Shown here: in pieces, positions 1 to 64,000 of the stretch
Numbering within the stretch: the first letter of the stretch is position 1
Layout: each line of letters begins with the position of its first letter
Assembly (NCBI GenBank): GCA_038229875.1
Contig: JBBROA010000001.1
Span: forward strand, 65,955-129,954
Direction: 5' to 3'
Length of the DNA stretch: 64,000 nt
Origin: Thermoanaerobaculia bacterium
GTDB taxonomy: Bacteria; Acidobacteriota; Thermoanaerobaculia; UBA5066; Gp7-AA6
Translations under genes and position numbers: made by a program
The notes under the pieces: model-generated
What the model saw: only the letters and a program-made list of their open reading frames with translations
Told to the model about the DNA's origin: nothing
Databases searched by the model: none

Positions 1-876
1 GTATTCGAGCTCGCCGTTGCTGCCGAGAATCCCTCCGCGGATCTCGAGGTTGGCGCGCGCGATCATCGAGCGCAGCGCGTCGAGAGGGACCTTTTCGAGA
101 CGGTAGTTCGTGTGAATCCCGGGGAACGGCTCCGCGAGAAAATCTGCGTGACCGTCCAACACCGCGTGCCCGGACTCGAACACGATTCCTTCCGCGAAGA
201 CCGGAGAGGGGTACACGTGCTCGCGCGAATGGATGTTTCGGATGTTGTTCGCCCGGATGGTCAGGTGCGAAATGTGGAGGGGGTGCTTCGGGTCTTTATC
301 GATGTAGACGACATCGCCTTCGTTCACCCGGAAGAGGTTGATCTTCAGCGGGTAGATGTGCTGGATCGCCGCCTGCCACCCCTTGTCTTTCATCGGCACC
401 GCGTCGCGGTTCTCCGCCTGAAGCTGCGGCAAATTGATGTGGAGCTGCGGCCGGTCCATCAGGAAATCGGCGACAAGGTGCAGCGTCAGGAGCTCGCGCC
501 ACTGCACGCTCGCCTTCACGAGCGGCACGACGAGCACCGCCGGCTCCGGGTTCGCCTGCTGCCGGATGGTGAGGCCGCGGAGCGCGATCGAACCTCCGAA
601 GAGCGAAAAGTGCAGCTTCGGGATCTGAACCGAATAGCCCTTCAGGCTCTGATTCATTTTCCGCTCCATCTGGCGGCGGAGCGGCTCGTCGACGAAGAAC
701 GAGGCAACAATCAGCAGGACGAGCAAGATCAGCAGTCCCGCGCCGACGCGGACGAGCGTCTTCCGCGAAAAGCGGCCGGCGCCCTTGAGCCCCCCGAAAG
801 CGCCCTTCTTCCATTTCGAGCGGTTCCGCAACGGCTTTGATGCGCGATCGGGCTCTGACTTGCGGCTTGTGGACAC
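1..876 (-). CDS. DUF748/AsmA-like membrane-anchored protein, 3' end beyond left window edge
   Basis: Not in the ORF track because it runs off the edge. My reverse-strand translation from GTG at 876 (GGAGGA 3 nt upstream) is open to nt 1: VSTSRKSEPDR..RVGAGLLILLVLLIVASFFVDEPLRRQMERKMNQSLKGYSVQIPKLHFSLFGGSIALRGLTIRQQ.. It has a basic N-terminus, one TM helix, then beta-rich segments as in DUF748 proteins. Track ORFs 112..840(+) and 296..1696(-) are Arg-rich artefacts. Confidence 0.6.
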   Translation of the reverse strand, partial: MSTSRKSEPDRASKPLRNRSKWKKGAFGGLKGAGRFSRKTLVRVGAGLLILLVLLIVASFFVDEPLRRQMERKMNQSLKGYSVQIPKLHFSLFGGSIALRGLTIRQQANPEPAVLVVPLVKASVQWRELLTLHLVADFLMDRPQLHINLPQLQAENRDAVPMKDKGWQAAIQHIYPLKINLFRVNEGDVVYIDKDPKHPLHISHLTIRANNIRNIHSREHVYPSPVFAEGIVFESGHAVLDGHADFLAEPFPGIHTNYRLEKVPLDALRSMIARANLEIRGGILGSNGELEY

Positions 877-946
877 GAATCCTCCAGTGCGGGGTCGGGG
901 GCAAAGCGCGTGCCAGGTGGGCAGGGAAGCCGTAAGATGCGCGACC

Positions 947-1678
947 ATGGCGCCTTCCCCGGAACCTGGCAGCGACCCCTCGCCCCTTCTCGAAGCGCGC
1001 GATGTGACCCGAACCTACCGCATGGGGGTGGAACGGGTGCCCGCGGTCCAGGACGTCTCGCTCCAGGTCCGCGCTTCCGAATTCGTCGCGCTCCAGGGGC
1101 CGAGCGGCTCGGGAAAGACGACGCTCTTGAACATCCTGGGACTTCTCGACCGCCCGGACGCGGGCACCCTGTTGATTGCGGGCCGGGAGGCGGGGGGCCT
1201 GTCGGAGAACGAGCGGGCGGACCTGCGGCGCGACCGCTTCGGTTTCGTCTTTCAGACTTTCAACCTGATCCCGGTGCTCTCCGCGCAGGAGAACGTCGCG
1301 TACCCCATGGCTCTCGCGGGCGTAGCTGCGGGGGAGCGGCGGACCCGCGCGGAACAGCTGCTCGCGGCGGTCGGACTGGAACAGAAAGCTTCGGTGCGTC
1401 CCGACCTTCTCTCCGGAGGGCAGCGGCAGCGCGTCGCGATCGCGCGGGCACTCGCGAACCACCCCGCCGTCGTCTTCGCCGATGAGCCCACGGCGAACCT
1501 CGATTCGAAGACGGCGGAGGACATCCTCGACCTCATGCGGGGACTCTGCGACTCGCGGCGCGTCGCATTTCTGTTCGCGACGCACGATCCGCGGGTGGTC
1601 GCGCGGGCCCGCCGGGTCGTTTCGCTGCACGACGGCCGCATCGAGTCCGACGTCGTCTCCCCGGAGGCGCCGCGGTGA
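947..1678 (+). CDS. ABC transporter ATP-binding protein (LolD/MacB type)
   Basis: Walker A GPSGSGKTT, signature LSGGQRQRVAIARAL, Walker B VVFADEPT. Start moved to ATG 947 (MAPSPEPG..) inside ORF 785..1678. Stop overlaps the next start. Confidence 0.9.
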   Translation: MAPSPEPGSDPSPLLEARDVTRTYRMGVERVPAVQDVSLQVRASEFVALQGPSGSGKTTLLNILGLLDRPDAGTLLIAGREAGGLSENERADLRRDRFGFVFQTFNLIPVLSAQENVAYPMALAGVAAGERRTRAEQLLAAVGLEQKASVRPDLLSGGQRQRVAIARALANHPAVVFADEPTANLDSKTAEDILDLMRGLCDSRRVAFLFATHDPRVVARARRVVSLHDGRIESDVVSPEAPR

Positions 1679-2898
1679 GCTCTTTCGCCCTCGCATGGCG
1701 CAACCTGGTGCGGCAGCGCCGCCGCACCGCGCTCATGGGTGTCGTCGTGGCATTCGGCTTCGCCGCGTTCGCGCTCGCGGGAGGGTTCATCGCGCAGTCC
1801 TTCGAAGGCCTGCGGGAGGGCACGATCCGCAGCGTCGGCCAACTGCAGGCCGTCGACCGTCGGGCGGTTTCGTCGAGCGAGGAGACGACGCTCGAGTTCG
1901 GAATCACGGACGCCGCGCGGGCGCGGGCGATCGTCGCCCGGGATCCGGCGGTCGCTTCCGTTCTGCCGCGGAGCGACTTCGTCGGGCTCGCGACCAACGG
2001 AGCGAAGTCGATCCCGTACCTGGGCGTCGGTGTCGACCCCGAGCCCGAAGCCGCCGCGACCGGAGCGCGAGAGCTAGTCACGGTCGGCTCGTATCTTTCG
2101 GGAGACGGAGGCGACGGCGTGCTGCTCGGGACGGGCCTCGCCTCGGCGCTCGCGGTCCGTCCCGGCGACCGCGTCACCCTGATGGCGACCACGCCGGACG
2201 GCTCGTTGAACGCGGTCGACGGCGTGGTCCGCGGCCTGGTCGACGTGCGCATCAAGGAGCTGAACGACCGTTACCTCGCGGCGGGCGCCGGGCTGGTTTC
2301 GCGACTGCTGCAGAGCTCGGGGACCGTTTCGAAGCTCGTCATTTTCCTGAAACCCGGGGCCGACGAGGCGGCGGCGGCGCGGAGGATCGCCTCGGCGCTG
2401 TCGGCGGCCGGACACAACGTCACGCTGCGCAGCTGGCGGCAGCTCGCGGTGTTCTACGAGCAGGTGAAGCTCCTCTACGTCGGCATCTTCGGTTTTGTCG
2501 GGACGGTGCTCGTCGTGATCGTCATCCTGTCGGCCGCGATCGTGATGACGATGGCGGTGACGGAGCGAACCCGCGAGATCGGGACCCTTCGCGCTCTCGG
2601 GACGCGTCCTTCCGGAGTGCTGTGGATGTTTCTCGCCGAGGGGGTCGCGATCGCCGTGATCGGATGTGTGGCGGGAGCCGTGTTCGCGTTCATCGTCCGG
2701 GCGGTCTTGAACGCATGGGGTTTCACGCTGCCCCCACCGCCCGGCGGCACGCACGGGGAGCCGATCCACGTGCAGCTCTATCCGCTCGCGTACGCGGCGG
2801 GGCTCGTCGCGATGGTCGTGACGATGGGGATCGCGTCGTACTTCCCGGCGCGCCGCGCGGCGCGGCTGTCGATCGTGGAGGCGCTGGCGCATGTGTGA
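1675..2898 (+). CDS. ABC transporter permease, FtsX/LolC-E-like
   Basis: 407 aa with an N-terminal TM helix, a large periplasmic loop and a C-terminal FtsX-type 3-TM module (..IGTLRALGTRPSGVLWMFLAEGVAIAVIG..). 4-nt overlap with the ATPase gene. Confidence 0.85.
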   Translation: MSSFALAWRNLVRQRRRTALMGVVVAFGFAAFALAGGFIAQSFEGLREGTIRSVGQLQAVDRRAVSSSEETTLEFGITDAARARAIVARDPAVASVLPRSDFVGLATNGAKSIPYLGVGVDPEPEAAATGARELVTVGSYLSGDGGDGVLLGTGLASALAVRPGDRVTLMATTPDGSLNAVDGVVRGLVDVRIKELNDRYLAAGAGLVSRLLQSSGTVSKLVIFLKPGADEAAAARRIASALSAAGHNVTLRSWRQLAVFYEQVKLLYVGIFGFVGTVLVVIVILSAAIVMTMAVTERTREIGTLRALGTRPSGVLWMFLAEGVAIAVIGCVAGAVFAFIVRAVLNAWGFTLPPPPGGTHGEPIHVQLYPLAYAAGLVAMVVTMGIASYFPARRAARLSIVEALAHV

Positions 2899-2902
2899 GT
2901 TC

Positions 2903-2920
2903 GGCGAAGGGCGAAGGGAG
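2903..2920 (+). repeat. Period-7 G-rich tract (GGCGAAG x2 + GGAG) 5 nt after the permease stop
   Basis: GGCGAAGGGCGAAGGGAG. The first 13 nt are the reverse complement of part of the 17-mer shared by the 17647 and 42322 copies. Confidence 0.7.
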
Positions 2921-2956
2921 CGAGCCGGGGGCGAACGCGCTTCCGCCCGTTCGTAT

Positions 2957-2981
2957 CTTTACGCTTTTGGCTTTACGCTTT
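2957..2981 (+). repeat. Direct repeat CTTTACGCTTT x2 (14-bp period) upstream of the LolA-like gene
   Basis: Copies at 2957-2967 and 2971-2981 in an AT-richer spacer about 45 nt before ATG 3026. It could be an operator or promoter element. Confidence 0.5.
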
Positions 2982-3025
2982 AGGCTATAGGGAAGTCCCG
3001 AGCGTCCAGCGGCGTTAGCAGAAGC

Positions 3026-3778
3026 ATGAGAGTTCTTCGCGCCGCGTGTGCTGTTTTCCTGTTCGCATTGACGGCCTCCAGCGCTCGCGCTCAGACGCCC
3101 GCGCAGGTTCAGTCCTGGCTCGAGGCGATCGACGCGACGCGTAACGCGTTCGAGGAGGCCGTGATCACGGCGCGGGCCACCCGGATCGTCAACGGAGCGC
3201 CATCGGGGAGCGCGGATTTCGATATCTACACCAAGGGGCGCGATCGCGGACTGATCGTGTTTCGCGGCGGCAAGAACAGCGGGCGCAAGATCCTGACCTC
3301 GGGCGACCGCATGTGGCTGCTCGTGCCCGGTGCGACCAACCCTCTGCCCATCACTCCGAACCAGCGGCTCCTCGGGGGCGCTTCGATGGGAGACGTCGCC
3401 CGGCTGCGCTTCGCGGAGGATTTCCGCGCGACGGCGCGTTCCGGGACGGAGACCGTGAACGGCCGGCAGTGCCGCGTTCTCGATCTGCAGGCGAAGTCGC
3501 CGAAGGCCGCCTATCCGAAAGTGGTGCTCTGGTACGACGAGGCGGCGCGCCTCCCCGCGAAGGTCCTCTTTCTGCTCCCCTCCGGCAAGGAGGCGAAGGA
3601 AGTCACATTCGCGAAATTCCGGACTTCGGGAGGAAAGACCATCGTCTCGGAGATGGACATTCGGGACCTTCTCGCCCGGGAAGCGAATGCGGTGACGCGG
3701 CTCGAATACCGGGACTACAAGCCGGCACGGCTTCCCGACAGCATTTTCACCCCGGAAGGCGCACTCGGGTTCAGCTGA
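3026..3778 (+). CDS. Outer-membrane lipoprotein-sorting (LolA-fold) protein
   Basis: Signal peptide MRVLRAACAVFLFALTASSARA/QT. Its size and position as the third member of an ATPase-FtsX-LolA-like triad fit this call. Confidence 0.7.
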   Translation: MRVLRAACAVFLFALTASSARAQTPAQVQSWLEAIDATRNAFEEAVITARATRIVNGAPSGSADFDIYTKGRDRGLIVFRGGKNSGRKILTSGDRMWLLVPGATNPLPITPNQRLLGGASMGDVARLRFAEDFRATARSGTETVNGRQCRVLDLQAKSPKAAYPKVVLWYDEAARLPAKVLFLLPSGKEAKEVTFAKFRTSGGKTIVSEMDIRDLLAREANAVTRLEYRDYKPARLPDSIFTPEGALGFS

Positions 3779-3789
3779 TCGGCCCGCTC

Positions 3790-4929
3790 TCAGCCGGCGT
3801 CCTTCCCCCAGAGCCTTCGGATCGCGAAACGGATCGTTCGCTCGCCGGCGAGCCGTCCCGCGATCCGCCCGAGCGCGGGACTGAGCACGAGCCGCCGGAG
3901 CGCCGCGCTCCATGCGAACCTGCGCGAGAAGCGGCGGCGCCACGCCTCCTCGTAAGCGGCGAGGTACCGTCCCGCGGCGAGCCTTCCTTCGAGCAGCGCC
4001 AGCGCTGTCTCCGCTGCCAGGATTCCCGTGAAGAGAGCGGCGGCCTGCCCCTGCCCCGAAAAAGGATCGATCACGCCCGCCGCGTCTCCCGCCATCAGCA
4101 TCCCGTTTTCCGTGGGGGGCTTCGAGGTGAAGACCGCCGGAACCGTGCCCAGAAATCCGCGGGGCCCCGGGCGCATCGGGCGCAGGGCCTCGTCGAGCGC
4201 GGGGTTCTCCAGCCGGGCGGCGCCGAGGACGTCCTCCCAGCCGCCGCCAATCTTCCGGCGGTGCGCCTCGGACACGACGCCAGCGAGGTTCACCGCGCCG
4301 CCCTCGACGCGCGAAAGGCCGCAGTAGCCGCCGGGAAAGAGGTACAGGCGGACCCGCCCCTTGAGCGCCGACGTGTCGCCGACATAGTCGCGGCTCCAAC
4401 CGAAGAACCGGGAGCGTTCCAGAAAACGGCGGTCGAGGCGGCGATCGAGGGTGTCCCACCGGCCCCAGGCGCCGACGACCGCGCGGGCGTTCGCCGTCTC
4501 GCGCACACCGTCCGACGCGAACGTCACCGAGAAGCCGGCCGCCGGTGAACCCGTCGTCGCCACGACGCGGGTCGCGAAACGCACGTCCGAACCGGCGTTG
4601 CGCGCCCCGTTCGCGAGGAGGTCGTCGAGTCGGAACCGCGAGATGCCGAGCGCGGGCGTCGGCAGCCGGAAGTGAACCGCCGCGCCCCGCGCCGGATGCA
4701 CCGCGCCCTCCGAGATCCGCTCGGGGAGGCAGGCTTCCAGGGCGGCCGTCTGCCTGAGGCGCGCGATCGAGTCGAGCGCGTCCCCGGAAAGAAATTCCCC
4801 GCAGACTTTCGCGCGCGGGAACCGGTCTTTCTCGAGAACAAGGACTCCGCATCCGGCGGCCGACAGCACGGTCGCCGCCGCGGAGCCGGCGGGACCCGCC
4901 CCGATGACGATGGCGTCCCAGGTCTTCAC
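3790..4929 (-). CDS. FAD-dependent oxidoreductase, geranylgeranyl-reductase family
   Basis: Dinucleotide fold VKTWDAIVIGAGPAGSAAATVLSAAG..VLVLEKD and ..MLMAGDAAGVIDPFSGQG.. Start set at GTG 4929, which overlaps the TGA of the upstream gene (GTGA). The rest of track ORF 3790..5514 is Arg-rich read-through. Confidence 0.85.
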   Translation of the reverse strand: MKTWDAIVIGAGPAGSAAATVLSAAGCGVLVLEKDRFPRAKVCGEFLSGDALDSIARLRQTAALEACLPERISEGAVHPARGAAVHFRLPTPALGISRFRLDDLLANGARNAGSDVRFATRVVATTGSPAAGFSVTFASDGVRETANARAVVGAWGRWDTLDRRLDRRFLERSRFFGWSRDYVGDTSALKGRVRLYLFPGGYCGLSRVEGGAVNLAGVVSEAHRRKIGGGWEDVLGAARLENPALDEALRPMRPGPRGFLGTVPAVFTSKPPTENGMLMAGDAAGVIDPFSGQGQAAALFTGILAAETALALLEGRLAAGRYLAAYEEAWRRRFSRRFAWSAALRRLVLSPALGRIAGRLAGERTIRFAIRRLWGKDAG

Positions 4930-5693
4930 GCCCCGGGTCCCGAGATCAGCAGGCGGAACGGAAAGACCCGCTCGACCCGGGACCCCGGGACCGCGCTCTG
5001 CGCGATCTCGCGGGCTTCGTCCTTCGTATACGCCTGCCGCACGGAGGTCTGGCCGTCCAGCAGGGATACGCGGCTCTCGAAGACGATCCGTCCGGCGATC
5101 GAGACGAAGATCCAGGGGAACAGATGCCGCCGCAAATCGAGGATCGCGAAGCCCCGGCGCGAAACGCGTGCGAACTCCCGGAGGAGAGCGCGATTCTCCT
5201 CCGGGGAAAAGTGGTGAAACATCAGCGTCGAGACGACCCAGTCCGCGGCGCCGTTTGCGAGAGGGAGCGCGAAGGCATCCGCGGCGAGCGCGGGCAGATC
5301 GACCCCTCGCCACGCGCGGCCCGCGGCGAGATGGCGCCATTGGAGATCCACCGCGACGACTGTCGCCCGATGCCCCGCGCGCGCGAGCCGCCGGACGAGC
5401 GCCCGCGTCACGGCTCCGGAGCCGGCGCCGACGTCGAGCACGACGACCCTCTCCTCCCGTCCGCCGGTCATGCGCGACAGAAGGTGCGTCTCGATGGCTT
5501 TCGAGCCGCCCCACTTCTCGTTGACGAGCTCCAGGTCCCGCAGCGACCGCGCCATCTCCTCCGCGGGAAGCGTGACGTCGTCGAGGATTTCCCGGGCCGG
5601 CCGCCGCGGCGGGACGAGGAAACTCCGTCCGTCTCGGTGCCCCAAGGCAGGCCTAGAGTCTGCTGACGACCAGGGCGCTATTCTTGGAGCCAA
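4926..5693 (-). CDS. Class I SAM-dependent methyltransferase
   Basis: VVVLDVGAGSGAVT motif, preceded by the ..LRDLELVNEKWGG.. region. Start is uncertain: ATG 5693 overlaps the KAS 3' end by 41 nt, and TTG 5645 is an alternative. Confidence 0.8.
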   Translation of the reverse strand: MAPRIAPWSSADSRPALGHRDGRSFLVPPRRPAREILDDVTLPAEEMARSLRDLELVNEKWGGSKAIETHLLSRMTGGREERVVVLDVGAGSGAVTRALVRRLARAGHRATVVAVDLQWRHLAAGRAWRGVDLPALAADAFALPLANGAADWVVSTLMFHHFSPEENRALLREFARVSRRGFAILDLRRHLFPWIFVSIAGRIVFESRVSLLDGQTSVRQAYTKDEAREIAQSAVPGSRVERVFPFRLLISGPGA

Positions 5694-6903
5694 ATCCGAT
5701 GCAGTTGCAGAGAGCGTGCTCCACCGACGCGGCGCGCGCGGTGTTCGCGACGTAGTCGAGGTCGCACTCGGCGTCTCTGTGGTCGAGGTTGATGGTGGGA
5801 GGAAGAAAGCCGTCGCGCATCCCGAGGAGCGTGGCCGCGACTCCTGCGGCGCCGCACGCGCCCTGCGGATGACCGATCATCGACTTGATCGAGGAGCCCG
5901 GCAGTTTCGCGGCCGCGTCTCCGAACGCGAGGCGCACCGCGCGCGTCTCCACCCGGTCGTTCAACTGCGTCGAGGTTCCGTGGTACGCGAGGTACCCGAT
6001 CGCCTCCGGCGGCAATCCGGCTTCGCGCAGGGCGAGTGTCATCGCGCGCGCGGGCTCCTCTCCCGTCTCGTCGAGACGCACCCGGTGGTGCGCGTCGCAG
6101 GTGGCGCCGTAGCCGCGGATCTCGCCGTACACCCGCGCGCCGCGGGCGCGCGCCCGGTCGAGGTCTTCCAGCACGAACATCCAGGATCCCTCCGCGAGCA
6201 CGAACCCGTCGCGGTCAGAGGAAAACGGCCGCGAGGCCCGGATGGGGTCCCCTTCGCGCGCCGTCGAGACGATCCGCATCATCGCGAACCCCTCCATGAT
6301 GCCGCGGACCACCGTGGCGTCCACTCCGCCGGCGAGGAACACGTCCGCGGTCGCGAACTTGATCGCCCGGAAAGCGTGGCCGAGCGCGTCCGTCGAAGAG
6401 GCGCACCCGGTCGAGAGGACGTGCGAGAGCCCCCGCAGCCCGAAGTGCATCGAGAGTTCCGACGAGAGGGTCCCGATCGTGCCGGACGGTATCGAGTAAA
6501 CGGACGCCTTCTTGACCTGGTTCGTGTAGTAGAGGTGGTACATCCGTTCCGAGAACTCGATCGGACCGCCTCCCGTCCCGAGGATCACGCCCATCTCCCG
6601 CCGTTCGTCGAGCGAGAGCGTCTGCGTGTCGATCCCGGCATCTTCCAACGCTTCGGACGCCGCGGCGATAGCCATCGGGACGGCGCGCGACACATGCCGG
6701 ATGTCTTTGGCGCCGACCCACGCCGCGGGGTCCAGGCCCTTCACCTCGCCGGCGATGGTCGCGGGCAGCCCCTCGGGATCGAAGAGCGAGATTCGTCCGA
6801 CGCCGCTCCGCCCCTGCCGCAGCGCGCTCGCGTACTCTTCTCGCCCGTTCCCGTTCGGTGACAGGCACCCGATGCCCGTGATTGCGACGCGGCGGCCGGT
6901 CAT
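5653..6903 (-). CDS. Beta-ketoacyl synthase (KAS I/II, FabF-like)
   Basis: MTGRRVAITGIGCLSPNGNG.. N-terminus. Active-site Cys in LSTGCASS, His in CDAHH and AYHGTSTQLND. Confidence 0.9.
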   Translation of the reverse strand: MTGRRVAITGIGCLSPNGNGREEYASALRQGRSGVGRISLFDPEGLPATIAGEVKGLDPAAWVGAKDIRHVSRAVPMAIAAASEALEDAGIDTQTLSLDERREMGVILGTGGGPIEFSERMYHLYYTNQVKKASVYSIPSGTIGTLSSELSMHFGLRGLSHVLSTGCASSTDALGHAFRAIKFATADVFLAGGVDATVVRGIMEGFAMMRIVSTAREGDPIRASRPFSSDRDGFVLAEGSWMFVLEDLDRARARGARVYGEIRGYGATCDAHHRVRLDETGEEPARAMTLALREAGLPPEAIGYLAYHGTSTQLNDRVETRAVRLAFGDAAAKLPGSSIKSMIGHPQGACGAAGVAATLLGMRDGFLPPTINLDHRDAECDLDYVANTARAASVEHALCNCIGFGSKNSALVVSRL

Positions 6904-6988
6904 GGCTCGATAGTAACAACCGGATTCCGGCGGACCTTCCGCCTTCCCGATGTCCAGGGCGCTTGACCGCGAGCTCGAACGCGCGGGG

Positions 6989-7768
6989 TTACGGGGGCGC
7001 GTTCTCCGAGAACCAGCGATCGAGCACCCGCAGGAGCCGGAGCGGGACGAATTTCACGAGCGCGTCCGCATGGAGGTTCCCCGGCAGGTCGAGGTGTACG
7101 TAGTCGACCGGCGGAGCCGCGGCCTTCGCGAGCAGGCGGCCGTGCGACGGCGCCACGAGCCAGTCTCCTTCCGCGGTGATGATGAGCTTCGGGATCAAGA
7201 GGGTCGCGAGCGACTCGGCGACGTCCTGCCGCCGGGCGAAGGGGGCCCCGGCGGACATGCGCGGCATCTGGACCGCCTTCCGCAGGCTGACCTGTTTCCG
7301 GGCGCCCGCGGACCAGGGGCGCGGGCGGAGCGTCTTCAAGTCGGCCGGCGACGAGATCATCGCGAGCGCGCGGCAGGGCAGATGCGGAAACTGGCCGAGA
7401 GTGGCCGCCGCGATCGACCCCCCCAGGGACAGGCCGAGCACGGCGAAGCGCGCATAGGGACGCCCCTCCCCGACGAGCTGGTCGATGACGGCTTTCAGAT
7501 CGAGGCCCTCGAAGGCTCCGAACGAATAAGCGCCCCCGCTGTCCCCGTGCCCGCGGAAGTCGAGAGCGGCGACGTCGTATCCGCGCCGCACGTAATGGCT
7601 CGCGAGAAACAGGTTTTCGCGGGCGAGCCGCGTGCGCCAGAAGCCCGGCGCGAGGATGAGAAGCTCCGCCGACGGGCGCCGCCACCACGTGTACGCGATC
7701 GGCGTGTCGTCCGCCGCGCGGAGCCGCCGCTGAAGGACTTCCGCGGTCAGGCGCGCGCCCGCGCTCAT
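6989..7768 (-). CDS. Alpha/beta hydrolase
   Basis: Nucleophile elbow VLGLSLGGS, HGDSGG region, 259 aa. ATGA overlap with the moeA stop. Confidence 0.8.
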   Translation of the reverse strand: MSAGARLTAEVLQRRLRAADDTPIAYTWWRRPSAELLILAPGFWRTRLARENLFLASHYVRRGYDVAALDFRGHGDSGGAYSFGAFEGLDLKAVIDQLVGEGRPYARFAVLGLSLGGSIAAATLGQFPHLPCRALAMISSPADLKTLRPRPWSAGARKQVSLRKAVQMPRMSAGAPFARRQDVAESLATLLIPKLIITAEGDWLVAPSHGRLLAKAAAPPVDYVHLDLPGNLHADALVKFVPLRLLRVLDRWFSENAPP

Positions 7769-8964
7769 CGCGAGAGGAGCAGGCAGGAGACGACGGACCC
7801 CTCCGCCAGTCGCCCGGTCCCGGCGGGCACCGAGATGAGCGCGTTCGCTTGGCCGTGCGCGGCGAGATCGTGGCTTCCGGAGGTGCGGAGCGGCTCGACC
7901 CGAGCCTCGCTGCTGGATCGGTCGAGCGCGGCGTCGTGAAAGCGGTCGCGTTCGCCGGCGGGCGCGAGCGCGCGCGTCAGAAAGGCCGCGACCCGCGGCG
8001 CAGCGGGCTCAGAGTCTCCTTCGAACCGCCCCAGCGCCTCGCGCGCGAAGACATGGAAGCCGACCGCGGCCGACACGGGGTTGCCGGGAAGCCCGATCCA
8101 GAACACGTTCCGGCGCCGGCCGACCGCGATCGGTTTGCCCGGCTGCATCGCCACGCGGTGGAACAGGATTTCGAACCCGGCCGCCTCCGCCGCCGGCGGG
8201 AGAAGATCGAGGTCTCCGGCCGACACTCCACCGGTCGTGATCAGGAAATCCTCCTGCTCGCCGGCGCGGGCGAAGAGGAGGCCGACCTCGGCCGGCGTGT
8301 CGGCGACCGCGGGAGCCCGCCGGGCCGTCCAGCCGAGCGCCGCGCACTCCGCGAGGAGCATCGGACCGTTCGAGTCGCGCAGTCGTCCCGGTTCCGGGGC
8401 GGCCGCGCCGCGGACCACTTCGTCCCCGGTGACGGCGACAGTCACGCGCGGCGCCCGGAAGACGCGGATGGGGTCGTGGCCCGCGAGCGCGGCGAGCGCG
8501 ACGTCTCCGGGCGCGAGCCGCCGGCCGGCGGGGACCAGCGCCGCGCCGGCGCGCACGCTTTCGCCCCGGAGCCGGATGTGAGCGCCGGGCCTCGCTGCGT
8601 CCTCGAAGCGCACGCGCCCGTTTTCGCGGACCGACCGTTCGACCGGCACGATCGCTTCCGTTCCGGGCGGCAGAGGCGCGCCGGTCATCACGCGAACGAC
8701 CTCGCCTGCTGAGATCGGAGGGGGAGGCGCGGACCCGGCGGCGACGAGCCCCGGCCGTTCGGGCAGCTCGACGCCCCGCGCGACGTCCGAGACTCGAACC
8801 GCGTATCCGTCCATCGCGGAGGTGTCGAAGGGAGGCCAGTCCACGTCCGAGCGCACCTCGCGCGCGAGGACGCGGCCCCACGCGTGCTCGAGCGCCACGT
8901 CCTCTTCTCCTCCGGGCGAGAGAGCGCCGGCGAGCAGGGAGAGGGCCGCGGTCACCGTCAGCAC
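7765..8964 (-). CDS. moeA: Molybdopterin molybdenumtransferase
   Basis: ..PPFDTSAMDGYAVRV.., ..ITTGGVSAGDLD.., 399 aa. MoeA-type layout. Confidence 0.9.
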   Translation of the reverse strand: MLTVTAALSLLAGALSPGGEEDVALEHAWGRVLAREVRSDVDWPPFDTSAMDGYAVRVSDVARGVELPERPGLVAAGSAPPPPISAGEVVRVMTGAPLPPGTEAIVPVERSVRENGRVRFEDAARPGAHIRLRGESVRAGAALVPAGRRLAPGDVALAALAGHDPIRVFRAPRVTVAVTGDEVVRGAAAPEPGRLRDSNGPMLLAECAALGWTARRAPAVADTPAEVGLLFARAGEQEDFLITTGGVSAGDLDLLPPAAEAAGFEILFHRVAMQPGKPIAVGRRRNVFWIGLPGNPVSAAVGFHVFAREALGRFEGDSEPAAPRVAAFLTRALAPAGERDRFHDAALDRSSSEARVEPLRTSGSHDLAAHGQANALISVPAGTGRLAEGSVVSCLLLSR

Positions 8965-9050
8965 GCCCGGATTCTAGACGGCGCCGCGCCTCGCGCGTTG
9001 TCCGGCCGGGGAGAGCCCCCCGGCGTTTGGTACGATCGAGGCACCCCCCT

Positions 9051-9818
9051 ATGGAGAAAAAGTTCGAGTACCGGGGTGACCTCGCGGTCACGCCGCTCGC
9101 CGAGATCCTCGCGACGATTCACCGCTATCGCGTTCCCGGAGTGATCACGGCGTCGCGCGAGGGGCGCGTCCGGCGGATCTACCTCGATGACGGACTGGTC
9201 GTGTTTGCGACCTCGAACGAGCGGGAGATCAGCCTTGGTTTTTATTTATTGAAGCGCGGGCTCCTGAAGCCCGAAGCGGCGAAGGAGGCGGAGGAGCGCA
9301 GGACCCGGGAAGGGCTGCGCCTCGGCCAGGTGCTCCTCCAGATGGGGTTCTTAACGCCCGAGAAGCTGAACGAAGCCGTGGACGGGCAGATCCGCGAGAT
9401 CCTCTGGGGCGCGTTCGAATGGGAAACGGGCGACGTGCTCTTCGAGATCGGCGGCAAGAGGACGGGCGAGCTCGTGCGTATCGACGCCCCCATTCCGCTC
9501 GTGATTCTCGAAGGCGTCCGGCGGTCCGCGGACGTCCGCCGCCTGATCCTGAGGCTTGGGAGCTCCAATACTGTCCTCGAGCGGACGCGCAACTCGTTGA
9601 TCGATCTATTCACCGGTCCCGAGCGCCAGTACTACGAGGCGATCGACGGCAAGACGCCGCTCCAGCACCTGGCGAAGCGTGGTGCGGGGAGCGTCTCCGA
9701 GAACGCGCGGATCCTCTACGCCTTCTTCTGCCTCGGGCTCGTGCGCAAGGTGCGGGGCTCGGGCGCGGGCGCGCGGCGGATCCAGTACAAGACCGAGGGC
9801 GGGTCGCTCGGGAGTTAG
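9051..9818 (+). CDS. DUF4388 (PATAN-like) domain protein
   Basis: MEKKFEYRGDLAVTPLAEILATIHRYRVPGVITASREGRVRRIYLDDGLVVFATSN.. is the typical DUF4388 N-terminus. Start moved to ATG 9051. Confidence 0.7.
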   Translation: MEKKFEYRGDLAVTPLAEILATIHRYRVPGVITASREGRVRRIYLDDGLVVFATSNEREISLGFYLLKRGLLKPEAAKEAEERRTREGLRLGQVLLQMGFLTPEKLNEAVDGQIREILWGAFEWETGDVLFEIGGKRTGELVRIDAPIPLVILEGVRRSADVRRLILRLGSSNTVLERTRNSLIDLFTGPERQYYEAIDGKTPLQHLAKRGAGSVSENARILYAFFCLGLVRKVRGSGAGARRIQYKTEGGSLGS

Positions 9819-9829
9819 ACTCCACTCGC

Positions 9830-10234
9830 ATGCCGATTTACGAGTACGTCTGTCAGAAGTGCGGCCGAAAGACCGAGGTCATCCAGAGCCACTCGGACCC
9901 CCCGCCGAAGAGGTGCCCGCACTGCGGCGGCGCGGTGAAAAAGGCGTTCTCCGCCCCGGCCATCCAGTTCAAGGGGAGCGGTTTCTACATCACCGACTAC
10001 GGGAAGGGCGATTCCGGCGCCGCGAACAAGGGTGGCGAGGGCTCGGACAAGTCGGAACGGGCGGAAAAGACGGAGAAGTCGGACAAGGCCGAAAAGTCCG
10101 AAGCCGCCGGCAAGTCCGAGTCCGCGGGGAACTCGGAGAAGGCCGACAAGGGGTCGAAGAAAGACTCTCCCGCCCCGGCGAAGAGCGACTCGAAAGGCGA
10201 GAAGAAGAGCACGGCGCGAAAAGCAGGCGACTGA
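9830..10234 (+). CDS. FmdB-family zinc-ribbon protein with K/E/S-rich tail
   Basis: MPIYEYVCQKCGRKTEVIQSHSDPPPKRCPHCGG.. (CxxC..CxxC). In frame inside track ORF 9419..10234. Confidence 0.85.
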   Translation: MPIYEYVCQKCGRKTEVIQSHSDPPPKRCPHCGGAVKKAFSAPAIQFKGSGFYITDYGKGDSGAANKGGEGSDKSERAEKTEKSDKAEKSEAAGKSESAGNSEKADKGSKKDSPAPAKSDSKGEKKSTARKAGD

Positions 10235-10257
10235 GGCGCTACCGATTTCTTCAGACC

Positions 10258-10311
10258 AGTGGACCGCGAAGTACCGCGGCCGTCTCGCTCCCGGTGGTCG
10301 CCCGGCTCCCG
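10258..10311 (+). repeat. 54-bp dispersed intergenic repeat, copy A
   Basis: AGTGGACCGCGAAGTACCGCGGCCGTCTCGCTCCCGGTGGTCGCCCGGCTCCCG matches copy B (24602-24655) at 48/54 positions in the same orientation. It contains a CCGCG/CGCGG stem. Confidence 0.85.
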
Positions 10312-10314
10312 GCT

Positions 10315-11181
10315 CTAGAGTTTCAACCCCCGCAGATACTCGCGAAACGGGGGGCCGAGGTCCGTCCGCGACAGCGCGATCTCGACCGTCGCCTTCAGAA
10401 ATCCCAGCTTATCTCCGGCGTCGTAGCGCGTCCCTTCGAAGAGATACCCGTCGATCGGCCTCTTCGCGAGGAGCGCCTTCAGGCCCGACGTCAGCTGGAT
10501 CTCGCCGCCGACGTCCGAGCGCGTGGCCTCCAGGATTCCGAAGATTTCGGGGGGCAGCAGGTACCGTCCGATGATCGCGAGGTTGCTGGGCGCCTTGTCC
10601 GCGGGAGGCTTCTCGACCATGTCGGAGAGCGCCACCACCCGGTCCTCGACCCGTTCGCCGGCGACGATCCCGTACTGGTGCGTCTGCGACGCCGGGACTT
10701 CCTGCAGGGCGATCACCGGATTCCCGCGCCGTTCGTAGAGCCGGATCATCTGGCCGATGCAGGGGTCGTCCGCGACCACGATGTCGTCGGAGAGCAGAAC
10801 GGCGAACGGCTCGTTTCCGACGAGATCCCGTGCCTGGAGGACCGCGTGGCCGAGGCCCAGCGCCTGCGCCTGGCGCACGGAGGAGATCCGCGCCAGGGAG
10901 GAGACCTCGCGCACCTGCCGCAGAAGATCTTTCTTGCCGCGCTCCTCGAGCGCCCGCTCGAGCTCGAACGAGAGGTCGAAGTGGTCCTCGAGCGAGCTCT
11001 TCCCGCGGCTGGTGACGAGAACGATTCGCTCGATGCCCGCCTCGACCGCTTCCTCGACCACGTACTGCACGAGCGGCTTGTCGACCAGCGGCAGCATTTC
11101 CTTCGGCTGCGACTTCGTCGCGGGGAGAAAGCGCGTGCCGAGGCCGGCGGCGGGAAACACGGCGACGTGGACGGAGCTCAT
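10315..11181 (-). CDS. galU: UTP--glucose-1-phosphate uridylyltransferase
   Basis: AVFPAAGLGTRFLPATKSQPKEMLPLVDKPLVQYVVEEA.. signature N-terminus. Confidence 0.92.
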   Translation of the reverse strand: MSSVHVAVFPAAGLGTRFLPATKSQPKEMLPLVDKPLVQYVVEEAVEAGIERIVLVTSRGKSSLEDHFDLSFELERALEERGKKDLLRQVREVSSLARISSVRQAQALGLGHAVLQARDLVGNEPFAVLLSDDIVVADDPCIGQMIRLYERRGNPVIALQEVPASQTHQYGIVAGERVEDRVVALSDMVEKPPADKAPSNLAIIGRYLLPPEIFGILEATRSDVGGEIQLTSGLKALLAKRPIDGYLFEGTRYDAGDKLGFLKATVEIALSRTDLGPPFREYLRGLKL

Positions 11182-11240
11182 CGGGCCAGGAAGGTATCAG
11201 GGAGGGACGGTAATCGGAAATCGGCCCGAAGTCGCGTAAA

Positions 11241-12152
11241 ATGATGAGTTCGATGAGCAGCGACGCAGCGTTCTTCCGGCAACTCACCTCCGAGCTCGAA
11301 GCCCGGGGCCGGCTCGCGCTTGCCACGGTGACGGAGACCCGGGGCTCCGGGCCCTCCCGGGTCGGCCGCCGCTTCCTGGTTTTCGAAGACGGCAGCTTCT
11401 CAGGGACGATCGGCGGCGGTCCCTTCGAAGCGCTGGTGATCGCTGACGCGGCGGCGCTGTTCCGCGAGGAGTCCGGTCCGGGCCGCTTTCTCAAGTGGTA
11501 CGACTTCTTCGAGAGAGAAATCGCTCCGGGCCAGGACCGCGAGATGACGAACATGATCTGCGGAGGCTCTGCGCGCGTCTCAGTCGAGGTACTCCGGGCA
11601 GCGCCGTCGCTCGTCATTCTGGGCGGCGGCCACGTTGGCCTGGCGCTTGCTCGCCTTGCTCTTCCATTGGGCTACCAGGTCACCGTCGCCGACGACCGCG
11701 AGGAATATTCGCGTCCCGGGCGCTTCCCGGCCGAGGCCGCGGTCGTGCGGACCGGGCGCGACTACTCTCTGCCGGGTGAAGCGGTTCTCCCCGGGCGCGA
11801 ACGGTACGTGGCGGTCGTCTCCCGCTGCTGGGAGAGCGATCTCGCCGCGCTGCGCCCGTGGCTCGCCGAGGGGGCGCCGCAGGCTCGTTACCTGGGGCTG
11901 ATCGGCTCCTCGCGGAAGGTGCGGGGCGTGTTCGAGAAACTGTCTGAGGAAGGCGTGCCCTCGGAGACGCTTTCCCGGATCCACGCTCCGATCGGGCTTT
12001 CGATCGGGGCCGTCACACCCGAGGAGATCGCGATCGCGATCCTCGCCGAGATGATTGCGGTGCGCCGCGGCGCGGCGGAGAAGGAGAAGACGTCCCGCCG
12101 TCCTGCCGAAGCCGGTGCGTCCCGCGGGCGGCGGGAGGATCCATCCGCTTGA
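11241..12152 (+). CDS. XdhC/CoxI-family accessory protein
   Basis: N-terminal XdhC_CoxI region (LATVTETRGSGPSRVG..) and a Rossmann-like region, VILGGGHVGLALARLA..VTVADDRE. Confidence 0.8.
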   Translation: MMSSMSSDAAFFRQLTSELEARGRLALATVTETRGSGPSRVGRRFLVFEDGSFSGTIGGGPFEALVIADAAALFREESGPGRFLKWYDFFEREIAPGQDREMTNMICGGSARVSVEVLRAAPSLVILGGGHVGLALARLALPLGYQVTVADDREEYSRPGRFPAEAAVVRTGRDYSLPGEAVLPGRERYVAVVSRCWESDLAALRPWLAEGAPQARYLGLIGSSRKVRGVFEKLSEEGVPSETLSRIHAPIGLSIGAVTPEEIAIAILAEMIAVRRGAAEKEKTSRRPAEAGASRGRREDPSA

Positions 12153-13921
12153 GTCCACTCCGGGCATTGCGATTCGGTCTCGTGAGCGCCGTTCTCCTCT
12201 TCGCGCTTTCGCCTGCCGGCGTCGCCGCGACCTGGTGGCGCCTGCCGGTCTGGGGAGCCGAGGTGCGAGTGCTGACAGCCGACCCGTTCGACAGCCGCAC
12301 CGTCTATTGCGGCACCTCCCGCGGCAACTTCTACGGGTCCGAGGACGGCGGGGCGACGTGGAAGTCTCTCCGATCGGGCCCGGCGTTCCCCGGGTACGTC
12401 GTCACCGGTCTCGTCGCCGACCACGCGGCGCCGGGGCGCCTGTGGGCGTCACTCGCGGGGCAGTACGCCGGCGGGATCGTCGCGCGCAGCGATGACAAGG
12501 GGGAAAACTGGACGATCCTCGCGATCTGGAAGACCGTCGTCGCGACGCGCGCTCTCGCTCTCTCTCCAGAAGAGACGACCCCGCGCCTCCTCGCCGTCGG
12601 CGGCGATGACGGCGTCCATCTCTCGCGCGACGGCGGCGCCACGTGGGTCCACACGGGCGAGGGTACGGAGGGACTGTTCCAGGTCGAGTCCCTCGCCTTC
12701 GATCCGCGCGACGCCCGCACCCTCTACGCCGGAACCTGGCGGCAGGCGTTCCGGACCCGCGACGGCGGCGCGACGTGGGCGCGCATCGCGGAGGGGATGG
12801 TCCTGGACGCCACGGTTTACGCGTGGGACTTCGACGCGGCGAACACGAAGGACGTCTGGGTTTCGACCTGCGGCTGGGTCTACCGGACCCGCGACGGCGG
12901 CGACCGCTGGACGCGATTCAAGAACGGGTTCACGAATCGCCGCTCGCACACGATCCGCCGCGACCCGAACCGGCCCGGGGTCGTCTACGCCGCCACCGTC
13001 GGGGGCCTGCATCGGTCGCTCGACGACGGCGAGACGTGGGCACGCGTCTCCCGTGAGTCGCTCGTCGTCACCGCGCTCGAAATCGACCGCCGCTCGGGCC
13101 GGCTCTACGTGGGCACCGAGGGAGAGGGCGTGTTCTACTCCGACGACGGGGCCGTGACTCTCAAGAGCGGCTCGGTCGGGCTCGCGGAAGGCCGCGTGTC
13201 CGATCTCGTGGCCGACCCGAACGATCCCACCCGGATGCTGTTCTTCCGCGCGTACGGCGGCGACGAAAGCGGGGTCTGGGAGGCGCAGGGCATGCGCGTG
13301 CGCCGCGTCTCGCGCGACCCGCTGCCCGCCGCCGCGTCGCTCGCGGCGTTCCGCGACGGCGACGGGAAGACCGTCCTCGTCCTTTCGTCGTCTTCCGGGG
13401 TCCGGATTTCCAGAGACGGCGGGGCGCGGTGGGCAGCGCCGGCGCCGCCGCCTCCCGGCGTCCCTCTCTCGCTCTTCGGCCAGCCGTTTGTCGCGCCCGT
13501 GCTCGTCACTTCCGCCGGCGTCTTCAAGATGGCCGAGGGCGGCCGCGGGTTCCACCCGATTTCCGGGTCGCCCTCCGCGCCGATCGGCGCCGAGCTTCTG
13601 CAGGACGCGGGCGGGGCGCCGATCCTCGAGGTCCGAACGGCGGACGGGCTCTTCCGGTGGAACGGCCAGAGTTGGAACAATCGCAAGCAGGGCGTACTCA
13701 AGGGCGGCATGTTCCTGCAGGGCGGCGCCGCGACCGGACCCGCGCCGCAGTACAGCTCCCTCGAGGACAAGGAAGGCACGCTCGTCTGGGAAGAGGGCGG
13801 CAGGCGGGTCGCGTTGACGAGCCCGCGCCCCGGCCTGGCTCTCGCGACCGCGGCTTCGGCTCCCGGCGGGCGTCTCTACGTCGGCACGACCGGAGACGGG
13901 CTTTTTCTCTTCGAACCCTGA
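12149..13921 (+). CDS. Secreted BNR/Asp-box repeat (beta-propeller) protein
   Basis: Signal peptide plus seven SxDxGxTW-type boxes (SEDGGATW, SDDKGENW, SRDGGATW, TRDGGATW, TRDGGDRW, SLDDGETW, SRDGGARW). TTGA overlap with the xdhC-like stop. Confidence 0.8.
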   Translation: MSPLRALRFGLVSAVLLFALSPAGVAATWWRLPVWGAEVRVLTADPFDSRTVYCGTSRGNFYGSEDGGATWKSLRSGPAFPGYVVTGLVADHAAPGRLWASLAGQYAGGIVARSDDKGENWTILAIWKTVVATRALALSPEETTPRLLAVGGDDGVHLSRDGGATWVHTGEGTEGLFQVESLAFDPRDARTLYAGTWRQAFRTRDGGATWARIAEGMVLDATVYAWDFDAANTKDVWVSTCGWVYRTRDGGDRWTRFKNGFTNRRSHTIRRDPNRPGVVYAATVGGLHRSLDDGETWARVSRESLVVTALEIDRRSGRLYVGTEGEGVFYSDDGAVTLKSGSVGLAEGRVSDLVADPNDPTRMLFFRAYGGDESGVWEAQGMRVRRVSRDPLPAAASLAAFRDGDGKTVLVLSSSSGVRISRDGGARWAAPAPPPPGVPLSLFGQPFVAPVLVTSAGVFKMAEGGRGFHPISGSPSAPIGAELLQDAGGAPILEVRTADGLFRWNGQSWNNRKQGVLKGGMFLQGGAATGPAPQYSSLEDKEGTLVWEEGGRRVALTSPRPGLALATAASAPGGRLYVGTTGDGLFLFEP

Positions 13922-13946
13922 GAAAAAGCTGTGAGCTGAGAGCTCG

Positions 13947-14462
13947 TCACTTCACGTTCAGGAACCGAAGCGTCGCTCCCGCCGTGATCTTCTCCCGTGC
14001 CGCCAGCCCGCCCGCGATCTCGAGGACGCTCGAGGCCGGAGCTTCGGGCCCATAGTTGTCACAAGGGTCGGCCTTGCAGGGCGGCGTGCCGGCGTTGACG
14101 AAGAGCACCTTTCCGTTCGCGTCGAGCCAGATCATGTCGAGCGGGATCATGGTGTTCTTCATCCAGAACTTGTGCACGCCCGCGTCGGGAAACAGAAAAA
14201 GCATCCCGCTCTTTTCGGGCAGGCTCTCCCGGTACATGAGGCCCTGCGCCTGCTCCTCGGGAGTCTTCGCGAGCTCCAGCCGATAGACCGAGCCGGACGG
14301 GAACTGGACGCGAGGGCCCGCGGCGACCGAGACCGGGGAGGGAGAGACGGACCCGGCGGAAGCCGCGGGCCCGCCCGCGCGCTGGCACCCGACGACGGCG
14401 GCGGCGCCGGCGATCGAAGACGCCAGCGCCAGGAGGAGGGCGGGTGTGGCGCCCGCTCTCAT
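13947..14462 (-). CDS. DUF192 domain protein (secreted)
   Basis: ..GLMYRESLPEKSGMLFLFPDAGVHKFWMKNTMIPLDMIWLD.. is the DUF192 core. Start at ATG 14462 overlaps the pilR-like stop (ATGA). The upstream part of ORF 13947..14819 is an artefact. Confidence 0.8.
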   Translation of the reverse strand: MRAGATPALLLALASSIAGAAAVVGCQRAGGPAASAGSVSPSPVSVAAGPRVQFPSGSVYRLELAKTPEEQAQGLMYRESLPEKSGMLFLFPDAGVHKFWMKNTMIPLDMIWLDANGKVLFVNAGTPPCKADPCDNYGPEAPASSVLEIAGGLAAREKITAGATLRFLNVK

Positions 14463-15886
14463 GGCGCTTCGACTTCCGCCGGCTCTCCTCCCTCTTCGTA
14501 GAGGTCTTCCTTGCGGACCAGGTTGTACTTCTTCGCGTAGTAGCGGAAAGAGCGGAAGGACATTCGCAGGAGCTCGGCCGCCTTGGTCTGCACGCCTTCC
14601 GAGCGGTCGAGCGCCTCCCGCATCAGGCGTTTTCCAACGGCCTCGAGATACGCCTCGAGATTGATCCCCTCGGCGGGCAGGCTCTCGAAATCGGGGACGC
14701 GGGTGCGCACTCCGAGTGCGATCGACTCGGGCAGGCTCGACGCGGTGATCACGGGCCCGGCCTCGAGAGCGACCGTTCGCTCGAGCGTGTTCTCGAGCTC
14801 CCGGACGTTTCCCGGCCACGGGTACGCTTCGAGCAGCCGCATCGCTTCGGTCGAGATCTTTTTCTCCGGGATCTTCTGCTCCTTGCAGACCTTCACGATG
14901 AAATGTGAGGTCAGGGGAGCGATGTCCTCGACGCGCGACCGCAGCGACGGAAGGACGATCGGGATCACGTTGATCCGGTAGAAGAGGTCCTCGCGGAACT
15001 TCCCTTCGCTGACGAGCTCGGTCAGGTCCTTGTTCGTCGCCGCGATGATTCGCACGTCGACGCTCGTTTCCTCGTTGCCGCCGACTTTGCGGATGACCTT
15101 CTCCTGGATCGCGCGCAGGAGCTTCACCTGCATCGTCGGAGTGGTCTCGGAGATCTCGTCCAAGAAGAGCGTCCCGTTGTCCGCTTCGGTGAACAACCCG
15201 CGCTTCTCCTTCACCGCGCCCGTAAAGGCGCCGCGCTCGTGCCCGAACAGCTCGGATTCGAGGAGTGTTTCGGGCAGCGCACCGCAGTTAATGGAAACGA
15301 ATTTCCTCTCCTTCCGGATCGACGTGTAATGGATCGCCCGCGCGATGAGCTCTTTTCCGGTCCCGCTCTCGCCGGTTAAGAGCACCGTCGAGGAGACTTT
15401 TCCGATCCGTTCGACGGTCCGGAAGATCTCCTGCATTCGCGAGCCCTTCCCGATGATGTTCGCGAAGGTGTACTTGGCGGCGAGCTCCTGCTTGAGATAC
15501 ACGTTTTCGTCGTGGAGCGCCTTTTCTCCGAGCGCGCGATCCACGATCATCGCGAGCTCTTCGACGTTGAACGGCTTGGCGATGTAGTCGACGGCGCCGG
15601 CCTTCATCGCTTCGATCGCGTCCGAGGTGGAGGTGTGGGCCGTGATCATGATGACCGGAGTCTTCGGGTTCTCCGCCTTGACCTTCCGCAGCAGGTCGAG
15701 CCCGTTGCCATCGGGCATCTTGATGTCGGAGAGGATCAGGTCCGGATTCGAGCGCGCGGCGCCCGCGGTGCCCTCCGCGAAGGAGGACGCGGTGATCACC
15801 TCGAAGCCCCGCTTGTGGAAGAAGATCGCCAGCATGTCGCGGATCGAGGACTCGTCGTCGACGATCAGAAGGCGCGGACCGCTCAT
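14459..15886 (-). CDS. pilR: Sigma-54-dependent response regulator (NtrC family, PilR-like)
   Basis: Receiver domain (LLIVDDE..LILSDIKMPDG), AAA+ domain with GESGTGKE and GAFTGA (ESELFGHERGAFTGAV), and a C-terminal HTH. Start ATG 15886 overlaps the kinase stop. Confidence 0.85.
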   Translation of the reverse strand: MSGPRLLIVDDESSIRDMLAIFFHKRGFEVITASSFAEGTAGAARSNPDLILSDIKMPDGNGLDLLRKVKAENPKTPVIMITAHTSTSDAIEAMKAGAVDYIAKPFNVEELAMIVDRALGEKALHDENVYLKQELAAKYTFANIIGKGSRMQEIFRTVERIGKVSSTVLLTGESGTGKELIARAIHYTSIRKERKFVSINCGALPETLLESELFGHERGAFTGAVKEKRGLFTEADNGTLFLDEISETTPTMQVKLLRAIQEKVIRKVGGNEETSVDVRIIAATNKDLTELVSEGKFREDLFYRINVIPIVLPSLRSRVEDIAPLTSHFIVKVCKEQKIPEKKISTEAMRLLEAYPWPGNVRELENTLERTVALEAGPVITASSLPESIALGVRTRVPDFESLPAEGINLEAYLEAVGKRLMREALDRSEGVQTKAAELLRMSFRSFRYYAKKYNLVRKEDLYEEGGEPAEVEAP

Positions 15887-17589
15887 GCGGTTCCCGTGCG
15901 GCCGTCGCGTGCGGGCCACGGGTCGATGAGCGGAGCGGCGATGGAAGGCCGGTCGGCAGGCGGGGTTGCGGTGGCGCGACGCGGCAGGAGCACGGTCACG
16001 GTCGTGCCTTCCCCGGGGATCGATTCGGCATCAATGGCGCCTCCATGGTCTTCCACGATTCTTCGGACAATCGCCATTCCAAGGCCCGTCCCTCCGTCAA
16101 ACGCCGTCGAAAACGGCGTGAACAGACGGGCGAGCTCTTCTTCACTCATACCCCGGCCGGTGTCGATGAATCGGATGCTATACCAGGCATCTTCTTCCCG
16201 ACCGACGACGCGCAGGCTGCCGCCCGCGGCCATCGCGCGCACCGCGTTCTTCGCGACGTTGTACACGATTTGCCGGATCTGATCGCGGTCGCCCGAGAGC
16301 TGCGAGGACGCGGGGAAGACTTCCACCTCGATCCGATGGCCGTCGGAGACCTCGTCCGAGAGCCGGAACAGGTCCATGACTTCGGCCAGATTCACCGCAA
16401 TGTCGAACTCGGCGACACGCCGCTCCTGAGGGCGCACGAAGCGCAGAAAGTCTTCCAGGATCTTGGAGAGGCGGTTCGACTCCGAAACGATGATCTCCAT
16501 CAGCCGCTTCTCGGCGGAACCGACGGAGAGGTCCTTCGAGAGCACCTGCACGGAGCCGGAGATCGACGCCAGCGGGTTGCGGATCTCGTGCGCGATGCCC
16601 GCCGCAAGCTCGCCGACGGCCGCGAGCTGCTCGTTGAAGCGAGCGCGCCGCTCGAGCTTCTTGATCTCGGTCAGGTCCTGGAAGAGGATCAAAGTTCCCT
16701 CTTCCTCGCCTGCGGATTCCTTCAGCACGCGCAGCGAGAACCCGACGACGCGGCGCGCGTTCTGCCGGTCGATCTCGACTTCTCCGCGGTACGTCTCGCG
16801 CCCGCGGGCGCGGCTGCGGATCTCCGTCCATTCGTCCGGAAAGACGAATCCGAAGTCGGAGATGGGCATCCCCGGGGCCGCCGCCGGGTCGATCCCGAGC
16901 AGGTCGCCTCCCGCGCGGTTCAAAAACGTGATGCGCTGGTCGGCGTCCGTGGTCATGAGCCCGGAGGACATGGTCGCGATCACGTTTCCGTGAAGGCTCT
17001 GAAGGCGCTGCAACGCGCGTTGCCGCAGCTCGAGCTCGACTTTCGCCGCGAGGAGCTTCTCGGACAGGTAGGAAACCATGAACGCGACGCCGTAAAAGCC
17101 CGCGACCGTGATGGCGAGGTTGAAGCGGATGCGGGCCGTGCTCCACTCCGAAACGGGGGCGAGCGGCGGGGGAGGGAGCACCCCGTAGGCCATGAGCTGC
17201 ACCATCCCGCCGTAGAGGATCGCGGCTACGGTCGCGATGGTGACGGCGCCCTTCCGGTACAGGAGAAAGCCGCACGCGCCGATGACGACGAGATAGAGGA
17301 AGTTGAAAACGGAGTCGGGGCCGCCCGAGGAGTAGACGAGGACGGTCGCGATGGCGACGTCGGCAAGGAGCTGGATGTAAGCGGAAACCCGGGGCGGGAG
17401 GCGCCTTCCGAGCGTCCAGTGAAAGAGCGCGAGCAGTACGGACGCCGCCGTGAGCGCGTAAAGGAACGTGATCTCGATGTGGATCCCGGCGCCGGCCTGG
17501 ACCAGGATCGCGGAGAGCAGGATCAGGCAGAGAACGACGATCCGGATCGTCGTCAGCCAGCCGGTGGACCTCCTGAGGGAATCAGGCAC
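15883..17589 (-). CDS. pilS: Sensor histidine kinase with polytopic N-terminal domain (PilS-like)
   Basis: About six N-terminal TM helices, a PAS-like region, H-box AAGIAHEIRNPL, and an HATPase region (DTGRGM, GTGLGMAIV). Positioned between pilC and pilR as in pilBTCSR clusters. Confidence 0.7.
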   Translation of the reverse strand: MPDSLRRSTGWLTTIRIVVLCLILLSAILVQAGAGIHIEITFLYALTAASVLLALFHWTLGRRLPPRVSAYIQLLADVAIATVLVYSSGGPDSVFNFLYLVVIGACGFLLYRKGAVTIATVAAILYGGMVQLMAYGVLPPPPLAPVSEWSTARIRFNLAITVAGFYGVAFMVSYLSEKLLAAKVELELRQRALQRLQSLHGNVIATMSSGLMTTDADQRITFLNRAGGDLLGIDPAAAPGMPISDFGFVFPDEWTEIRSRARGRETYRGEVEIDRQNARRVVGFSLRVLKESAGEEEGTLILFQDLTEIKKLERRARFNEQLAAVGELAAGIAHEIRNPLASISGSVQVLSKDLSVGSAEKRLMEIIVSESNRLSKILEDFLRFVRPQERRVAEFDIAVNLAEVMDLFRLSDEVSDGHRIEVEVFPASSQLSGDRDQIRQIVYNVAKNAVRAMAAGGSLRVVGREEDAWYSIRFIDTGRGMSEEELARLFTPFSTAFDGGTGLGMAIVRRIVEDHGGAIDAESIPGEGTTVTVLLPRRATATPPADRPSIAAPLIDPWPARDGRTGTA

Positions 17590-17612
17590 GCGTTAGCCGG
17601 GGACGGGCAAAC

Positions 17613-17677
17613 GGCGAATGGCGAGGGCGGGTGAGATTCTGCCTGCGCCTTTCGCCCTTCGCCTCACGCCATTCGAC
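17613..17677. repeat. Inverted pair of period-7 tracts forming a hairpin between pilC and pilS
   Basis: Left arm GGCGAATGGCGAGGGCGGGTGAG. Right arm CTGCGCC TTTCGCC CTTCGCC TCACGCC ATTCGAC. CGAATGGCG (17615-23) pairs perfectly with CGCCATTCG (17667-75). Probably an intercistronic terminator or processing hairpin. Confidence 0.65.
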
Positions 17678-17692
17678 GGAACCGGGAGCTCT

Positions 17693-18895
17693 TCACCCGA
17701 TCTTGTTGATGAGGGTGAACATCGGCAGGTACATCGCGATGACGATGCCGCCGATGATGATCCCGAGGATGAAAATCATGACGGGCTCGAGGAGCTTGAC
17801 GAGCCCGGCGACCGCGGCATCCACCTCGTCCTCGTAGAAGTCGCCGATCTTGTTCAGCATCTGGTCGAGGGCGCCGGTCTGCTCGCCGACTCCGATCATC
17901 TGGACGACCATGTTCGGGAAGATCCCCGCGTCGCGCAGCGGCTCGACGATTGTCTTGCCGCCCTCAACGGCCTTCCGGACTTCCTGGATCGCGTCCTCGA
18001 CGATCGCGTTGCCCGAGGTCCGGGCGGTGATGTCGAGTGCTTCCAGGATCGGAACGCCCGAAGAGGTCAGCGTCGCGAGCGTCCGGCAGAAACGTGCGAC
18101 GGCGATTTTCTTCATGATCATGCCGAGCACCGGCAGCTTCAGGACGAACCCGTCAATGACGCGCCGCCCCCGGTGGGTCGCGTAGTACCGCTTGAAGAGG
18201 TAGATGAAGGCGGCGATGCCGATCAGGAAGAAGATGAAGTAGCGGGCCAGAAAGTTCGAGGCGAGTATGACCATGCGGGTCGGGAACGGGAGCTCGGCCC
18301 CGAGGCTCGTGAAAAGGGCGGCGAACGTCGGAATGACCTTCAGCAGGATGACGGCGACCACGATCATCGCGATCACGATGACGGCGACCGGGTAGATCAG
18401 CGCCGACTTGACCTGCGAGGAGAGCTTGACCGACTTTTCGATGTAGACCGAGAGGCGCTGCAGGATCGTGTCGAGAATACCGCCCGCCTCGCCGGCGGCG
18501 ATCATGTTCACGTACAGGTTGTTGAACGCCTTCGGGTGACGGCGCATCGCGTCGGCGAGCGTCGACCCGGCCTCGACGTCCTGCCGGACCTGCAGGAGGA
18601 TGCGCTGGAAATTCTTGTGCTCCTGCTGGTTCGCGAGGATCTCGATGCACTGCACCAGCGGAAGACCGGCGTCGATCATGACCGAGAACTGGCGGGTGAA
18701 AACCGCGAGCGTTTTCGGCGGGACCTTGCGGCCGACCTTGGTGAGAGAGATCTCCTTGCCGCGCTCCCGGATGCCGGTGACGACGATGTTCTGGCGCCGC
18801 AGCGAGGCGAGCGCGACGTCCTTCGTATCGGCGGCGAGCACGCCCTCCTGGACCAGCCCGGTGCGGTTTCGGCCCTTCCAGACGTAATTCGGCAT
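17693..18895 (-). CDS. pilC: Type IV pilus platform protein (GspF/PilC family)
   Basis: 400 aa with duplicated T2SS_F domains (..TRQFSVMIDAGLPLVQCIEIL.., ..CRTLATLTSSGVPILEALDI..). Confidence 0.9.
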   Translation of the reverse strand: MPNYVWKGRNRTGLVQEGVLAADTKDVALASLRRQNIVVTGIRERGKEISLTKVGRKVPPKTLAVFTRQFSVMIDAGLPLVQCIEILANQQEHKNFQRILLQVRQDVEAGSTLADAMRRHPKAFNNLYVNMIAAGEAGGILDTILQRLSVYIEKSVKLSSQVKSALIYPVAVIVIAMIVVAVILLKVIPTFAALFTSLGAELPFPTRMVILASNFLARYFIFFLIGIAAFIYLFKRYYATHRGRRVIDGFVLKLPVLGMIMKKIAVARFCRTLATLTSSGVPILEALDITARTSGNAIVEDAIQEVRKAVEGGKTIVEPLRDAGIFPNMVVQMIGVGEQTGALDQMLNKIGDFYEDEVDAAVAGLVKLLEPVMIFILGIIIGGIVIAMYLPMFTLINKIG

Positions 18896-18917
18896 GATCG
18901 GCTCCTTGCCTACCTGC

Positions 18918-20039
18918 TCAAGCGCGCTTGCCGGCGGTCGCGGCCGGCGGAGCGACGTTCAGCCCGGATCCACGATTGATCAGCTCCTGAAGCTCGTCCG
19001 GGTTTGACGAGCGCGAGAGAGCGATCTCCAGAGTGATCAGCTTGCGGTGGAAGAGAGTCGCAAGCGACTGGTTGAACGTCTGCATTCCGAACTTCGACTG
19101 TCCGGTCTGCATCATCGAATAAACCTGGTGAATCTTGTCTTCGCGGATCAGGTTTCGGATCGCGGCGTTCGGGATGAGGATCTCCATGGCCATCGCGCGG
19201 CCCTTGCCGCTCGCGCGCTCCAGGAGCGACTGGCAGAGAATGCCCTCTAGCACGAACGAGAGTTGGGTCCGGATCTGGGTCTGCTGGTGCGCCGGGAAGA
19301 CGTCGATGATGCGGTTGATCGAGGACGTCGCGGAGTTCGTATGCAGGGTCGCGAGCGTCAGATGGCCCGTCTCCGCGATGCGAAGGGCCGACTCGATCGT
19401 TTCGAGGTCGCGCATTTCGCCGACCAGCACCACGTCGGGGTCTTCGCGGAGAACGGACTTCAGCGCGTTCGGGAAGGAATGCGTGTCGGCGTGCAGCTCG
19501 CGCTGGTTGACGATGCACTTCTTGTGCGAGTGCAGGAATTCGATCGGGTCTTCGATCGTGACGATGTGGAGCTGCTTCTCGCGGTTGATCCGGTCGAGCA
19601 TCGCGGCGAGAGTCGTCGTCTTTCCGGAGCCCGTCGGGCCCGTGACGAGGATCAGCCCGCGCGGCTTGTCGCACAGGAGCTCGACGACCGGAGGAAGGCC
19701 GAGCTCGCGGAACCCCAGGATCTCGTAAGGAATCTGCCGGTAGACGCCGCCGACCGCGCCGCGCTGAAAGAAGTTGTTCGCGCGAAAGCGGGCGAGACCC
19801 TTGACGCCGAAAGAGAAGTCGAGCTCGAGGTTTTCCTCGAAACGGTGCTTCTGGGTGTCGGTTAAGACCGAGTACGCGAGCTGCTTGGTCTCGGCGACCG
19901 TCAGCGGCGGATACGGGAGGGGGATCAGGCGGCCGTCGAGGCGCACCATTGGCGGAGAATTTGTCGTGAGGTGGAGATCGGACGCCCCCATCTCGACCAT
20001 CTGCTTCAAGAGCTGGTGCAGTGTGGTATCGCCGGCCAA
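18918..20039 (-). CDS. pilT: Twitching-motility retraction ATPase
   Basis: ..LILVTGPTGSGKTTTLAAM.., ..HLTLATLHTNSATSSINRIID.. 373 aa with no N-terminal GspE-N domain. Confidence 0.9.
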   Translation of the reverse strand: MAGDTTLHQLLKQMVEMGASDLHLTTNSPPMVRLDGRLIPLPYPPLTVAETKQLAYSVLTDTQKHRFEENLELDFSFGVKGLARFRANNFFQRGAVGGVYRQIPYEILGFRELGLPPVVELLCDKPRGLILVTGPTGSGKTTTLAAMLDRINREKQLHIVTIEDPIEFLHSHKKCIVNQRELHADTHSFPNALKSVLREDPDVVLVGEMRDLETIESALRIAETGHLTLATLHTNSATSSINRIIDVFPAHQQTQIRTQLSFVLEGILCQSLLERASGKGRAMAMEILIPNAAIRNLIREDKIHQVYSMMQTGQSKFGMQTFNQSLATLFHRKLITLEIALSRSSNPDELQELINRGSGLNVAPPAATAGKRA

Positions 20040-20227
20040 GTTGCCTCCACCGAAAGTTTTCGACGTTGAGAGTGTCTTCCTAGTGTAAACCGAAAGAGGC
20101 GGGCGGCCAAGCTCGAAGTGTTTAGATTGTGAACGTTAGCCCGGCGGGGCGGCCGAAACGAGCCGCGCGGAGCGGGAGGCCGGGGGCGGGACCGGCCGGA
20201 AACGAGCTGTTTTGGTGGGACTTCCCT

Positions 20228-22060
20228 CTAGAGGACGGTCTCCCGGAGGACCTCTTCCAGTGTCGTCATGCCGTCGCGGATCTTCTGGAGCCCGGCCATC
20301 CGGAGGCTCACCATCCCCTCCTCGATCGCCTTGCGCTTCAATTCGATCGACGAGGCTCCGGAGAGAATCATGTCGCGGATCTCGTCCGTGAAGCTCAGGA
20401 CCTCGTAGAGTCCCGATCGCCCCTTGTACCCGCCGTTGTTGCAGCGCTCGCAGCCACGGCCCCGCTTGATCTTGAGGTTTTTCACCTCGTCGGGGGCAAA
20501 GCCCACCTGAATCAACATCTGCGGCGGCGTCTCGACCTCTTCGACGCAGTTCGTGCAGATGCGCCGCACGAGCCGCTGGGCGCAGATGGAGTTGATCGAC
20601 GTGGCGACCAAGAACGGCTCGATCCCCATGTTCATCAGGCGGTTGATGGTGGACGGGGCATCGTTCGTGTGGAGAGTCGAGAGCACGAGGTGCCCCGTCA
20701 GCGCGGCTTTGACCGCGATCTCGGCCGTTTCGAAGTCCCGGATCTCGCCAACCAGGATGATGTCCGGGTCCTGGCGCAGGAAGGAGCGCAGCGCGGACGC
20801 GAACGTCAGGCCGATCTGCTCCTTCATCTGCACCTGGTTGATGCCGGCGAGGTTGAATTCGATCGGGTCCTCGGCGGTCATGATGTTGACGGTCGGGTCG
20901 TTCAACGCGGCGATCGCGGAGTAGAGCGTGTTGGTCTTCCCGGACCCCGTCGGACCCGTGACGAGGACGATCCCGTAGGGGCGGTCGATCGCGTCCTTGA
21001 ACCGGCGCAGCGGCTCCGGGTCGAAGCCGAGCATCGTCATGTCGAGCTGCAGCTTCGTTTTGTCGAGCAGCCGCATGACGACTTTTTCGCCGAACTGCGC
21101 GGGGACCGTCGAAACGCGCAGGTCGAGGTCGCGGGAGCGCTCCTCGACGCGGAGGCGGATCTTGATTCGGCCGTCCTGCGGCAGCCGCTTCTCCGAGATG
21201 TCGAGCTTCGCCATGATCTTCAGGCGCGAGATGAGCGGGTCGCGCGTGCGCATCGGGAGCGCCATGATGTTGTGAAGGACGCCGTCGACGCGGAACCGCA
21301 CGCGGAATTCCTTCTCGTACGGCTCGACGTGGATGTCGGAGGCGCCCGCTTTCAGGGCTTCGATCAGGATCAGGTTGGACACCTTGATGATTGGCGCGGA
21401 CTCGGTCGACTTTGCGAGGTCGCTGAGGTCGATCTCCTGACCCTCGTCCTTGACCACGTCGACGTCGGCGCCCTCGTCGAGGCCCGTGATCTCGTCCATG
21501 TTGATCTCGCCGAGGCCGACTCCGGCCATGTCGTCGGCGGTCAATGCGGAGGTCTGCATGACATCGTCGAGATTTCCGCCAGTGGAGAACGCGCTCGAGC
21601 TCGGCTTGGCCTTTTCCTTCAGCACGACCGAACGCGGGGTGCCGTAGTGCTTCTCGATCGCCTTTCGGAGGGCGACCTCGGACGCGACGACGGGCTCGAC
21701 GTTGTACCCCGTCATGAACTTGATGTCGTCCATGGCGAACACGTTCGTCGGGTCGCCCATCGCGATCGTCAGAGTCGCGCCAGTCTTGTTGACGGGCAGG
21801 ACGCCGTACTTGCGCGCGACCTCGGCCGGAACGACCTTGATGACGTTCGGGTCGATCTCGAAGCTCGCGAGATCGATAGAAGGAACGCCGAACTGCTGAG
21901 ACAGGGTCTCGGTGATCTGCGTTTCGGTGACCGCGCCCACGCGCACGAGCGCTTCGCCGAGCTTGCCGCCCTCTTCCCTCTGGGACTTGAGCGCGGCTTC
22001 CAGCTGCTCCGCAGAGATCAGCTTCGCTTTGAGGAGGAGATCCCCGAGTTTGACTGCCAT
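20228..22060 (-). CDS. pilB: Type IV pilus assembly ATPase
   Basis: N-terminal MshEN/GspE-N repeats (LGDLLLKAKLISAEQLEAAL..), Walker A LVTGPTGSGKTNTL, tetracysteine CTNC..CERC. Confidence 0.9.
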   Translation of the reverse strand: MAVKLGDLLLKAKLISAEQLEAALKSQREEGGKLGEALVRVGAVTETQITETLSQQFGVPSIDLASFEIDPNVIKVVPAEVARKYGVLPVNKTGATLTIAMGDPTNVFAMDDIKFMTGYNVEPVVASEVALRKAIEKHYGTPRSVVLKEKAKPSSSAFSTGGNLDDVMQTSALTADDMAGVGLGEINMDEITGLDEGADVDVVKDEGQEIDLSDLAKSTESAPIIKVSNLILIEALKAGASDIHVEPYEKEFRVRFRVDGVLHNIMALPMRTRDPLISRLKIMAKLDISEKRLPQDGRIKIRLRVEERSRDLDLRVSTVPAQFGEKVVMRLLDKTKLQLDMTMLGFDPEPLRRFKDAIDRPYGIVLVTGPTGSGKTNTLYSAIAALNDPTVNIMTAEDPIEFNLAGINQVQMKEQIGLTFASALRSFLRQDPDIILVGEIRDFETAEIAVKAALTGHLVLSTLHTNDAPSTINRLMNMGIEPFLVATSINSICAQRLVRRICTNCVEEVETPPQMLIQVGFAPDEVKNLKIKRGRGCERCNNGGYKGRSGLYEVLSFTDEIRDMILSGASSIELKRKAIEEGMVSLRMAGLQKIRDGMTTLEEVLRETVL

Positions 22061-22185
22061 GTGGTGAACCCGACGATCGTAAGTCCTTCAGCGTCAGGAG
22101 TCAAAGAGAGTTCTCCGACGCCGCTTGCCGTTTCCGGATTTTTTCGGGCGCGAATCCGGATCGAAAAACGCTCGCGAGCGCTCTC

Positions 22186-22890
22186 TTACCTTTCGATCGC
22201 GCGCAGCCGGCCGATCAGCGTCCCGACCTTCAGCTTCGAGCGGATCTGGACGGGGATACGGCGCTCGTCGTCGGTCAGCCACAGCACCAGGTTCTTCCCT
22301 TTCCCGATCAGGCTTCCGCCGGAGCTCTTCGGCTCGACGCGGATCGTGGAGAAGGTCCCGGCCGGGGTGACGAGGCGCTCGCGCCCCTGCACCTCGACCT
22401 TCAGCACGTGAGTCTCTCCCGAAAAGACCTGGAGCTCGGCCGGCGTTTCCTTATCCAGGGAAAGCGTCCGGAGAAAATAAACCGATGAGAGCGTATCGAG
22501 GGTCGCGTCCTTCAACGGGATCGACTTGCCCTCGTGGCGCGCCACGCCGGCCTCGTAGTCGAACTCCGTGAGCTCGTCGCGCACGCGCTTGCCCTCGACC
22601 GTGTGCTTCTCGAATCGCATCGAGCGAAAGGCCCGGGGGTCTACCCAGGAGACCATGTAGTCGCGCACGAGGAACAGCTTCGAGAGGAAATCGTTCGATA
22701 CGGCGGAGAGCTCGAACTTCCACGCCGGGCGGCCGCCGAGCTCGGTTGCCTGCGCGGAGAGCGTCAGCTCGCCGCCGGCGACTCCCAGGATCGTCATCGC
22801 GTACCGGAGCGTCTCGCCGATGAAGGCCGGGGGCGGAGTCTTCTCCTGAGCAAAGGCAGGGGCGCGCGTCGCGAGGAGGAGCGCGCACAC
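22186..22890 (-). CDS. DUF3108 domain protein
   Basis: ..LRYAMTILGVAGGELTLSA.. and ..LVLWLTDDERRIPVQIRSKLKVGTLIG.. are typical of DUF3108. The signal peptide looks truncated at GTG 22890, so the real start may be further upstream (CTG 22926?). Confidence 0.7.
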   Translation of the reverse strand: MCALLLATRAPAFAQEKTPPPAFIGETLRYAMTILGVAGGELTLSAQATELGGRPAWKFELSAVSNDFLSKLFLVRDYMVSWVDPRAFRSMRFEKHTVEGKRVRDELTEFDYEAGVARHEGKSIPLKDATLDTLSSVYFLRTLSLDKETPAELQVFSGETHVLKVEVQGRERLVTPAGTFSTIRVEPKSSGGSLIGKGKNLVLWLTDDERRIPVQIRSKLKVGTLIGRLRAIER

Positions 22891-22956
22891 CAGGATTCGA
22901 TACCGCTTGAGTGCCTGAAAAGCCAGCCGAACCGCCTCTGTTCCGTCAGGGTGCCG

Positions 22957-23973
22957 TCAGCGTGTCGGGCACCGGGCCGCGCTCATCGCCATCGTCACGA
23001 CGGCATCGATCTCGGACGCCTGATCGTAGCTCAACCACGCGCCGCCATAGGGCCGATTCCGGGCCGGGATGTTGCGCCGCGACGAGGGGGAGAAGAGCGC
23101 GAGGGTCGGCGTCCCGAGCGCGTCCGCGAGGTGCACCGGCCCGGTGTCGCCTCCCACGAAGAGAGCGGCGCGGGCGGCCACGTGCGCGAGCCCGGCGAAG
23201 TCGAGCGGCGGCAATCGGGCGGCCTGCGGAAGCAGGCTCGCGAGCCGGCCGGCGCGGACCTCGTCGCCGGGCCCCCAGGAAATGACGGGAGAAATGCCGG
23301 CGCGGTCGAGGAGCCGGCGCGCGAGGCCGGCATACTCCTCCTCGCCCCAGGATTTCTCCGCCCGGCTCGCGCCCGGATGAATGAGCGCGAAGGGAGAGGG
23401 AAGAGACGAGACGAACCGGTCCGCCTCTTCCCGCGGGACCGCGAGCAGGTAGCGCGCGTCGGGCGCGCGTGCCGCGACCGGGATTCCGAGCGGCGCGAGC
23501 AGCGAGAGATTCTGGTCCACGACGTGCTCTACGGCCGGATCGAGCGAGACCGGACGATCGACGAGGATGGAGGACGTCCTCTCCCGGCGATCGCCTGCGG
23601 CGAGGCTCACGATCGGGGCGCCGGCGAGGCGCGCCACGAGCGCCGACTTCCAGAGCCCCTGCGCGTCCACGACCGATTCCGCCGAAAATCCCCGCAGCGC
23701 GGCGCGAAGCCGCCGGATCTCCGTGCGGCTCTGAACGGAGAGGGGAGCGCGCCGCCACTTCTTCGTTTCAGCGGGGAAGACCGCCGAGATTCCGGGGTGC
23801 GGTTCGAGGAGTCCGGCGTAGGCGCGCTCGACGACCCATCCGACCGAGACGCCCGCCCGATGCGCGTTCTCGGCGAGCGGCAACGCGTGGATGATGTCTC
23901 CGAGGGCGGAGAGCCGGACGATCAGGATTCGGCGGGGCGGCGGCGGGGAGTCGGGCGTCGGGGAATCGGGCAT
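22957..23973 (-). CDS. waaC: ADP-heptose:LPS heptosyltransferase I (GT9)
   Basis: RILIVRLSALGDIIHALP.., ..VGWVVERAYAGLL.., ..SVVDAQGLWKSALVARLAG.. parallel E. coli WaaC motifs. Start at ATG 23973 (MPDSPTP..). Confidence 0.75.
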   Translation of the reverse strand: MPDSPTPDSPPPPRRILIVRLSALGDIIHALPLAENAHRAGVSVGWVVERAYAGLLEPHPGISAVFPAETKKWRRAPLSVQSRTEIRRLRAALRGFSAESVVDAQGLWKSALVARLAGAPIVSLAAGDRRERTSSILVDRPVSLDPAVEHVVDQNLSLLAPLGIPVAARAPDARYLLAVPREEADRFVSSLPSPFALIHPGASRAEKSWGEEEYAGLARRLLDRAGISPVISWGPGDEVRAGRLASLLPQAARLPPLDFAGLAHVAARAALFVGGDTGPVHLADALGTPTLALFSPSSRRNIPARNRPYGGAWLSYDQASEIDAVVTMAMSAARCPTR

Positions 23974-24065
23974 CGGGGCGCGGGAGCCGAGCGATCGACG
24001 GGAGCGAGACGACGGCGGTACTCCGCGGCCAACCAGAATCGCGAACCGGGAATCGACGGGACCCG

Positions 24066-24599
24066 TCACGAGTCCTCGGCCGCGCGGATCCGATCGAGCA
24101 GAGCTGTCGTCGCGTGGTCCTTCGGATCGCCGACGACGACCGTCCTTCCCCCGTACGCGGCGACCACCTGCCGCTCGGGCACCGTTTCCGGCGTGTAGTC
24201 GGTCCCCTTCGCGTGAACTTCGGGACGAAGCGCCGCTATCAGGTCCGCTGGCGAGTCCTCGTCGAAGAGGATGACGGCGTCGACGGAACGGAGCGCGGCG
24301 ACGATTTCCGTGCGCTCGTTCTCGGGGACGATCGGCCGTCCCGCGCCTTTTGTCCGGCGCACGGACGCATCCGAGTTGACGGCGACGACGAGCACGTCGC
24401 CTTCTTCCCGAGCCCCCTGCAGGTAGCGCACGTGTCCCGCGTGCAGGAGGTCGAAGGCGCCGTTTGCGAACACGATCCGCCGGCCCGCTTTCCGATGCGC
24501 GTCGATGCGCGCGGAAAGTTCCTCGCGGGACAGAATCGGAGCGGAGACGATTCGGGACGGCCCCGAATCGATTCCCAGTTCCGGATTCCAACTTTTCAT
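24066..24599 (-). CDS. hldC: D-glycero-beta-D-manno-heptose-1-phosphate adenylyltransferase (RfaE domain II)
   Basis: ..[36 protein letters not shown].. cytidylyltransferase HxGH fold. Confidence 0.85.
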
Positions 24600-24601
24600 T
24601 T

Positions 24602-24655
24602 AGTGGACCGCGGAGTACCGCGACCGTCTCGCTTCCGCCGGTCGCTCGGCTCCCG
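24602..24655 (+). repeat. 54-bp dispersed intergenic repeat, copy B
   Basis: AGTGGACCGCGGAGTACCGCGACCGTCTCGCTTCCGCCGGTCGCTCGGCTCCCG fills most of the hldA-hldC spacer. Confidence 0.85.
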
Positions 24656-24667
24656 CGTCTCCGTCCG

Positions 24668-25696
24668 TCATCCGAGGATCTCCCGGTCGCTCGCCATCGC
24701 CCGCGAGATCTCCTCCCGCGTCACGGTCGCGGTTCCCATCTTCATCACAACCACGCCTCCGGCAAAATTCGCGAGCACGGCCGCCTCGAGCGGCGTCGCG
24801 CCTGCCGCGAGCGCCAGCGAGAAGGTCGCGAGGACCGTGTCGCCCGCGCCGGTGACGTCCGCGACCTGGTCGGTCCCGTGAACCGGAATGATCGAAGGAG
24901 ACGCGTCACCCGCAAAGAGCGCCATCCCGCGCGAGCCGCGCGTCACGAGAATCGTCCGGCACGCGATCGTCCGCCGCAGCGCCGCGCCCGCCCGCGCCAG
25001 GGTCTCCGCGGAATCCCCGAGCTCGAACCCGACGCATTCTTCGATCTCCTCCTCGTTCGGGGTGACGGCATCCACGTCCGAGTACTGCGAGAGGGCGTGC
25101 CGTGAGTCGACCAGGATCGGTGCGCCCGCCGCGAGCGCGGCTCGCAGGACGCCGACCGCCGCGGGCGAGATCGCCCCGTAGCCGTAGTCGGAAAGGATCG
25201 CCGCATCGGCCGTTGCGGCGAGAGCCGGAAGGCGGTCGAGGAGAGCCCGGGTTGCCGGCGAGCCCGGTGGGAGAAATCCTTCGCGGTCGTAGCGGACGAT
25301 CTGCTGCTTGATCGCATGCGGGGCGCCGCCGAGGATCCTCGTCTTGGTAGGAGTCGTGTAACCGGCGGCCTCGAGGAGGCCCGCGGTGTCGATGCCGCGG
25401 TCTTCGAGGATCCGCTTGAGTGTCCGTCCCTCCTCGTCCTCTCCCACCACCCCAACGGGGACAGGCACTCCGCCGAGAGCGCGCACATTCGCCGCGGTGT
25501 TGCCGGCGCCGCCCGGCAGGTTCTCCTCTTTCGAGAAACGCAGGATGAGCACGGGGGCTTCGCGGCTGACCCGCTTCGGATGACCGTAGACGAAGCGGTC
25601 GAGGACGTAGTCTCCGGCGACCGCGAGGCGCCGTCCGGAGAATCCGGCGAGCACGCTCTCCAACCGCTCGCGGGACACGCGCGGAGTCACCGCCAC
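24668..25696 (-). CDS. hldA: D-glycero-beta-D-manno-heptose-7-phosphate kinase (RfaE domain I, PfkB family)
   Basis: ..LAVAGDYVLDRFVYG.., ..GGAGNTAANV.., ..DVTGAGDTVLA.. Confidence 0.85.
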   Translation of the reverse strand: MAVTPRVSRERLESVLAGFSGRRLAVAGDYVLDRFVYGHPKRVSREAPVLILRFSKEENLPGGAGNTAANVRALGGVPVPVGVVGEDEEGRTLKRILEDRGIDTAGLLEAAGYTTPTKTRILGGAPHAIKQQIVRYDREGFLPPGSPATRALLDRLPALAATADAAILSDYGYGAISPAAVGVLRAALAAGAPILVDSRHALSQYSDVDAVTPNEEEIEECVGFELGDSAETLARAGAALRRTIACRTILVTRGSRGMALFAGDASPSIIPVHGTDQVADVTGAGDTVLATFSLALAAGATPLEAAVLANFAGGVVVMKMGTATVTREEISRAMASDREILG

Positions 25697-25733
25697 GGCC
25701 GCTCGATTCGCAAAGTCTTCAATTCGCTAGGAT

Positions 25734-25757
25734 TATAATTACCGCGGTTCCAGGAGG
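25734..25757 (+). promoter_or_regulatory. Possible -10 box (TATAAT 25734-25739) and Shine-Dalgarno (AGGAGG 25752-25757) for the HNH gene
   Basis: This is the only AT-rich patch in the 64-bp divergent spacer. I could not find a convincing -35 element at 17 +/- 1 bp. Confidence 0.3.
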
Positions 25758-25760
25758 CCC

Positions 25761-26342
25761 ATGCTCGACTCTCAGGTGCTGGTCTTGAATCGCGTTTTCC
25801 AGGCGGTGCAGGTCACCACCGTCCGGAAAGCGTTCTCCCTCTTCTACAAGGGGCACGTGCGCGCGGTGCTGCCGGATTACAGCACCTGGGAATTCCACAA
25901 CTGGTGCGACGTCCCCGTGCAGCCGCACGACGAGGTCGTCCTGACTCCCTCCTCGAGGATCCGGGTGCCGCGCGTCGTCGCGCTCAAGGATTTCGACCGG
26001 CTGCCGCGACAGGACGTGAAGTTTTCCCGCCACAACATCTACCTCCGCGACGGGAGCCGCTGCCAGTACTGCGGCCACAAGTTTCCTTCCGCGGAGCTCT
26101 CTCTCGATCACGTCGTTCCCCTCTCGCGCGGCGGGATGTCGAGCTGGGAGAACGTCGTCTGCGCCTGCCTCGCCTGCAACGTCCGGAAGGGAAACCGCAC
26201 GCCGCACGAGGCCGGTATCAAGCTGATCCAGACGCCGCGCAAGCCCCGGTGGCACCCGGTCGGCCACTTCGGCGCGAGCAAGTTCCATCCCGCGTGGAGG
26301 AACTTTCTGGATGTGGCTTACTGGAACATGGAGCTGAAGTAG
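25761..26342 (+). CDS. HNH endonuclease family protein
   Basis: ..CQYCGHKFPSAELSLDHVVPLSRGG..WENVVCACLACNVRKGN.. Confidence 0.85.
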   Translation: MLDSQVLVLNRVFQAVQVTTVRKAFSLFYKGHVRAVLPDYSTWEFHNWCDVPVQPHDEVVLTPSSRIRVPRVVALKDFDRLPRQDVKFSRHNIYLRDGSRCQYCGHKFPSAELSLDHVVPLSRGGMSSWENVVCACLACNVRKGNRTPHEAGIKLIQTPRKPRWHPVGHFGASKFHPAWRNFLDVAYWNMELK

Positions 26343-26348
26343 CTCTCG

Positions 26349-26380
26349 GCGAGGCCGTGAGGCGTGAGAGGTAAGGTACG
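26349..26380 (+). repeat. Period-7 purine-rich tract after the HNH stop
   Basis: GGCGAGG CCGTGAG GCGTGAG AGGTAAG GTAC. Confidence 0.5.
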
Positions 26381-26408
26381 AAAAGAAATTCGGAGACCCC
26401 GGGGTTCA

Positions 26409-26448
26409 CCCCTAACCCCTAACCCCTAACCCCTAACCCCTAACCCCT
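26409..26448. repeat. (CCCCTAA)x5 + CCCCT perfect heptanucleotide tandem repeat
   Basis: Read directly. The G-rich strand (TTAGGGG)n is the waaF sense strand, and the waaF stop TAG (26426-28) lies inside the third unit. Confidence 0.95.
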
Positions 26449-27415
26449 CCACGGCGCGGAGCACCGTTTCGGGAGGGATCAGCCGCAGGCACTCGTGCGC
26501 ATACGGACACTCCTTCAGGAAACAGGGCGAGCAAAAGACGTAGCGGTCGAGCACGCGGGAGGGAGAGCCCGTCGGTCCGGTGCGTCCCGGATCCGTCGGT
26601 CCGAAGAGGGCGACGACCGGAGTTCCGACGGCGGCCGCAAGGTGCATCGGCCCGGAATCGTTCGCGACGGCGACTCGAGCGCGGGCGAGAAGCGCCGCGA
26701 GCGCGAGAGGATCGAGGTCCGCGCCGAGCACCGGTACGGCGAATCCCGCGGCAAGGACCGCTTCCGCGGCAATCGCCTCTTCTCCCGGCCCGATCACGAT
26801 TCCTGAGGCGGCGCCCGAATCGCGCAGGAGGGCGGCGAGGCGTCCCCAGTGGGCGGGCGGCCATCTCTTGGTCCAGGAGAACGCGGCGCCCGGCGCCATC
26901 AGGACGGCGCCCTCGCGCGGCAGACCGGCGGCGGAAAGCGCCGCGTCCGCGAGAGTGACGGCAGCTTCCGGCAGGGGAAGCCGGGGCGCGGAGAAATCGG
27001 GAGCGATCCCGGCGGCCTCGAGGAGCGAGTCGTAATCCCGCAGCTGGTGCGACGTCCCGGGCGGCGGCGCGAGCGCGCGCGTCAACAGTGCGCCGCGCGC
27101 GTCGGTCGCAAACCCGATCCTGTCCGGAATCGCGGCGAGAAAGGGCGCGAGCGCGGACCGGAAGGAATTCGGGAGAAGCCAGGCCGAAGCGAGCCGCCGC
27201 CGCCGCAGGGCAACCGCGTCCGCGAGGACGCTCGAACGTCGCTCGAGCACCTCCACCCCCGTCAGGGCGCCGAGAATCGCACCCGGGCCGCGCCTCGCGA
27301 GAGCGGTGACGCGCCCGCCGGGCTGCGCGGCCTGGAGCGCGCGCACGAACGGGATCGCCATCACCGCGTCGCCGAGCCAGTTCGGCGCGACGATCAGGAC
27401 GGACCCCGGAGTCAT
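26426..27415 (-). CDS. waaF: ADP-heptose:LPS heptosyltransferase II (GT9)
   Basis: VLIVAPNWLGDAVMAIPF.., ..LLPNSFRSALAPFLAAIPDRIGF.. (compare E. coli WaaF LPNSFKSALVPFFAGIPHRTGW), ..VANDSGPMHLAAAVGTP.. Start ATG 27415 overlaps the upstream stop. The last 6 codons (EGLGVRG*) lie in the CCCCTAA repeat. Confidence 0.85.
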   Translation of the reverse strand: MTPGSVLIVAPNWLGDAVMAIPFVRALQAAQPGGRVTALARRGPGAILGALTGVEVLERRSSVLADAVALRRRRLASAWLLPNSFRSALAPFLAAIPDRIGFATDARGALLTRALAPPPGTSHQLRDYDSLLEAAGIAPDFSAPRLPLPEAAVTLADAALSAAGLPREGAVLMAPGAAFSWTKRWPPAHWGRLAALLRDSGAASGIVIGPGEEAIAAEAVLAAGFAVPVLGADLDPLALAALLARARVAVANDSGPMHLAAAVGTPVVALFGPTDPGRTGPTGSPSRVLDRYVFCSPCFLKECPYAHECLRLIPPETVLRAVEGLGVRG

Positions 27416-28407
27416 CCGGCTTCGCCCTCGCCGGCCGGACGGGTGCGCCACCGGTTGTGGATCCACAGCCATGCCTCGGGCGCGCGGCGGACGGCGGCCT
27501 CGGTGATGGCCATGTAACGGGCCGTGGCGAGGCGGACGCGCTCCTCCCGCGTCGGCGCTGTTTCGAACTCGGACGCGAGGACGGGGGCCTGAAACTCGAG
27601 ACGGTAACGTCCCGACCCGAGCGGCCATGCAAAGGCCGGCACGATCGCGGCGTCGGTCTTCATCTGGAGGAGAGCGAGGGAAGGAGACGTCGCGGCGAGC
27701 CTCCCGAAAAACGGGACGAAGACTCCCTCGCCGGGAAGGACGTTCTGGTCGATCAGGATGGCGACCGTGCGTCTTTCGCGCAGCGCCCGCAGGATTTCGC
27801 GCGCCGCCTCCTTCTTCCGGATGATCCGGTTTCCGAACCGGGTGCGTCGGCTCGCGAGCTCCCCTTCGAGCAGAGCGTTGTCGAGCGGGCGCGCGATAGA
27901 GGAAATCGGCTCGCCGAGCATCCCGGCACGCAGAGCGCCGAGCTCCCAGCTTCCGAAGTGCGCCGACAGGAGGAAGACGCCCTTGCCGCGCGCCCGCGCG
28001 GCTTCGAGGTGCTCGCGACCGTCAACGGCGATGCGCTCCTCGATCTCTTCCCGGGAAAACCTCAGCGAGTCGAGGAACTCGAGGAACACCGTCCCGAAGT
28101 TCTCGACACTCCGCCTTGCGAGAGAAGCGATCTCTCCGGCGGGCAGATCCGGGAACGCGAACGACAGGTTCGCCTCGAGAATCCGCCGGCGGGACGGCGC
28201 GAGAGAGACGTAGAGGCGAGCGAGGCGGGCGCCGGCGCGCGAAGCGGTCTCGGGCCCGCGGCGGGAGAGCCACCGCGCCGCTGCCGCGAACACCGTGTGC
28301 TCGAGGCGGTCGCGCGCGGCCGACCGGCCGCGGCGTCGCGTCGCGACCGGCGGCGGACTTTCGGAGGTCCCCCCGGGTGGAGGGGCGTCGCGCGGCGTCG
28401 AGCTCAC
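27412..28407 (-). CDS. Lipid A biosynthesis (Kdo-dependent) acyltransferase, LpxL/HtrB family
   Basis: ..VFLLSAHFGSWELG.. (HX4D/E box), ..TVAILIDQN.., ..FFGRLAATSPSLALL.. Start GTG 28407 overlaps the lpxK TGA. Confidence 0.8.
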   Translation of the reverse strand: MSSTPRDAPPPGGTSESPPPVATRRRGRSAARDRLEHTVFAAAARWLSRRGPETASRAGARLARLYVSLAPSRRRILEANLSFAFPDLPAGEIASLARRSVENFGTVFLEFLDSLRFSREEIEERIAVDGREHLEAARARGKGVFLLSAHFGSWELGALRAGMLGEPISSIARPLDNALLEGELASRRTRFGNRIIRKKEAAREILRALRERRTVAILIDQNVLPGEGVFVPFFGRLAATSPSLALLQMKTDAAIVPAFAWPLGSGRYRLEFQAPVLASEFETAPTREERVRLATARYMAITEAAVRRAPEAWLWIHNRWRTRPAGEGEAG

Positions 28408-29429
28408 GGTTGGATCCCGCTCCGGGCGGTCTCTGACCTGCCGCCAAAGAGCCGCGTCTCCACCCACGAATCGAAGGCGGGCTCATTCACGTGGACCTCG
28501 AGCCGCACCCTCAGAATCGGGAGAGAAAGCCTCCCCGCAAGCTTCACCGCGTCCTTCTCGGTCGTGACGACCGCGGCGCTTCCCGTCCGGAGCGCGGCGG
28601 ACTCGATGCGCCGGACGTCCGCGTCCGTGTAGTGGTGGTGGTCGGAGAACACGAGCCAGTCCGACGGCTCGATCCCGATCGCCGCCAGGCTTTCGAGAAA
28701 CGAAGCGGGCCGTGCGATGCCGCAGACGGCGAGGCAGCGCCCCGGATTTGCGGCCGGCTCTCCGGAATCTCCGGTCAGACCGTCGGGGAGAATCCCCGCG
28801 GTGAACACGGGCGCGTCCGGGTTCGCGCGCGCGACGAGGGAGAGAACGTCGGAAGTGGGTCGGCCGGCCGAGTCCCTCGTGAACACGATGGCGTCGGCGC
28901 GTCCGAGCGCCGACAGCGGCTCCCGGAGCCGGCCGAGAGGCGGGTATTTGCCGCCGCCGAACGGATCGGCGGCGTCGAGCAGCAGAAGGTCGAGGTCCCG
29001 CCGTACGGAGAGGTGCTGGAACCCGTCGTCCAGGATGAACACGTCCGGCGCGAACTCTTCCGCGGCGCGGGCGGCGTCCGCCCGGCGCGGCGCCACGACG
29101 ACGATCGCGCCCGGGAGCCGCCGAGCGAGCAGGACCGGCTCGTCGCCTCCCTCGTCGGGCGCGACGAGGGGGCCCGCGCCTGATGACACGACGACGACCT
29201 CGCGCGAGCGCCTGCCGTATCCCCTCGAGAGAATCGCGGGGCGCCGCCCCTCGGAAAGAAATCGCGCGGCCAGGTGCAGCACGAATGGGGTCTTCCCGGT
29301 ACCGCCGACCGTCAGGTTGCCCACCGAGACGACCGGCCTCGAGAGCCGGACCGAGGACGAGCGGCCCGACGCGTAGCGCCGCGCTCGCGCTTCGAGGATC
29401 CCGTCGTAGAGCGCGGACAGCGGCCTCAT
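28404..29429 (-). CDS. lpxK: Tetraacyldisaccharide 4'-kinase
   Basis: P-loop VSVGNLTVGGTGKTP and ..ILSRGYGR.., ..ILDDGFQH.. Confidence 0.9.
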   Translation of the reverse strand: MRPLSALYDGILEARARRYASGRSSSVRLSRPVVSVGNLTVGGTGKTPFVLHLAARFLSEGRRPAILSRGYGRRSREVVVVSSGAGPLVAPDEGGDEPVLLARRLPGAIVVVAPRRADAARAAEEFAPDVFILDDGFQHLSVRRDLDLLLLDAADPFGGGKYPPLGRLREPLSALGRADAIVFTRDSAGRPTSDVLSLVARANPDAPVFTAGILPDGLTGDSGEPAANPGRCLAVCGIARPASFLESLAAIGIEPSDWLVFSDHHHYTDADVRRIESAALRTGSAAVVTTEKDAVKLAGRLSLPILRVRLEVHVNEPAFDSWVETRLFGGRSETARSGIQP

Positions 29430-30715
29430 GGCGAAATCGCCTGCCGCGCGGCCGGTCCGAGGAGCGGGAGGACGAGGTCCGCCGTCCGGGCGACCGCCCC
29501 GCGGCTGGCGACCACGGCCCGGCTGGCCGCTTCGCCCCGGCGGGCGAGCCCGTCCGGGTCCGAGAGCGCCGCCGTGATCACCTGCGACAGCCCCGCGGCG
29601 TCGGGAACAACCTCTAGGATCCCGAGCGCGATTCCGTCACGGACGACATCTGCGAAGTTGCCCGTGTGCGGGCCGACGATCACGGGGACTCCTGCGGCCC
29701 ACGCTTCGATCGGATTGTGTCCGCCGGTGGCAACGAGGCTCCCGCCGATGAACGCGAGACGGGCTTCGCGGTAGAGCGAGGAGAGCTCGCCGATCGAATC
29801 CAGCAGATAGACGGCGCCCGCGCCATCGGGAGCGGAGGCCGGGCCGGCTGGAACGGAGCGGCGGAGCAACGTGTGACCGGAGGTGGACACGAGCGCCGCG
29901 ACGGCCTCGAACCGCTCCGGCCGGCGGGGCGCGAGGACTAAGAGCGGGCGGCGCTCGGGGGCGATGCTCCGCCACGCGGCGAGAACGATTTCCTCCTCGC
30001 CCGGGCCGGTCGACGCGGCGACGAACACGGGCCGTCCGCCTGCGGCGGAAGAGAGCCGGAGGGCGTCGGCAAACGGAGGCGCGGCAGGGAGGTCGTATTT
30101 GACGTTGCCCGTCACGAACACCCGGTCCGCGCGCGCGCCGAGCCGTTCGACTCGCGCGGCGTCTTCGCGGGTCTGCATCGCGAAGAGCGCCACCCGGGAG
30201 AGCACGCGTGAGAAGGCGCGGCCGGCCAGTCGGTAACGGGAAAAGGAGCGCTCCGAGAGGCGGCCGTTGACGAGCGCCACCGGGATGTTGCGGCGCGCCG
30301 CGCGATCCAGAAACAGGGGCCAGATCTCCGTCTCGGTCAGCAGGATGAGCCCGGGCCGAACGGCCGCGAGTGCCCGCTCGACCGGACCGGCGAGGTCCAG
30401 CGGAAAGGCGAAGGAGGCCACGTCGGCCGGAAGCGACCTCCGGGCCATTTCCGCGCCCGCGGCGGTCGTTACGGATAGCCCGAGACGCCGGCCGGGCGTC
30501 TTTCTGGCGAGCTCCGCCAGCAGGTTGCGGGCGACCCCGACCTCGCCGACGGAAACCGCGTGGACCCAGATGCCCCCATCGAGATCCGGCGGGGTTCCGA
30601 ACCCGAGACGCCCCGGCAGGTCTCCCATTTTCCGGATCCCCAGGGCGGAGCGCAGGAGGGCCCAGGGAGCGTAAACGACGAGGGCGAGGACAGACAGCGC
30701 GCGGTAGAGGAGCAA
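29426..30715 (-). CDS. waaA: 3-deoxy-D-manno-octulosonic acid (Kdo) transferase
   Basis: ..IWVHAVSVGEV.., ..LLTETEIWP.., ..VTGNVKYD.. TTG start. Confidence 0.88.
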   Translation of the reverse strand: MLLYRALSVLALVVYAPWALLRSALGIRKMGDLPGRLGFGTPPDLDGGIWVHAVSVGEVGVARNLLAELARKTPGRRLGLSVTTAAGAEMARRSLPADVASFAFPLDLAGPVERALAAVRPGLILLTETEIWPLFLDRAARRNIPVALVNGRLSERSFSRYRLAGRAFSRVLSRVALFAMQTREDAARVERLGARADRVFVTGNVKYDLPAAPPFADALRLSSAAGGRPVFVAASTGPGEEEIVLAAWRSIAPERRPLLVLAPRRPERFEAVAALVSTSGHTLLRRSVPAGPASAPDGAGAVYLLDSIGELSSLYREARLAFIGGSLVATGGHNPIEAWAAGVPVIVGPHTGNFADVVRDGIALGILEVVPDAAGLSQVITAALSDPDGLARRGEAASRAVVASRGAVARTADLVLPLLGPAARQAISP

Positions 30716-31038
30716 GGGCTAGGAGATTAGCGCAGCCACCGCGTGGCGGAGGCGCAGCTCTGCTCCCTCGCCCCGGGCGCGGGGAGTGTAGGGACAGGGA
30801 GAGGTTCGAGTCAGGGTCGCAGGTGGAACAAGCCGTCAAGCCGTGCCCGTCGAAGTTCGAGAGAAAGACGGCCCCGAGACCCGATCCTCCGGCTCGTGAT
30901 GGAAGCCCCGCGGCAGCCGGGGGACCGTCGATATGCGTTCCCGGCTATCGCGCGGTCATGATTTCCCTTACACTCCAACGAGTTATGTCCTGGAGAAAAC
31001 TCCCAACGGGCGGCGGCGGCGATCCGTATAAACCGCCG

Positions 31039-31689
31039 ATGGAGCTCGTCTACAGCGAAGTGCGCCTCCGGCAGGAATCGGCGGAGCTGTCCGACCGCGA
31101 TCTGGCGCTGGCCGCCCGGTCGGGCGACATGGTGTCTTTCGAGGCGCTCGTCACCCGGAAGACCCCGGCCGTGGTCTCCGTCGCGCGGAGGATCGTCTCC
31201 GACCCCGAGGACGCCCGCGACGTCGCCCAGATGGTCTTTCTCCGCGTCTGGGAGCAGCTCGAGCGCTATGACGCGACTTACTCCTTCAACACCTGGATCT
31301 ACCGCATCACCACGAACCTCTCGATCGACTTTCTGCGCAGCTCCCGCAGCCGCGAGAAGGCGCACGGGGCGACCCTCCACCTGGTCCGCCAGCGGGAAGA
31401 GGCCACGGGTACAGAAACGTCCCGCGCGGCCGAACACGACGAGATGGCGCGGCTCTTCCGGGAGGCGAGCGAGCGGCTGACCGGCAAGCAGAAGGCCGCG
31501 TTCGTGCTCCGGGAAATGGAAGACAAGGACACCGACGAAATTGCCCGCATCCTCGGGTGCGGCGAATCCACCGTCCGCAATCACCTCTTCAACGCGCGCC
31601 GCATCCTCCGCAAGGAGATCGAGAAGATCTGCCCCGGGTTTCTTCGCGCCCGCCGCGGGACAGGCCCGAAGAAAAAGGGAAAGCCATGA
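31039..31689 (+). CDS. ECF (sigma-70 group 4) sigma factor
   Basis: Region 2 ..ARDVAQMVFLRVWEQLERYDATYSFNTWIYRITTNLSIDFLR.., region 4 ..EIARILGCGESTVRNHLFNARRILR.. Start is uncertain, with in-frame ATGs at 30958, 30985 and 31039. Confidence 0.85.
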   Translation: MELVYSEVRLRQESAELSDRDLALAARSGDMVSFEALVTRKTPAVVSVARRIVSDPEDARDVAQMVFLRVWEQLERYDATYSFNTWIYRITTNLSIDFLRSSRSREKAHGATLHLVRQREEATGTETSRAAEHDEMARLFREASERLTGKQKAAFVLREMEDKDTDEIARILGCGESTVRNHLFNARRILRKEIEKICPGFLRARRGTGPKKKGKP

Positions 31690-32360
31690 CCGCGGTCTGC
31701 GAGCGGACCCGCACCGGGTTCGACGGGTATCTCGACGAATCGCTCTCGCGCGAGGAGCGGTCCGCCGTCCGCGAGCACCTCGCCGGATGCGCAGCCTGCC
31801 GGCGGGAAGCGTCGGAGCTCGATCCGGCGCTCCTCTTCGCGACTCTCCCGGCCGAGCGCGTCTCGGACGCCGACGCCGCGCGGATCTTAGACGGCGTTCG
31901 CGCCGGGATCGCGCTGAAAACGGCGGAGCGCCGCGTCCGGCCCGCGCCACGGCACGGAAAGCGGATTGGGGCGACGGCGGCCGCGGTCGCGGCGGCCGTG
32001 TTGATTGCGTTGACGCTTTCGAGCCCCTCTCCGCGGCGCCTCGAGCTCGCGCGCGGAGCGGCCTTCCCAGCGCCGGCGCCGGCGCCGTCGCGCGCGGCCG
32101 GCCCGCAGGGAAGGTCGCTCCCGACAAACGCAAGCGCAAGCGCAAGCGCAAGCGCGGCGAACGCCGGGGCGGGCGGTGCAGAAGATTCAGCCGCCGCAAT
32201 TGGGGGTCCGGCGGCAACCGCGCGTCCTTTCTCTCCGTTCGCGGAGGCCAGCGCGCCCGGTCGACAGAAGGTTCCTGCCGACGCGACCATCTATGACTGG
32301 AACCCGGGCGGCGGACAGCCGCGCGTGGTCTGGATCGTGGACCGGTCGCTCGACATTTGA
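31686..32360 (+). CDS. Anti-sigma factor (zf-HC2), single-pass
   Basis: ATGA overlap with the sigma gene. HLAGCAACRRE zinc motif, one TM helix (AAAVAAAVLIALTL), and an Ala/Pro/Ser-rich periplasmic part. Confidence 0.8.
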   Translation: MTAVCERTRTGFDGYLDESLSREERSAVREHLAGCAACRREASELDPALLFATLPAERVSDADAARILDGVRAGIALKTAERRVRPAPRHGKRIGATAAAVAAAVLIALTLSSPSPRRLELARGAAFPAPAPAPSRAAGPQGRSLPTNASASASASAANAGAGGAEDSAAAIGGPAATARPFSPFAEASAPGRQKVPADATIYDWNPGGGQPRVVWIVDRSLDI

Positions 32361-32481
32361 TTTGACGGAAACGGGACGGCGGGCGGCGAGGTCTCCCCGG
32401 GGAATGTACCGGAAGCCATAAAGCCTCCCGACCTTTGCGGCCCCGTCGTTCCGCCACCGGGCGGAAGCCGGGTTTTCTTGC

Positions 32482-33207
32482 GTGAGAAAAAAGACTGCCT
32501 CCTTCGCGGCCCTCGTGGCCTTCGCGCTCGTCGCGTTTCCGCTCCTCGCGGCGGAAGAAGCCTCTGTCCGCGTGTTCGTCCTGAAGTACAAGCGCGTCGA
32601 GGAAGCCGCGCTCCTGATCCGTCCGCATCTCTCCGAAGCGGCGTCGATCACTCTGACGTCCCGTTTGAACGCAATGACGATTACGGATCGCGAGTCGAAC
32701 CTCAAGACCGTCGGGAAAGTCCTGGCGGAATTCGACTCGCCTCCGCGCGGCTTCAACTTCGCGGTGAAGCTCGTACGGGCCCGCGCCGACGTTCCCGCGG
32801 GGTCGATGGCGGCGGAGATCGGCGGCCTCGGCGCGAAATTGAAGTCGATGTTCCAGTTCAACGACTACACCCTGATCGACTCCGCGCTCATCCGCGGCAC
32901 CGAAGGACGGCCCGTGTCCTACCGGCTCGGAGAGGAATACGTGTTGACCTTCTCGATCGGACCCGTCGGCACCGGTGACGAGCTCCTGCTGTCGCCGATC
33001 TCTCTTTCGCGCCTGAAGAAGAACGAGCAGGGGCGCACGGTGCCCGTGCCGCTGTACCGCGCCTCGGTGCCCGTCTCGCTCAACCAGACCCTCGTGCTCG
33101 GCGCCTCGAGAGACGAAGCGTCGAAGAACGCCCTGATCCTGATCCTGCTCGTCCAGGAGGCCGCCCACCCGGGCTCGACCGGCGGCAAGACCGTCGAGAA
33201 GCGGTGA
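32482..33207 (+). CDS. Periplasmic protein with a single secretin-N (NolW-like) domain
   Basis: Signal peptide MRKKTASFAALVAFALVAFPLLA, then VRVFVLKYKRVEEAALLIRPHLSE..ITLTSRLNAMTITDRESNLKTVGKVLAEFD, which is the classic secretin N-domain pattern. No secretin pore domain is present. Confidence 0.55.
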   Translation: MRKKTASFAALVAFALVAFPLLAAEEASVRVFVLKYKRVEEAALLIRPHLSEAASITLTSRLNAMTITDRESNLKTVGKVLAEFDSPPRGFNFAVKLVRARADVPAGSMAAEIGGLGAKLKSMFQFNDYTLIDSALIRGTEGRPVSYRLGEEYVLTFSIGPVGTGDELLLSPISLSRLKKNEQGRTVPVPLYRASVPVSLNQTLVLGASRDEASKNALILILLVQEAAHPGSTGGKTVEKR

Positions 33208-33241
33208 AGAGGTAAAGGGGTGAAGAGGTGAGCAGGTAATG
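33203..33241 (+). repeat. Period-8 tract GGTGAAGA GGTAAAGG GGTGAAGA GGTGAGCA GGTAATG spanning the secretin-N stop to the gspF start
   Basis: GGTGAAGAGGT occurs twice, 16 nt apart. Coordinates are anchored on the TGA at 33205-07 and the ATG at 33239. Confidence 0.6.
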
Positions 33242-34456
33242 CCGCAGTTTTCGATCAAGGCCGGGTGGCCGGACGGGAGCGTCGGAGACGAGGCGGTCCT
33301 CGCGGCGGACGCGGGGGCGGCGCGATCTGAGATCGAACGCCGCGGCGGCCACGTGTTCGAAGTCACCCGACAGGGCGGCCTTTCGCTCGCGAGCCGCACC
33401 GCGCGCAAGTCCCGCGGCAGGGTCAAGATGCGCGACTTTCTCCTCTTCAACCAGGAAATGATCGCGCTCTTGAAAGCCGGACTTCCGGTCGTGCGCTCGT
33501 TCGAGGTCCTTTTAGAGCGCCAGGAAAGCCCGACGCTGCGCCGCGTCCTGACCGACGTGCGAGACCGCGTGAACTCCGGCGCCTCGCTCTCGGACGCCTT
33601 CGCCGCGCAGGGCGACACCTTTCCGAGGCTCTACTGGACGTCGCTGAAAGCGGGGGAGAAGAGCGGCGAGATCGAGACGGTCCTGCGCCGCTACCTCCAG
33701 TACCAGAAGACGGTGATGGGCCTCGCGCGGAAGGTGGTCTCGACCCTCGTCTATCCCGCGATCCTGATCGTCCTTTCGGTCGTGCTGATCGGGATCCTGA
33801 TGACGTTCGTGATCCCGCGGTTCTCGGAGTTCTTCGGCGACTTCGGGGCCGAGCTGCCCCTTTTGACCCAGGTCGTGATCGGGATCGCCACGTTCCTCCG
33901 GCGCAACGTCCTGTTCATCACCGGCGGGCTCGTCGTCGGCGGCTTCTTCGTCTTCCGCTGGTTGAAGTCCGCATCGGGGCGGGAGATCCGGGATGCGCTG
34001 TTTCTCCGGGTCCCGGTGGTCGGCGGAATTATGCGTCGCTTCGCGATCAGCCAGTTCACCCGCAGCCTCGCCACGCTGCTCGGAGGCGGGACGCCTCTCG
34101 TCCCCGCGCTCGAGAACTCCTCCGACGCGATCGGCAACCGATTCGTGTCGCGGCGAGTCCACGACGTCGTCGCGCGGGTCCGCGAGGGGGGCCAGCTCTG
34201 GCGCAGCCTCGAGCTGACCGGCATCTTCACCAACCTGACCCTGGAGATGATCAAGGTCGGCGAGGAATCGGGGGCGCTCGAGGAAATGTTGACGTCGGTT
34301 TCGGACTTCTACGACGAGGAGATCGACATGCTGCTCGCGAGGGTCGTTTCCTTCGTCGAGCCGGCGATCTTAGTCGGCATGGGGCTCGTCATCATGACGA
34401 TCCTCCTGTCGGTGTACCTGCCGATCTTCCGGATCATGTCGCAGATCAAGGGGTGA
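33239..34456 (+). CDS. gspF: T2SS/T4P platform protein (GspF family)
   Basis: 405 aa with duplicated T2SS_F domains (..FNQEMIALLKAGLPVVRSFEVL.., ..FTRSLATLLGGGTPLVPALE..). Confidence 0.88.
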   Translation: MPQFSIKAGWPDGSVGDEAVLAADAGAARSEIERRGGHVFEVTRQGGLSLASRTARKSRGRVKMRDFLLFNQEMIALLKAGLPVVRSFEVLLERQESPTLRRVLTDVRDRVNSGASLSDAFAAQGDTFPRLYWTSLKAGEKSGEIETVLRRYLQYQKTVMGLARKVVSTLVYPAILIVLSVVLIGILMTFVIPRFSEFFGDFGAELPLLTQVVIGIATFLRRNVLFITGGLVVGGFFVFRWLKSASGREIRDALFLRVPVVGGIMRRFAISQFTRSLATLLGGGTPLVPALENSSDAIGNRFVSRRVHDVVARVREGGQLWRSLELTGIFTNLTLEMIKVGEESGALEEMLTSVSDFYDEEIDMLLARVVSFVEPAILVGMGLVIMTILLSVYLPIFRIMSQIKG

Positions 34457-36069
34457 GCATGGCCAAGCAATACTCGAACGGGACGGTGGTCGCGGCGCCG
34501 GAGACCGATTCGGCGGCCCTCGCGGAGCGCCTCGGCCTGTCTTATGTGAACCTCGCCCTCTTCCGGGTGGACCCGGACCTCTTCCGGTCCATCCCGGTCG
34601 AGTGGATGCTCCGGTACGAGTTCGTCCCCGAGTCGCGCACGGAAAAGTCGATGACGATCATCTGCGCGGATCCGACCGACGTCGTGCGTCTGGACGAGCT
34701 CGAGCTCTTGATCGGCGTTCCGGTGCGTCTCAAGGTCGGGAGCCGGACCGCGATCCACGACATCCTCCAGAAGAGCGAGTCGTCGCAGCGGGTGCTCGAC
34801 GAGGCGACGGAAGACTTCCGGATGCAGCTCGTGTCCGAGGACGAGGACGGAGAAGAGACGCTCACGATCGACCGGATCACGCAGGACGCGTCTCCGATCA
34901 TCAAGCTCGTCGACTCGATCCTGTTCAACGCGATCCAGCGGCGCGCTTCGGACATTCACATCGAGACGCAGGAAAACGTGGTTCTGATCAAGTACCGCAT
35001 CGACGGCGTGCTGTACCAGGCGATGGACCCGATCGACAAGCGCCACCACGGCACGATCATTTCGCGCATCAAGGTCATGTCCGAGCTCGACATCGCGGAG
35101 AAGCGCATTCCGCAGGACGGCCGGTTCAAGCTGCGGGTTCGCGGTCGGACGATCGACTTCCGCGTCTCGATCATGCCGACGGTTCACGGCGAGGACGCCG
35201 TCATCCGGATCCTGGACAAGGAGTCGGCCAACGCCGAGTTCAAGAGCCTCAATCTCGAGGTCCTCGGGTTCGACGCGGAGACGAAGAAGAAACTTCGCAA
35301 ATTCATTCGCGAGCCTTACGGCATGGTGCTCGTCACGGGCCCGACGGGCTCGGGCAAGACGACGACCCTGTATGCCTGTCTCTCCGAGATCCAGACCGTC
35401 GAGGACAAGATCGTAACAATCGAGGACCCCGTCGAGTACCAGCTCCGCGGCATCACGCAGATCCCCGTCAACGAGAAGAAGGGGCTGACTTTCGCGCGCG
35501 GGCTGCGCTCGATCCTCCGCCACGACCCGGACAAGATCATGGTCGGGGAGATCCGCGACGAAGAGACGGCGCAGATTGCGGTGCAGTCCGCCCTGACGGG
35601 ACACCTGGTCTTCACGACGGTCCACGCGAACAACGTCGTGGACGTGCTCGGCCGTTTTCTCAACATGAAGGTCGACCTCTACAACTTCGTCTCGGCGCTG
35701 AACTGCATCCTGGCGCAGCGACTCGTCCGGAAGATCTGCGTCCACTGCCGCGAGGTCGCCACGATCACGGCGGACGACATCCGCGAGGCGGGGATCGATC
35801 CCGCTGTCGCGGCGGGGCACACGTTCTACCAGGGACGGGGATGTCTCGAGTGCGACGGCACCGGGTTCCACGGCCGCATGGCGATCGCAGAGCTCCTCGA
35901 CCTGTCGGACCGGATCCGCGGGCTGATCCTCGAGCGGCGGCCCGCGGCGGAGATCAAGAAGGCGGCGAAGGACGAAGGGATGGCGTTCTTGCGCGACGCC
36001 GCGCTCGCGAAGGTTCTCGAAGGCTGGACGACCTTGAAAGAGATCAACAAGGTCACGTTCGTCGACTGA
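34453..36069 (+). CDS. gspE: T2SS/T4P assembly ATPase (GspE family)
   Basis: GTGA overlap with gspF. Walker A VLVTGPTGSGKTTTL, ..HLVFTTVHANN.., tetracysteine CVHC..CLEC. Confidence 0.9.
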   Translation: MSMAKQYSNGTVVAAPETDSAALAERLGLSYVNLALFRVDPDLFRSIPVEWMLRYEFVPESRTEKSMTIICADPTDVVRLDELELLIGVPVRLKVGSRTAIHDILQKSESSQRVLDEATEDFRMQLVSEDEDGEETLTIDRITQDASPIIKLVDSILFNAIQRRASDIHIETQENVVLIKYRIDGVLYQAMDPIDKRHHGTIISRIKVMSELDIAEKRIPQDGRFKLRVRGRTIDFRVSIMPTVHGEDAVIRILDKESANAEFKSLNLEVLGFDAETKKKLRKFIREPYGMVLVTGPTGSGKTTTLYACLSEIQTVEDKIVTIEDPVEYQLRGITQIPVNEKKGLTFARGLRSILRHDPDKIMVGEIRDEETAQIAVQSALTGHLVFTTVHANNVVDVLGRFLNMKVDLYNFVSALNCILAQRLVRKICVHCREVATITADDIREAGIDPAVAAGHTFYQGRGCLECDGTGFHGRMAIAELLDLSDRIRGLILERRPAAEIKKAAKDEGMAFLRDAALAKVLEGWTTLKEINKVTFVD

Positions 36070-36983
36070 TGCGAATTCCGTTCGTCCGCCCCGTCGTGCC
36101 CCCGCACGTGTTCTGCCTGCTGGCGGACGGGGTCACCTATGCCAGCGTCCGCAGGGACCCTCCGCGCGGATTCGCGCAGTCGCGGCATTTCCCCTACCCT
36201 CCGAACACGCTCGGCGCGTCCGCGGCGGGCACGCCGCTCTTTTCACGGGAGGCGATCGCGCAGGCGGTCGACGCGGGCCGGCGGCTGTCGGACCGGCTGA
36301 CCCGCGCGTCGGTGCTCTTCCCGGATTCGTGGGCCCGCATGCTCGCGATCGAAGTGGAGTCCGTGCCGGAGTCGCCCGCCGCCGCGCGGGAGATGGTCCT
36401 GTGGAAGATCCGCAAGCTGCTCCCCGGCGTGACGACCGACCTCCACATCGTGTTCCGGGAGATGACGCCCGTCGGAACAGCGAGGCGCCTTCTCGTCGCG
36501 GCCGCGCCCGCCGAGACACTCCGTTCAATCGAGCAGGCGTTCGAGGCGGCGGGCGTGCGCGTCGGGGCGCTGGCCCCCGCCTCACTCGCGCTCTTCGAGG
36601 GCCTGTCGCCGTTTCTTTCCTCGCGCGCGGCGGGGGACTACGCGCTCCTGCACCGCACCGCGGACTCGTTCGTGTTCCTCGTAGCGAGCGACGGCGCGCC
36701 GATTTTCTTCCGTCAGCGGCCGGCCGACGAGGAAGACGGCGAGCACGAGCAGGAGGTGCGCCTCTCGCTCTCCTACTACGCCGAAAAGCTCAAGGGAAAG
36801 GGCCTGTCGGCAGTTTACGTCCACGACGCGCGGGGAGGAGAGCCCCTGAAAGCGGAGTCGCTGCCGGTTCCGGTGCAGTTCCTCCGCGGGCGCCTCCTCG
36901 GCGGCGACGCGACGTTCGACGAGCGGCTCGCCGCGCGTCCCGAGCTTCTCGCCGCCTTCGCGGCCGTATACGGGAGAAGCTGA
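36069..36983 (+). CDS. PilM/GspL-like cytoplasmic assembly protein
   Basis: In frame within track ORF 34602..36983. ATG 36069 shares 1 nt with the gspE stop. Actin-like layout (..LAIEVESVP..REMVLWKIRKLLP.., ..ALAPASLALFEG..). Assignment rests on position and weak pattern only. Confidence 0.55.
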   Translation: MRIPFVRPVVPPHVFCLLADGVTYASVRRDPPRGFAQSRHFPYPPNTLGASAAGTPLFSREAIAQAVDAGRRLSDRLTRASVLFPDSWARMLAIEVESVPESPAAAREMVLWKIRKLLPGVTTDLHIVFREMTPVGTARRLLVAAAPAETLRSIEQAFEAAGVRVGALAPASLALFEGLSPFLSSRAAGDYALLHRTADSFVFLVASDGAPIFFRQRPADEEDGEHEQEVRLSLSYYAEKLKGKGLSAVYVHDARGGEPLKAESLPVPVQFLRGRLLGGDATFDERLAARPELLAAFAAVYGRS

Positions 36984-37567
36984 TGCCCCGGCACCTCGAT
37001 TTCGCCCGCCGCCCGTTCCGCGACGAACGCCCGTTTCTCTTTGGCGCCGCGCTCGCCTTCGGACTCGCCGCCATCCTGCTCATCGCGAACGTCCGCCAGT
37101 ACGCGGAGTTCCACCGATCGAGCGAGGGGACCGCCCGGCAGATCCAGTCGCTGGAGGCACGCCGCGACCGGGCAGACCGCGACACCGCCGCTTCCCGCGC
37201 CGCGCTCAACAACTTCAAGGTCTCGAACCTGGCGCGCGAAAGCCGCGGGCTCCTGAAGCTCGTGTCGGAGCGGCGGTTCTCCTGGAGCGCTCTTCTCGCG
37301 CGCCTCGAGCGCGTGCTGCCCCCGGACGTGCGGCTGACGAGGCTCACTCCGAGGTTCTCTGAGACGGGCGAGACGACGCTCGACTGCTCGATGCTCGGCA
37401 AGAGCCCGGACGCTGTCGTCCGGACCCTGACCGCGCTCGCGCGGGATCCCGGCTTTGCCGCGGTCGAGCTGCGCAGCGAAGCCCCGCCGGGCAAGGACGC
37501 GGGCGCGCCGGAGGGTTACGGATTTCAGCTCTACCTGAAGTACGGCACCCCGGGAGAGGCGCCATGA
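36983..37567 (+). CDS. PilN-like bitopic assembly protein
   Basis: MPRHLDFARRPFRDERPF + TM (LFGAALAFGLAAILLIANV) + coiled coil + C-terminal ferredoxin-like part. Overlaps the upstream stop by 1 nt. Confidence 0.6.
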   Translation: MPRHLDFARRPFRDERPFLFGAALAFGLAAILLIANVRQYAEFHRSSEGTARQIQSLEARRDRADRDTAASRAALNNFKVSNLARESRGLLKLVSERRFSWSALLARLERVLPPDVRLTRLTPRFSETGETTLDCSMLGKSPDAVVRTLTALARDPGFAAVELRSEAPPGKDAGAPEGYGFQLYLKYGTPGEAP

Positions 37568-38181
37568 CGTTGTCGAGCCGCCGCGCGCAGATACTGATCG
37601 TCGCGATCCTGCTCCTGGCCGGAAACCTCGGGTTCTACCTCTGGTACCGCGCCACGGCGCAGGACCGCAAGGACGCCATGGAAGCGCGCCGCACCGCGCT
37701 GACGCGCGAGGTGGACGCTCGGGAGCAGGAAGCCAGGAGGCTCGGCGCGCAGAGGGACCGCCTGTCCTCGGTGTCCTCCGCGATCGACGAGTTCTACGGG
37801 AAGCGCATCGGCCCGAGCCGCGACACGCTGGCGCCGGTCGTCGCCGAGATCCATCTCCTGCTTCAGCGCGCCGGAATACTTCCGACCGAGATGTCCTACA
37901 TGACCCAGAAGATGGCGGAGCTGCCGCTGTCCCAGATGATCGTCACCTTTTCGTTCCGCAACGACTACGCGCGCTTCAAGCAGCTCCTCGGCTCGATCGA
38001 GACGGACCGCCGCTGGATCGTCATCCGCGAGGTCGGGCTTTTGCGGGATCCGGAACTGCCGGGCGGCGTTCTGGTCCACATGGCGCTCGCCACCTACTTT
38101 GCCGGCGAAGACGCCGTTCCCGAGGCTCCTCCGGCGGTCGCCGCGCGGGCGATCTCCGGGGCCGCGAGGATGCGCCCGTGA
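37564..38181 (+). CDS. PilO/GspM-like bitopic assembly protein
   Basis: ATGA overlap. TM helix (ILIVAILLLAGNLGFYLW), a coiled coil, then an alpha/beta domain. Confidence 0.55.
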   Translation: MTLSSRRAQILIVAILLLAGNLGFYLWYRATAQDRKDAMEARRTALTREVDAREQEARRLGAQRDRLSSVSSAIDEFYGKRIGPSRDTLAPVVAEIHLLLQRAGILPTEMSYMTQKMAELPLSQMIVTFSFRNDYARFKQLLGSIETDRRWIVIREVGLLRDPELPGGVLVHMALATYFAGEDAVPEAPPAVAARAISGAARMRP

Positions 38182-38849
38182 GCTTCTCCTTCGGAAACTG
38201 GAAGCAGCTGATCGTGCTCGCGCTCGCCGCGGTTTTTCTGATCGGCGTCGTACGCTGGCGGTCCGCGCCTTCCGCGCCTTCCGCACCCGATACGCCGACC
38301 CCGGCGGCTCCCCGCGCGACGGGCAAGTCCCCCTCGGCCGGATCGCCGGACGAGGACCGGCCGACGGGATCCGCGGCGCCCGCGCCGGGAGCGCGGACCC
38401 GCGGCAAGGAGGCGAAGGCGGCGACCCCCGAAGACGTGCCGATCATCACGACGAAAGACCTCGACCCGCAGCGCGGGCGGCGCGACGCCCAGGGATCACG
38501 CAATCTTTTCGACCTGCGGGCGCCGACTCCGATTCCGCCGCCCACGCCAACGCCGGCGCCTCCGCCCCCGCCTCCGCCGGGGAGCGCCGCGTTCGTCGGC
38601 CCGCTCCCGCCTCCGCCGCCGACGCCGACCCCGGCGCCCCCGGAGATCTCGTTCAAGTTCATCGGGACGTTCGGTCCTAAGGATCGACCCTTTGCGGTTC
38701 TGGTCGCCGGAGACCAGATCGTCAATGCCCGGGCAGGCGAGGTTGTGTTCGACCGTTTCATCGTGCGGCGAGTCGGGTACGAGTCGGTGGACGTCGGCTT
38801 CGTCGGATTCGCGCCCTCGCAGACCCGGCGCATCGGAATCGCGCCATGA
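38178..38849 (+). CDS. PilP/GspC-like proline-rich periplasmic protein
   Basis: GTGA overlap. TM helix, long Pro-rich linker (PTPIPPPTPTPAPPPPPPP..PPPPPTPTPAPP), and a C-terminal beta domain ISFKFIGTFGPKDRPFAVLVAGDQIVNARAGEVV.. Confidence 0.5.
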   Translation: MSFSFGNWKQLIVLALAAVFLIGVVRWRSAPSAPSAPDTPTPAAPRATGKSPSAGSPDEDRPTGSAAPAPGARTRGKEAKAATPEDVPIITTKDLDPQRGRRDAQGSRNLFDLRAPTPIPPPTPTPAPPPPPPPGSAAFVGPLPPPPPTPTPAPPEISFKFIGTFGPKDRPFAVLVAGDQIVNARAGEVVFDRFIVRRVGYESVDVGFVGFAPSQTRRIGIAP

Positions 38850-38886
38850 CCCGGACCGGTATCTGGAACTCTCGAAAGGTGGCCCG

Positions 38887-41256
38887 ATGAAGTTTGCACA
38901 GAAGTTCGGATTCCTCGTTCTCATCTCCCTCGCGACGGCGTGCGCCAGCTCGCGTGCGTTTCGTGAGGCGAAAGAGCAGGAGGACGCCTCCCACTGGGAC
39001 ATCGCGGTCATGAAGTACGGCCAGGCGCTCGAGGCCGAGCCGACGAACAGCCGCTACAAGATCTCCCTGTTGAACGCGCGCCGGAAGGCTTCGCAGGCGC
39101 ACTTCGAGCGCGGCAAGATCTATCGGAGCTCGGGACACGCGGACCTCGCGGTCGTCGAGCTGCAGCAGACGCTGGCGCTGGACCCCACGAACCACTACGC
39201 GGAGCTCGAGCTCGTCAAGGCGAGGGAAGAAGCGACGCGACAGGCAGCCGAGCGCGACGGCGAGACGCGGATACAGGGGGCGAAGCGGAGGACCCGTGGC
39301 GCCCGCGCCCGCACGCCGCTTCTCGAGCCCACCAGCGAACGGGCGATCAACCTGAACTTTCCGCAGCCGAAATCGATCAAGCAGATCTACCAGTCGCTCG
39401 CGCTCGCGGCCGGGATCAACGTCATTTTCGACCCGCAGTTGAAAGACGAGAACGTCGCGATCGTGCTGACGAACATCAGCTTCCAGAACGCGCTCGAGAC
39501 CCTGATGCGGCAGGAGAACCACTTCTACAAGGTCATCGACGAAAAGACGATGCTGATCGCGGCGGACACGCCGCAGAACCGGAAGACCTACGAAGACCTC
39601 GTCATCCGGACGTTCTATCTCTCAAACGGCGACGTCACCGACGTGTCCAACGCCCTGCGGCAGCTCCTGCAGACGACCCGGATCTCCATCAACAAGGCGG
39701 AGAACTCGATCACCCTGCGCGACACCGCCGACAAGGTGGCGATCGCGGAGAAGATCATCGAGCAGAATGACAAGCAGCTCGCCGAGGTCGTGATCGACGT
39801 CGAGCTGCTGCAGATCAACACGTCGCGGACGACGGAGATCGGCCTCCTCCTTTCGGGATACTCGATCGGTACCTCCGCGCCGGCGCCCGGCGGCACCACC
39901 GACCTGGGAAGCACGCTTCCCGCGGGGGGGACGACCGCCGGCTCGTTCACGTGGGACCAGCTGAAGCAGCTTTCGATCCGGTCCCTCGGGTTCAACATCC
40001 CGTCCGCTACCTACAACTTCATCAAGAACAACTCCGACTCCGAGCTCCTCGCCAAGCCGCAGCTGCGTATCTCGGAGGGTCAGAAGGCGCAGCTCGTCAT
40101 CGGCGACAAGGTGCCGATCCCTACGACGACGTTCAACACCTCGAACACCGTCGGCGGAAGCATCGTCCCGATCACGTCCTTCCAGTACCAGGACGTCGGG
40201 ATCAAGATCGAGGTCGAGCCGCGCGTGCACCACAACAAGGAAGTGACCCTGAAACTGGTGCTCGAAGTCTCGCAGCTCGGGGAGTCGAATGCACAGGGGC
40301 AGCCGATCATCGGAACCCGGACGATCTCCTCGAACATCCGCCTGCGCGACGGCGAGACGAACTTCCTCGCGGGGCTCTTCCGCACGGACAAGACCGGCTC
40401 GAACACGACCGTCCCGTTCCTGGGAGACATTCCGATCCTAGGCCGGCTGTTCTCGAACAAGAAGCGCGCGGGCACGACGACGGACCTCGTGCTAACCCTG
40501 ACCCCGCACATCATCCGGATTCCGGACGTGACCGAGGATGACCTGGTTCCCGTGTACGTCGGGACCGACGCGAACATCTCCTTCCAGGGCTCCCCGCGCA
40601 TCGAGTCGCCGGGCGGCTCCGGCCCGTTCGACTTCCGCCGCGATCAGCCGGCGTCGCGCTCCAACCCGGCGCCGGCTCCGCCGTCGGGTCCGGCTCCTCA
40701 GAATCTGGCTCCCGCCGTGCCTCCCAGCGACCCGTTCCGACCCTCGCCGAGGGACGCGGTTCCGCCGCAGCCGCAGGAGCCCCGGCCTCCGTTCGGGCAG
40801 GGGGTGGTTCTGAATCCGTCCGGGGCCACGGCCCTCGGCATCGAGAGCACCTCCGGCGCCACGACCACCGCTGCGCAGAGCTCTCCCACCCAGAGCGGGC
40901 TCCTGTTCGAAATCGTCCCCTCGTCCGCCTCGGTCGGAACGGGGCAGCAGAGCTCGATCGTCCTGCGGGTGACCGGCCAGGACGCCTCCGTGAACGGATC
41001 CGTCATGGTCCGGTTCGACCCGGCCATCCTGTCCGTCGTCGGGGTGCGCGCGATTCTGCCCGAAGGAGGAGTCGCGGACTCGCACGTCGAGCCCGGCCGC
41101 GTCGTCCTGAACCTTCCGAACCCGATCCCCCTCTCGGGGACGAAGGCCCTCGCCGAGATCGTGGTCCAGGGCGTCAAGAAGGGAACCTCGAAGCTGACGT
41201 TCGACCGAGGCACCTCCTCCGCGAACTTTGCGGACGCCACGGTGGAGGTCCGGTGA
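38887..41256 (+). CDS. gspD: Secretin (GspD/PilQ family) with N-terminal TPR-like region and C-terminal cohesin-like domain; probable lipoprotein
   Basis: MKFAQKFGFLVLISLATAC.. (Cys after the signal). TPR-like helices, two secretin-N domains (..VIRTFYLSNGDVTDVSNALRQLL..ITLRDTADKVAIAEKIIEQND), and a secretin core (..VPFLGDIPILGRLFSNKK..LVLTLTPHIIR). A Pro-rich linker then leads to LLFEIVPSSASVGTGQQSSIVLRVTG..VMVRFDPAILSVVGV..GTKALAEIVVQGVKKGTSKLTFD.. (cohesin-like). Confidence 0.85.
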   Translation: MKFAQKFGFLVLISLATACASSRAFREAKEQEDASHWDIAVMKYGQALEAEPTNSRYKISLLNARRKASQAHFERGKIYRSSGHADLAVVELQQTLALDPTNHYAELELVKAREEATRQAAERDGETRIQGAKRRTRGARARTPLLEPTSERAINLNFPQPKSIKQIYQSLALAAGINVIFDPQLKDENVAIVLTNISFQNALETLMRQENHFYKVIDEKTMLIAADTPQNRKTYEDLVIRTFYLSNGDVTDVSNALRQLLQTTRISINKAENSITLRDTADKVAIAEKIIEQNDKQLAEVVIDVELLQINTSRTTEIGLLLSGYSIGTSAPAPGGTTDLGSTLPAGGTTAGSFTWDQLKQLSIRSLGFNIPSATYNFIKNNSDSELLAKPQLRISEGQKAQLVIGDKVPIPTTTFNTSNTVGGSIVPITSFQYQDVGIKIEVEPRVHHNKEVTLKLVLEVSQLGESNAQGQPIIGTRTISSNIRLRDGETNFLAGLFRTDKTGSNTTVPFLGDIPILGRLFSNKKRAGTTTDLVLTLTPHIIRIPDVTEDDLVPVYVGTDANISFQGSPRIESPGGSGPFDFRRDQPASRSNPAPAPPSGPAPQNLAPAVPPSDPFRPSPRDAVPPQPQEPRPPFGQGVVLNPSGATALGIESTSGATTTAAQSSPTQSGLLFEIVPSSASVGTGQQSSIVLRVTGQDASVNGSVMVRFDPAILSVVGVRAILPEGGVADSHVEPGRVVLNLPNPIPLSGTKALAEIVVQGVKKGTSKLTFDRGTSSANFADATVEVR

Positions 41257-41723
41257 GAGACACCTTCCGCCGCCGCCAGGGCGGATTCACCGTCGTCGAG
41301 CTCGCGGTGGTCGCGGCCATGATCGCGATCCTCACGGGGATGGTGGTCCCCGTCGTCCGCTACACGGTCAAGCGGCAGGAAGAGATTGAGCTGCGCTTCC
41401 AGCTGCGCTTGATGCGCGACGCGATCGACAAGTACAAGCAGTCCTCAGACGCCGGCCTGATCCCGCCGCAGCTCGGGACCGAGGGGTATCCCCCCGACCT
41501 GGACGTCCTGGTGAACGGCGCCAAGCTCGTCGGTCAGATCGACAAGAAGCAGAAGTTTCTCCGCCGCGTGCCGGTCGACCCAATGACGAAAAAGCCCGAG
41601 TGGGGTCTGCGCTCGTATCAGGACGACCCCAAGACCACGTCCTGGGGCAGTCAGAACGTTTACGACGTGTACTCGCTCGCGAACGGCCGCGCCATCGACG
41701 GCTCGTATTACAAGGATTGGTGA
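41253..41723 (+). CDS. gspG: GspG-like major pseudopilin
   Basis: Prepilin motif RRRQGG/FTVVELAVVAAMIAIL, ..YPPDLDVLV..RRVPVDPMT.., ends ..YYKDW. GTGA overlap with the secretin stop. Confidence 0.85.
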   Translation: MRDTFRRRQGGFTVVELAVVAAMIAILTGMVVPVVRYTVKRQEEIELRFQLRLMRDAIDKYKQSSDAGLIPPQLGTEGYPPDLDVLVNGAKLVGQIDKKQKFLRRVPVDPMTKKPEWGLRSYQDDPKTTSWGSQNVYDVYSLANGRAIDGSYYKDW

Positions 41724-42244
41724 TGCAAAATTGTCAGGGGTCAGGGGTCAGGGGTCAGGCGCCGCAGGATGCGGGCGCGTTTCCTTTTGCGCCCCACGTC
41801 TCACCACTCGCGGCTCACCCGTCAACGCTTGCGCCCCGCGAGTCCGGCTTCACCCTCCTGGAGCTTCTCGTCGTCATGACGATCATCGGGATCCTGGCGG
41901 CCATCGCGGTCCCGGCGCTGCGCGACTCGCCGCAGCGGGCCCGTGAGGCGACGCTCAAGGAGGACCTCTTCACGCTCCGGAGCGTGATCGACCAGTACCA
42001 TGGCGACAAGGGAAACTATCCCGCCGATCTCCAGACGCTGGTGACCGACGGCTACATTCGCAAGATCCCGCTCGATCCCATGACGAAATCCGCGGACACC
42101 TGGCTCGTCGCCTTTGAGGAGGCGAGCGAACAGGCCGCCACCGATGCGAGCGGGACGGCCGCCCCTGCGACCCCCGGCGTCATCGACGTGCACAGCGGGT
42201 CTCCAGGGAAGGCCCTGGACGGGACCCTCTACAAGGAGTGGTGA
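41723..42244 (+). CDS. GspG-like pseudopilin paralog with unusually long leader
   Basis: ..RESG/FTLLELLVVMTIIGILAAIAVP.., ..YPADLQTLVTDGYIRKIPLDPMT.., ends ..LYKEW. The only in-frame canonical start is ATG 41723, 41 codons before the G/F site. Confidence 0.75.
   Translation: MQNCQGSGVRGQAPQDAGAFPFAPHVSPLAAHPSTLAPRESGFTLLELLVVMTIIGILAAIAVPALRDSPQRAREATLKEDLFTLRSVIDQYHGDKGNYPADLQTLVTDGYIRKIPLDPMTKSADTWLVAFEEASEQAATDASGTAAPATPGVIDVHSGSPGKALDGTLYKEW
41734..41759 (+). repeat. (TCAGGGG)x3 + TCAGG heptanucleotide tandem repeat
   Basis: Lies 11 nt after the gspG stop, inside the nominal leader of the second pseudopilin (encodes QGSGVRGQ). Confidence 0.9.
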
Positions 42245-42972
42245 GAACAGCCGGCGAGCGGGACCTCCGTCGGGGAGCTTCACCGCGGATCCTGCCCTCG
42301 CCTCGAACGTTCCGTCTCTCCGCCTTTCGCCCTTCGCCCTCCGCCTTTGGCCCGCCGCGGAGCCCCAACGAGCGCGGCTTCACCATGGTGGCGGTCGTGA
42401 TCGGGATCCTGATCCTGACGATCGTGATCGCCGGTGTCGGCCCGGCGCTCGGGACCATCGGGAAGCGGGAGCGAGAAAAGGAGCTGATCTTCCGCGGCAA
42501 GCAGTACGCTCGGGCCATCGGCCTCTTCCAGCGGCGGTACGGGCGTTACCCGAACAGCCTGAAGGAAATGCTCGAGAACAACCCGCGGACGATCCGGCAG
42601 CTCTGGAAGGATCCGATGTGCAACTGTTCCGACTGGTATCTCCTCATCCTGAACACGCCGGACGCGCTCCCGCAGGGGGGAGGCCCCGGCGGTGGACCGG
42701 TTCCCTTTATCACCCCGGGCCCCTTCCGCGCGGTGCCGACGCCGACTCCGCCCCCGCCCCCGTCCGCGTTCGGCACGCCCCAGACCGCCGGCCCGATCGT
42801 GGGCGTCCGCTCGAAGGTCCACAAGGAGGCCGTCGGGGAGTGGCGGGGCAAGAAGTTCTATGACGAGTGGCGATTCATCGTGGGCGACGCGGACCGGGGC
42901 GCGGGGGGGGCTTTCGATCCGAACACGCTCCGACTGCCTGGAGCCCCCCAGCCGGCCCCCCCGCCGAGGTAG
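42238..42972 (+). CDS. Pseudopilin-like protein lacking Glu5, Pro/Gly-rich
   Basis: ..NERG/FTMVAVVIGILILTIVIAG.. (position +5 is Ala rather than Glu), ..GRYPNSLKEMLENNPRTIRQLWKDP.. Start is uncertain (GTG 42238 gives a 48-aa leader). Confidence 0.6.
   Translation: MVRTAGERDLRRGASPRILPSPRTFRLSAFRPSPSAFGPPRSPNERGFTMVAVVIGILILTIVIAGVGPALGTIGKREREKELIFRGKQYARAIGLFQRRYGRYPNSLKEMLENNPRTIRQLWKDPMCNCSDWYLLILNTPDALPQGGGPGGGPVPFITPGPFRAVPTPTPPPPPSAFGTPQTAGPIVGVRSKVHKEAVGEWRGKKFYDEWRFIVGDADRGAGGAFDPNTLRLPGAPQPAPPPR
42319..42353 (+). repeat. Period-7 tract TCCGCCT TTCGCCC TTCGCCC TCCGCCT TTGGCCC
   Basis: Shares the exact 17-mer GCCTTTCGCCCTTCGCC (42322-38) with 17647-17663. Lies inside the nominal leader of the third pseudopilin. 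Confidence 0.85.
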
Positions 42973-43069
42973 TAAGTCGCAGAATCCAAAGGGTTTGATT
43001 CCTCCCAGACGAAGGGCTCGACCGGAGGTCCGCCGCGATAGAATGGCGCCGCCTGCCGGGAGCTCTCTC

Positions 43070-44347
43070 ATGGTCCAGAAATTCACGCTCGATAACGGTG
43101 CGACTGTCCTCGTCGACGAGATGCAGGACGTGCGGTCGCTCGCCCTCGGGATCTTCGTCGGAGCCGGGTCCGGCCAGGAGACCCCCGCGCGCCAGGGCGT
43201 CTCCCATTTCCTGGAGCATGTGCTTTTCAAGAGGACGGACCGCCGCTCGAGCGTCCAGATCGCCCGGGCGATCGACCGCCTCGGCGGGGACGTCGACGCG
43301 TTCACGACCAAGGAGTACACGGGCTTCTACGCGCACACCCTGGACTCCCGCTTCGGAGAGGCCCTGGATCTCTTAGGCGACATCGTTCTTTCCCCGGCAT
43401 TCGAGGCGATCGACATCGAGACCGAGCGGGGGGTCATCTTAGAAGAGATCGGGGAAGCGAACGACAACCCGGACGATCTCGTCCACGAGATGTTCGTCCG
43501 CTCGTTCTGGCGGACCCACCCCCTGGGCGCCCCGATCCTCGGCACCGCCGAGACCGTCAAGAGCATCGGCCTCGCGGACCTGTATCGGTATTATCGGTCC
43601 CACTACACGCCCGACAACATGATCGTTTCCGTCGCCGGGCACGTCCGGGCTTCGGAATGCGTCGAGGCCATCGAGAAGCTCTTCCGGCGGCGGCCGACGC
43701 GCGCTTCGGCGCCGCGCCGCTCGCGCGTCGCGGGGCGGCCCCGGGGCCACCAGCACCTGGAGTTGAAATCGCGGCGGGGTCTCGAGCAGGCGCATGTCTG
43801 CCTCGGCGTCGAAGGGCCCGGCCAGGCATCCGACCGGCGGTTCGCCGCCAACCTCCTCGACATCGTGCTCGGGGGCGGGATGTCCTCGCGCCTCTTCCAG
43901 GAGGTTCGGGAAAAGCGCGGCCTCGCGTATTCGGTCGCGTCTTCTCTCAATTCCTATCGCCTCGGCGGCTACGAGACGATCTATTCGGCCTGCGCCCCCA
44001 AAAACCTCTCGCGCGTGCTCGAGGTGACCCTGAAGGAGCTGAAGAAGTTGAAGCGGGACGGCGTCCGACCCCGCGAACTCTCCTGGGCGAAGGAAAACCT
44101 GAAGGGCAACATGATCATTGCCCTGGAGTCCACGGTCTCCCGAATGTCGTCCCACGCGCGCGAGCAGTTCTATTTCGACCGAATTATGCCGACCGAGGAA
44201 TGGATCTCGCGTGTCGAATGCGTCTCGGCGGACGACGTCGGCGAGGAAGCTCAGCGACTGTTCGATGGCCGGGTCCTGTCTCTGGCGGTCGTGGGCAACG
44301 TGGGCAGGCTGCCGGTGTCGGTGCCGGACCTGGCAGGCGCGCTCTAG
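43070..44347 (+). CDS. M16-family (pitrilysin/insulinase-like) zinc peptidase
   Basis: Inverted zinc motif GVSHFLEHVLF plus downstream ..ERGVILEEI.. Alternative start at ATG 43043. Confidence 0.88.
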   Translation: MVQKFTLDNGATVLVDEMQDVRSLALGIFVGAGSGQETPARQGVSHFLEHVLFKRTDRRSSVQIARAIDRLGGDVDAFTTKEYTGFYAHTLDSRFGEALDLLGDIVLSPAFEAIDIETERGVILEEIGEANDNPDDLVHEMFVRSFWRTHPLGAPILGTAETVKSIGLADLYRYYRSHYTPDNMIVSVAGHVRASECVEAIEKLFRRRPTRASAPRRSRVAGRPRGHQHLELKSRRGLEQAHVCLGVEGPGQASDRRFAANLLDIVLGGGMSSRLFQEVREKRGLAYSVASSLNSYRLGGYETIYSACAPKNLSRVLEVTLKELKKLKRDGVRPRELSWAKENLKGNMIIALESTVSRMSSHAREQFYFDRIMPTEEWISRVECVSADDVGEEAQRLFDGRVLSLAVVGNVGRLPVSVPDLAGAL

Positions 44348-44357
44348 GAAGACGCCC

Positions 44358-44392
44358 GGGAAGCGGAAATCGGGAATCGGTCACCGGAAATC
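44358..44392 (+). repeat. Period-7 tract GGGAAGC GGAAATC GGGAATC GGTCACC GGAAATC
   Basis: Begins 11 nt after the M16 stop. A related GGTAATC GGAAATC occurs at 11209-11222. Confidence 0.8.
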
Positions 44393-44420
44393 GAGTTCCT
44401 GGATTAATCTCATCGCTTCC

Positions 44421-44870
44421 ATGTCCTCGCTGCTTGTCCCGATCTCCGTCCTGCCACACGGCGAGGGGCTCGCCCTGCCCGCCTATGCAACGCCGGGGTC
44501 CGCGGGATGCGATCTCCGCGCCGCGGTGACGTTTCCCCGGACGCTCGCGCCCGGAGAGCGCGCCGCCGTCGAGACGGGGATCGCGGTCGCCATCCCGGAG
44601 GGTTTCGAGGGGCAGGTCCGGATGCGCAGCGGGCTCGCCTTGAAGCAAGGTCTCGCCGCCTTGAACGCGCCCGGGACGATCGACAGCGACTATCGTGGTG
44701 AGATCAAGGTGATCATCGCGAACCTCGGCAATGTTCCCGTGACGATCGAACGGGGGGACCGGATCGCGCAGCTGGTTTTCTCGCCAGTGGTGCAGGCGCG
44801 ATTCGAGCCCGCAGCGGAACTGCCGCCGACCGGTCGCGCCTCGGGCGGGTTCGGCTCGACCGGCTCGTAA
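44421..44870 (+). CDS. dut: dUTP diphosphatase
   Basis: ..ATPGSAGCDLRA.., ..RSGLALK.., ..GTIDSDYRGEIKVIIANLG.., ..RIAQLV.., ..RASGGFGSTG. Confidence 0.92.
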   Translation: MSSLLVPISVLPHGEGLALPAYATPGSAGCDLRAAVTFPRTLAPGERAAVETGIAVAIPEGFEGQVRMRSGLALKQGLAALNAPGTIDSDYRGEIKVIIANLGNVPVTIERGDRIAQLVFSPVVQARFEPAAELPPTGRASGGFGSTGS

Positions 44871-44876
44871 CTCCGA

Positions 44877-45944
44877 ATGGCGTTTGCGCCGTTCGTCCGG
44901 GAATACGTCTCGGCGCTCACCGAGGGCGATCCGCGGTTCGTTCCCGAGATCGACTCCCGGGACGAGATGTATTCGTACGGCCTTCACTCCCTGCGGGGAA
45001 ACCCCGACGCCGCGGCGATTCTTTATTTCCTGACAGGGCGCCAGATCGCGGACACTGTTCTCGCCGCCCGGCGGTGGCGCTTCGAGAACCGCGACCCGGG
45101 TGTCCTGCTGGATTTCGCGAGCGGTTTCGGCCGCGCGACCCGGTTTCTGACCCTCACCGTGCCGCCCGGATCGCTCTGGGTGTCCGAGATCGACGCCGCC
45201 GCGGTCGCGTTCCAGGAGTCGCGTTTTTCGGTCTCCGGGGTCGTCTCGAGTAAGACAGCCGCGGAATTTAATCCCCGCCGGCGCTTCGACGCGATCGCGG
45301 CCTCGTCGTTCTTCAGCCACGTGCCGGCGGGTCCGTTCGAGGACTGGCTCGCGCGCTTCTACGATCTCGTGAACCCCGGGGGAGTCCTCGTCTTCAGCAC
45401 CCACGGCCCGTCGTTGCTGACGGAAGAAGCGGACTGGTCCACCGGCCTCGTCTTTCGCGGGCAGAGCGAGACCGAGCGGCTCGATCCCTCCGACTACGGA
45501 ACGTCGTACGTGCGGCCCGAGTTCGTCGAGGCCGCGGCGGCCCGAGTCTCGGGAGGGGAGGCGGCGCTTCACTACGTCCCGTTCGGCCTCTGCGGCCACC
45601 AGGACCTCTTTCTGCTGGCGCGGCCGCCGCACCTGCCTCTCCGCCCGCCCTCCGTCCCCCGCGTCCCGCGCGGCGAGCTCCACACCCTGCAGATCCGGGA
45701 CGGGGGCGAGCGGATCGCGGTCGAAGGTTGGATCGAGGCGGAGCGCGAAAGCATCGTGACCTTCTTCCTCGAGAACCGGCCGCTCGCGGTTTCGCGACCC
45801 GAAGACGGCGAGACCCGCCGCTCGTGGAGCTTCGACGTCGAGCTGCTGGGGGTATCCTCCGACGCCGTGCTCCGGATCGAGGCGAGCACCCGGGCGGGGA
45901 CGACGAAGATTCTCGCGATGGGAACTCTGCGGCCGTATCTCTGA
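44877..45944 (+). CDS. Class I SAM-dependent methyltransferase with C-terminal extension
   Basis: ..VLLDFASGFGRATRFL.., ..NPGGVLVFSTHG.. Confidence 0.65.
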   Translation: MAFAPFVREYVSALTEGDPRFVPEIDSRDEMYSYGLHSLRGNPDAAAILYFLTGRQIADTVLAARRWRFENRDPGVLLDFASGFGRATRFLTLTVPPGSLWVSEIDAAAVAFQESRFSVSGVVSSKTAAEFNPRRRFDAIAASSFFSHVPAGPFEDWLARFYDLVNPGGVLVFSTHGPSLLTEEADWSTGLVFRGQSETERLDPSDYGTSYVRPEFVEAAAARVSGGEAALHYVPFGLCGHQDLFLLARPPHLPLRPPSVPRVPRGELHTLQIRDGGERIAVEGWIEAERESIVTFFLENRPLAVSRPEDGETRRSWSFDVELLGVSSDAVLRIEASTRAGTTKILAMGTLRPYL

Positions 45945-45981
45945 ATCGAATTTCCGATCGCCTCTGCTACTCTGGTCGCAC

Positions 45982-46752
45982 ATGCGCGTCAGCGTCCTCG
46001 CGTCGGGCTCGGGCGGCAATTCCTGCGTCGTCGAGAGCGGCGCCACGCGCGTCCTCGTCGACGCCGGGCTCTCCGGCCGAGAGATCGAGCGGCGCCTGCG
46101 CGCGCGTGCGATCGAGCCGGAGACGATCGCCGGCGTTTTCGTGACTCACGAGCACAGCGACCATTCGTCGGGCGCGCTCTCGTTCTCGACGCGCTGGGGC
46201 TGCCCGGTTTTCACGAGCGCCGGGACCGCGCTGGCACTCGGGCTCGAAGGCGACCTCTTCTCGCCCTTCGTGCGGGTCGATCCGGGCCGCGACGGGCGCG
46301 TGGGGGCCATCGGCTTCCGCGCGTTCGCAACACCCCACGATGCGAAGGACTCCGTCGTCTACGCGTTCGAGGCCGACGACGCGCGGCTCGTGGTCGCGTC
46401 GGACCTCGGCCGCGCCGAGCCCGAGTTCGTGGATTTTCTCCGCGGCTCGACCACGCTCCTTCTCGAGTTCAACCACGACGAGGACATGCTCCGCGACGGC
46501 CCGTACACGTGGTTCCTGAAGAAGCGGATCTCGGGCGGGTGGGGTCACCTCTCGAACCGCCAGTCCGCCGACGCGGTCCGCGCCTCCGCGGGGCCGAGGC
46601 TCCGGCGGGTCGTCGCGACTCACCTTTCCCGGACCAACAACACCCCGGGGGTCGTCCTGGCGGTGCTCGCCCAGGCGCTCGACCGCGCCGAGTGCTCCGC
46701 GGCGTTCGACGTCGCCGACCAGATCCGCGGATACGCCCCCTTCGACGCGTGA
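45982..46752 (+). CDS. MBL-fold metallo-hydrolase
   Basis: MRVSVLASGSGGNSCVVE.., HxHxDH as VTHEHSDHSSG, ..GHLSN.. Confidence 0.85.
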   Translation: MRVSVLASGSGGNSCVVESGATRVLVDAGLSGREIERRLRARAIEPETIAGVFVTHEHSDHSSGALSFSTRWGCPVFTSAGTALALGLEGDLFSPFVRVDPGRDGRVGAIGFRAFATPHDAKDSVVYAFEADDARLVVASDLGRAEPEFVDFLRGSTTLLLEFNHDEDMLRDGPYTWFLKKRISGGWGHLSNRQSADAVRASAGPRLRRVVATHLSRTNNTPGVVLAVLAQALDRAECSAAFDVADQIRGYAPFDA

Positions 46753-46800
46753 AAGTCCCGTTCAACGCGTGAGAGTGCCGTTCAACGCGTGAAAGTAGAA
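46741..46800 (+). repeat. Three tandem 20-bp units spanning the MBL stop and the purS start
   Basis: TTCGACGCGTGAAAGTCCCG / TTCAACGCGTGAGAGTGCCG / TTCAACGCGTGAAAGTAGAA. Confidence 0.9.
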
Positions 46801-47028
46801 GTCCGGGTCTATCCGCGGGAGGGGATTCTCGACCCGCAGGGCAAAGCGATCGCCGCCGCCCTCGTGAGGCTCGGGCACGCTTCGGTGGAAAGCGTCCGAG
46901 CGGGGAAAGTGTTCTTCCTGGATGTGGCAGGGGACGACCGGACGAAAGTAGAGGCCGAGGCGCGCCGCATGGCGGAGGAGCTCCTCGCGAACACCGTCAT
47001 CGAGGGCTACGACGTGAGGGTCCTGTGA
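46789..47028 (+). CDS. purS: Phosphoribosylformylglycinamidine synthase subunit PurS
   Basis: 79 aa, MKVEVRVYPREGILDPQGKAIAAAL..LANTVIEGYDVRV. GTG start. Confidence 0.9.
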   Translation: MKVEVRVYPREGILDPQGKAIAAALVRLGHASVESVRAGKVFFLDVAGDDRTKVEAEARRMAEELLANTVIEGYDVRVL

Positions 47029-47062
47029 GCGGCGGCCTCGCCGTCAGCCTTTTTGAAAAGAA

Positions 47063-47761
47063 ATGAAATTCTCTATTGTCGTCTTCCCCGGCTCCAACTG
47101 CGACCAGGACTGCGAGCACGTCGCCCGCGAGCTCCTCGGCTGCGAGGCCGAATACGTGTGGCACGCGGAGACAGACCTGAAGGGCGCGGACGTGGTAATC
47201 ATCCCGGGTGGGTTCGCATACGGCGATTACCTGCGCGCCGGGGCGCTCGCCCGGTTCTCTCCCGTCATGGAGAGCGTCGGCCGCTTCGCGAAGGCGGGGG
47301 GGCCGGTGCTCGGGATCTGCAACGGGTTCCAGGTGCTTCTCGAAGCCGGGCTTCTCCCCGGCGCGATGCGGGTGAACCGCGGCCTTCGCTATGTCTGCCG
47401 CGACGTGCACATGCGGGTCCAGAGCTCCGACACACCGTTCACGCGGCTGTACGAGGAGGGGTCCGTCGTCCGCATGCCGATCGGACACATGGAAGGCAAC
47501 TACACGGCTCCGCTCTCGGTGCTCGACGAGCTCGAGCGGGAAGGCCGGGTGATCTTCCGTTACAGCGACGAGCTCGGCGGCATCACCGACGCCGCGAATC
47601 CGAATGGCGCGGATCGCGGGATCGCCGGCATCTGTAGCCGGGAACGCAACGTCCTCGGCCTGATGCCGCACCCGGACCGGTGCGCCGAAGGCCTTCTCGG
47701 CAACGACACGGGCCTGAAGATGTTTCAGTCCGCCGTCGAGAGCCTCGCCGTCAGTCATTGA
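47063..47761 (+). CDS. purQ: Phosphoribosylformylglycinamidine synthase glutaminase subunit PurQ
   Basis: [16 protein letters not shown].., ..[14 protein letters not shown].., catalytic Cys in GICNGFQVL, ..MPHPDR.. Confidence 0.92.
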
Positions 47762-47812
47762 CCCGTTGGTCCATCTGCGAAGCCGGGAACTCTGGACGAA
47801 GAACTCCCTTGT

Positions 47813-48511
47813 TCAGGTTCGGGGGTTGAGCACGGCGAGAAAGGAGAGCTGGGCGGCGACGCAGAACGCCCACACCCCGAAGCTCAGGCAGAGCGCTCCG
47901 CCCGGCCGGAGCATGCCCTGGCTTGAGAGACCGCGCGCCACAACGATCACGAACCAGAGATCGAACAGGTTGATGTCGTTTAGGAGCGTGAAGACGAGCA
48001 GAGGCGCATGGGGAAAGAAAAGTGCGAGCCCGATTGCGGGCTGCAGGTCCGCCATCTCCCGGACGGCTCCGGGAGTCCGGATCGCCAGAATGAGCAGGAC
48101 GAACCAGGACGCGAAAAGCGTCGTCAGCATCGCCGTGGACATGAGCGACAGAGCCTCCCGGTAGCGCGCCGTCCCGGTCAAGACGAGCACGCCCAGATAG
48201 AGGAGAGCGCCCAGCAGCAAAACTTTGCCAACGATCGCCAACGAGCCCCCGAGGAGCCCGACGCTTTGCGCCAGCGAAAAGCGCTCAAGAGCCGCCGAGA
48301 CCTCCTCCGCGGTGAAGCCGGCGGGAAGGCTCAAGACCAGCGCAGCGCGCAGGAACGGCCGCTGAAGAATCTGGACGGAGGCGGTTCCCATCAGAAGAAG
48401 AACGAGAGGAAGCACCAGGGAGGGCGAACCGACCGGGTGTTTGTCCGACCGCCCGGCGCACGCCAGCCTCCGAAAAACGAAGGAGGCGCCGGACAATCTG
48501 TTCTCGCTCAC
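47813..48511 (-). CDS. Yip1-like polytopic membrane protein
   Basis: Five hydrophobic helices (..LAIVGKVLLLGALLYLGVLVL.., ..LFASWFVLLILAI.., ..LWFVIVVARGL.., ..LSFGVWAFCVAAQLSFLAVL). Start GTG 48511 overlaps the TGA of the upstream permease gene. Confidence 0.55.
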   Translation of the reverse strand: MSENRLSGASFVFRRLACAGRSDKHPVGSPSLVLPLVLLLMGTASVQILQRPFLRAALVLSLPAGFTAEEVSAALERFSLAQSVGLLGGSLAIVGKVLLLGALLYLGVLVLTGTARYREALSLMSTAMLTTLFASWFVLLILAIRTPGAVREMADLQPAIGLALFFPHAPLLVFTLLNDINLFDLWFVIVVARGLSSQGMLRPGGALCLSFGVWAFCVAAQLSFLAVLNPRT

Positions 48512-50118
48512 GCGCCGCCCGCCGTACCCGGGTCCGGGCGTCCGAGAAGGCGCGCCTCGAAGAGCTCGAACGATCCGGAAATTCGGCGGTCGGCGGCTCG
48601 AAGCGAGGCCCAATAGAGCGAGGCTGCCGCGAGAGCCATCGCGCCGAGCGAGACCGGGCGCGGGACTCTCTCCAGACGATCCACAGCTCGCACCAGAAAG
48701 AGAAAACCGGGCGCGCCGATCAGGAAGAGCAACGTGGCTGCGTAGGCTGGGGCCGAGTTTCCGCTGGAGGAAGTTTTTCGGAGGACACTCGGCTGCGGAA
48801 ATCGTGCAGAGCTCCAGTTGAACAGCGCGAATACCAGTGCGAAAAACGTCTCGAGAAAGATCCAGAACATGCCGTCGAGGAGCGTCCGGACAAGACCCGC
48901 GAATAGAAGACCGGCGAAGGCGCCCGCGTGGATCAGAACCAGGAGGACGGTGTTCTTGACCCGGAGCACACGAACAATGGAGAGGCCGCTCGCACGATAC
49001 AGGCGCACGCCCCGGCCGTCGGGACCGAACGAGTTCGCCGCGAGTCCGAGAATCGAGAGCGTCCAGAGGATCGTCAGGGCCAAGGCCTGCTCACGCGGTT
49101 TTTCGAGCGCCCTGAGGAGCCCGCGCGTGTCGTTAAACCACACCGAACGGCTGAACGGTGCGGCGGCCACGAACGCGATCAGCATTCCGAGGGTCAGCCG
49201 GCCCACGCCTGTCCGAACAAGCGAACGCCACTCCTTTGCAGCGAGCGCCCGGTTGAGACCGCCTCGTGCAAGGGTCGCGTTGGACCGAAAGCCTGCGGAA
49301 TGCGCTCGGGGCTCGATCATGCGTCGCGCCACGCGCCAGCCCACGCTGAAGAGTCCGGCACAAATGACAATCAGGAGCATGACTGCCACACAGTCGACGG
49401 GTGCGAAGCGACCGGCGGCGAGGCGGGACAGGAGATCCGCCGTCCTACGATCCGGCAGCAGACTGCCGGCAACAATCGGCCACTGGATCCCGACGGCTTC
49501 GAGAAGGATCATTGCCGCCGCGGCAAACTGCACTCGACTTGCGAACCGTCCCATCAGTCCCGTATGGAGAAGGGCGGCCGCCACGAGAGAAAATGTGAAG
49601 AACGCGCAAGCCCCTATGGCGATGAAGGCGCGGTGACGCAAAGGGAGCCCCGGAAGAGAGGCGAGGCCAGCCGCGTAACCCGCGTACAGCGCCGAGAGCA
49701 GAAGGACGCCGGGCGAGGATACGATCTTGCCCAGGGTAACGAGCCAGATCTCGGCGGAAGTGAACGGCAGATCCCGCAGCGTCCCAATAAAGTGAGAACC
49801 TCTTCCGGCGGAGACCGCGGCGGAGAGCAGGCAGCCCAGGAAAAAGATGGAGCAGATCACTCGGCTGACGAGGGGAATACCGAGAGCTGGATCTCGAGAG
49901 GCGACCGTCGCCATCCCCGCGGCGGCCGCAGTGGCCAGCAACGCCAGGCACCCCAGAAGGAGCAGGCCGGCGGCGATTGCAAAACGGTCGGCCGGTCTGC
50001 GAGACCTCCACGTGTTCGCGGCGATACGGGCGGACGCCCACGCTACCGCTCGCAACGCCCCCGACCCGACTCCGGAGACCGGGCGGCGGGGGATTGGAGG
50101 GCACAAGGCGGAGGTCAC
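48508..50118 (-). CDS. Large polytopic membrane protein, putative ABC exporter permease
   Basis: 536 aa with about 12 hydrophobic segments. GTGA overlap with the ABC ATPase gene. I recognise no named family motif. Confidence 0.6.
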   Translation of the reverse strand: MTSALCPPIPRRPVSGVGSGALRAVAWASARIAANTWRSRRPADRFAIAAGLLLLGCLALLATAAAAGMATVASRDPALGIPLVSRVICSIFFLGCLLSAAVSAGRGSHFIGTLRDLPFTSAEIWLVTLGKIVSSPGVLLLSALYAGYAAGLASLPGLPLRHRAFIAIGACAFFTFSLVAAALLHTGLMGRFASRVQFAAAAMILLEAVGIQWPIVAGSLLPDRRTADLLSRLAAGRFAPVDCVAVMLLIVICAGLFSVGWRVARRMIEPRAHSAGFRSNATLARGGLNRALAAKEWRSLVRTGVGRLTLGMLIAFVAAAPFSRSVWFNDTRGLLRALEKPREQALALTILWTLSILGLAANSFGPDGRGVRLYRASGLSIVRVLRVKNTVLLVLIHAGAFAGLLFAGLVRTLLDGMFWIFLETFFALVFALFNWSSARFPQPSVLRKTSSSGNSAPAYAATLLFLIGAPGFLFLVRAVDRLERVPRPVSLGAMALAAASLYWASLRAADRRISGSFELFEARLLGRPDPGTAGGA

Positions 50119-50879
50119 GCCCAGCTCAATTTCGGCAGGCGGTCGCCGTCGATCCGGAGGCTCTCGAGAACCACGGCCTCGAGGGGTCGCTCCCGATCCG
50201 TCCCCCGTTCGAGCAGGGTCGTGAGAGATCCCTGCGCCACGAGCGTGCCGCCATCAAGGATTCCGATGTCCGTGCAGATCGCTTCCGCCAGCCGGACGGA
50301 ATTCGAGGTCAGAAAGATCGTCACGCCTCGCGCGCGAAGGTCGGCCAGGAGGCGCTCGATGACGATGCGGGAGCGGGTATCGACGCCTTCGAGGGGCTCG
50401 TCGAGCACGAGAAGCTCGGGATCGGCGATCAGGGCCGCGGCGAGGGCGGTCTTCTTTCTCATGCCGTACGAATAGCCCGCGACGAGCCGGTCAGCCGCGG
50501 TCTCGAGATCCAGGATTTCGAGAAGCTCCTTTCTGCGTCCATCCTCGATCGCGGGATCGATGCCGTAGAGACGCGCCGCGAAGGAGATCTGCTCCGAACC
50601 CGTCAGGTACTCGAAGAGTGCGAGCTCCTCCGAGAGGTATCCGATACGCCGCAGGAGGTTCCTGTCGTTTCCCCTGAGCTGAGTTCCGAACAGGAAGATT
50701 TCTCCGGCAGATGCCGCGGCAACCCCGGTGAGAAGCCTCGCCGTGGTCGTCTTGCCGGCGCCGTTGGCTCCGAGAAGACCGTAGCAGGCGCCCCGCTCCA
50801 CCTCCAGGTCGAGCTTCTCGAGCACTTTCGTCGATCCGAAGCTCTTTGAGATCCCGACGGTTCGGACGGCAGCGCTCAC
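50115..50879 (-). CDS. ABC transporter ATP-binding protein (ABC-2 type)
   Basis: Walker A GANGAGKTT, degenerate signature YSYGMRKKTALAAAL, Walker B LLVLDEPLEG. Start set at GTG 50879, 6 nt after GGAGG. The upstream part of ORF 50115..51035 is an artefact. Confidence 0.85.
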   Translation of the reverse strand: MSAAVRTVGISKSFGSTKVLEKLDLEVERGACYGLLGANGAGKTTTARLLTGVAAASAGEIFLFGTQLRGNDRNLLRRIGYLSEELALFEYLTGSEQISFAARLYGIDPAIEDGRRKELLEILDLETAADRLVAGYSYGMRKKTALAAALIADPELLVLDEPLEGVDTRSRIVIERLLADLRARGVTIFLTSNSVRLAEAICTDIGILDGGTLVAQGSLTTLLERGTDRERPLEAVVLESLRIDGDRLPKLSWA

Positions 50880-50890
50880 TTCCACCCTCC

Positions 50891-50929
50891 ATAAAAGTTG
50901 CGGTTGGCTGCGCGCGCGGCCAACCGCAA
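50891..50929 (-). terminator. Strong hairpin plus CTTTTAT immediately 3' of the peptide gene (terminator/attenuator before the ABC genes)
   Basis: Perfect 11-bp inverted repeat, TTGCGGTTGGC (50898-50908) / GCCAACCGCAA (50919-50929), extendable through the GC-alternating loop. On the minus strand it is followed by CTTTTAT. Confidence 0.6.
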
Positions 50930-50934
50930 GAGAC

Positions 50935-51237
50935 TTACGAAACGCAAGTATGGAGTTCCGCCGTGAGGCCCAAGCCTCCCGCCCCGACGACCGCTCCGAC
51001 GAAGATGGCGCCCGTTCCTGCCGTGAGAACGCCAACGCCGACCACGAGAGCGGATGCCGCCGCGAACGTGAACGCGCAAGCCCAGAACGATCCGCCCTGA
51101 ATCGACTCGAGCTGCGCAGAGCTCAGCGAAGTCTGAGCCGCCAGGCGCGTTTGCGAGACGGGGGCCGAGCCCGCCGAAGCGGACGATGTCAGTGCAAGGA
51201 ACGATGCGAGGACGCAGAGTCCAATGATTCTATTCAT
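50935..51237 (-). CDS. Double-glycine-motif bacteriocin/microcin-like precursor peptide with N-terminal Sec-type signal
   Basis: MNRIIGLCVLASFLALTSSASA/GSAPVSQTRLAAQTSLSSAQLESIQGG/SFWACAFTFAAASALVVGVGVLTAGTGAIFVGAVVGAGGLGLTAELHTCVS. LSSAQLESIQGG fits the LSxxELxxIxGG consensus. The Gly/Ala-rich hydrophobic 51-aa tail carries 2 Cys. SD GGAGGTGA lies upstream. ATGA overlap with the C39 gene. Confidence 0.7.
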   Translation of the reverse strand: MNRIIGLCVLASFLALTSSASAGSAPVSQTRLAAQTSLSSAQLESIQGGSFWACAFTFAAASALVVGVGVLTAGTGAIFVGAVVGAGGLGLTAELHTCVS

Positions 51238-51953
51238 ATGTCACCTCCCTTCGATTGAGATACCGCTCGGAGCGTTCCTGCCGGACGTGGCAGGAAAAAC
51301 GGCTCGACGTCCCGAGCCGTTTTCCGCAAAGGGAATCCCTCCGAGTCTGCAAGGATCAGCGCGTCGCCGGTCCAGTGCCTCTCGAAGGCCGCGCGAGAGA
51401 AACGCAGATGCCCGATTGCAGAATCGAGAACGTGAAATCCGAAGTCTCCGGCCGGCGAGGGGATGACAACTACGAAATGCGAATAGGCGAGGTGCGCCAG
51501 CCAGGGTATCGAGGACGGCGGAGTTTTCGACGTCGAGCGGACGCCGGCGAGATCGACTCCGAGCGCGCGGGCCGCATCGCGAAGCGCTCTCATGGACGCC
51601 CGACTGTCGATCGGAATCAGCGCGGGGATGGCGGCGCAGAGGTCGCCCCTGCCGGACGATCGAAGCAGATTGCAGAGAGCTGCGGCGCCGCAGTTGTTTT
51701 TCGAATCCTGGAGCACGAGGTCATCCCTTCCGACGAGCCGCGCTCCCAAAATTACCGCCCGGGCGCTCGGCGTGAGGAGCCGCACGGAGGCGTTCCAGAG
51801 TCCGAAAAGCGCTCCCACCGCGGCAATTGCGACAATGGATCGGCGTACGAGTTTTATAGTGGCTCCCTTCGGGAGCGCAGATGCGCCGCCGCCTCCCGCG
51901 CCGCCCCCGGGCCCGTCCAGACGGAAGCGAGCTTTCCTTGACGGTCGATCCAT
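51234..51953 (-). CDS. Stand-alone membrane-anchored C39-family cysteine peptidase
   Basis: Q-x5-C in LQDSKNNCGAAALCNL, His in AYSHFVVVI, Asp in HVLDSAIG. The K/R-rich N-terminus plus a single TM helix (IVAIAAVGALFGLW) predicts an outward-facing domain. Start at ATG 51953 is tentative; it overlaps the thioredoxin gene by 100 nt. Confidence 0.75.
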   Translation of the reverse strand: MDRPSRKARFRLDGPGGGAGGGGASALPKGATIKLVRRSIVAIAAVGALFGLWNASVRLLTPSARAVILGARLVGRDDLVLQDSKNNCGAAALCNLLRSSGRGDLCAAIPALIPIDSRASMRALRDAARALGVDLAGVRSTSKTPPSSIPWLAHLAYSHFVVVIPSPAGDFGFHVLDSAIGHLRFSRAAFERHWTGDALILADSEGFPLRKTARDVEPFFLPRPAGTLRAVSQSKGGDI

Positions 51954-52381
51954 GCGACGGCGGGCACCCGGGTGACACCGAGATCTGACCAGGGGAGCGC
52001 GGTCCTCGCGTGACGGATTCGCCCGGAAACGCCGAGAAGTCCGAGCGCCGGGGTCCGCGTGACCAGGAACAGCGCCGCGCCGGAGGTTCCCTCGAGCTCG
52101 CGTTGCAGGCCGGGGAGCACCTCCACACAGCTCGAGCAATCAGGATCCGCGAACAGCAGGAGCGTCGGTTTTCCGAGGAGGTCCTTCGAAGAGATTCGCA
52201 CGCCGTCGTCTAAGCTGAGAACGAAATCCGGCGCGGATCTCGGGAACGAGGCCGGTCGGGCGCCCCGGACATCGCGTCCGAAGAGAACCAGCAGGACGAG
52301 CGACCCGAAGGAGACGAGCGCGAGGAGGAAACCTGCCATGCGGCGCGGCGACGACTGCGCGAGCTCGAAGATGCCTTTCAT
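51854..52381 (-). CDS. TlpA-like membrane-anchored thioredoxin-fold protein
   Basis: MKGIFELAQSSPRRMAGFLLALVSFGSLVLLVLFG (N-in anchor), then ..KPTLLLFADPDCSSCVEVLP.. (CxxC redoxin motif). Confidence 0.8.
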   Translation of the reverse strand: MKGIFELAQSSPRRMAGFLLALVSFGSLVLLVLFGRDVRGARPASFPRSAPDFVLSLDDGVRISSKDLLGKPTLLLFADPDCSSCVEVLPGLQRELEGTSGAALFLVTRTPALGLLGVSGRIRHARTALPWSDLGVTRVPAVAWIDRQGKLASVWTGPGAAREAAAHLRSRREPL

Positions 52382-52578
52382 GCCCTCTGATTGTCGCCAG
52401 TCGGAATCTCGCGAGTGGAGCTGCCCGCCCCCGGCTTCGAGCGGCTCCGGCGAGCGAGCCCCCGCGGCGGAGCCCACGCCCGGGGTCGGGGGGGGAGTCT
52501 TCGACCGTCTGCCCGATTTGGTCAGGACTGGAGAAGCTCGGCGACGACACCGGCGCCGTTTCTTCTGACGGCCGGGCC

Positions 52579-52594
52579 TGGCGAGCGCCGTGCG
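52579..52594 (+). promoter_or_regulatory. Candidate sigma-54 promoter upstream of the adaptor-kinase-regulator operon
   Basis: TGGCGAGCGCCGTGCG has GG (52580-81) and GC (52592-93) at the correct 12-nt register, 24 nt before ATG 52618. The -12 element is gTGC rather than TTGC, and a chance match is plausible at this GC content. Confidence 0.3.
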
Positions 52595-52617
52595 GTACCA
52601 TCCCTTCACCGACTCTG

Positions 52618-53376
52618 ATGATCCCAGCATTTTTCACGCTTGCCCTGCTTGCGGCCGTTTCCCCACCGGATCCGGGCGCTATCTCCTCCGGCGGCGCCGT
52701 CTACTCGTCGCATCTCATGGTCGACCAGGAAGTCCTCGTGTCTTCCCGCATCACCGGGATCATTTCGACGATCTCGGTCGATCGGGGAACCCAGGTCGTC
52801 AAGGGGCAGCCGCTCGCGACTCTGGATCAGCGGGAGGCGGAGAGCGAGGTCCGGCAGGCGAAGGAAGACATGGAACTGCGCCGGGCGGAGTTCGAACGGC
52901 AGAAAACGCTCTCCGGGCTGAACCTCGGGTCCGTCGCGGACCTCGACACGGCGCGGGCGCGGCACGCGGTGGCTTCCGCGGCCTTCGACAAGGCCAGGAC
53001 GCTGCGGGACTACACCGTGATCCGCGCCCCCTTCAACGGCGTCGTGACGGACAAGCTGGCGCGCGTCGGGCAGAAGGTGGTCGACATCCAGAACCAGCCG
53101 CTCTTCAAGGTGACCGCCCTCGAACCGCTGCTCGCGCGGATCTACGTGCCCGACAGGGACCTCGGAGGCTTGAAGCGCGGCGACTCGGTGGAGATCGTGG
53201 CGGCCAATGCGCCCGCCGTGCGCGCCTCCGCGCGCGTCGAGTACATCAGCCCGACGGTCGACGCCGGCAGCGCGACGGTCGAGGTGATCGTGCGGGTGGG
53301 GCACAATCCGTCGCCGGCGACGCTCCGGCCGGGAGTCGCCGTCGAAGTCCGTCTGCCGGCTTCGCGCCGCCCGTGA
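52618..53376 (+). CDS. Short HlyD/RND-adaptor-like periplasmic protein
   Basis: N-terminal anchor, then a barrel-sandwich/lipoyl-like region: ..VSSRITGIISTISVDRGTQVVKGQPLATLD.., ..YTVIRAPFNGVVTDKLARVGQKV.. Confidence 0.75.
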   Translation: MIPAFFTLALLAAVSPPDPGAISSGGAVYSSHLMVDQEVLVSSRITGIISTISVDRGTQVVKGQPLATLDQREAESEVRQAKEDMELRRAEFERQKTLSGLNLGSVADLDTARARHAVASAAFDKARTLRDYTVIRAPFNGVVTDKLARVGQKVVDIQNQPLFKVTALEPLLARIYVPDRDLGGLKRGDSVEIVAANAPAVRASARVEYISPTVDAGSATVEVIVRVGHNPSPATLRPGVAVEVRLPASRRP

Positions 53377-54092
53377 CGTCCGGGTCGAGAAGACCTCCGA
53401 CGCCGTTGAGGTCCGCGCTCGACCGCGTCCTGATCCACGACATCCGGAACCTCGGTTTTCGGTTGGAGATGCTGAGGTCGAACCTCGACGAGCACTACGG
53501 CCACCCGGACTTCAAGCAGTCGATCGAGGAGCTCTTGAGCTCGACCATCGGGCGGCTGGACGGGATCGTCCGGCGGTGGTCCGGCGAGGAAACCGAGCTT
53601 CTGATCAAGGTCGAGCTCGACTTGAACGCGATCCTGCGCGAGATCGCGGGCGGCGCCACCCGGCGCGGCGGCCGACTGCCCGCGGGGGAGTCGTCGCGCC
53701 TTCCGGTCCTTTCCCTCGCCCTTTCCGAGATACCGCCCGTCTGGGGGGACCTGTACTTTCTCCGCGACGCGCTCGCGAGCCTGATCGAGAATGCGCTCGA
53801 AGCGGCGGCGCCGGCGGGCAAGGTGCTCATCCGGAGCTTCCCCGCGCGCTCGGGCGGCGGAGAACGGGCGATCCTCGAGATCATCGACAACGGCGAGGGC
53901 ATGTCGCGCGAGTTCGTGACGGACCGGCTGTTCCGCCCCTTCCAGACCACCAAGCCCGACGGCGTAGGGCTCGGCGTCTTCACGGCGGCGCAGATCGTCA
54001 AGCACCACGGCGGAAAGATCCGCGTGCGCAGCCAGGCCGGCGAGGGCACCGTCGTGCGCCTCTCGTTTTCGGCCGCGTCCCCGGCGTCGTGA
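53373..54092 (+). CDS. Soluble minimal histidine kinase (no sensor or TM domain)
   Basis: GTGA overlap with the adaptor stop. The H-box LIHDIRNL begins about 20 aa from the start. N-box LIENALEA, DNGEGM, GVGLGV. Confidence 0.75.
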   Translation: MTSGSRRPPTPLRSALDRVLIHDIRNLGFRLEMLRSNLDEHYGHPDFKQSIEELLSSTIGRLDGIVRRWSGEETELLIKVELDLNAILREIAGGATRRGGRLPAGESSRLPVLSLALSEIPPVWGDLYFLRDALASLIENALEAAAPAGKVLIRSFPARSGGGERAILEIIDNGEGMSREFVTDRLFRPFQTTKPDGVGLGVFTAAQIVKHHGGKIRVRSQAGEGTVVRLSFSAASPAS

Positions 54093-55462
54093 GCGCCGCG
54101 AACCGTCCGCTCGGGCGCCTCCTGGTGGTCGAGGACGATCCGATCCTCTTAGACCAGCTCACCTGGGCGCTCAAGGGGTCCTTCGACGTGATCTCGGCGT
54201 CGGACGCCGACGCGGGACGCGCTCTCTTCAATTCCGAGCTGGATCTCTTCCTCTTCGACCTGCGGCTCCCGCCGAGCGGCCGCGTCGAGGAGGGGTTCGC
54301 CCTGCTCCAGGAGGCGCGACGCCGAAATCCCGACGCGACGGTCGTCGTGATGTCGGGAGAGGCCGACCGGAGCGCGGCCCTGCACGCGATCGAGCTCGGC
54401 GCCTTCGACTTTTTCCGGAAGCCGCTCGACCCGGCGGAGGTGAAGATCATCCTGAAGCGGGCTCTCGAGCGCCGCCGCCTGGTCGTCGAGAATCAGGAGC
54501 TGCGCGAGCAGGCGCGGGACCAGAAATCGTTCGACCGCCTGATCGGCGAGAGCCCGGAAATGAAGCGGCTGTTCCGGGAGATCGAGCAGGTTGCACCGTC
54601 GGACGCGACCGTCATGATCCAGGGCGAGAGCGGCACCGGCAAGGAGCTCGTCGCCCACTCGATCCACGAGCGAAGCCCGAGAGCGGCCCGGGCGTTCGTC
54701 GCGATCAACGCCTCCGGTTTTCCAGACACGCTCGCGGAATCCGAGCTCTTCGGACACGAGCGGGGAGCCTTCACGGGCGCCGTCACGTCGCGGCCGGGCC
54801 GCTTCGAGCTCGCTCACGGCGGCACGCTGTTCTTAGACGAAATCGGGACCCTGTCCCCCGCGGTGCAGGCGAAGCTGCTCCGGGTGCTCGAAACGCGGGA
54901 GCTCGAGCGCGTCGGCGGGCGCCGCACCGTGCCGGTTGATTTCCGCCTGGTGACGGCGACCAACGAAGATCTCGAGGCTCGGGTGGCCTCCGGCGCGTTT
55001 CGCGAGGACCTTTTCTACAGGATCAACACGGTCCCCATCCGCATCCCCCCGCTGCGCGATCGGGGCAGGGACCTCCAACTCCTCGCAGAGCACTTTCTCG
55101 CGCGTTTCTCCGCCAAACACGGCCGCGGTCAGAAAACGCTTTCCCCGTCCGCGCTCGAAAAGCTCCAGCGTCACCCTTGGAAGGGAAACGTGCGGGAGCT
55201 CGAGCACGTGATCGAGATGCTGGTTCTTTTTTCCGAGTCGGACGCCATCGAGGAAGAAGACCTGCCTCGCGTCTTTCGGTCTGAGCCGGCGAGGCCCGGA
55301 AACGAGCCGTCGGTCCGGTTTTCCGACGCGGTCCGCGAGCACCAACGGCGGCTCCTCGCGGACGCGATCGAGCGCGCCGGCGGCGTGAAGGCGGAGGCGG
55401 CCCGACAGCTCGGACTCGACGCGAACCAGATCAAATACCTCTGCCGCAAGCACGGCCTCTGA
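54089..55462 (+). CDS. Sigma-54-dependent response regulator (NtrC family)
   Basis: GTGA overlap. Receiver domain (LLVVEDD..LFLFDLRLPP), GESGTGKE, ESELFGHERGAFTGAV, and a C-terminal HTH (..AARQLGLDANQIKYLCRKHGL). Confidence 0.9.
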   Translation: MSAANRPLGRLLVVEDDPILLDQLTWALKGSFDVISASDADAGRALFNSELDLFLFDLRLPPSGRVEEGFALLQEARRRNPDATVVVMSGEADRSAALHAIELGAFDFFRKPLDPAEVKIILKRALERRRLVVENQELREQARDQKSFDRLIGESPEMKRLFREIEQVAPSDATVMIQGESGTGKELVAHSIHERSPRAARAFVAINASGFPDTLAESELFGHERGAFTGAVTSRPGRFELAHGGTLFLDEIGTLSPAVQAKLLRVLETRELERVGGRRTVPVDFRLVTATNEDLEARVASGAFREDLFYRINTVPIRIPPLRDRGRDLQLLAEHFLARFSAKHGRGQKTLSPSALEKLQRHPWKGNVRELEHVIEMLVLFSESDAIEEEDLPRVFRSEPARPGNEPSVRFSDAVREHQRRLLADAIERAGGVKAEAARQLGLDANQIKYLCRKHGL

Positions 55463-55515
55463 GGTTGGGAACGGTTGACAAAACCATCCGAGGTTGAGAA
55501 ATTCACCCGACCGAG

Positions 55516-55546
55516 CTTGCTTGTCAAATAGCAAGTGCTTTTATTT
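55516..55546 (+). terminator. Hairpin plus T-rich tract after the regulator gene (weak terminator and/or activator binding palindrome)
   Basis: CTTGCT (55516-21) / AGCAAG (55530-35) with an 8-nt loop, followed by TGCTTTTATTT. TTGACAA (55475-81) and TTGTCAA (55521-27) are also inverted copies. The patch is unusually AT-rich. Confidence 0.4.
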
Positions 55547-55570
55547 CAATGTTTTAAGCCGCTGACGCGC

Positions 55571-55586
55571 TGGCCCCGACCTTGCG
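55571..55586 (+). promoter_or_regulatory. Sigma-54 (-24/-12) promoter for the pentapeptide-repeat gene
   Basis: TGGCCCCGACCTTGCG matches TGGCAC-N5-TTGC in register (GG 55572-73, GC 55584-85). AGGAGG at 55602-07 and ATG at 55614 follow at the expected distances. A sigma-54 activator gene lies immediately upstream. Confidence 0.75.
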
Positions 55587-55613
55587 ATGGAGAGAGGGAA
55601 AGAGGAGGCCACC

Positions 55614-56141
55614 ATGGCAAATGAAGTCAGGATCAAGCTCACAGACGCCCAGAAGGCGAAGATCAAGTCGGCGACCGGCAGGGAGATGAACGAGATCCGC
55701 CTCGGCAACCTGAGCAGCGGTCCTTCCGCGACGCCCGCCAAGAAAACGATGACTGCTCGCGCCCAGACCGCGCGCGCGCAGACCGCCCGGGCGGAAACGG
55801 CCCGCGCGCAGACCGCTCGCTCAGAGACGGCCCGCGCCCAGACCGCGCGCTCCGAAACGGCTCGCGCCCAGACCGCTCGTTCCGAGACCGCCCGCGCTCA
55901 GACGGCTCGCGCCGAGACCGCTCGTTCCCAGACCGCTCGCGCCGAGACCGCTCGCGCTCAGACGACCCGCGCGGAGACGGCCCGGTCACAGACTGCCCGC
56001 GCCGAGACCGCCCGCTCGCAGACCGCGCGCGCGCAGACCGCTCGGGCTGAGACGGCCCGCGCGCAGACGGCCAGGGCGGAGACCGCGCGCGCGCAGACTT
56101 CGAGGGCGCAGACCTCCCGCGCGGATTCCGAGAACCTGTAA
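55614..56141 (+). CDS. Pentapeptide tandem-repeat protein, (A-R-A/S-Q/E-T) x24, with 47-aa unique N-terminus
   Basis: MANEVRIKLTDAQKAKIKSATGREMNEIRLGNLSSGPSATPAKKTMT, then ARAQT ARAQT ARAET ARAQT ARSET .. SRAQT SRADSENL. Start taken at ATG 55614 (SD AGGAGG 6 nt upstream), because ATG 55587 lies inside the promoter. Confidence 0.75.
   Translation: MANEVRIKLTDAQKAKIKSATGREMNEIRLGNLSSGPSATPAKKTMTARAQTARAQTARAETARAQTARSETARAQTARSETARAQTARSETARAQTARAETARSQTARAETARAQTTRAETARSQTARAETARSQTARAQTARAETARAQTARAETARAQTSRAQTSRADSENL
55755..56114 (+). repeat. 24 tandem 15-bp coding repeats
   Basis: Units such as gctcgcgcccagacc / gcgcgcgcgcagacc / gcccgggcggaaacg. Many differences are synonymous (Ala gct/gcg/gcc, Arg cgc/cgg/cgt/agg), so the peptide is conserved more strongly than the DNA. 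Confidence 0.9.
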
Positions 56142-56147
56142 GACACG

Positions 56148-56191
56148 AGCCCCGCTCCTTTTCATGCCCCGCGCGAGCGGGGCTTTTTTAT
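56148..56191 (+). terminator. Rho-independent terminator of the repeat gene
   Basis: AGCCCCGCTC (56148-57) / GAGCGGGGCT (56175-84) form a 10-bp GC-rich stem, followed by TTTTTTATT. Confidence 0.8.
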
Positions 56192-56219
56192 TGCGGGAAG
56201 GGGCGAGGCTTCCGGACCC

Positions 56220-58427
56220 TCACCAAACCAGCGTGCGGACCCAGCGCGTCAAAACCACGAGGGCGCGGCCCGCATAGGAGGACCGGCGCGAATAGATCCG
56301 GGCCCGCACGACGGACCCGGGACGCAGACGGCCGTCCGCGTTGTCGAACATCGCGACCGCCACGAACCGCTCGGGTGTGCCGGAGGGAAGCGGTGGCTCC
56401 GCGAGCCCCGCCCCCGTCACGGGCTGATCGACGGTCGCCGCGGAGATGCTGACGATCTTTCCGATGACCGGCTCGAGCGGCCGCTGGGGGGACAACGCCT
56501 TCACGCGCGCGCCCTTCTCGAGAGAGTCGAGCAGCCTCTCGGAAACGGGCAGCTCGGCGATGAGACGCGTGCAGTCTCCGACCTCCGCGAGCACGGTCCC
56601 CGCCGCGACCATCCGGGCCGCGAGGTCCTGCACATCCGGCGTCAGAACCCTTCCGGCGATCGGAGAACGGACGTCGAGGCGTTCCTCGGTGGCGCGGGCG
56701 CCGCGCAGCCCTTCCTGCGAAGCGTCAGACCGCCGCTCCGCCTCGTACACCGCGCTCGCGCCTCCCCTCTCTCGGGCAAGGTTCGCGGCAAATCGCAGCC
56801 GCCCCGACTGCTCCGCAAAATGAGAGACGCGCGCCTGAGCCGCCATGTTTTTGAGTCGAAAGAGCTCGCGTCCCGCGGGCACGTTGTCGCCCTCTCGGAC
56901 CAGAACTTCCGCAACCGATGCGTCCTCGGGCGCCTGAAGACGCACGACCTTCGCGGGCCGCAGCACCGCTTCGGCGGAGATCGTTCGGCGGCTCCACGGC
57001 ACGAGAAGGACGAGCAGCAGGATGGCTCCGGCGATCGCTAGAGGCCGGCGGCTTCGGGAGGACATGAGGAACTCCTTCTTGTCCAGGTAAAAGAGCCGCG
57101 CCGTGCGGGTCACGAGACGGACCCGCTTGCGAAAGACTCGATAGAGGGTCAGGAGCAGAAGAACGACGGCGACCCCGGGGAAATACTTCGAATAGAAGTT
57201 GTAGAAGAGACCGGCGATGAATCGCATGATCACCGTCGTGTAAGCGAGCGCGAGCGTTCCATAGATCCAGTAGATCCGCCGCTTGCGGCGCGAGACCGCC
57301 GGCCGCGGGACCGGGAGTCTCAAGATCCGGCTCTGAAACTGCGCTCCGAGGTACTGGAACGCTTCCTCGCGAAGCTCCGGCATCTCGACAAGGCTCGTCA
57401 GCGCGTAATAGCCGTCGATCTTGATGAGCGGGTTGATATTGAAGAAGATCGTCGAGACCCCGGTGAAGAGCATCGTCTTGTAGGCGAGCTCGTGGAGGAG
57501 CGTGTCGGGGTACGACGCGACCCACATGGCCGTCGCGCCGGCGCAGATGAAGCCTTCCACGTAGATGCCGGCCGTCGTCGTCCAGAGGCGATGCCACTTG
57601 TTCTGGAACATGATCGCGTCGGTCGTGTCGCAGTAAAACGCCGGGGTGAAATAAAGGAGCGCCAGGCCGATGTCGTGGACCTCTCCTCCGTAAACTTTCG
57701 TCGCGAACGCGTGGCCGAATTCGTGAATGCCGCCGATCACGCACAGGATGATGAAGAATTGCAGCACGTCGATGAGCGGCTTGTGCAGAAACGCGTAGAG
57801 CTCGTACGTCCCGGTCCAGATCGGTGCCCAGTGAAGAACGAAGACTCCGATCGTCCAGGCGACGGCGATGATCCAGAGAACGACGACGGGCGGCGTCCAG
57901 AGCCACCGCACGTAGCGGACTGTGCGGTCCAGGAACCGGTCGGGGTCGAAGACGTGGAACTTCATGAAAAAGGGATTGAAGCCCTCGGCTTTCGCGTCGG
58001 CGGCGCGTTTGCGGTCCGTCCTCGAGCGGCTCAAGAGCAGGAGGCTGCGTTCGGCAGAGGAGCGCTCGAGAAGCTCGGTGTTGCGGAGCATTTCTTCGTA
58101 CTCGAGGGCAAAGACGGTGTCGATGCTCGCTCTGGGAAAAATTCGGTTGTATTCCGCGGCGATCTCCTCGGTCGTGCGGGTCCCGTCGAAGAGCTCGATG
58201 ATTCCCCATTCGGAGTCGCTGAACGTGTAGTACGCGTCGCGCTCCTGGTTCTTGACCACCCACGTCACCTCGCCCATCCGGACGACGCGGCGAATGACCA
58301 GCTGCTTCGCGAGCGCCGGACGGTCCGAAGCTTGCCCGTGCCGCGCGGCGAGGAGCTCGGCGCCTCTCTCCGGTGCGGTCGCCGAAAGGAGCGGGACCGC
58401 CGGTGAGCGCGCGCCCGGCGCGGTCAT
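56220..58427 (-). CDS. PqqD-like (RRE) domain - M50 site-2-protease-like membrane domain - HlyD adaptor fusion protein
   Basis: The N-terminal ..YYTFSDSEWGIIELFDGTRTTEEIAAEYNRIFPR.. parallels PqqD ..[31 protein letters not shown]. HExxH in GGIHEFGHAFA, second M50 motif FNINPLIKIDGYY, several TM helices, then a HlyD barrel-sandwich (..VAEVLVREGDNVPAGRELFRL.., ..VRSPIAGRVLTP..). Start ATG 58427 overlaps the upstream stop (ATGA). Confidence 0.8.
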   Translation of the reverse strand: MTAPGARSPAVPLLSATAPERGAELLAARHGQASDRPALAKQLVIRRVVRMGEVTWVVKNQERDAYYTFSDSEWGIIELFDGTRTTEEIAAEYNRIFPRASIDTVFALEYEEMLRNTELLERSSAERSLLLLSRSRTDRKRAADAKAEGFNPFFMKFHVFDPDRFLDRTVRYVRWLWTPPVVVLWIIAVAWTIGVFVLHWAPIWTGTYELYAFLHKPLIDVLQFFIILCVIGGIHEFGHAFATKVYGGEVHDIGLALLYFTPAFYCDTTDAIMFQNKWHRLWTTTAGIYVEGFICAGATAMWVASYPDTLLHELAYKTMLFTGVSTIFFNINPLIKIDGYYALTSLVEMPELREEAFQYLGAQFQSRILRLPVPRPAVSRRKRRIYWIYGTLALAYTTVIMRFIAGLFYNFYSKYFPGVAVVLLLLTLYRVFRKRVRLVTRTARLFYLDKKEFLMSSRSRRPLAIAGAILLLVLLVPWSRRTISAEAVLRPAKVVRLQAPEDASVAEVLVREGDNVPAGRELFRLKNMAAQARVSHFAEQSGRLRFAANLARERGGASAVYEAERRSDASQEGLRGARATEERLDVRSPIAGRVLTPDVQDLAARMVAAGTVLAEVGDCTRLIAELPVSERLLDSLEKGARVKALSPQRPLEPVIGKIVSISAATVDQPVTGAGLAEPPLPSGTPERFVAVAMFDNADGRLRPGSVVRARIYSRRSSYAGRALVVLTRWVRTLVW

Positions 58428-60832
58428 GGGAGCAGGGGCCAGAGCTTTGCGTAGAGCCATCGCGACGGCTTCCGCAGAAGCAACGTCGCAATCTTGCGGT
58501 CTCCGGCGCTGATCTTCGCGCGACCGAGCATCCCGGTCTTCAGAGAACCGTCGGGGTTCGGCAGGGTCAGTTCGGCCACCACGAAGCGTTCCTTCCCCTC
58601 TTCGCGGATACGCGCGCCGACGCGGGAGATCTCTCCGCGGAAGGTGCGGGTCGGATAAGGGTTCAGTTTGACGTCCACCCGCTGCCCCGCCTTCAACAGG
58701 GAGGAGTCCTCTTCCGGCACGGCGACCTCGACGGTCACCGAGCCCACGTCCGCGATCACGCAGAACTCGGCGCCGCGGGGAAGGTTCTGCCCGATGCGCT
58801 CCTCGAGGCGCGGTGTCACGATGACTCCGGCGGCGGGTGCCCGCAACCGCGTCGCATCGAACCGCTCCTGCTCCATGGCGATCCGGGCTTCGAGCTCGTC
58901 GACGCGGGACTGAGCGTCGAACAGGCCCCCGGCGTTTCCCGTCCCTCGCTGCGTCGCGACGTCTCTCGCCGCGATCGCATGAGCGGACTGTGCGTCCGCC
59001 AGCGCGGACCGGTAGCTCTCGTCGTTCACCGTCGCGATGACTTCTCCCTTCGGGACGACCTCACCCTCTCGGTGCATCACCGAGGCGACGATGCCCTCCG
59101 CTCCCGCCGTCACCACGCTGCGGCGGCCTGGCAGCACGCGTGCCGCTCCGCCGACCCGCAGCCGCCACGGGACCAGGAAGAGGATCGCCGCGAGCGCGAT
59201 CGCCCCCGCCGCCCACGCAAGCCGGCGCCGGCGCGGGATCGCCATCAGGCGGGTCCGGCGGGCGAGGAGGGGTTTCCAGAAGCCCGCGAGAGGGACCTGC
59301 TGGTAAAGCTGGGCGTTGCGAACCGCCACCGTCGCCTGGTTGACGAGTATCTGCAGGAGGTCGCGCGTTTCCGCGTCGAAGACGATCGGCTCCCGTGACT
59401 CGAAAGCGAGGACCCCGAGCTTTCCCTCCTCGTCCTTCAGGGTGACGGCATAGAACGCCTTGAGCCCCTGCTCGTTGAACAGCGTCCGGAACTTTTCTTC
59501 GGTCTCCGGCCGATCGGAGGTCAGGGTTCCGTCTTCGCGCTCGGTGACGTTGACGTCGGACCCCGAGAGGAACACCCACTGGAGGAACTCCTCGGTTCGC
59601 CGGATCTCCGGACTGCGCCGGTCGATTTCCGTGGTGCCCGACACCGCTCCGAGCCGCAGCCGTCCTCCCTGCTGGATCGCCATGGCGCAGCGGTCGTACC
59701 GGATGAGGGCGGCCGAGGCGTTGACGACGGTCTGCATCACGCGGTCGAGGTCGAGCGTGGCAGTGATCTCGCGGCTGACGGCGAGGAGCGCGTCGAGCTC
59801 TTCGACTTTCTTTTCGGCTTCGAATTGGCGCGCGTTGCGGAGGGCCCGCACTGCCTGCCGGGCGAGGTCTTCGAGAAGCTCCTGGTCTTCTTCCGAGAAA
59901 TCCGGAACCCGGCCGCGTTTGTTGACGAGAACGAGCGCGCCCAAGGGGACGTCCTGCTCGATGAGCGCGACCCCCAGGGCCGACCGCACGGGAAACTCCG
60001 GAGCCGACATCGGGTCGTCGGAGGAGATGCGATTCCGCCGGAGCGCCGCGCCTTCGGCGAGCAGGTCGCCCACCAGGCCGCCGCCGACTGAGGGCGGCGG
60101 ATTGACGACGTCGTAGCTCTCGTTGATGGCGGTGGCGGCGAGCTCGACCGAATCCGCGTGCGCGTCGAGCAGCCAGAGAGAACCGGCCTCCGCGCCGGCG
60201 AAGTCGACCGCCTTGCGGACGATGATTTCATTCAGCTCGGACCACTCGAGGGTCGATCCGAACGCTTTCGAAAGATCGTAGAGAGCGGTCAGGCGCTCGA
60301 TGGCCTGGCGCATGCCCGCGGTCTTCCGCTCGGACTTGACCGCGCGCCCGAGGGCCTTCGCCGCCTGCACGAGGAGCCCCTCCAGCCGTTCGGCCACGGT
60401 GTGCGCCTGCGGGGGCTCGGTGAAGAGAAGCGTCAGGATCGCGGGGACGGCGCCCTCCGCCTCCGCCGCGACGAACAGCACCCATTCGACGCCGGCGGGC
60501 GAGGCCGGCAGCCAGGCTGCGCCTCGCGATTCCATGTCCGCGCGGGACAGCAGGAGGGGAGCCCGGTCCCGGAGGAGCTCGCCGGCGATCGGGTCCTCAC
60601 GCGCGACGCTTCTCTTGAGGTTCGGCCGCGCACCTTCGCCCGTCCCGCCGGTGCACACGAAGAGCGGGTGCGTCGGGTCAGGCGTCCAGACGAGAACCGT
60701 AGGGGCTCCGCTGGCTCGAGACACCCAGCGCGCCGCCCATGACGAGGTCTGCGCCAGGTTTTCGCATTCCGCGAGCTCGGAAACCGCCGAGTCGATCGGC
60801 TTCCCGGCGGAGCTCCCCGGTTCTTCCGCCAT
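58424..60832 (-). CDS. Triple-GAF - TM - HlyD adaptor fusion protein
   Basis: Three GAF-like modules (..LTALYDLSKAFGSTLEWSELNEIIVRKAVDFAGAEAGSLWLLD.., ..LDALLAVSREITATLDLDRVMQTVVNASAALIRYDRCAM..), a TM helix (LAWAAGAIALAAILFLVPW), then HlyD (..GIVASVMHREGEVVPKGEVIATV.., ..LRAPAAGVIVTP..). Confidence 0.8.
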   Translation of the reverse strand: MAEEPGSSAGKPIDSAVSELAECENLAQTSSWAARWVSRASGAPTVLVWTPDPTHPLFVCTGGTGEGARPNLKRSVAREDPIAGELLRDRAPLLLSRADMESRGAAWLPASPAGVEWVLFVAAEAEGAVPAILTLLFTEPPQAHTVAERLEGLLVQAAKALGRAVKSERKTAGMRQAIERLTALYDLSKAFGSTLEWSELNEIIVRKAVDFAGAEAGSLWLLDAHADSVELAATAINESYDVVNPPPSVGGGLVGDLLAEGAALRRNRISSDDPMSAPEFPVRSALGVALIEQDVPLGALVLVNKRGRVPDFSEEDQELLEDLARQAVRALRNARQFEAEKKVEELDALLAVSREITATLDLDRVMQTVVNASAALIRYDRCAMAIQQGGRLRLGAVSGTTEIDRRSPEIRRTEEFLQWVFLSGSDVNVTEREDGTLTSDRPETEEKFRTLFNEQGLKAFYAVTLKDEEGKLGVLAFESREPIVFDAETRDLLQILVNQATVAVRNAQLYQQVPLAGFWKPLLARRTRLMAIPRRRRLAWAAGAIALAAILFLVPWRLRVGGAARVLPGRRSVVTAGAEGIVASVMHREGEVVPKGEVIATVNDESYRSALADAQSAHAIAARDVATQRGTGNAGGLFDAQSRVDELEARIAMEQERFDATRLRAPAAGVIVTPRLEERIGQNLPRGAEFCVIADVGSVTVEVAVPEEDSSLLKAGQRVDVKLNPYPTRTFRGEISRVGARIREEGKERFVVAELTLPNPDGSLKTGMLGRAKISAGDRKIATLLLRKPSRWLYAKLWPLLP

Positions 60833-60837
60833 TTTTC

Positions 60838-61173
60838 CTAGAAGCTCGCCGCCGCCGTCTCCAGGTTTTCGTAGATCTCGAATACGGAATCGAGCCGGGT
60901 CATCTCCAGCAGCTTCTTGACCTGCGGCTCGACGCCGACGAGCTTCGTCTGACCACCTTCGTTCTGCGACGTAGTCATCGCGCGAACGAGGGCGCCGAGT
61001 CCCGAGCTGTCGAGAAACCGGACGGCGGAGAGGTCGACGACGATCCTGGAGCGCCCCTGCTCGAGCAGGCGCGCAACGGTCTTCTTGAAGAGGGTCTCGG
61101 GTTCGCCGATCACGAGATCCCCGTCGACGATCAGGATCGTGACCGGCCCGTCTTCGCGTGTCGAGAGCTGCAT
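60838..61173 (-). CDS. STAS-domain protein (anti-sigma-factor antagonist family)
   Basis: ..[21 protein letters not shown].. 111 aa. Confidence 0.85.
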
Positions 61174-61252
61174 GTTGGAGGGCGATTATGTCAAAAAGTC
61201 ACGCCGCGTCGAGTGCGTATCGGAGCCGTATACTCCAGCGCCGAACCGCCGC

Positions 61253-63466
61253 ATGACGATCACCCCCGAGCTCGTCGCCGAGCACAACCTTTCTGCCGAG
61301 GAGTACGGGCGGATCATCGTGATCCTGGGGCGTGAGCCTAACTACGTCGAGCTCGGCATCTTTTCGGCCATGTGGAGCGAGCACTGCTCCTACAAGTCCT
61401 CCCGCGTGCACTTGAAGACCTTCCCGACGAAGGGGCCACGCGTCATACAGGGGCCGGGCGAGAACGCGGGGATCGTCGACATCGGCGACGGGCTGGCCGT
61501 GGCATTCAAGATGGAGTCGCACAACCACCCGTCGTTCATCGAGCCGTACCAGGGTGCCGCGACGGGGGTCGGGGGGATCCTTCGGGACATCTTCACCATG
61601 GGGGCGCGGCCGATCGCGTCCTTGAACTCGCTGCGGTTCGGTTCCCTGGACGCGCCCCGGATGAAGCACATCGTCGACGGGGTCGTCCGTGGAATCGCGG
61701 GATACGGAAACTGCATGGGCGTCCCGACGGTGGGCGGCGAGACGACGTTTCACCCGGCCTACAACGGCAACATTCTCGTGAACGTCTTCAACGCCGGGAT
61801 CGTGCGCGCGGACCGGATCTTCCTGGGTCGGGCGGAGGGAGCCGGAAATCCGGTCGTTTACGTGGGCTCGAAGACGGGACGCGACGGGATCCATGGCGCG
61901 ACGATGGCGTCCGAGGAGTTCGCGGGCGACGAGACGAAACAGAAGCGGCCGAACGTCCAGGTGGGCGATCCGTTTACCGAGAAGCTTCTCCTCGAGGCGT
62001 GCCTCGAGCTCTTCGCCACCGACGCGGTCGTCGGCATCCAGGACATGGGAGCCGCGGGGCTGACGTCCTCCACCTTCGAGATGGCGGGCCGCGCCGGCAG
62101 CGGCGTCGAGATCGATCTGTCGAAGGTTCCAGTGCGCGAAACGGGAATGACGCCTTACGAGATCATGCTGTCGGAGTCGCAGGAACGGATGCTCCTCGTC
62201 TGCCATCGCGACCGCCTCCCGCAGGTCCTCGCGATCTTCCGCAAGTGGGAGCTCGACGCGGTCGAGATCGGAATGGTGACGGACACCGGCCGGGTCGTCC
62301 TCTTCTTCGCCGGAGAGAAAGTTGCCGACCTACCAGCGGCGCCTCTGGCCGACGAGGCCCCCGTCTACGACCGGCCGCGGCGTCCCGCGCCGGCCCCTCC
62401 TCCGCCGCTCTGGCCGGGGGAGCCGGAGCCCGCGGACTACACCGGGTGCCTTCGCGGGATCCTCTCATCCCCGAACGTCGCCGAGAAGTCTTGGATCTGG
62501 ACGCAGTACGACCACATGGTCGGCACGAATACCGTCGAGCGGCCCGGTGGCGACGCCGCCGTGGTGCGGGTGAAGGGCACCCGCAAGGCGCTCGTTTTGA
62601 AGTCGGACGTGAATCCCTTTTTCTGCGCGCTCGACCCTTACCGCGGGGCCGCGATCGCCGTGGCGGAAGCCGCGCGATCGATCGCGTGCGCCGGCGGACG
62701 GCCGCTCGCGATCACGGACTGCCTGAACTTCGGCAATCCCGAGAAGCCGGAGGTCATGGCGCAGTTCGAGGCGGCGGTGCGCGGCATCTCGGACGCCTGC
62801 CGCGCCTTCGACATTCCTGTCGTCTCCGGGAACGTCTCCTTCTACAACGAGACCGACGGGCGCGCGATTCCGCCGACGCCGACCGTCGGGATGGTCGGGC
62901 TTCTCGAAGACGTCGAGCGGCGGGTGCAGATGGGCTTCCGGGCGGCCGGCGACCGCGTCGCCCTCCTGGGCGTCACCCGCGACGAGCTCGGCGGCAGCGA
63001 GTTTCTCCGCGTCGTGCGGGGAAGAGACGAAGGGCCGTGCCCGGATCTCGATCTCGGCGCCGAGCGGCGGCTTTCATCCCTTCTGGCCGATCTCGCGGAA
63101 GCGGGCCTCCTGGCCTCCGCGCACGACCTCTCCGATGGGGGTCTGGCCGTCGCGGCCGCGGAATGCGCGATGATCTCAGGCTTTGGCGCCGCCCTGGAGC
63201 TTTCGGGGTCTCTGCGGACGTCCGCGCTGCTGTTCGGCGAGAGCACGGGCCGCGCTCTGATCTCCTTCCGCCCCGACGAGGAGCCGGCGATCGTTCAGGC
63301 GGCGAAAAAATCTTCCGTGTCGTTCGAATCGATCGGAACCGTCGGCGACGTCGCATTGGTGATCCGCCAGCAGGGCCGGGTGGTTCTCGACGCGGACCTC
63401 GTCGAAACGACCGGAATCTGGCGCCGCGCCTTTCGCCGGTCGATCGAGTCCGCCGACTTGCTCTGA
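61253..63466 (+). CDS. purL: Phosphoribosylformylglycinamidine synthase subunit PurL
   Basis: ..[18 protein letters not shown].., ..[28 protein letters not shown].. Start at ATG 61253 (MTITPELV..). Confidence 0.92.
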
Positions 63467-63496
63467 ACGTCCCCGCTTCCGGGTTCTTCGGCGCGG

Positions 63497-64000
63497 TCAG
63501 GCCGGCTTGCGCGGCCCTTTCGGCCGTCCCGGCGAGCGAGGATCGCGGCGAGGCCCTGCCGGTCCCATCGGGCGCCGCGCCGGTATCCCTCCCGGGTCGA
63601 GCCCCCCGGGAAACGCGGGGAGCGGGGCACGCCGCCCCGGGGGTCCGGGAAACACGCGCGCACGCTCGGCGGGCGCGGCCGGGCCTCGCGGTCCGAGCGG
63701 TGCCGCGGGGCGCCCCTTTCCCACCGGTCCGGCCGGGCGGGGCGGTGCCCCGGGTCCGGCCGTGCGGGGCCGGAACGCCGGTGCGTCGAGCCGCTCGCGC
63801 CGGGAGACGAGTGCGCCCGCGGTCTGCCGTCCGTAACGCACCTCTTCTAGAAAGAGACCGGAGGGAGGCGCGGTCCACACCGCGGTGGAGCCCGGCAGCC
63901 GCTCCTCGAGCAGTCGCCGGGCTTCCTGGAGCGACAGGTTCCCGCGACCCACTTCGACGAGCGTTCCGACGAGGCGGCGCACCATCTTCCAGAGGAAATG
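63497..64000 (-). CDS. truA: tRNA pseudouridine synthase A, 5' end beyond right window edge, with long Pro/Gly/Arg-rich C-terminal tail
   Basis: Reverse translation from the window edge reads HFLWKMVRRLVGTLVEVGRGNLSLQEARRLLE..PPSGLFLEEVRY, the conserved TruA C-terminal region. The frame then stays open for about 110 low-complexity codons, to 63497. Confidence 0.7.
   Translation of the reverse strand, partial: HFLWKMVRRLVGTLVEVGRGNLSLQEARRLLEERLPGSTAVWTAPPSGLFLEEVRYGRQTAGALVSRRERLDAPAFRPRTAGPGAPPRPAGPVGKGRPAAPLGPRGPAAPAERARVFPGPPGRRAPLPAFPGGLDPGGIPARRPMGPAGPRRDPRSPGRPKGPRKPA

Follow-up and report, generated by a model that had tools for sequence, protein, structure and literature searches.

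Among the described systems closest to the locus reported here are the PCAT/AMS exporters, with the C39 peptidase domains of LahT, ComA, PCAT1, and CvaB. The C39 peptidase of the locus shares their fold family and the catalytic Q/C/H/D residues, and the leader of its substrate, like that of theirs, ends in GG and is hydrophobic at positions -4, -7, and -12. In the present case, however, the C39 peptidase is unfused and has its own export signal or anchor, and the leader of the substrate is preceded by a Sec signal. With a signal on each partner, cleavage would follow membrane translocation and not precede it. Thiol-disulfide proteins are found in class II bacteriocin and glycocin clusters, such as PedC for pediocin PA-1 and BdbA/BdbB for sublancin, where, as here, a thioredoxin-fold gene stands beside the gene of a GG-leader peptide; the activity of those peptides depends on disulfides. 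Unlike the system proposed here, pediocin and sublancin have their leader removed in the cytoplasm by a PCAT, which also exports them, and their precursors have no Sec signal. Glycocins are helix-loop-helix hairpins held by nested disulfides, a fold similar to that proposed for our peptide, but the present cluster has no glycosyltransferase. Another parallel is the Bacillus subtilis toxin SDP. Its precursor SdpC has a disulfide and is exported by Sec, with a second cleavage once it is outside, and a Yip1-family protein together with an ABC transporter (YknWXYZ) protects the cell; in the reading proposed here, all of these elements would have a likeness at our locus. SDP, however, is matured by SdpA and SdpB, with neither a C39 peptidase nor a GG leader, and the YknW match at our locus is weak (NCBIfam YknW_fam, E value of 6.5e-5, 22.5 bits against a cutoff of 110). 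A classical signal peptide also directs the Sec export of the Sec-dependent class II bacteriocins, such as enterocin P, and of Sec-signal RiPPs such as bufferins (PMC11626156). Both differ from the present peptide in having a signal peptide only, with no second, GG-type leader and no C39 peptidase.

The only precedent that we found for a periplasmic C39 peptidase is FapD, a stand-alone enzyme with a Sec signal that is active in the Pseudomonas periplasm and acts on a Sec-exported partner (PMC5557850). FapD resembles the present enzyme in being stand-alone, Sec-targeted, and periplasmic, but the Fap proteins have no canonical GG leaders, and the system serves amyloid secretion through FapF and not the production of small Cys-stapled peptides. 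Membership of our enzyme in the FapD family (NF058616) was rejected, as the score was 18.1 bits against a cutoff of 330 and no fap genes are nearby. Full-text searches of the openly accessible literature returned no description of a Sec signal and a GG leader combined with an exported C39 peptidase. An earlier note on this DNA had not recognized the pathway as a described one, which agrees with our searches for the combination, whereas an active C39 peptidase in the periplasm has its precedent in FapD.

The features of the locus are listed in Table 1, with positions in the window, i.e., the whole 64-kb stretch of DNA that was analyzed. The three linked minus-strand genes described in the earlier note were all found in their places (52381..50935). 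The redoxin, C39, and peptide genes are joined via overlapping stop and start codons, and the C39 gene does end on the start codon of the peptide gene, its TGA stop overlapping the ATG (ATGA). The three-gene unit was drawn too short, however, since the genes of the ABC ATPase, the large membrane protein, and the Yip1-like protein continue downstream. HK/RR and HlyD-like genes were rejected as cluster members because they are absent from the related loci L001 and L005. A sigma-54 activator gene is adjacent to the operon. No sigma-54 promoter was found upstream of the operon, with window-wide matches at chance level, and a sigma-70 and terminator scan was uninformative.

Table 1. Genes and hairpin of the locus, with positions in the window.
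Feature	Position	Strand	Basis or remark
CxxC redoxin, 175 aa	52381..51854	minus	ORF call; active site C-S-S-C (DPDCSSC)
Stand-alone C39 peptidase, 207 aa	51234..51857	minus	PF03412; start codon ATA
Signal-plus-GG peptide precursor, 100 aa	50935..51237	minus	ORF and translation; homologues keep the features
GC-rich 11-bp hairpin, then CUUUUAU	50898..50929	minus	Folding energy; between peptide gene and ABC ATPase gene
ABC ATPase, 254 aa, DrrA/NodI-like (ABC-2 type)	50115..50879	minus	PF00005; GTG start after GGAGGG ribosome-binding site
Polytopic membrane protein, 536 aa, presumed permease partner of the ATPase	48508..50118	minus	Orthologues in the same position
Yip1/YknW-like membrane protein	47813..48400	minus	Weak YknW_fam/Yip1 matches; start uncertain, longest ORF to 48613

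The assignment of the second gene to the C39 peptidases was borne out by Pfam, with 42.2 bits for PF03412 against a gathering score of 22 and a match that covers residues 79 to 204 of a 239-aa form of the protein. The full catalytic set that had been read from the sequence (Q50, C56, H127, and D145 in the numbering of the 207-aa form) is invariant in an alignment of 40 sequences. Compared with solved structures, the family profile matched LahT150 (6mpz; E value of 1.7e-27), PCAT1 (1.9e-25), and ComA (9e-21) best, while the C39-like domain of HlyB reached only 1.8e-7. As the best structural matches are active GG peptidases, the nearest relatives of solved structure are not the inactive C39-like domains. 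The enzyme is not fused to an ABC transporter, just as first described: it has 207 aa (239 from an upstream ATG) and ends at the peptide gene, and its scores with PCAT/AMS exporter models are far below the cutoffs (26.3 bits against 853 for TIGR03796 and 16.3 against 524 for TIGR01193). The start equivalent to that of its relatives is the ATA at 51857, which overlaps the TAA stop of the redoxin gene; the 90%-identical L002 has GTG here (GTGA overlap), and L001 has ATGA. Of the in-frame codons in the window, only the ATG at 51953 is a canonical start, and it gives the 239-aa form. The C39 gene of the window may be poorly expressed owing to the ATA start, or the upstream ATG may be used.

The family is large and unnamed; it comprises 462 representatives (50% identity) at an E value of 1e-3 or lower, and 129 of the best 150 have 260 aa or fewer. 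A word-indexed protein search with the C39 protein gave near-identical matches only, no homologue was given a name by any source, and a profile search of metagenome contigs with the close C39 alignment found nothing. The N terminus of the window protein has MKLVRRS followed by a hydrophobic segment ahead of the catalytic domain, and a hydrophobic 15-mer was found upstream of the domain in 99 of the 124 proteins with a Qx4-6C catalytic-site motif. K and R average 3.2 before this segment and 2.1 in the 15 residues after it, with the number before being greater in 56 proteins, equal in 21, and smaller in 22. The earlier note had placed the protease in the periplasm on the basis of a K/R-rich N terminus and one transmembrane helix. 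The placement fits all the comparative tests that were run, but the segment looks more like a signal sequence than like a stable transmembrane anchor. The signal and topology calls, here and for the other proteins, rest on inspection of n/h/c regions, K/R counts, a crude hydrophobicity sum, and covariation.

The translation of the peptide gene is exactly as quoted in the earlier note. From inspection of its n/h/c regions, residues 1 to 22 form a Sec-type signal (MNR / IIGLCVLASFLAL / TSSASA), residues 23 to 49 a leader ending in LSSAQLESIQGG, and residues 50 to 100 a Gly/Ala-rich two-helix core. The leader does not begin at the initiator Met, as the 22-residue signal with A-S-A precedes it and the GG site is 27 residues past that signal. 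Comparison with the double-glycine consensus LSxxELxxIxGG gave agreement at six of the seven specified positions (L38-S-S-A-Q-L43-E-S-I46-Q-G48-G49), in keeping with the first reading, and the defining residues of GG-type leaders (Gly at -2, Gly, Ala, or Ser at -1, and a hydrophobic residue at -4) are present as I46-Q-G48-G49. ComA recognizes the motif L(-12)-x3-E(-8)-L(-7) before GG (PMC6363468); the corresponding residues are L, Q, and L in the window (with I at -4), L, E, and L in L001, an exact match, and V, D, and L in L005. Cys54 and Cys98 are indeed the only two Cys residues in the 51-aa tail, and a third, C8, is within the signal region. A lipoprotein signal was rejected because the conserved Cys8 is too early and is preceded by L, V, or F at -1, and a Tat signal was rejected because the RR motif is absent. 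An AlphaFold2 model from a three-sequence alignment had low confidence (pLDDT of 47) and was used for secondary structure only; it has helices at residues 2 to 20, 40 to 45, 49 to 71, and 76 to 98. The window peptide had no match to NCBIfam or Pfam even at an E value of 10 or lower, and its homologues gave only subthreshold matches to curated leader and bacteriocin models (E values of 0.05 to 0.17), located on the leader region.

A search of 5.8 billion proteins returned two homologues of the peptide only, and a profile search of genome contigs with the peptide alignment found nothing. The two homologues (P0002 and the peptide of L005) are independent, are 50 to 53% identical to it, and are encoded in the same six-gene cluster of redoxin, C39 peptidase, peptide (followed by a hairpin), ABC ATPase, large membrane protein, and Yip1-like protein. 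The cluster recurs in two other lineages and is seen in L001, a Thermoanaerobaculia metagenome-assembled genome (MAG), and in L004/L005. One way in which the proposal could have failed was for the GG motif and the two Cys residues to vary among homologues beside C39 genes; both homologues keep the signal-like N terminus, the GG leader, FWxC, and the C-terminal Cys. We also scanned the 64-kb window and the first 12 related loci in six frames for a signal-like N terminus joined to [hydrophobic]xG[GAS] and, after that, to a hydrophobic stretch with Cys. Only ORFs adjoining C39 genes were returned, which shows that the signal-plus-GG pattern is more than chance.

We investigated the distribution of the system in a census of 86 loci and the window, with a three-sequence C39 alignment among the queries; the loci are mostly from Gemmatimonadota and are not independent. 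The expected co-occurrence of a GG peptide, a C39 gene, and a TlpA-like gene in related genomes was found in the recurring six-gene cluster. In the census, at least one signal-plus-GG peptide is encoded at 35 of the 59 loci with an anchored stand-alone C39 peptidase but at none of the 16 with a transporter-fused one (Fisher's exact test, P = 2e-5, calculated on loci that are not independent). Unanchored stand-alone C39 genes (L084 and L085) are beside canonical GG-leader peptides that have no signal, and in one branch (L081 and L086) the C39 protein has a lipoprotein-type signal. A Sec signal before the leader was also found in 85 distinct related ORFs that an automatic rule picked, a few of which are false positives. 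Among 63 related peptides with a mapped cut site, the residue at -1 is G in 33, A in 21, S in 6, and N in 3, and V is at -4 in 44, a pattern at -1, -2, and -4 that is partly imposed by the search rule. The number of Cys residues after the cut site is four in 44 of these peptides, two in the other 19, and never odd. Gemmatimonadota peptides keep only the D-V-x-G-[GAS] end of the leader motif. The loci come from Acidobacteriota, Gemmatimonadota, Neomarinimicrobiota, and proteobacterial MAGs, as well as from Abditibacteriota with a less clear cut site. The low-GC Neomarinimicrobiota locus L046 has the same design, which is therefore no artifact of high-GC ORFs.

The third protein of the proposed unit, the anchored CxxC redoxin, has the N-terminal hydrophobic anchor and the DPDCSSC motif that had been noticed. 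The anchor segment is strongly hydrophobic (-2.4 kcal/mol by a crude Hessa-scale sum). The Pfam check that had been suggested succeeded in part: orthologues in L005 and L012 have AhpC-TSA/Redoxin matches, but the window protein is below the gathering scores (23 bits for AhpC-TSA against 26 and 17.8 for Redoxin against 26.6). C82, C85, and the cis-Pro P140 are invariant in six sequences (window, L001, L005, L012, L008, and L010), while the dipeptide between the two Cys residues varies across orthologues (CSSC, CGNC, CPHC, CALC, CVYC, and CIHC).

The predicted strong hairpin directly after the peptide gene was confirmed by folding calculations (-31.9 kcal/mol, z score of -3.35, with 1 of 200 shuffles as good). 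Hairpins of different sequence occupy the same position in L001 and L005, the latter without a U-tract. The ABC ATPase (PF00005, E value of 1.8e-26) matched the drrA subfamily (5.5e-57) and a lantibiotic-protection ABC model (5.2e-40) of NCBIfam, both below the cutoffs, and is kept in the cluster in L001, L005, and L012. The 536-aa membrane protein had no match in Pfam, NCBIfam, or the PDB, even as a four-sequence profile, and a word-indexed search of 5.8 billion proteins found only itself. Its orthologues are in the same position in L001, L005, and L012, and we presume that it is the permease partner of the ATPase, of no described family. The Yip1-like protein of the window is below the Pfam gathering score, and five of six cluster orthologues have a weak match to Pfam Yip1 (best E value of 3.1e-6). 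A search of 87 sequences with the Yip1 profile matched 37 ORFs, and in most Gemmatimonadota loci one was near the C39 gene.

Taken at the level of sequence, these results make it rather probable that the locus makes a small, hydrophobic peptide of bacteriocin-like character from one operon, with the site of maturation shifted to the outer side of the cytoplasmic membrane. The route of Sec export, extracytoplasmic GG cleavage by the C39 peptidase, and oxidation by an anchored CxxC protein, as proposed in the earlier note, is supported, all comparative tests that were run being consistent with it. The 100-aa precursor would be exported by Sec through its N-terminal signal, and signal peptidase I would probably cut after A-S-A22, which would leave a 27-residue leader of normal double-glycine length on the 51-residue core. 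By means of its own K/R-rich tail and hydrophobic segment, the C39 peptidase would cross the membrane as well; it would recognize L(-12)...L(-7)...I(-4)-Q-G-G and cut after Gly49, and the membrane-anchored CxxC protein would join Cys54 to Cys98, stapling both ends of a helix-turn-helix. The hairpin may lower read-through into the ABC genes or stabilize the peptide message, and the ABC ATPase may, together with the 536-aa and Yip1/YknW-like proteins, provide self-protection or clear the producer's membrane of the peptide. The source organism is presumably a diderm; the conserved cluster has no genes for export across an outer membrane.

This lack of an outer-membrane export component is also what would be seen if the 100-aa product were a resident membrane protein (three helices, or two after signal removal), e.g., a subunit or regulator of the ABC/Yip1 proteins, and not a released toxin, with C39 cleavage serving maturation or turnover inside the producer. 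The core consists of two hydrophobic helices. By the Hessa-scale sum, helix 1 (+0.4 kcal/mol in the window and -1.3 in L005) is at the limit for Sec-mediated integration, and the inner membrane of the producer might retain the product. Moreover, no Thermoanaerobaculia-type cluster has the peptide without the ABC ATPase, the membrane protein, and the Yip1-like protein. We nevertheless consider a resident protein unlikely. For helix 2, the sum predicts no integration (+2.2 to +2.9 kcal/mol), conservation of the GG leader implies that cleavage activates a pro-form, and related loci have two to five tandem, strongly diverged peptide paralogues, which is typical of bacteriocin arsenals and not of structural subunits. 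In L010, the peptides, C39 peptidase, redoxin, and Yip1-like protein are encoded together, but the only nearby ABC ATPase gene is upstream on the opposite strand, beside a MacB-type permease gene. Canonical processing, in which the C39 domain faces the cytoplasm, the hydrophobic N terminus of the peptide is no Sec signal, and the core, once cleaved, leaves by the downstream ABC transporter, seems highly unlikely. It is difficult to reconcile with a GG site that follows a textbook signal by 27 residues, with a C39 N terminus shaped as a signal or type II anchor and predicted to be that of a lipoprotein in one branch, and with the pairing of unanchored C39 genes with signal-less peptides. The redoxins and DsbA-like proteins that accompany the C39 peptidases are enzymes anchored outside the cytoplasm, and the downstream ABC ATPase is of the ABC-2 (DrrA/NodI) type and not of the C39-fused (PCAT) exporter type. 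What speaks for the cytoplasm is that all biochemically characterized double-glycine peptidases of the LahT/ComA/PCAT1 type are cytoplasmic (PMC6363468), that an ABC transporter gene adjoins the peptide gene, and that the excess of K and R before the C39 hydrophobic segment over those after it is only moderate.

The extracytoplasmic pathway could also operate with a different role for the redoxin. Its nearest named relatives, by weak matches, are ResA and MauD-type proteins, and members of the TlpA/ResA family usually act as reductants. A C39 toxin domain was shown to self-process only under reducing conditions (bioRxiv 10.64898/2026.05.07.723447). From these two points, the redoxin could serve the protease and not the peptide, keeping the catalytic Cys of the exported C39 peptidase reduced in an oxidizing compartment while the peptide disulfide forms spontaneously or via housekeeping Dsb proteins. 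We regard this as quite unlikely, since the loci L081 to L083 encode an exported C39 peptidase and Cys-less peptides but no redoxin, and FapD works in the periplasm in a system for which the Fap study describes no dedicated reductase (PMC5557850). The CxxC dipeptide is not conserved and includes the DsbA-type CPHC, L006 has a DsbA-family protein in place of the redoxin, and the Cys counts of the cores are strictly even; all three observations count against this role.

For the preferred reading, maturation outside the cytoplasm with the redoxin as oxidant, the census and the 462 family representatives raise a broader proposal, to which we give about as much belief as doubt: that the locus represents a widespread class in which a Sec signal and a GG leader, presented in textbooks as alternative routes, are used in series, cleavage of the leader by a dedicated C39 peptidase takes place outside the cytoplasm, and the products are a new structural class of bacteriocin, helical hairpins with one or two disulfides, made without a PCAT. 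Genome mining for bacteriocins and RiPPs splits precursors into those with GG leaders and a PCAT and those with Sec signal peptides, and fused C39-ABC genes are the search anchor for the GG-leader group. A system with both signals on one precursor and a small exported C39 peptidase would escape those searches. If the proposal is true, uncultured phyla of soil and sediment would harbor a large, unexplored pool of disulfide-stapled hairpin peptides. It would then be routine for double-glycine peptidases to work in an oxidizing compartment, which so far only FapD suggests, and since the sequence here makes both substrate and cut site evident, GG cleavage in such a compartment is directly testable. 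The module of redoxin, C39 peptidase, and precursor would be a compact toolkit for the periplasmic release of disulfide-bonded peptides.

A tight run of genes on the minus strand spans 52381 to 47813 of the window (see the table). The redoxin, the C39 double-glycine (GG) peptidase, the precursor peptide, and the hairpin behind it are all present on this strand, as the earlier note had described them. Pfam supports the peptidase assignment well above the gathering score; the predicted AhpC-TSA/Redoxin match of the CxxC protein was also seen, but below threshold. The earlier note ended the unit at the hairpin and thereby missed three genes: those encoding the ABC ATPase, the 536-aa membrane protein, and the Yip1/YknW-like protein belong to the same conserved unit. 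Searches of Pfam, NCBIfam, and PDB returned no relatives of the 536-aa protein.

Features of the peptide gene cluster, in window coordinates
Feature	Position	Strand	Remarks
CxxC redoxin, 175 aa	52381..51854	minus	N-terminal hydrophobic anchor; DPDCSSC; AhpC-TSA/Redoxin match below threshold (Pfam)
C39 peptidase	end at 51234	minus	Peptidase_C39, 42.2 bits, gathering score 22 (Pfam)
Precursor peptide, 100 aa	51237..50935	minus	ATG overlaps the C39 TGA (ATGA)
GC-rich hairpin	50929..50898	minus	-31.9 kcal/mol, z -3.35 (predicted fold)
ABC ATPase	50879..50115	minus	DrrA/NodI, ABC-2 type; GTG start after GGAGGG ribosome-binding site
Polytopic membrane protein, 536 aa	50118..48508	minus	without any match
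Yip1/YknW-like membrane protein	about 48400..47813	minus	last gene of the run

The precursor reads MNR / IIGLCVLASFLAL / TSSASA, then GSAPVSQTRLAAQTS-LSSAQLESIQGG, then SFWAC...HTCVS, and Cys54 and Cys98 are the only cysteines of its 51-residue tail. A search of 5.8 billion proteins returned only two homologs, a 97%-identical fragment and P0002 from a Thermoanaerobaculia MAG (50-53% identity); a third was reached through its C39 neighbor, P0017, and not through the peptide search. The earlier note had tied its reading to conservation of the GG motif and the two cysteines beside C39 genes, and both are kept in all three lineages, those of the window, L001 (a Thermoanaerobaculia MAG locus), and L005. 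Gene order is identical among them, and all share the signal-like N terminus, a variable Pro/Ala/Ser/Thr linker, the GG leader (LSDQELSSAVGG and VSDEDLSSVIGG), FWxC right behind the cut site, and the C-terminal Cys. ComA recognizes L(-12)-x3-E(-8)-L(-7) (PMC6363468); the L001 leader matches this motif exactly, and the window leader has L, Q, and L at these positions plus I at -4. Immediately 3' of the peptide gene, a stable hairpin is found in all three lineages, with differing sequences. All three precursors (that of L005 lies at 5331-5642) also have Cys8 in the signal peptide's hydrophobic core (IGLC, IAVC, IAFC), a pattern that does not match a lipobox. The redoxins of L001 (8782-9354; SCSECQR) and L005 (4028-4687; DCSSCER) carry an extra C-terminal CSxC that the window redoxin lacks, and both loci have a gene for a 79-83-aa Cys4 zinc-ribbon-like protein between the permease and Yip1-like genes, which is missing from the window.

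The genomic surroundings differ among the three lineages, so the cluster appears to move as a unit. The third-position GC of the cluster genes (0.74-0.79) is lower than that of their neighbors in the window (0.86-0.92). Together with the split pur genes and the unrelated contexts in L001 and L005, this suggests that the cluster is an inserted, mobile block. In the window, purS/purQ (46789-47761) and purL (61085-63466) lie about 13 kb apart, and besides the peptide cluster the DNA between them carries a two-component system and genes for HlyD fusions. These fusion genes (56220-60832, minus strand) encode two large proteins, one of 746 aa with Peptidase_M50 and HlyD and one of 802 aa with tandem GAF domains and HlyD. 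A STAS protein is encoded at 60838-61173, and a 252-aa HlyD/RND-adaptor-like gene (52618-53376, plus strand) diverges from the peptide operon; neither these two nor the HlyD fusions are conserved at L001 or L005. A sigma-54-type element, TGGCCC-N5-TTGCG, comes immediately after the gene of a sigma-54 activator (about 54100-55462) and precedes the ribosome-binding site GAGGAGG and ATG 55614 (55571-55616). The promoter pattern matches at chance level across the window, and its location alone is suggestive. The ORF that follows (55614-56141) has about 24 TARAQ/TARAE-like pentapeptide repeats, a 15-bp tandem array (55758-56123), and a Pfam GETHR match.

The start of the C39 gene differs between the window and its relatives. 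At L002, a 90%-identical relative, the protein begins MKLVRR... at a GTG overlapping the redoxin stop (GTGA, 286-288), and the L001 junction is ATGA (9352-9354). The corresponding position in the window (51855-51857) is ATA, overlapping the redoxin TAA, so C39 expression in this genome may be impaired. The sole canonical in-frame start, ATG 51953, would lengthen the cytoplasmic tail by 32 residues. The gene may use this upstream ATG or non-canonical initiation, or the ATA itself could stem from sequencing or from variation in the population.

When 1.84 billion representatives were searched exhaustively with HMMER, 462 relatives of the peptidase were obtained at E<=1e-3. Among the best-scoring 150 of the 462, 129 are at most 260 aa long, and 99 of the 124 relatives with a Qx4-6C catalytic-site motif have a hydrophobic 15-mer upstream of the catalytic domain. 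The short tail before this segment holds 3.2 K/R on average, versus 2.1 in the 15 residues behind it. All 40 aligned sequences share the catalytic Q, C, H, and D. The profile built from this alignment best matches solved double-glycine peptidases (LahT150, 1.7e-27; PCAT1, 1.9e-25; ComA, 9e-21), with the inactive HlyB C39-like domain far lower, and because of these matches and the invariant catalytic residues, the family should cut GG-type leaders. None of the curated NCBIfam models covers the family, the stand-alone FapD, PA2778, and FilB families scored far below their cut-offs, and no name for the homologs was found in public sources.

We investigated the distribution of the cluster in 86 loci, some from contigs on which individual C39 members are encoded (nine look-ups) and the others from a single scan of GTDB species genomes. 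The search at these loci combined cluster-protein profiles with a peptide rule (K/R plus hydrophobic N terminus, [hydrophobic]xG[GASN], hydrophobic stretch). The earlier note had proposed to look in related genomes for a GG-motif peptide, an anchored C39, and a TlpA-like protein side by side. Signal-plus-GG peptide, anchored C39, and thioredoxin-fold gene do occur together in Gemmatimonadota (Longimicrobiales and others), in about 30 species that also have the Yip1-like and ABC ATPase genes. Each has one to five tandem small genes, in whose products signal and linker are followed by D-V-x-G-[GAS] and then by a hairpin that is rich in Gly/Ala and contains CxxC...CxxxC. Under the strict automatic rule, such peptides were found at 35 of the 59 anchored stand-alone C39 loci versus none of the 16 loci whose C39 is part of an ABC exporter fusion (Fisher p = 2e-5, for loci that are phylogenetically non-independent); the rule overlooks cases visible by eye, among them those at L001, L006, L046, and L086. 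The site could be assigned in 63 distinct peptides. Among these, D(-5), V (and not just any hydrophobic residue) at -4, G/Q at +1, and Trp at +2/+3 are conserved beyond the rule, and the number of cysteines behind the site is four (44 peptides) or two (19 peptides) and never odd.

Three sets of loci act as natural controls: L084 and L085, L081 to L083 with L086, and L046. At L084 (4746-5420) and L085 (4778-5420), the stand-alone C39 (149-155 aa) has no hydrophobic N terminus and is not fused to a transporter. The neighboring 60-65-aa peptides have a canonical leader from the initiator region (…LVTDDELRLVRGG|RSFW…), no Sec signal, and cationic cores (RSFW...KGKF). This would be the arrangement of a free-standing GG peptidase in the cytoplasm. 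At L081 to L083 and L086, the C39 carries a lipoprotein-type signal (…VFGC, …AASC), and the Cys-free peptides consist of a signal, LQDFRGG (LQDYKGG at L086), and a single hydrophobic tail; the redoxin profile matched none of these four loci. L081 has a large transporter-like protein and, by motif, a carbonic-anhydrase-like protein as neighbors. The low-GC Neomarinimicrobiota locus L046 shows the same design, so the pattern does not arise from the long spurious ORFs that GC-rich DNA contains. L006 (561-2562, JGI 3300006845) encodes a precursor of 200 aa, in which a signal of the Sec type and a textbook leader, LTDTEMSDITGG, precede a Cys-rich 140-aa cargo. The next genes are those for a DsbA-family protein and an anchored C39. 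The exported-C39 route therefore seems to serve larger disulfide-rich proteins as well. In five Abditibacteriota MAGs (L061, L065, L072, L074, and L080), a signal-bearing C39 adjoins a conserved protein about 100 aa long (Sec signal, ...VVSGAK...EKVDVTG-x-CGC, Gly/Pro-rich tail), followed by a signal-bearing protein of roughly 350 aa. This looks like a further exported-C39 system with a different substrate, whose cut site is less evident.

All of the evidence is comparative, and it runs in one direction: precursor, peptidase, and thiol oxidoreductase each bear an export signal or anchor, the signal on the peptide co-varies with that on the peptidase, and redoxin presence co-varies with paired cysteines in the core. 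Conservation and co-variation thus back the interpretation offered in the earlier note, and we lean towards a route of Sec export, extracytoplasmic GG cleavage, and disulfide formation. The precursor would pass SecYEG into the periplasm, and a signal peptidase cut at A22 would leave a 27-residue leader, a normal length for the double-glycine type. The exported C39 would then remove this leader on the extracytoplasmic side, and the anchored redoxin would act as thiol oxidoreductase for the paired core cysteines. In the main rival reading, the product would stay in the membrane as a resident peptide and would not be a released toxin. A crude position-independent Hessa-scale sum classes the anchor of the redoxin as a true transmembrane segment (-2.4 kcal/mol) and the N-terminal segment of the C39 as signal-like (+2.5 kcal/mol), and it gives marginal values for both core helices (+0.4 and +2.2 kcal/mol). 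Such values agree with transit via SecYEG to the periplasm and leave room for membrane retention. By analogy with lantibiotic-protection ABC systems (NCBIfam match) and YknWXYZ, we infer a role in shielding the producer or expelling the peptide for the ABC ATPase and for the large and Yip1-like membrane proteins.

The window peptidase belongs to family C39, like the domains of PCATs, but lacks the PCAT architecture. Pediocin and sublancin also have thiol-disulfide accessory proteins beside a GG-leader bacteriocin; the site of leader removal differs, as their PCAT cuts the leader off in the cytoplasm. Neither a second leader nor a C39 is present in Sec-dependent bacteriocins or in RiPPs with a Sec signal, for example bufferins. 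The leaders of microcin PDI, two in number, are of the GG type and come with no Sec signal (PMC5311971), whereas the window precursor has a Sec-type signal and a GG leader. FapD is an active periplasmic C39 acting on Sec-exported partners, but its substrate and cleavage site are not established, and Fap proteins, unlike the window peptide, have no canonical GG leaders (PMC5557850). No description of a Sec signal, GG leader, and exported C39 together was found in full-text literature, a search that mostly excluded subscription journals. Judged from sequence, the cluster is best filed as class II bacteriocin-like maturation that would be shifted to the extracytoplasmic side, in series with Sec, and it is apparently one example of a large, unnamed family in uncultured phyla.
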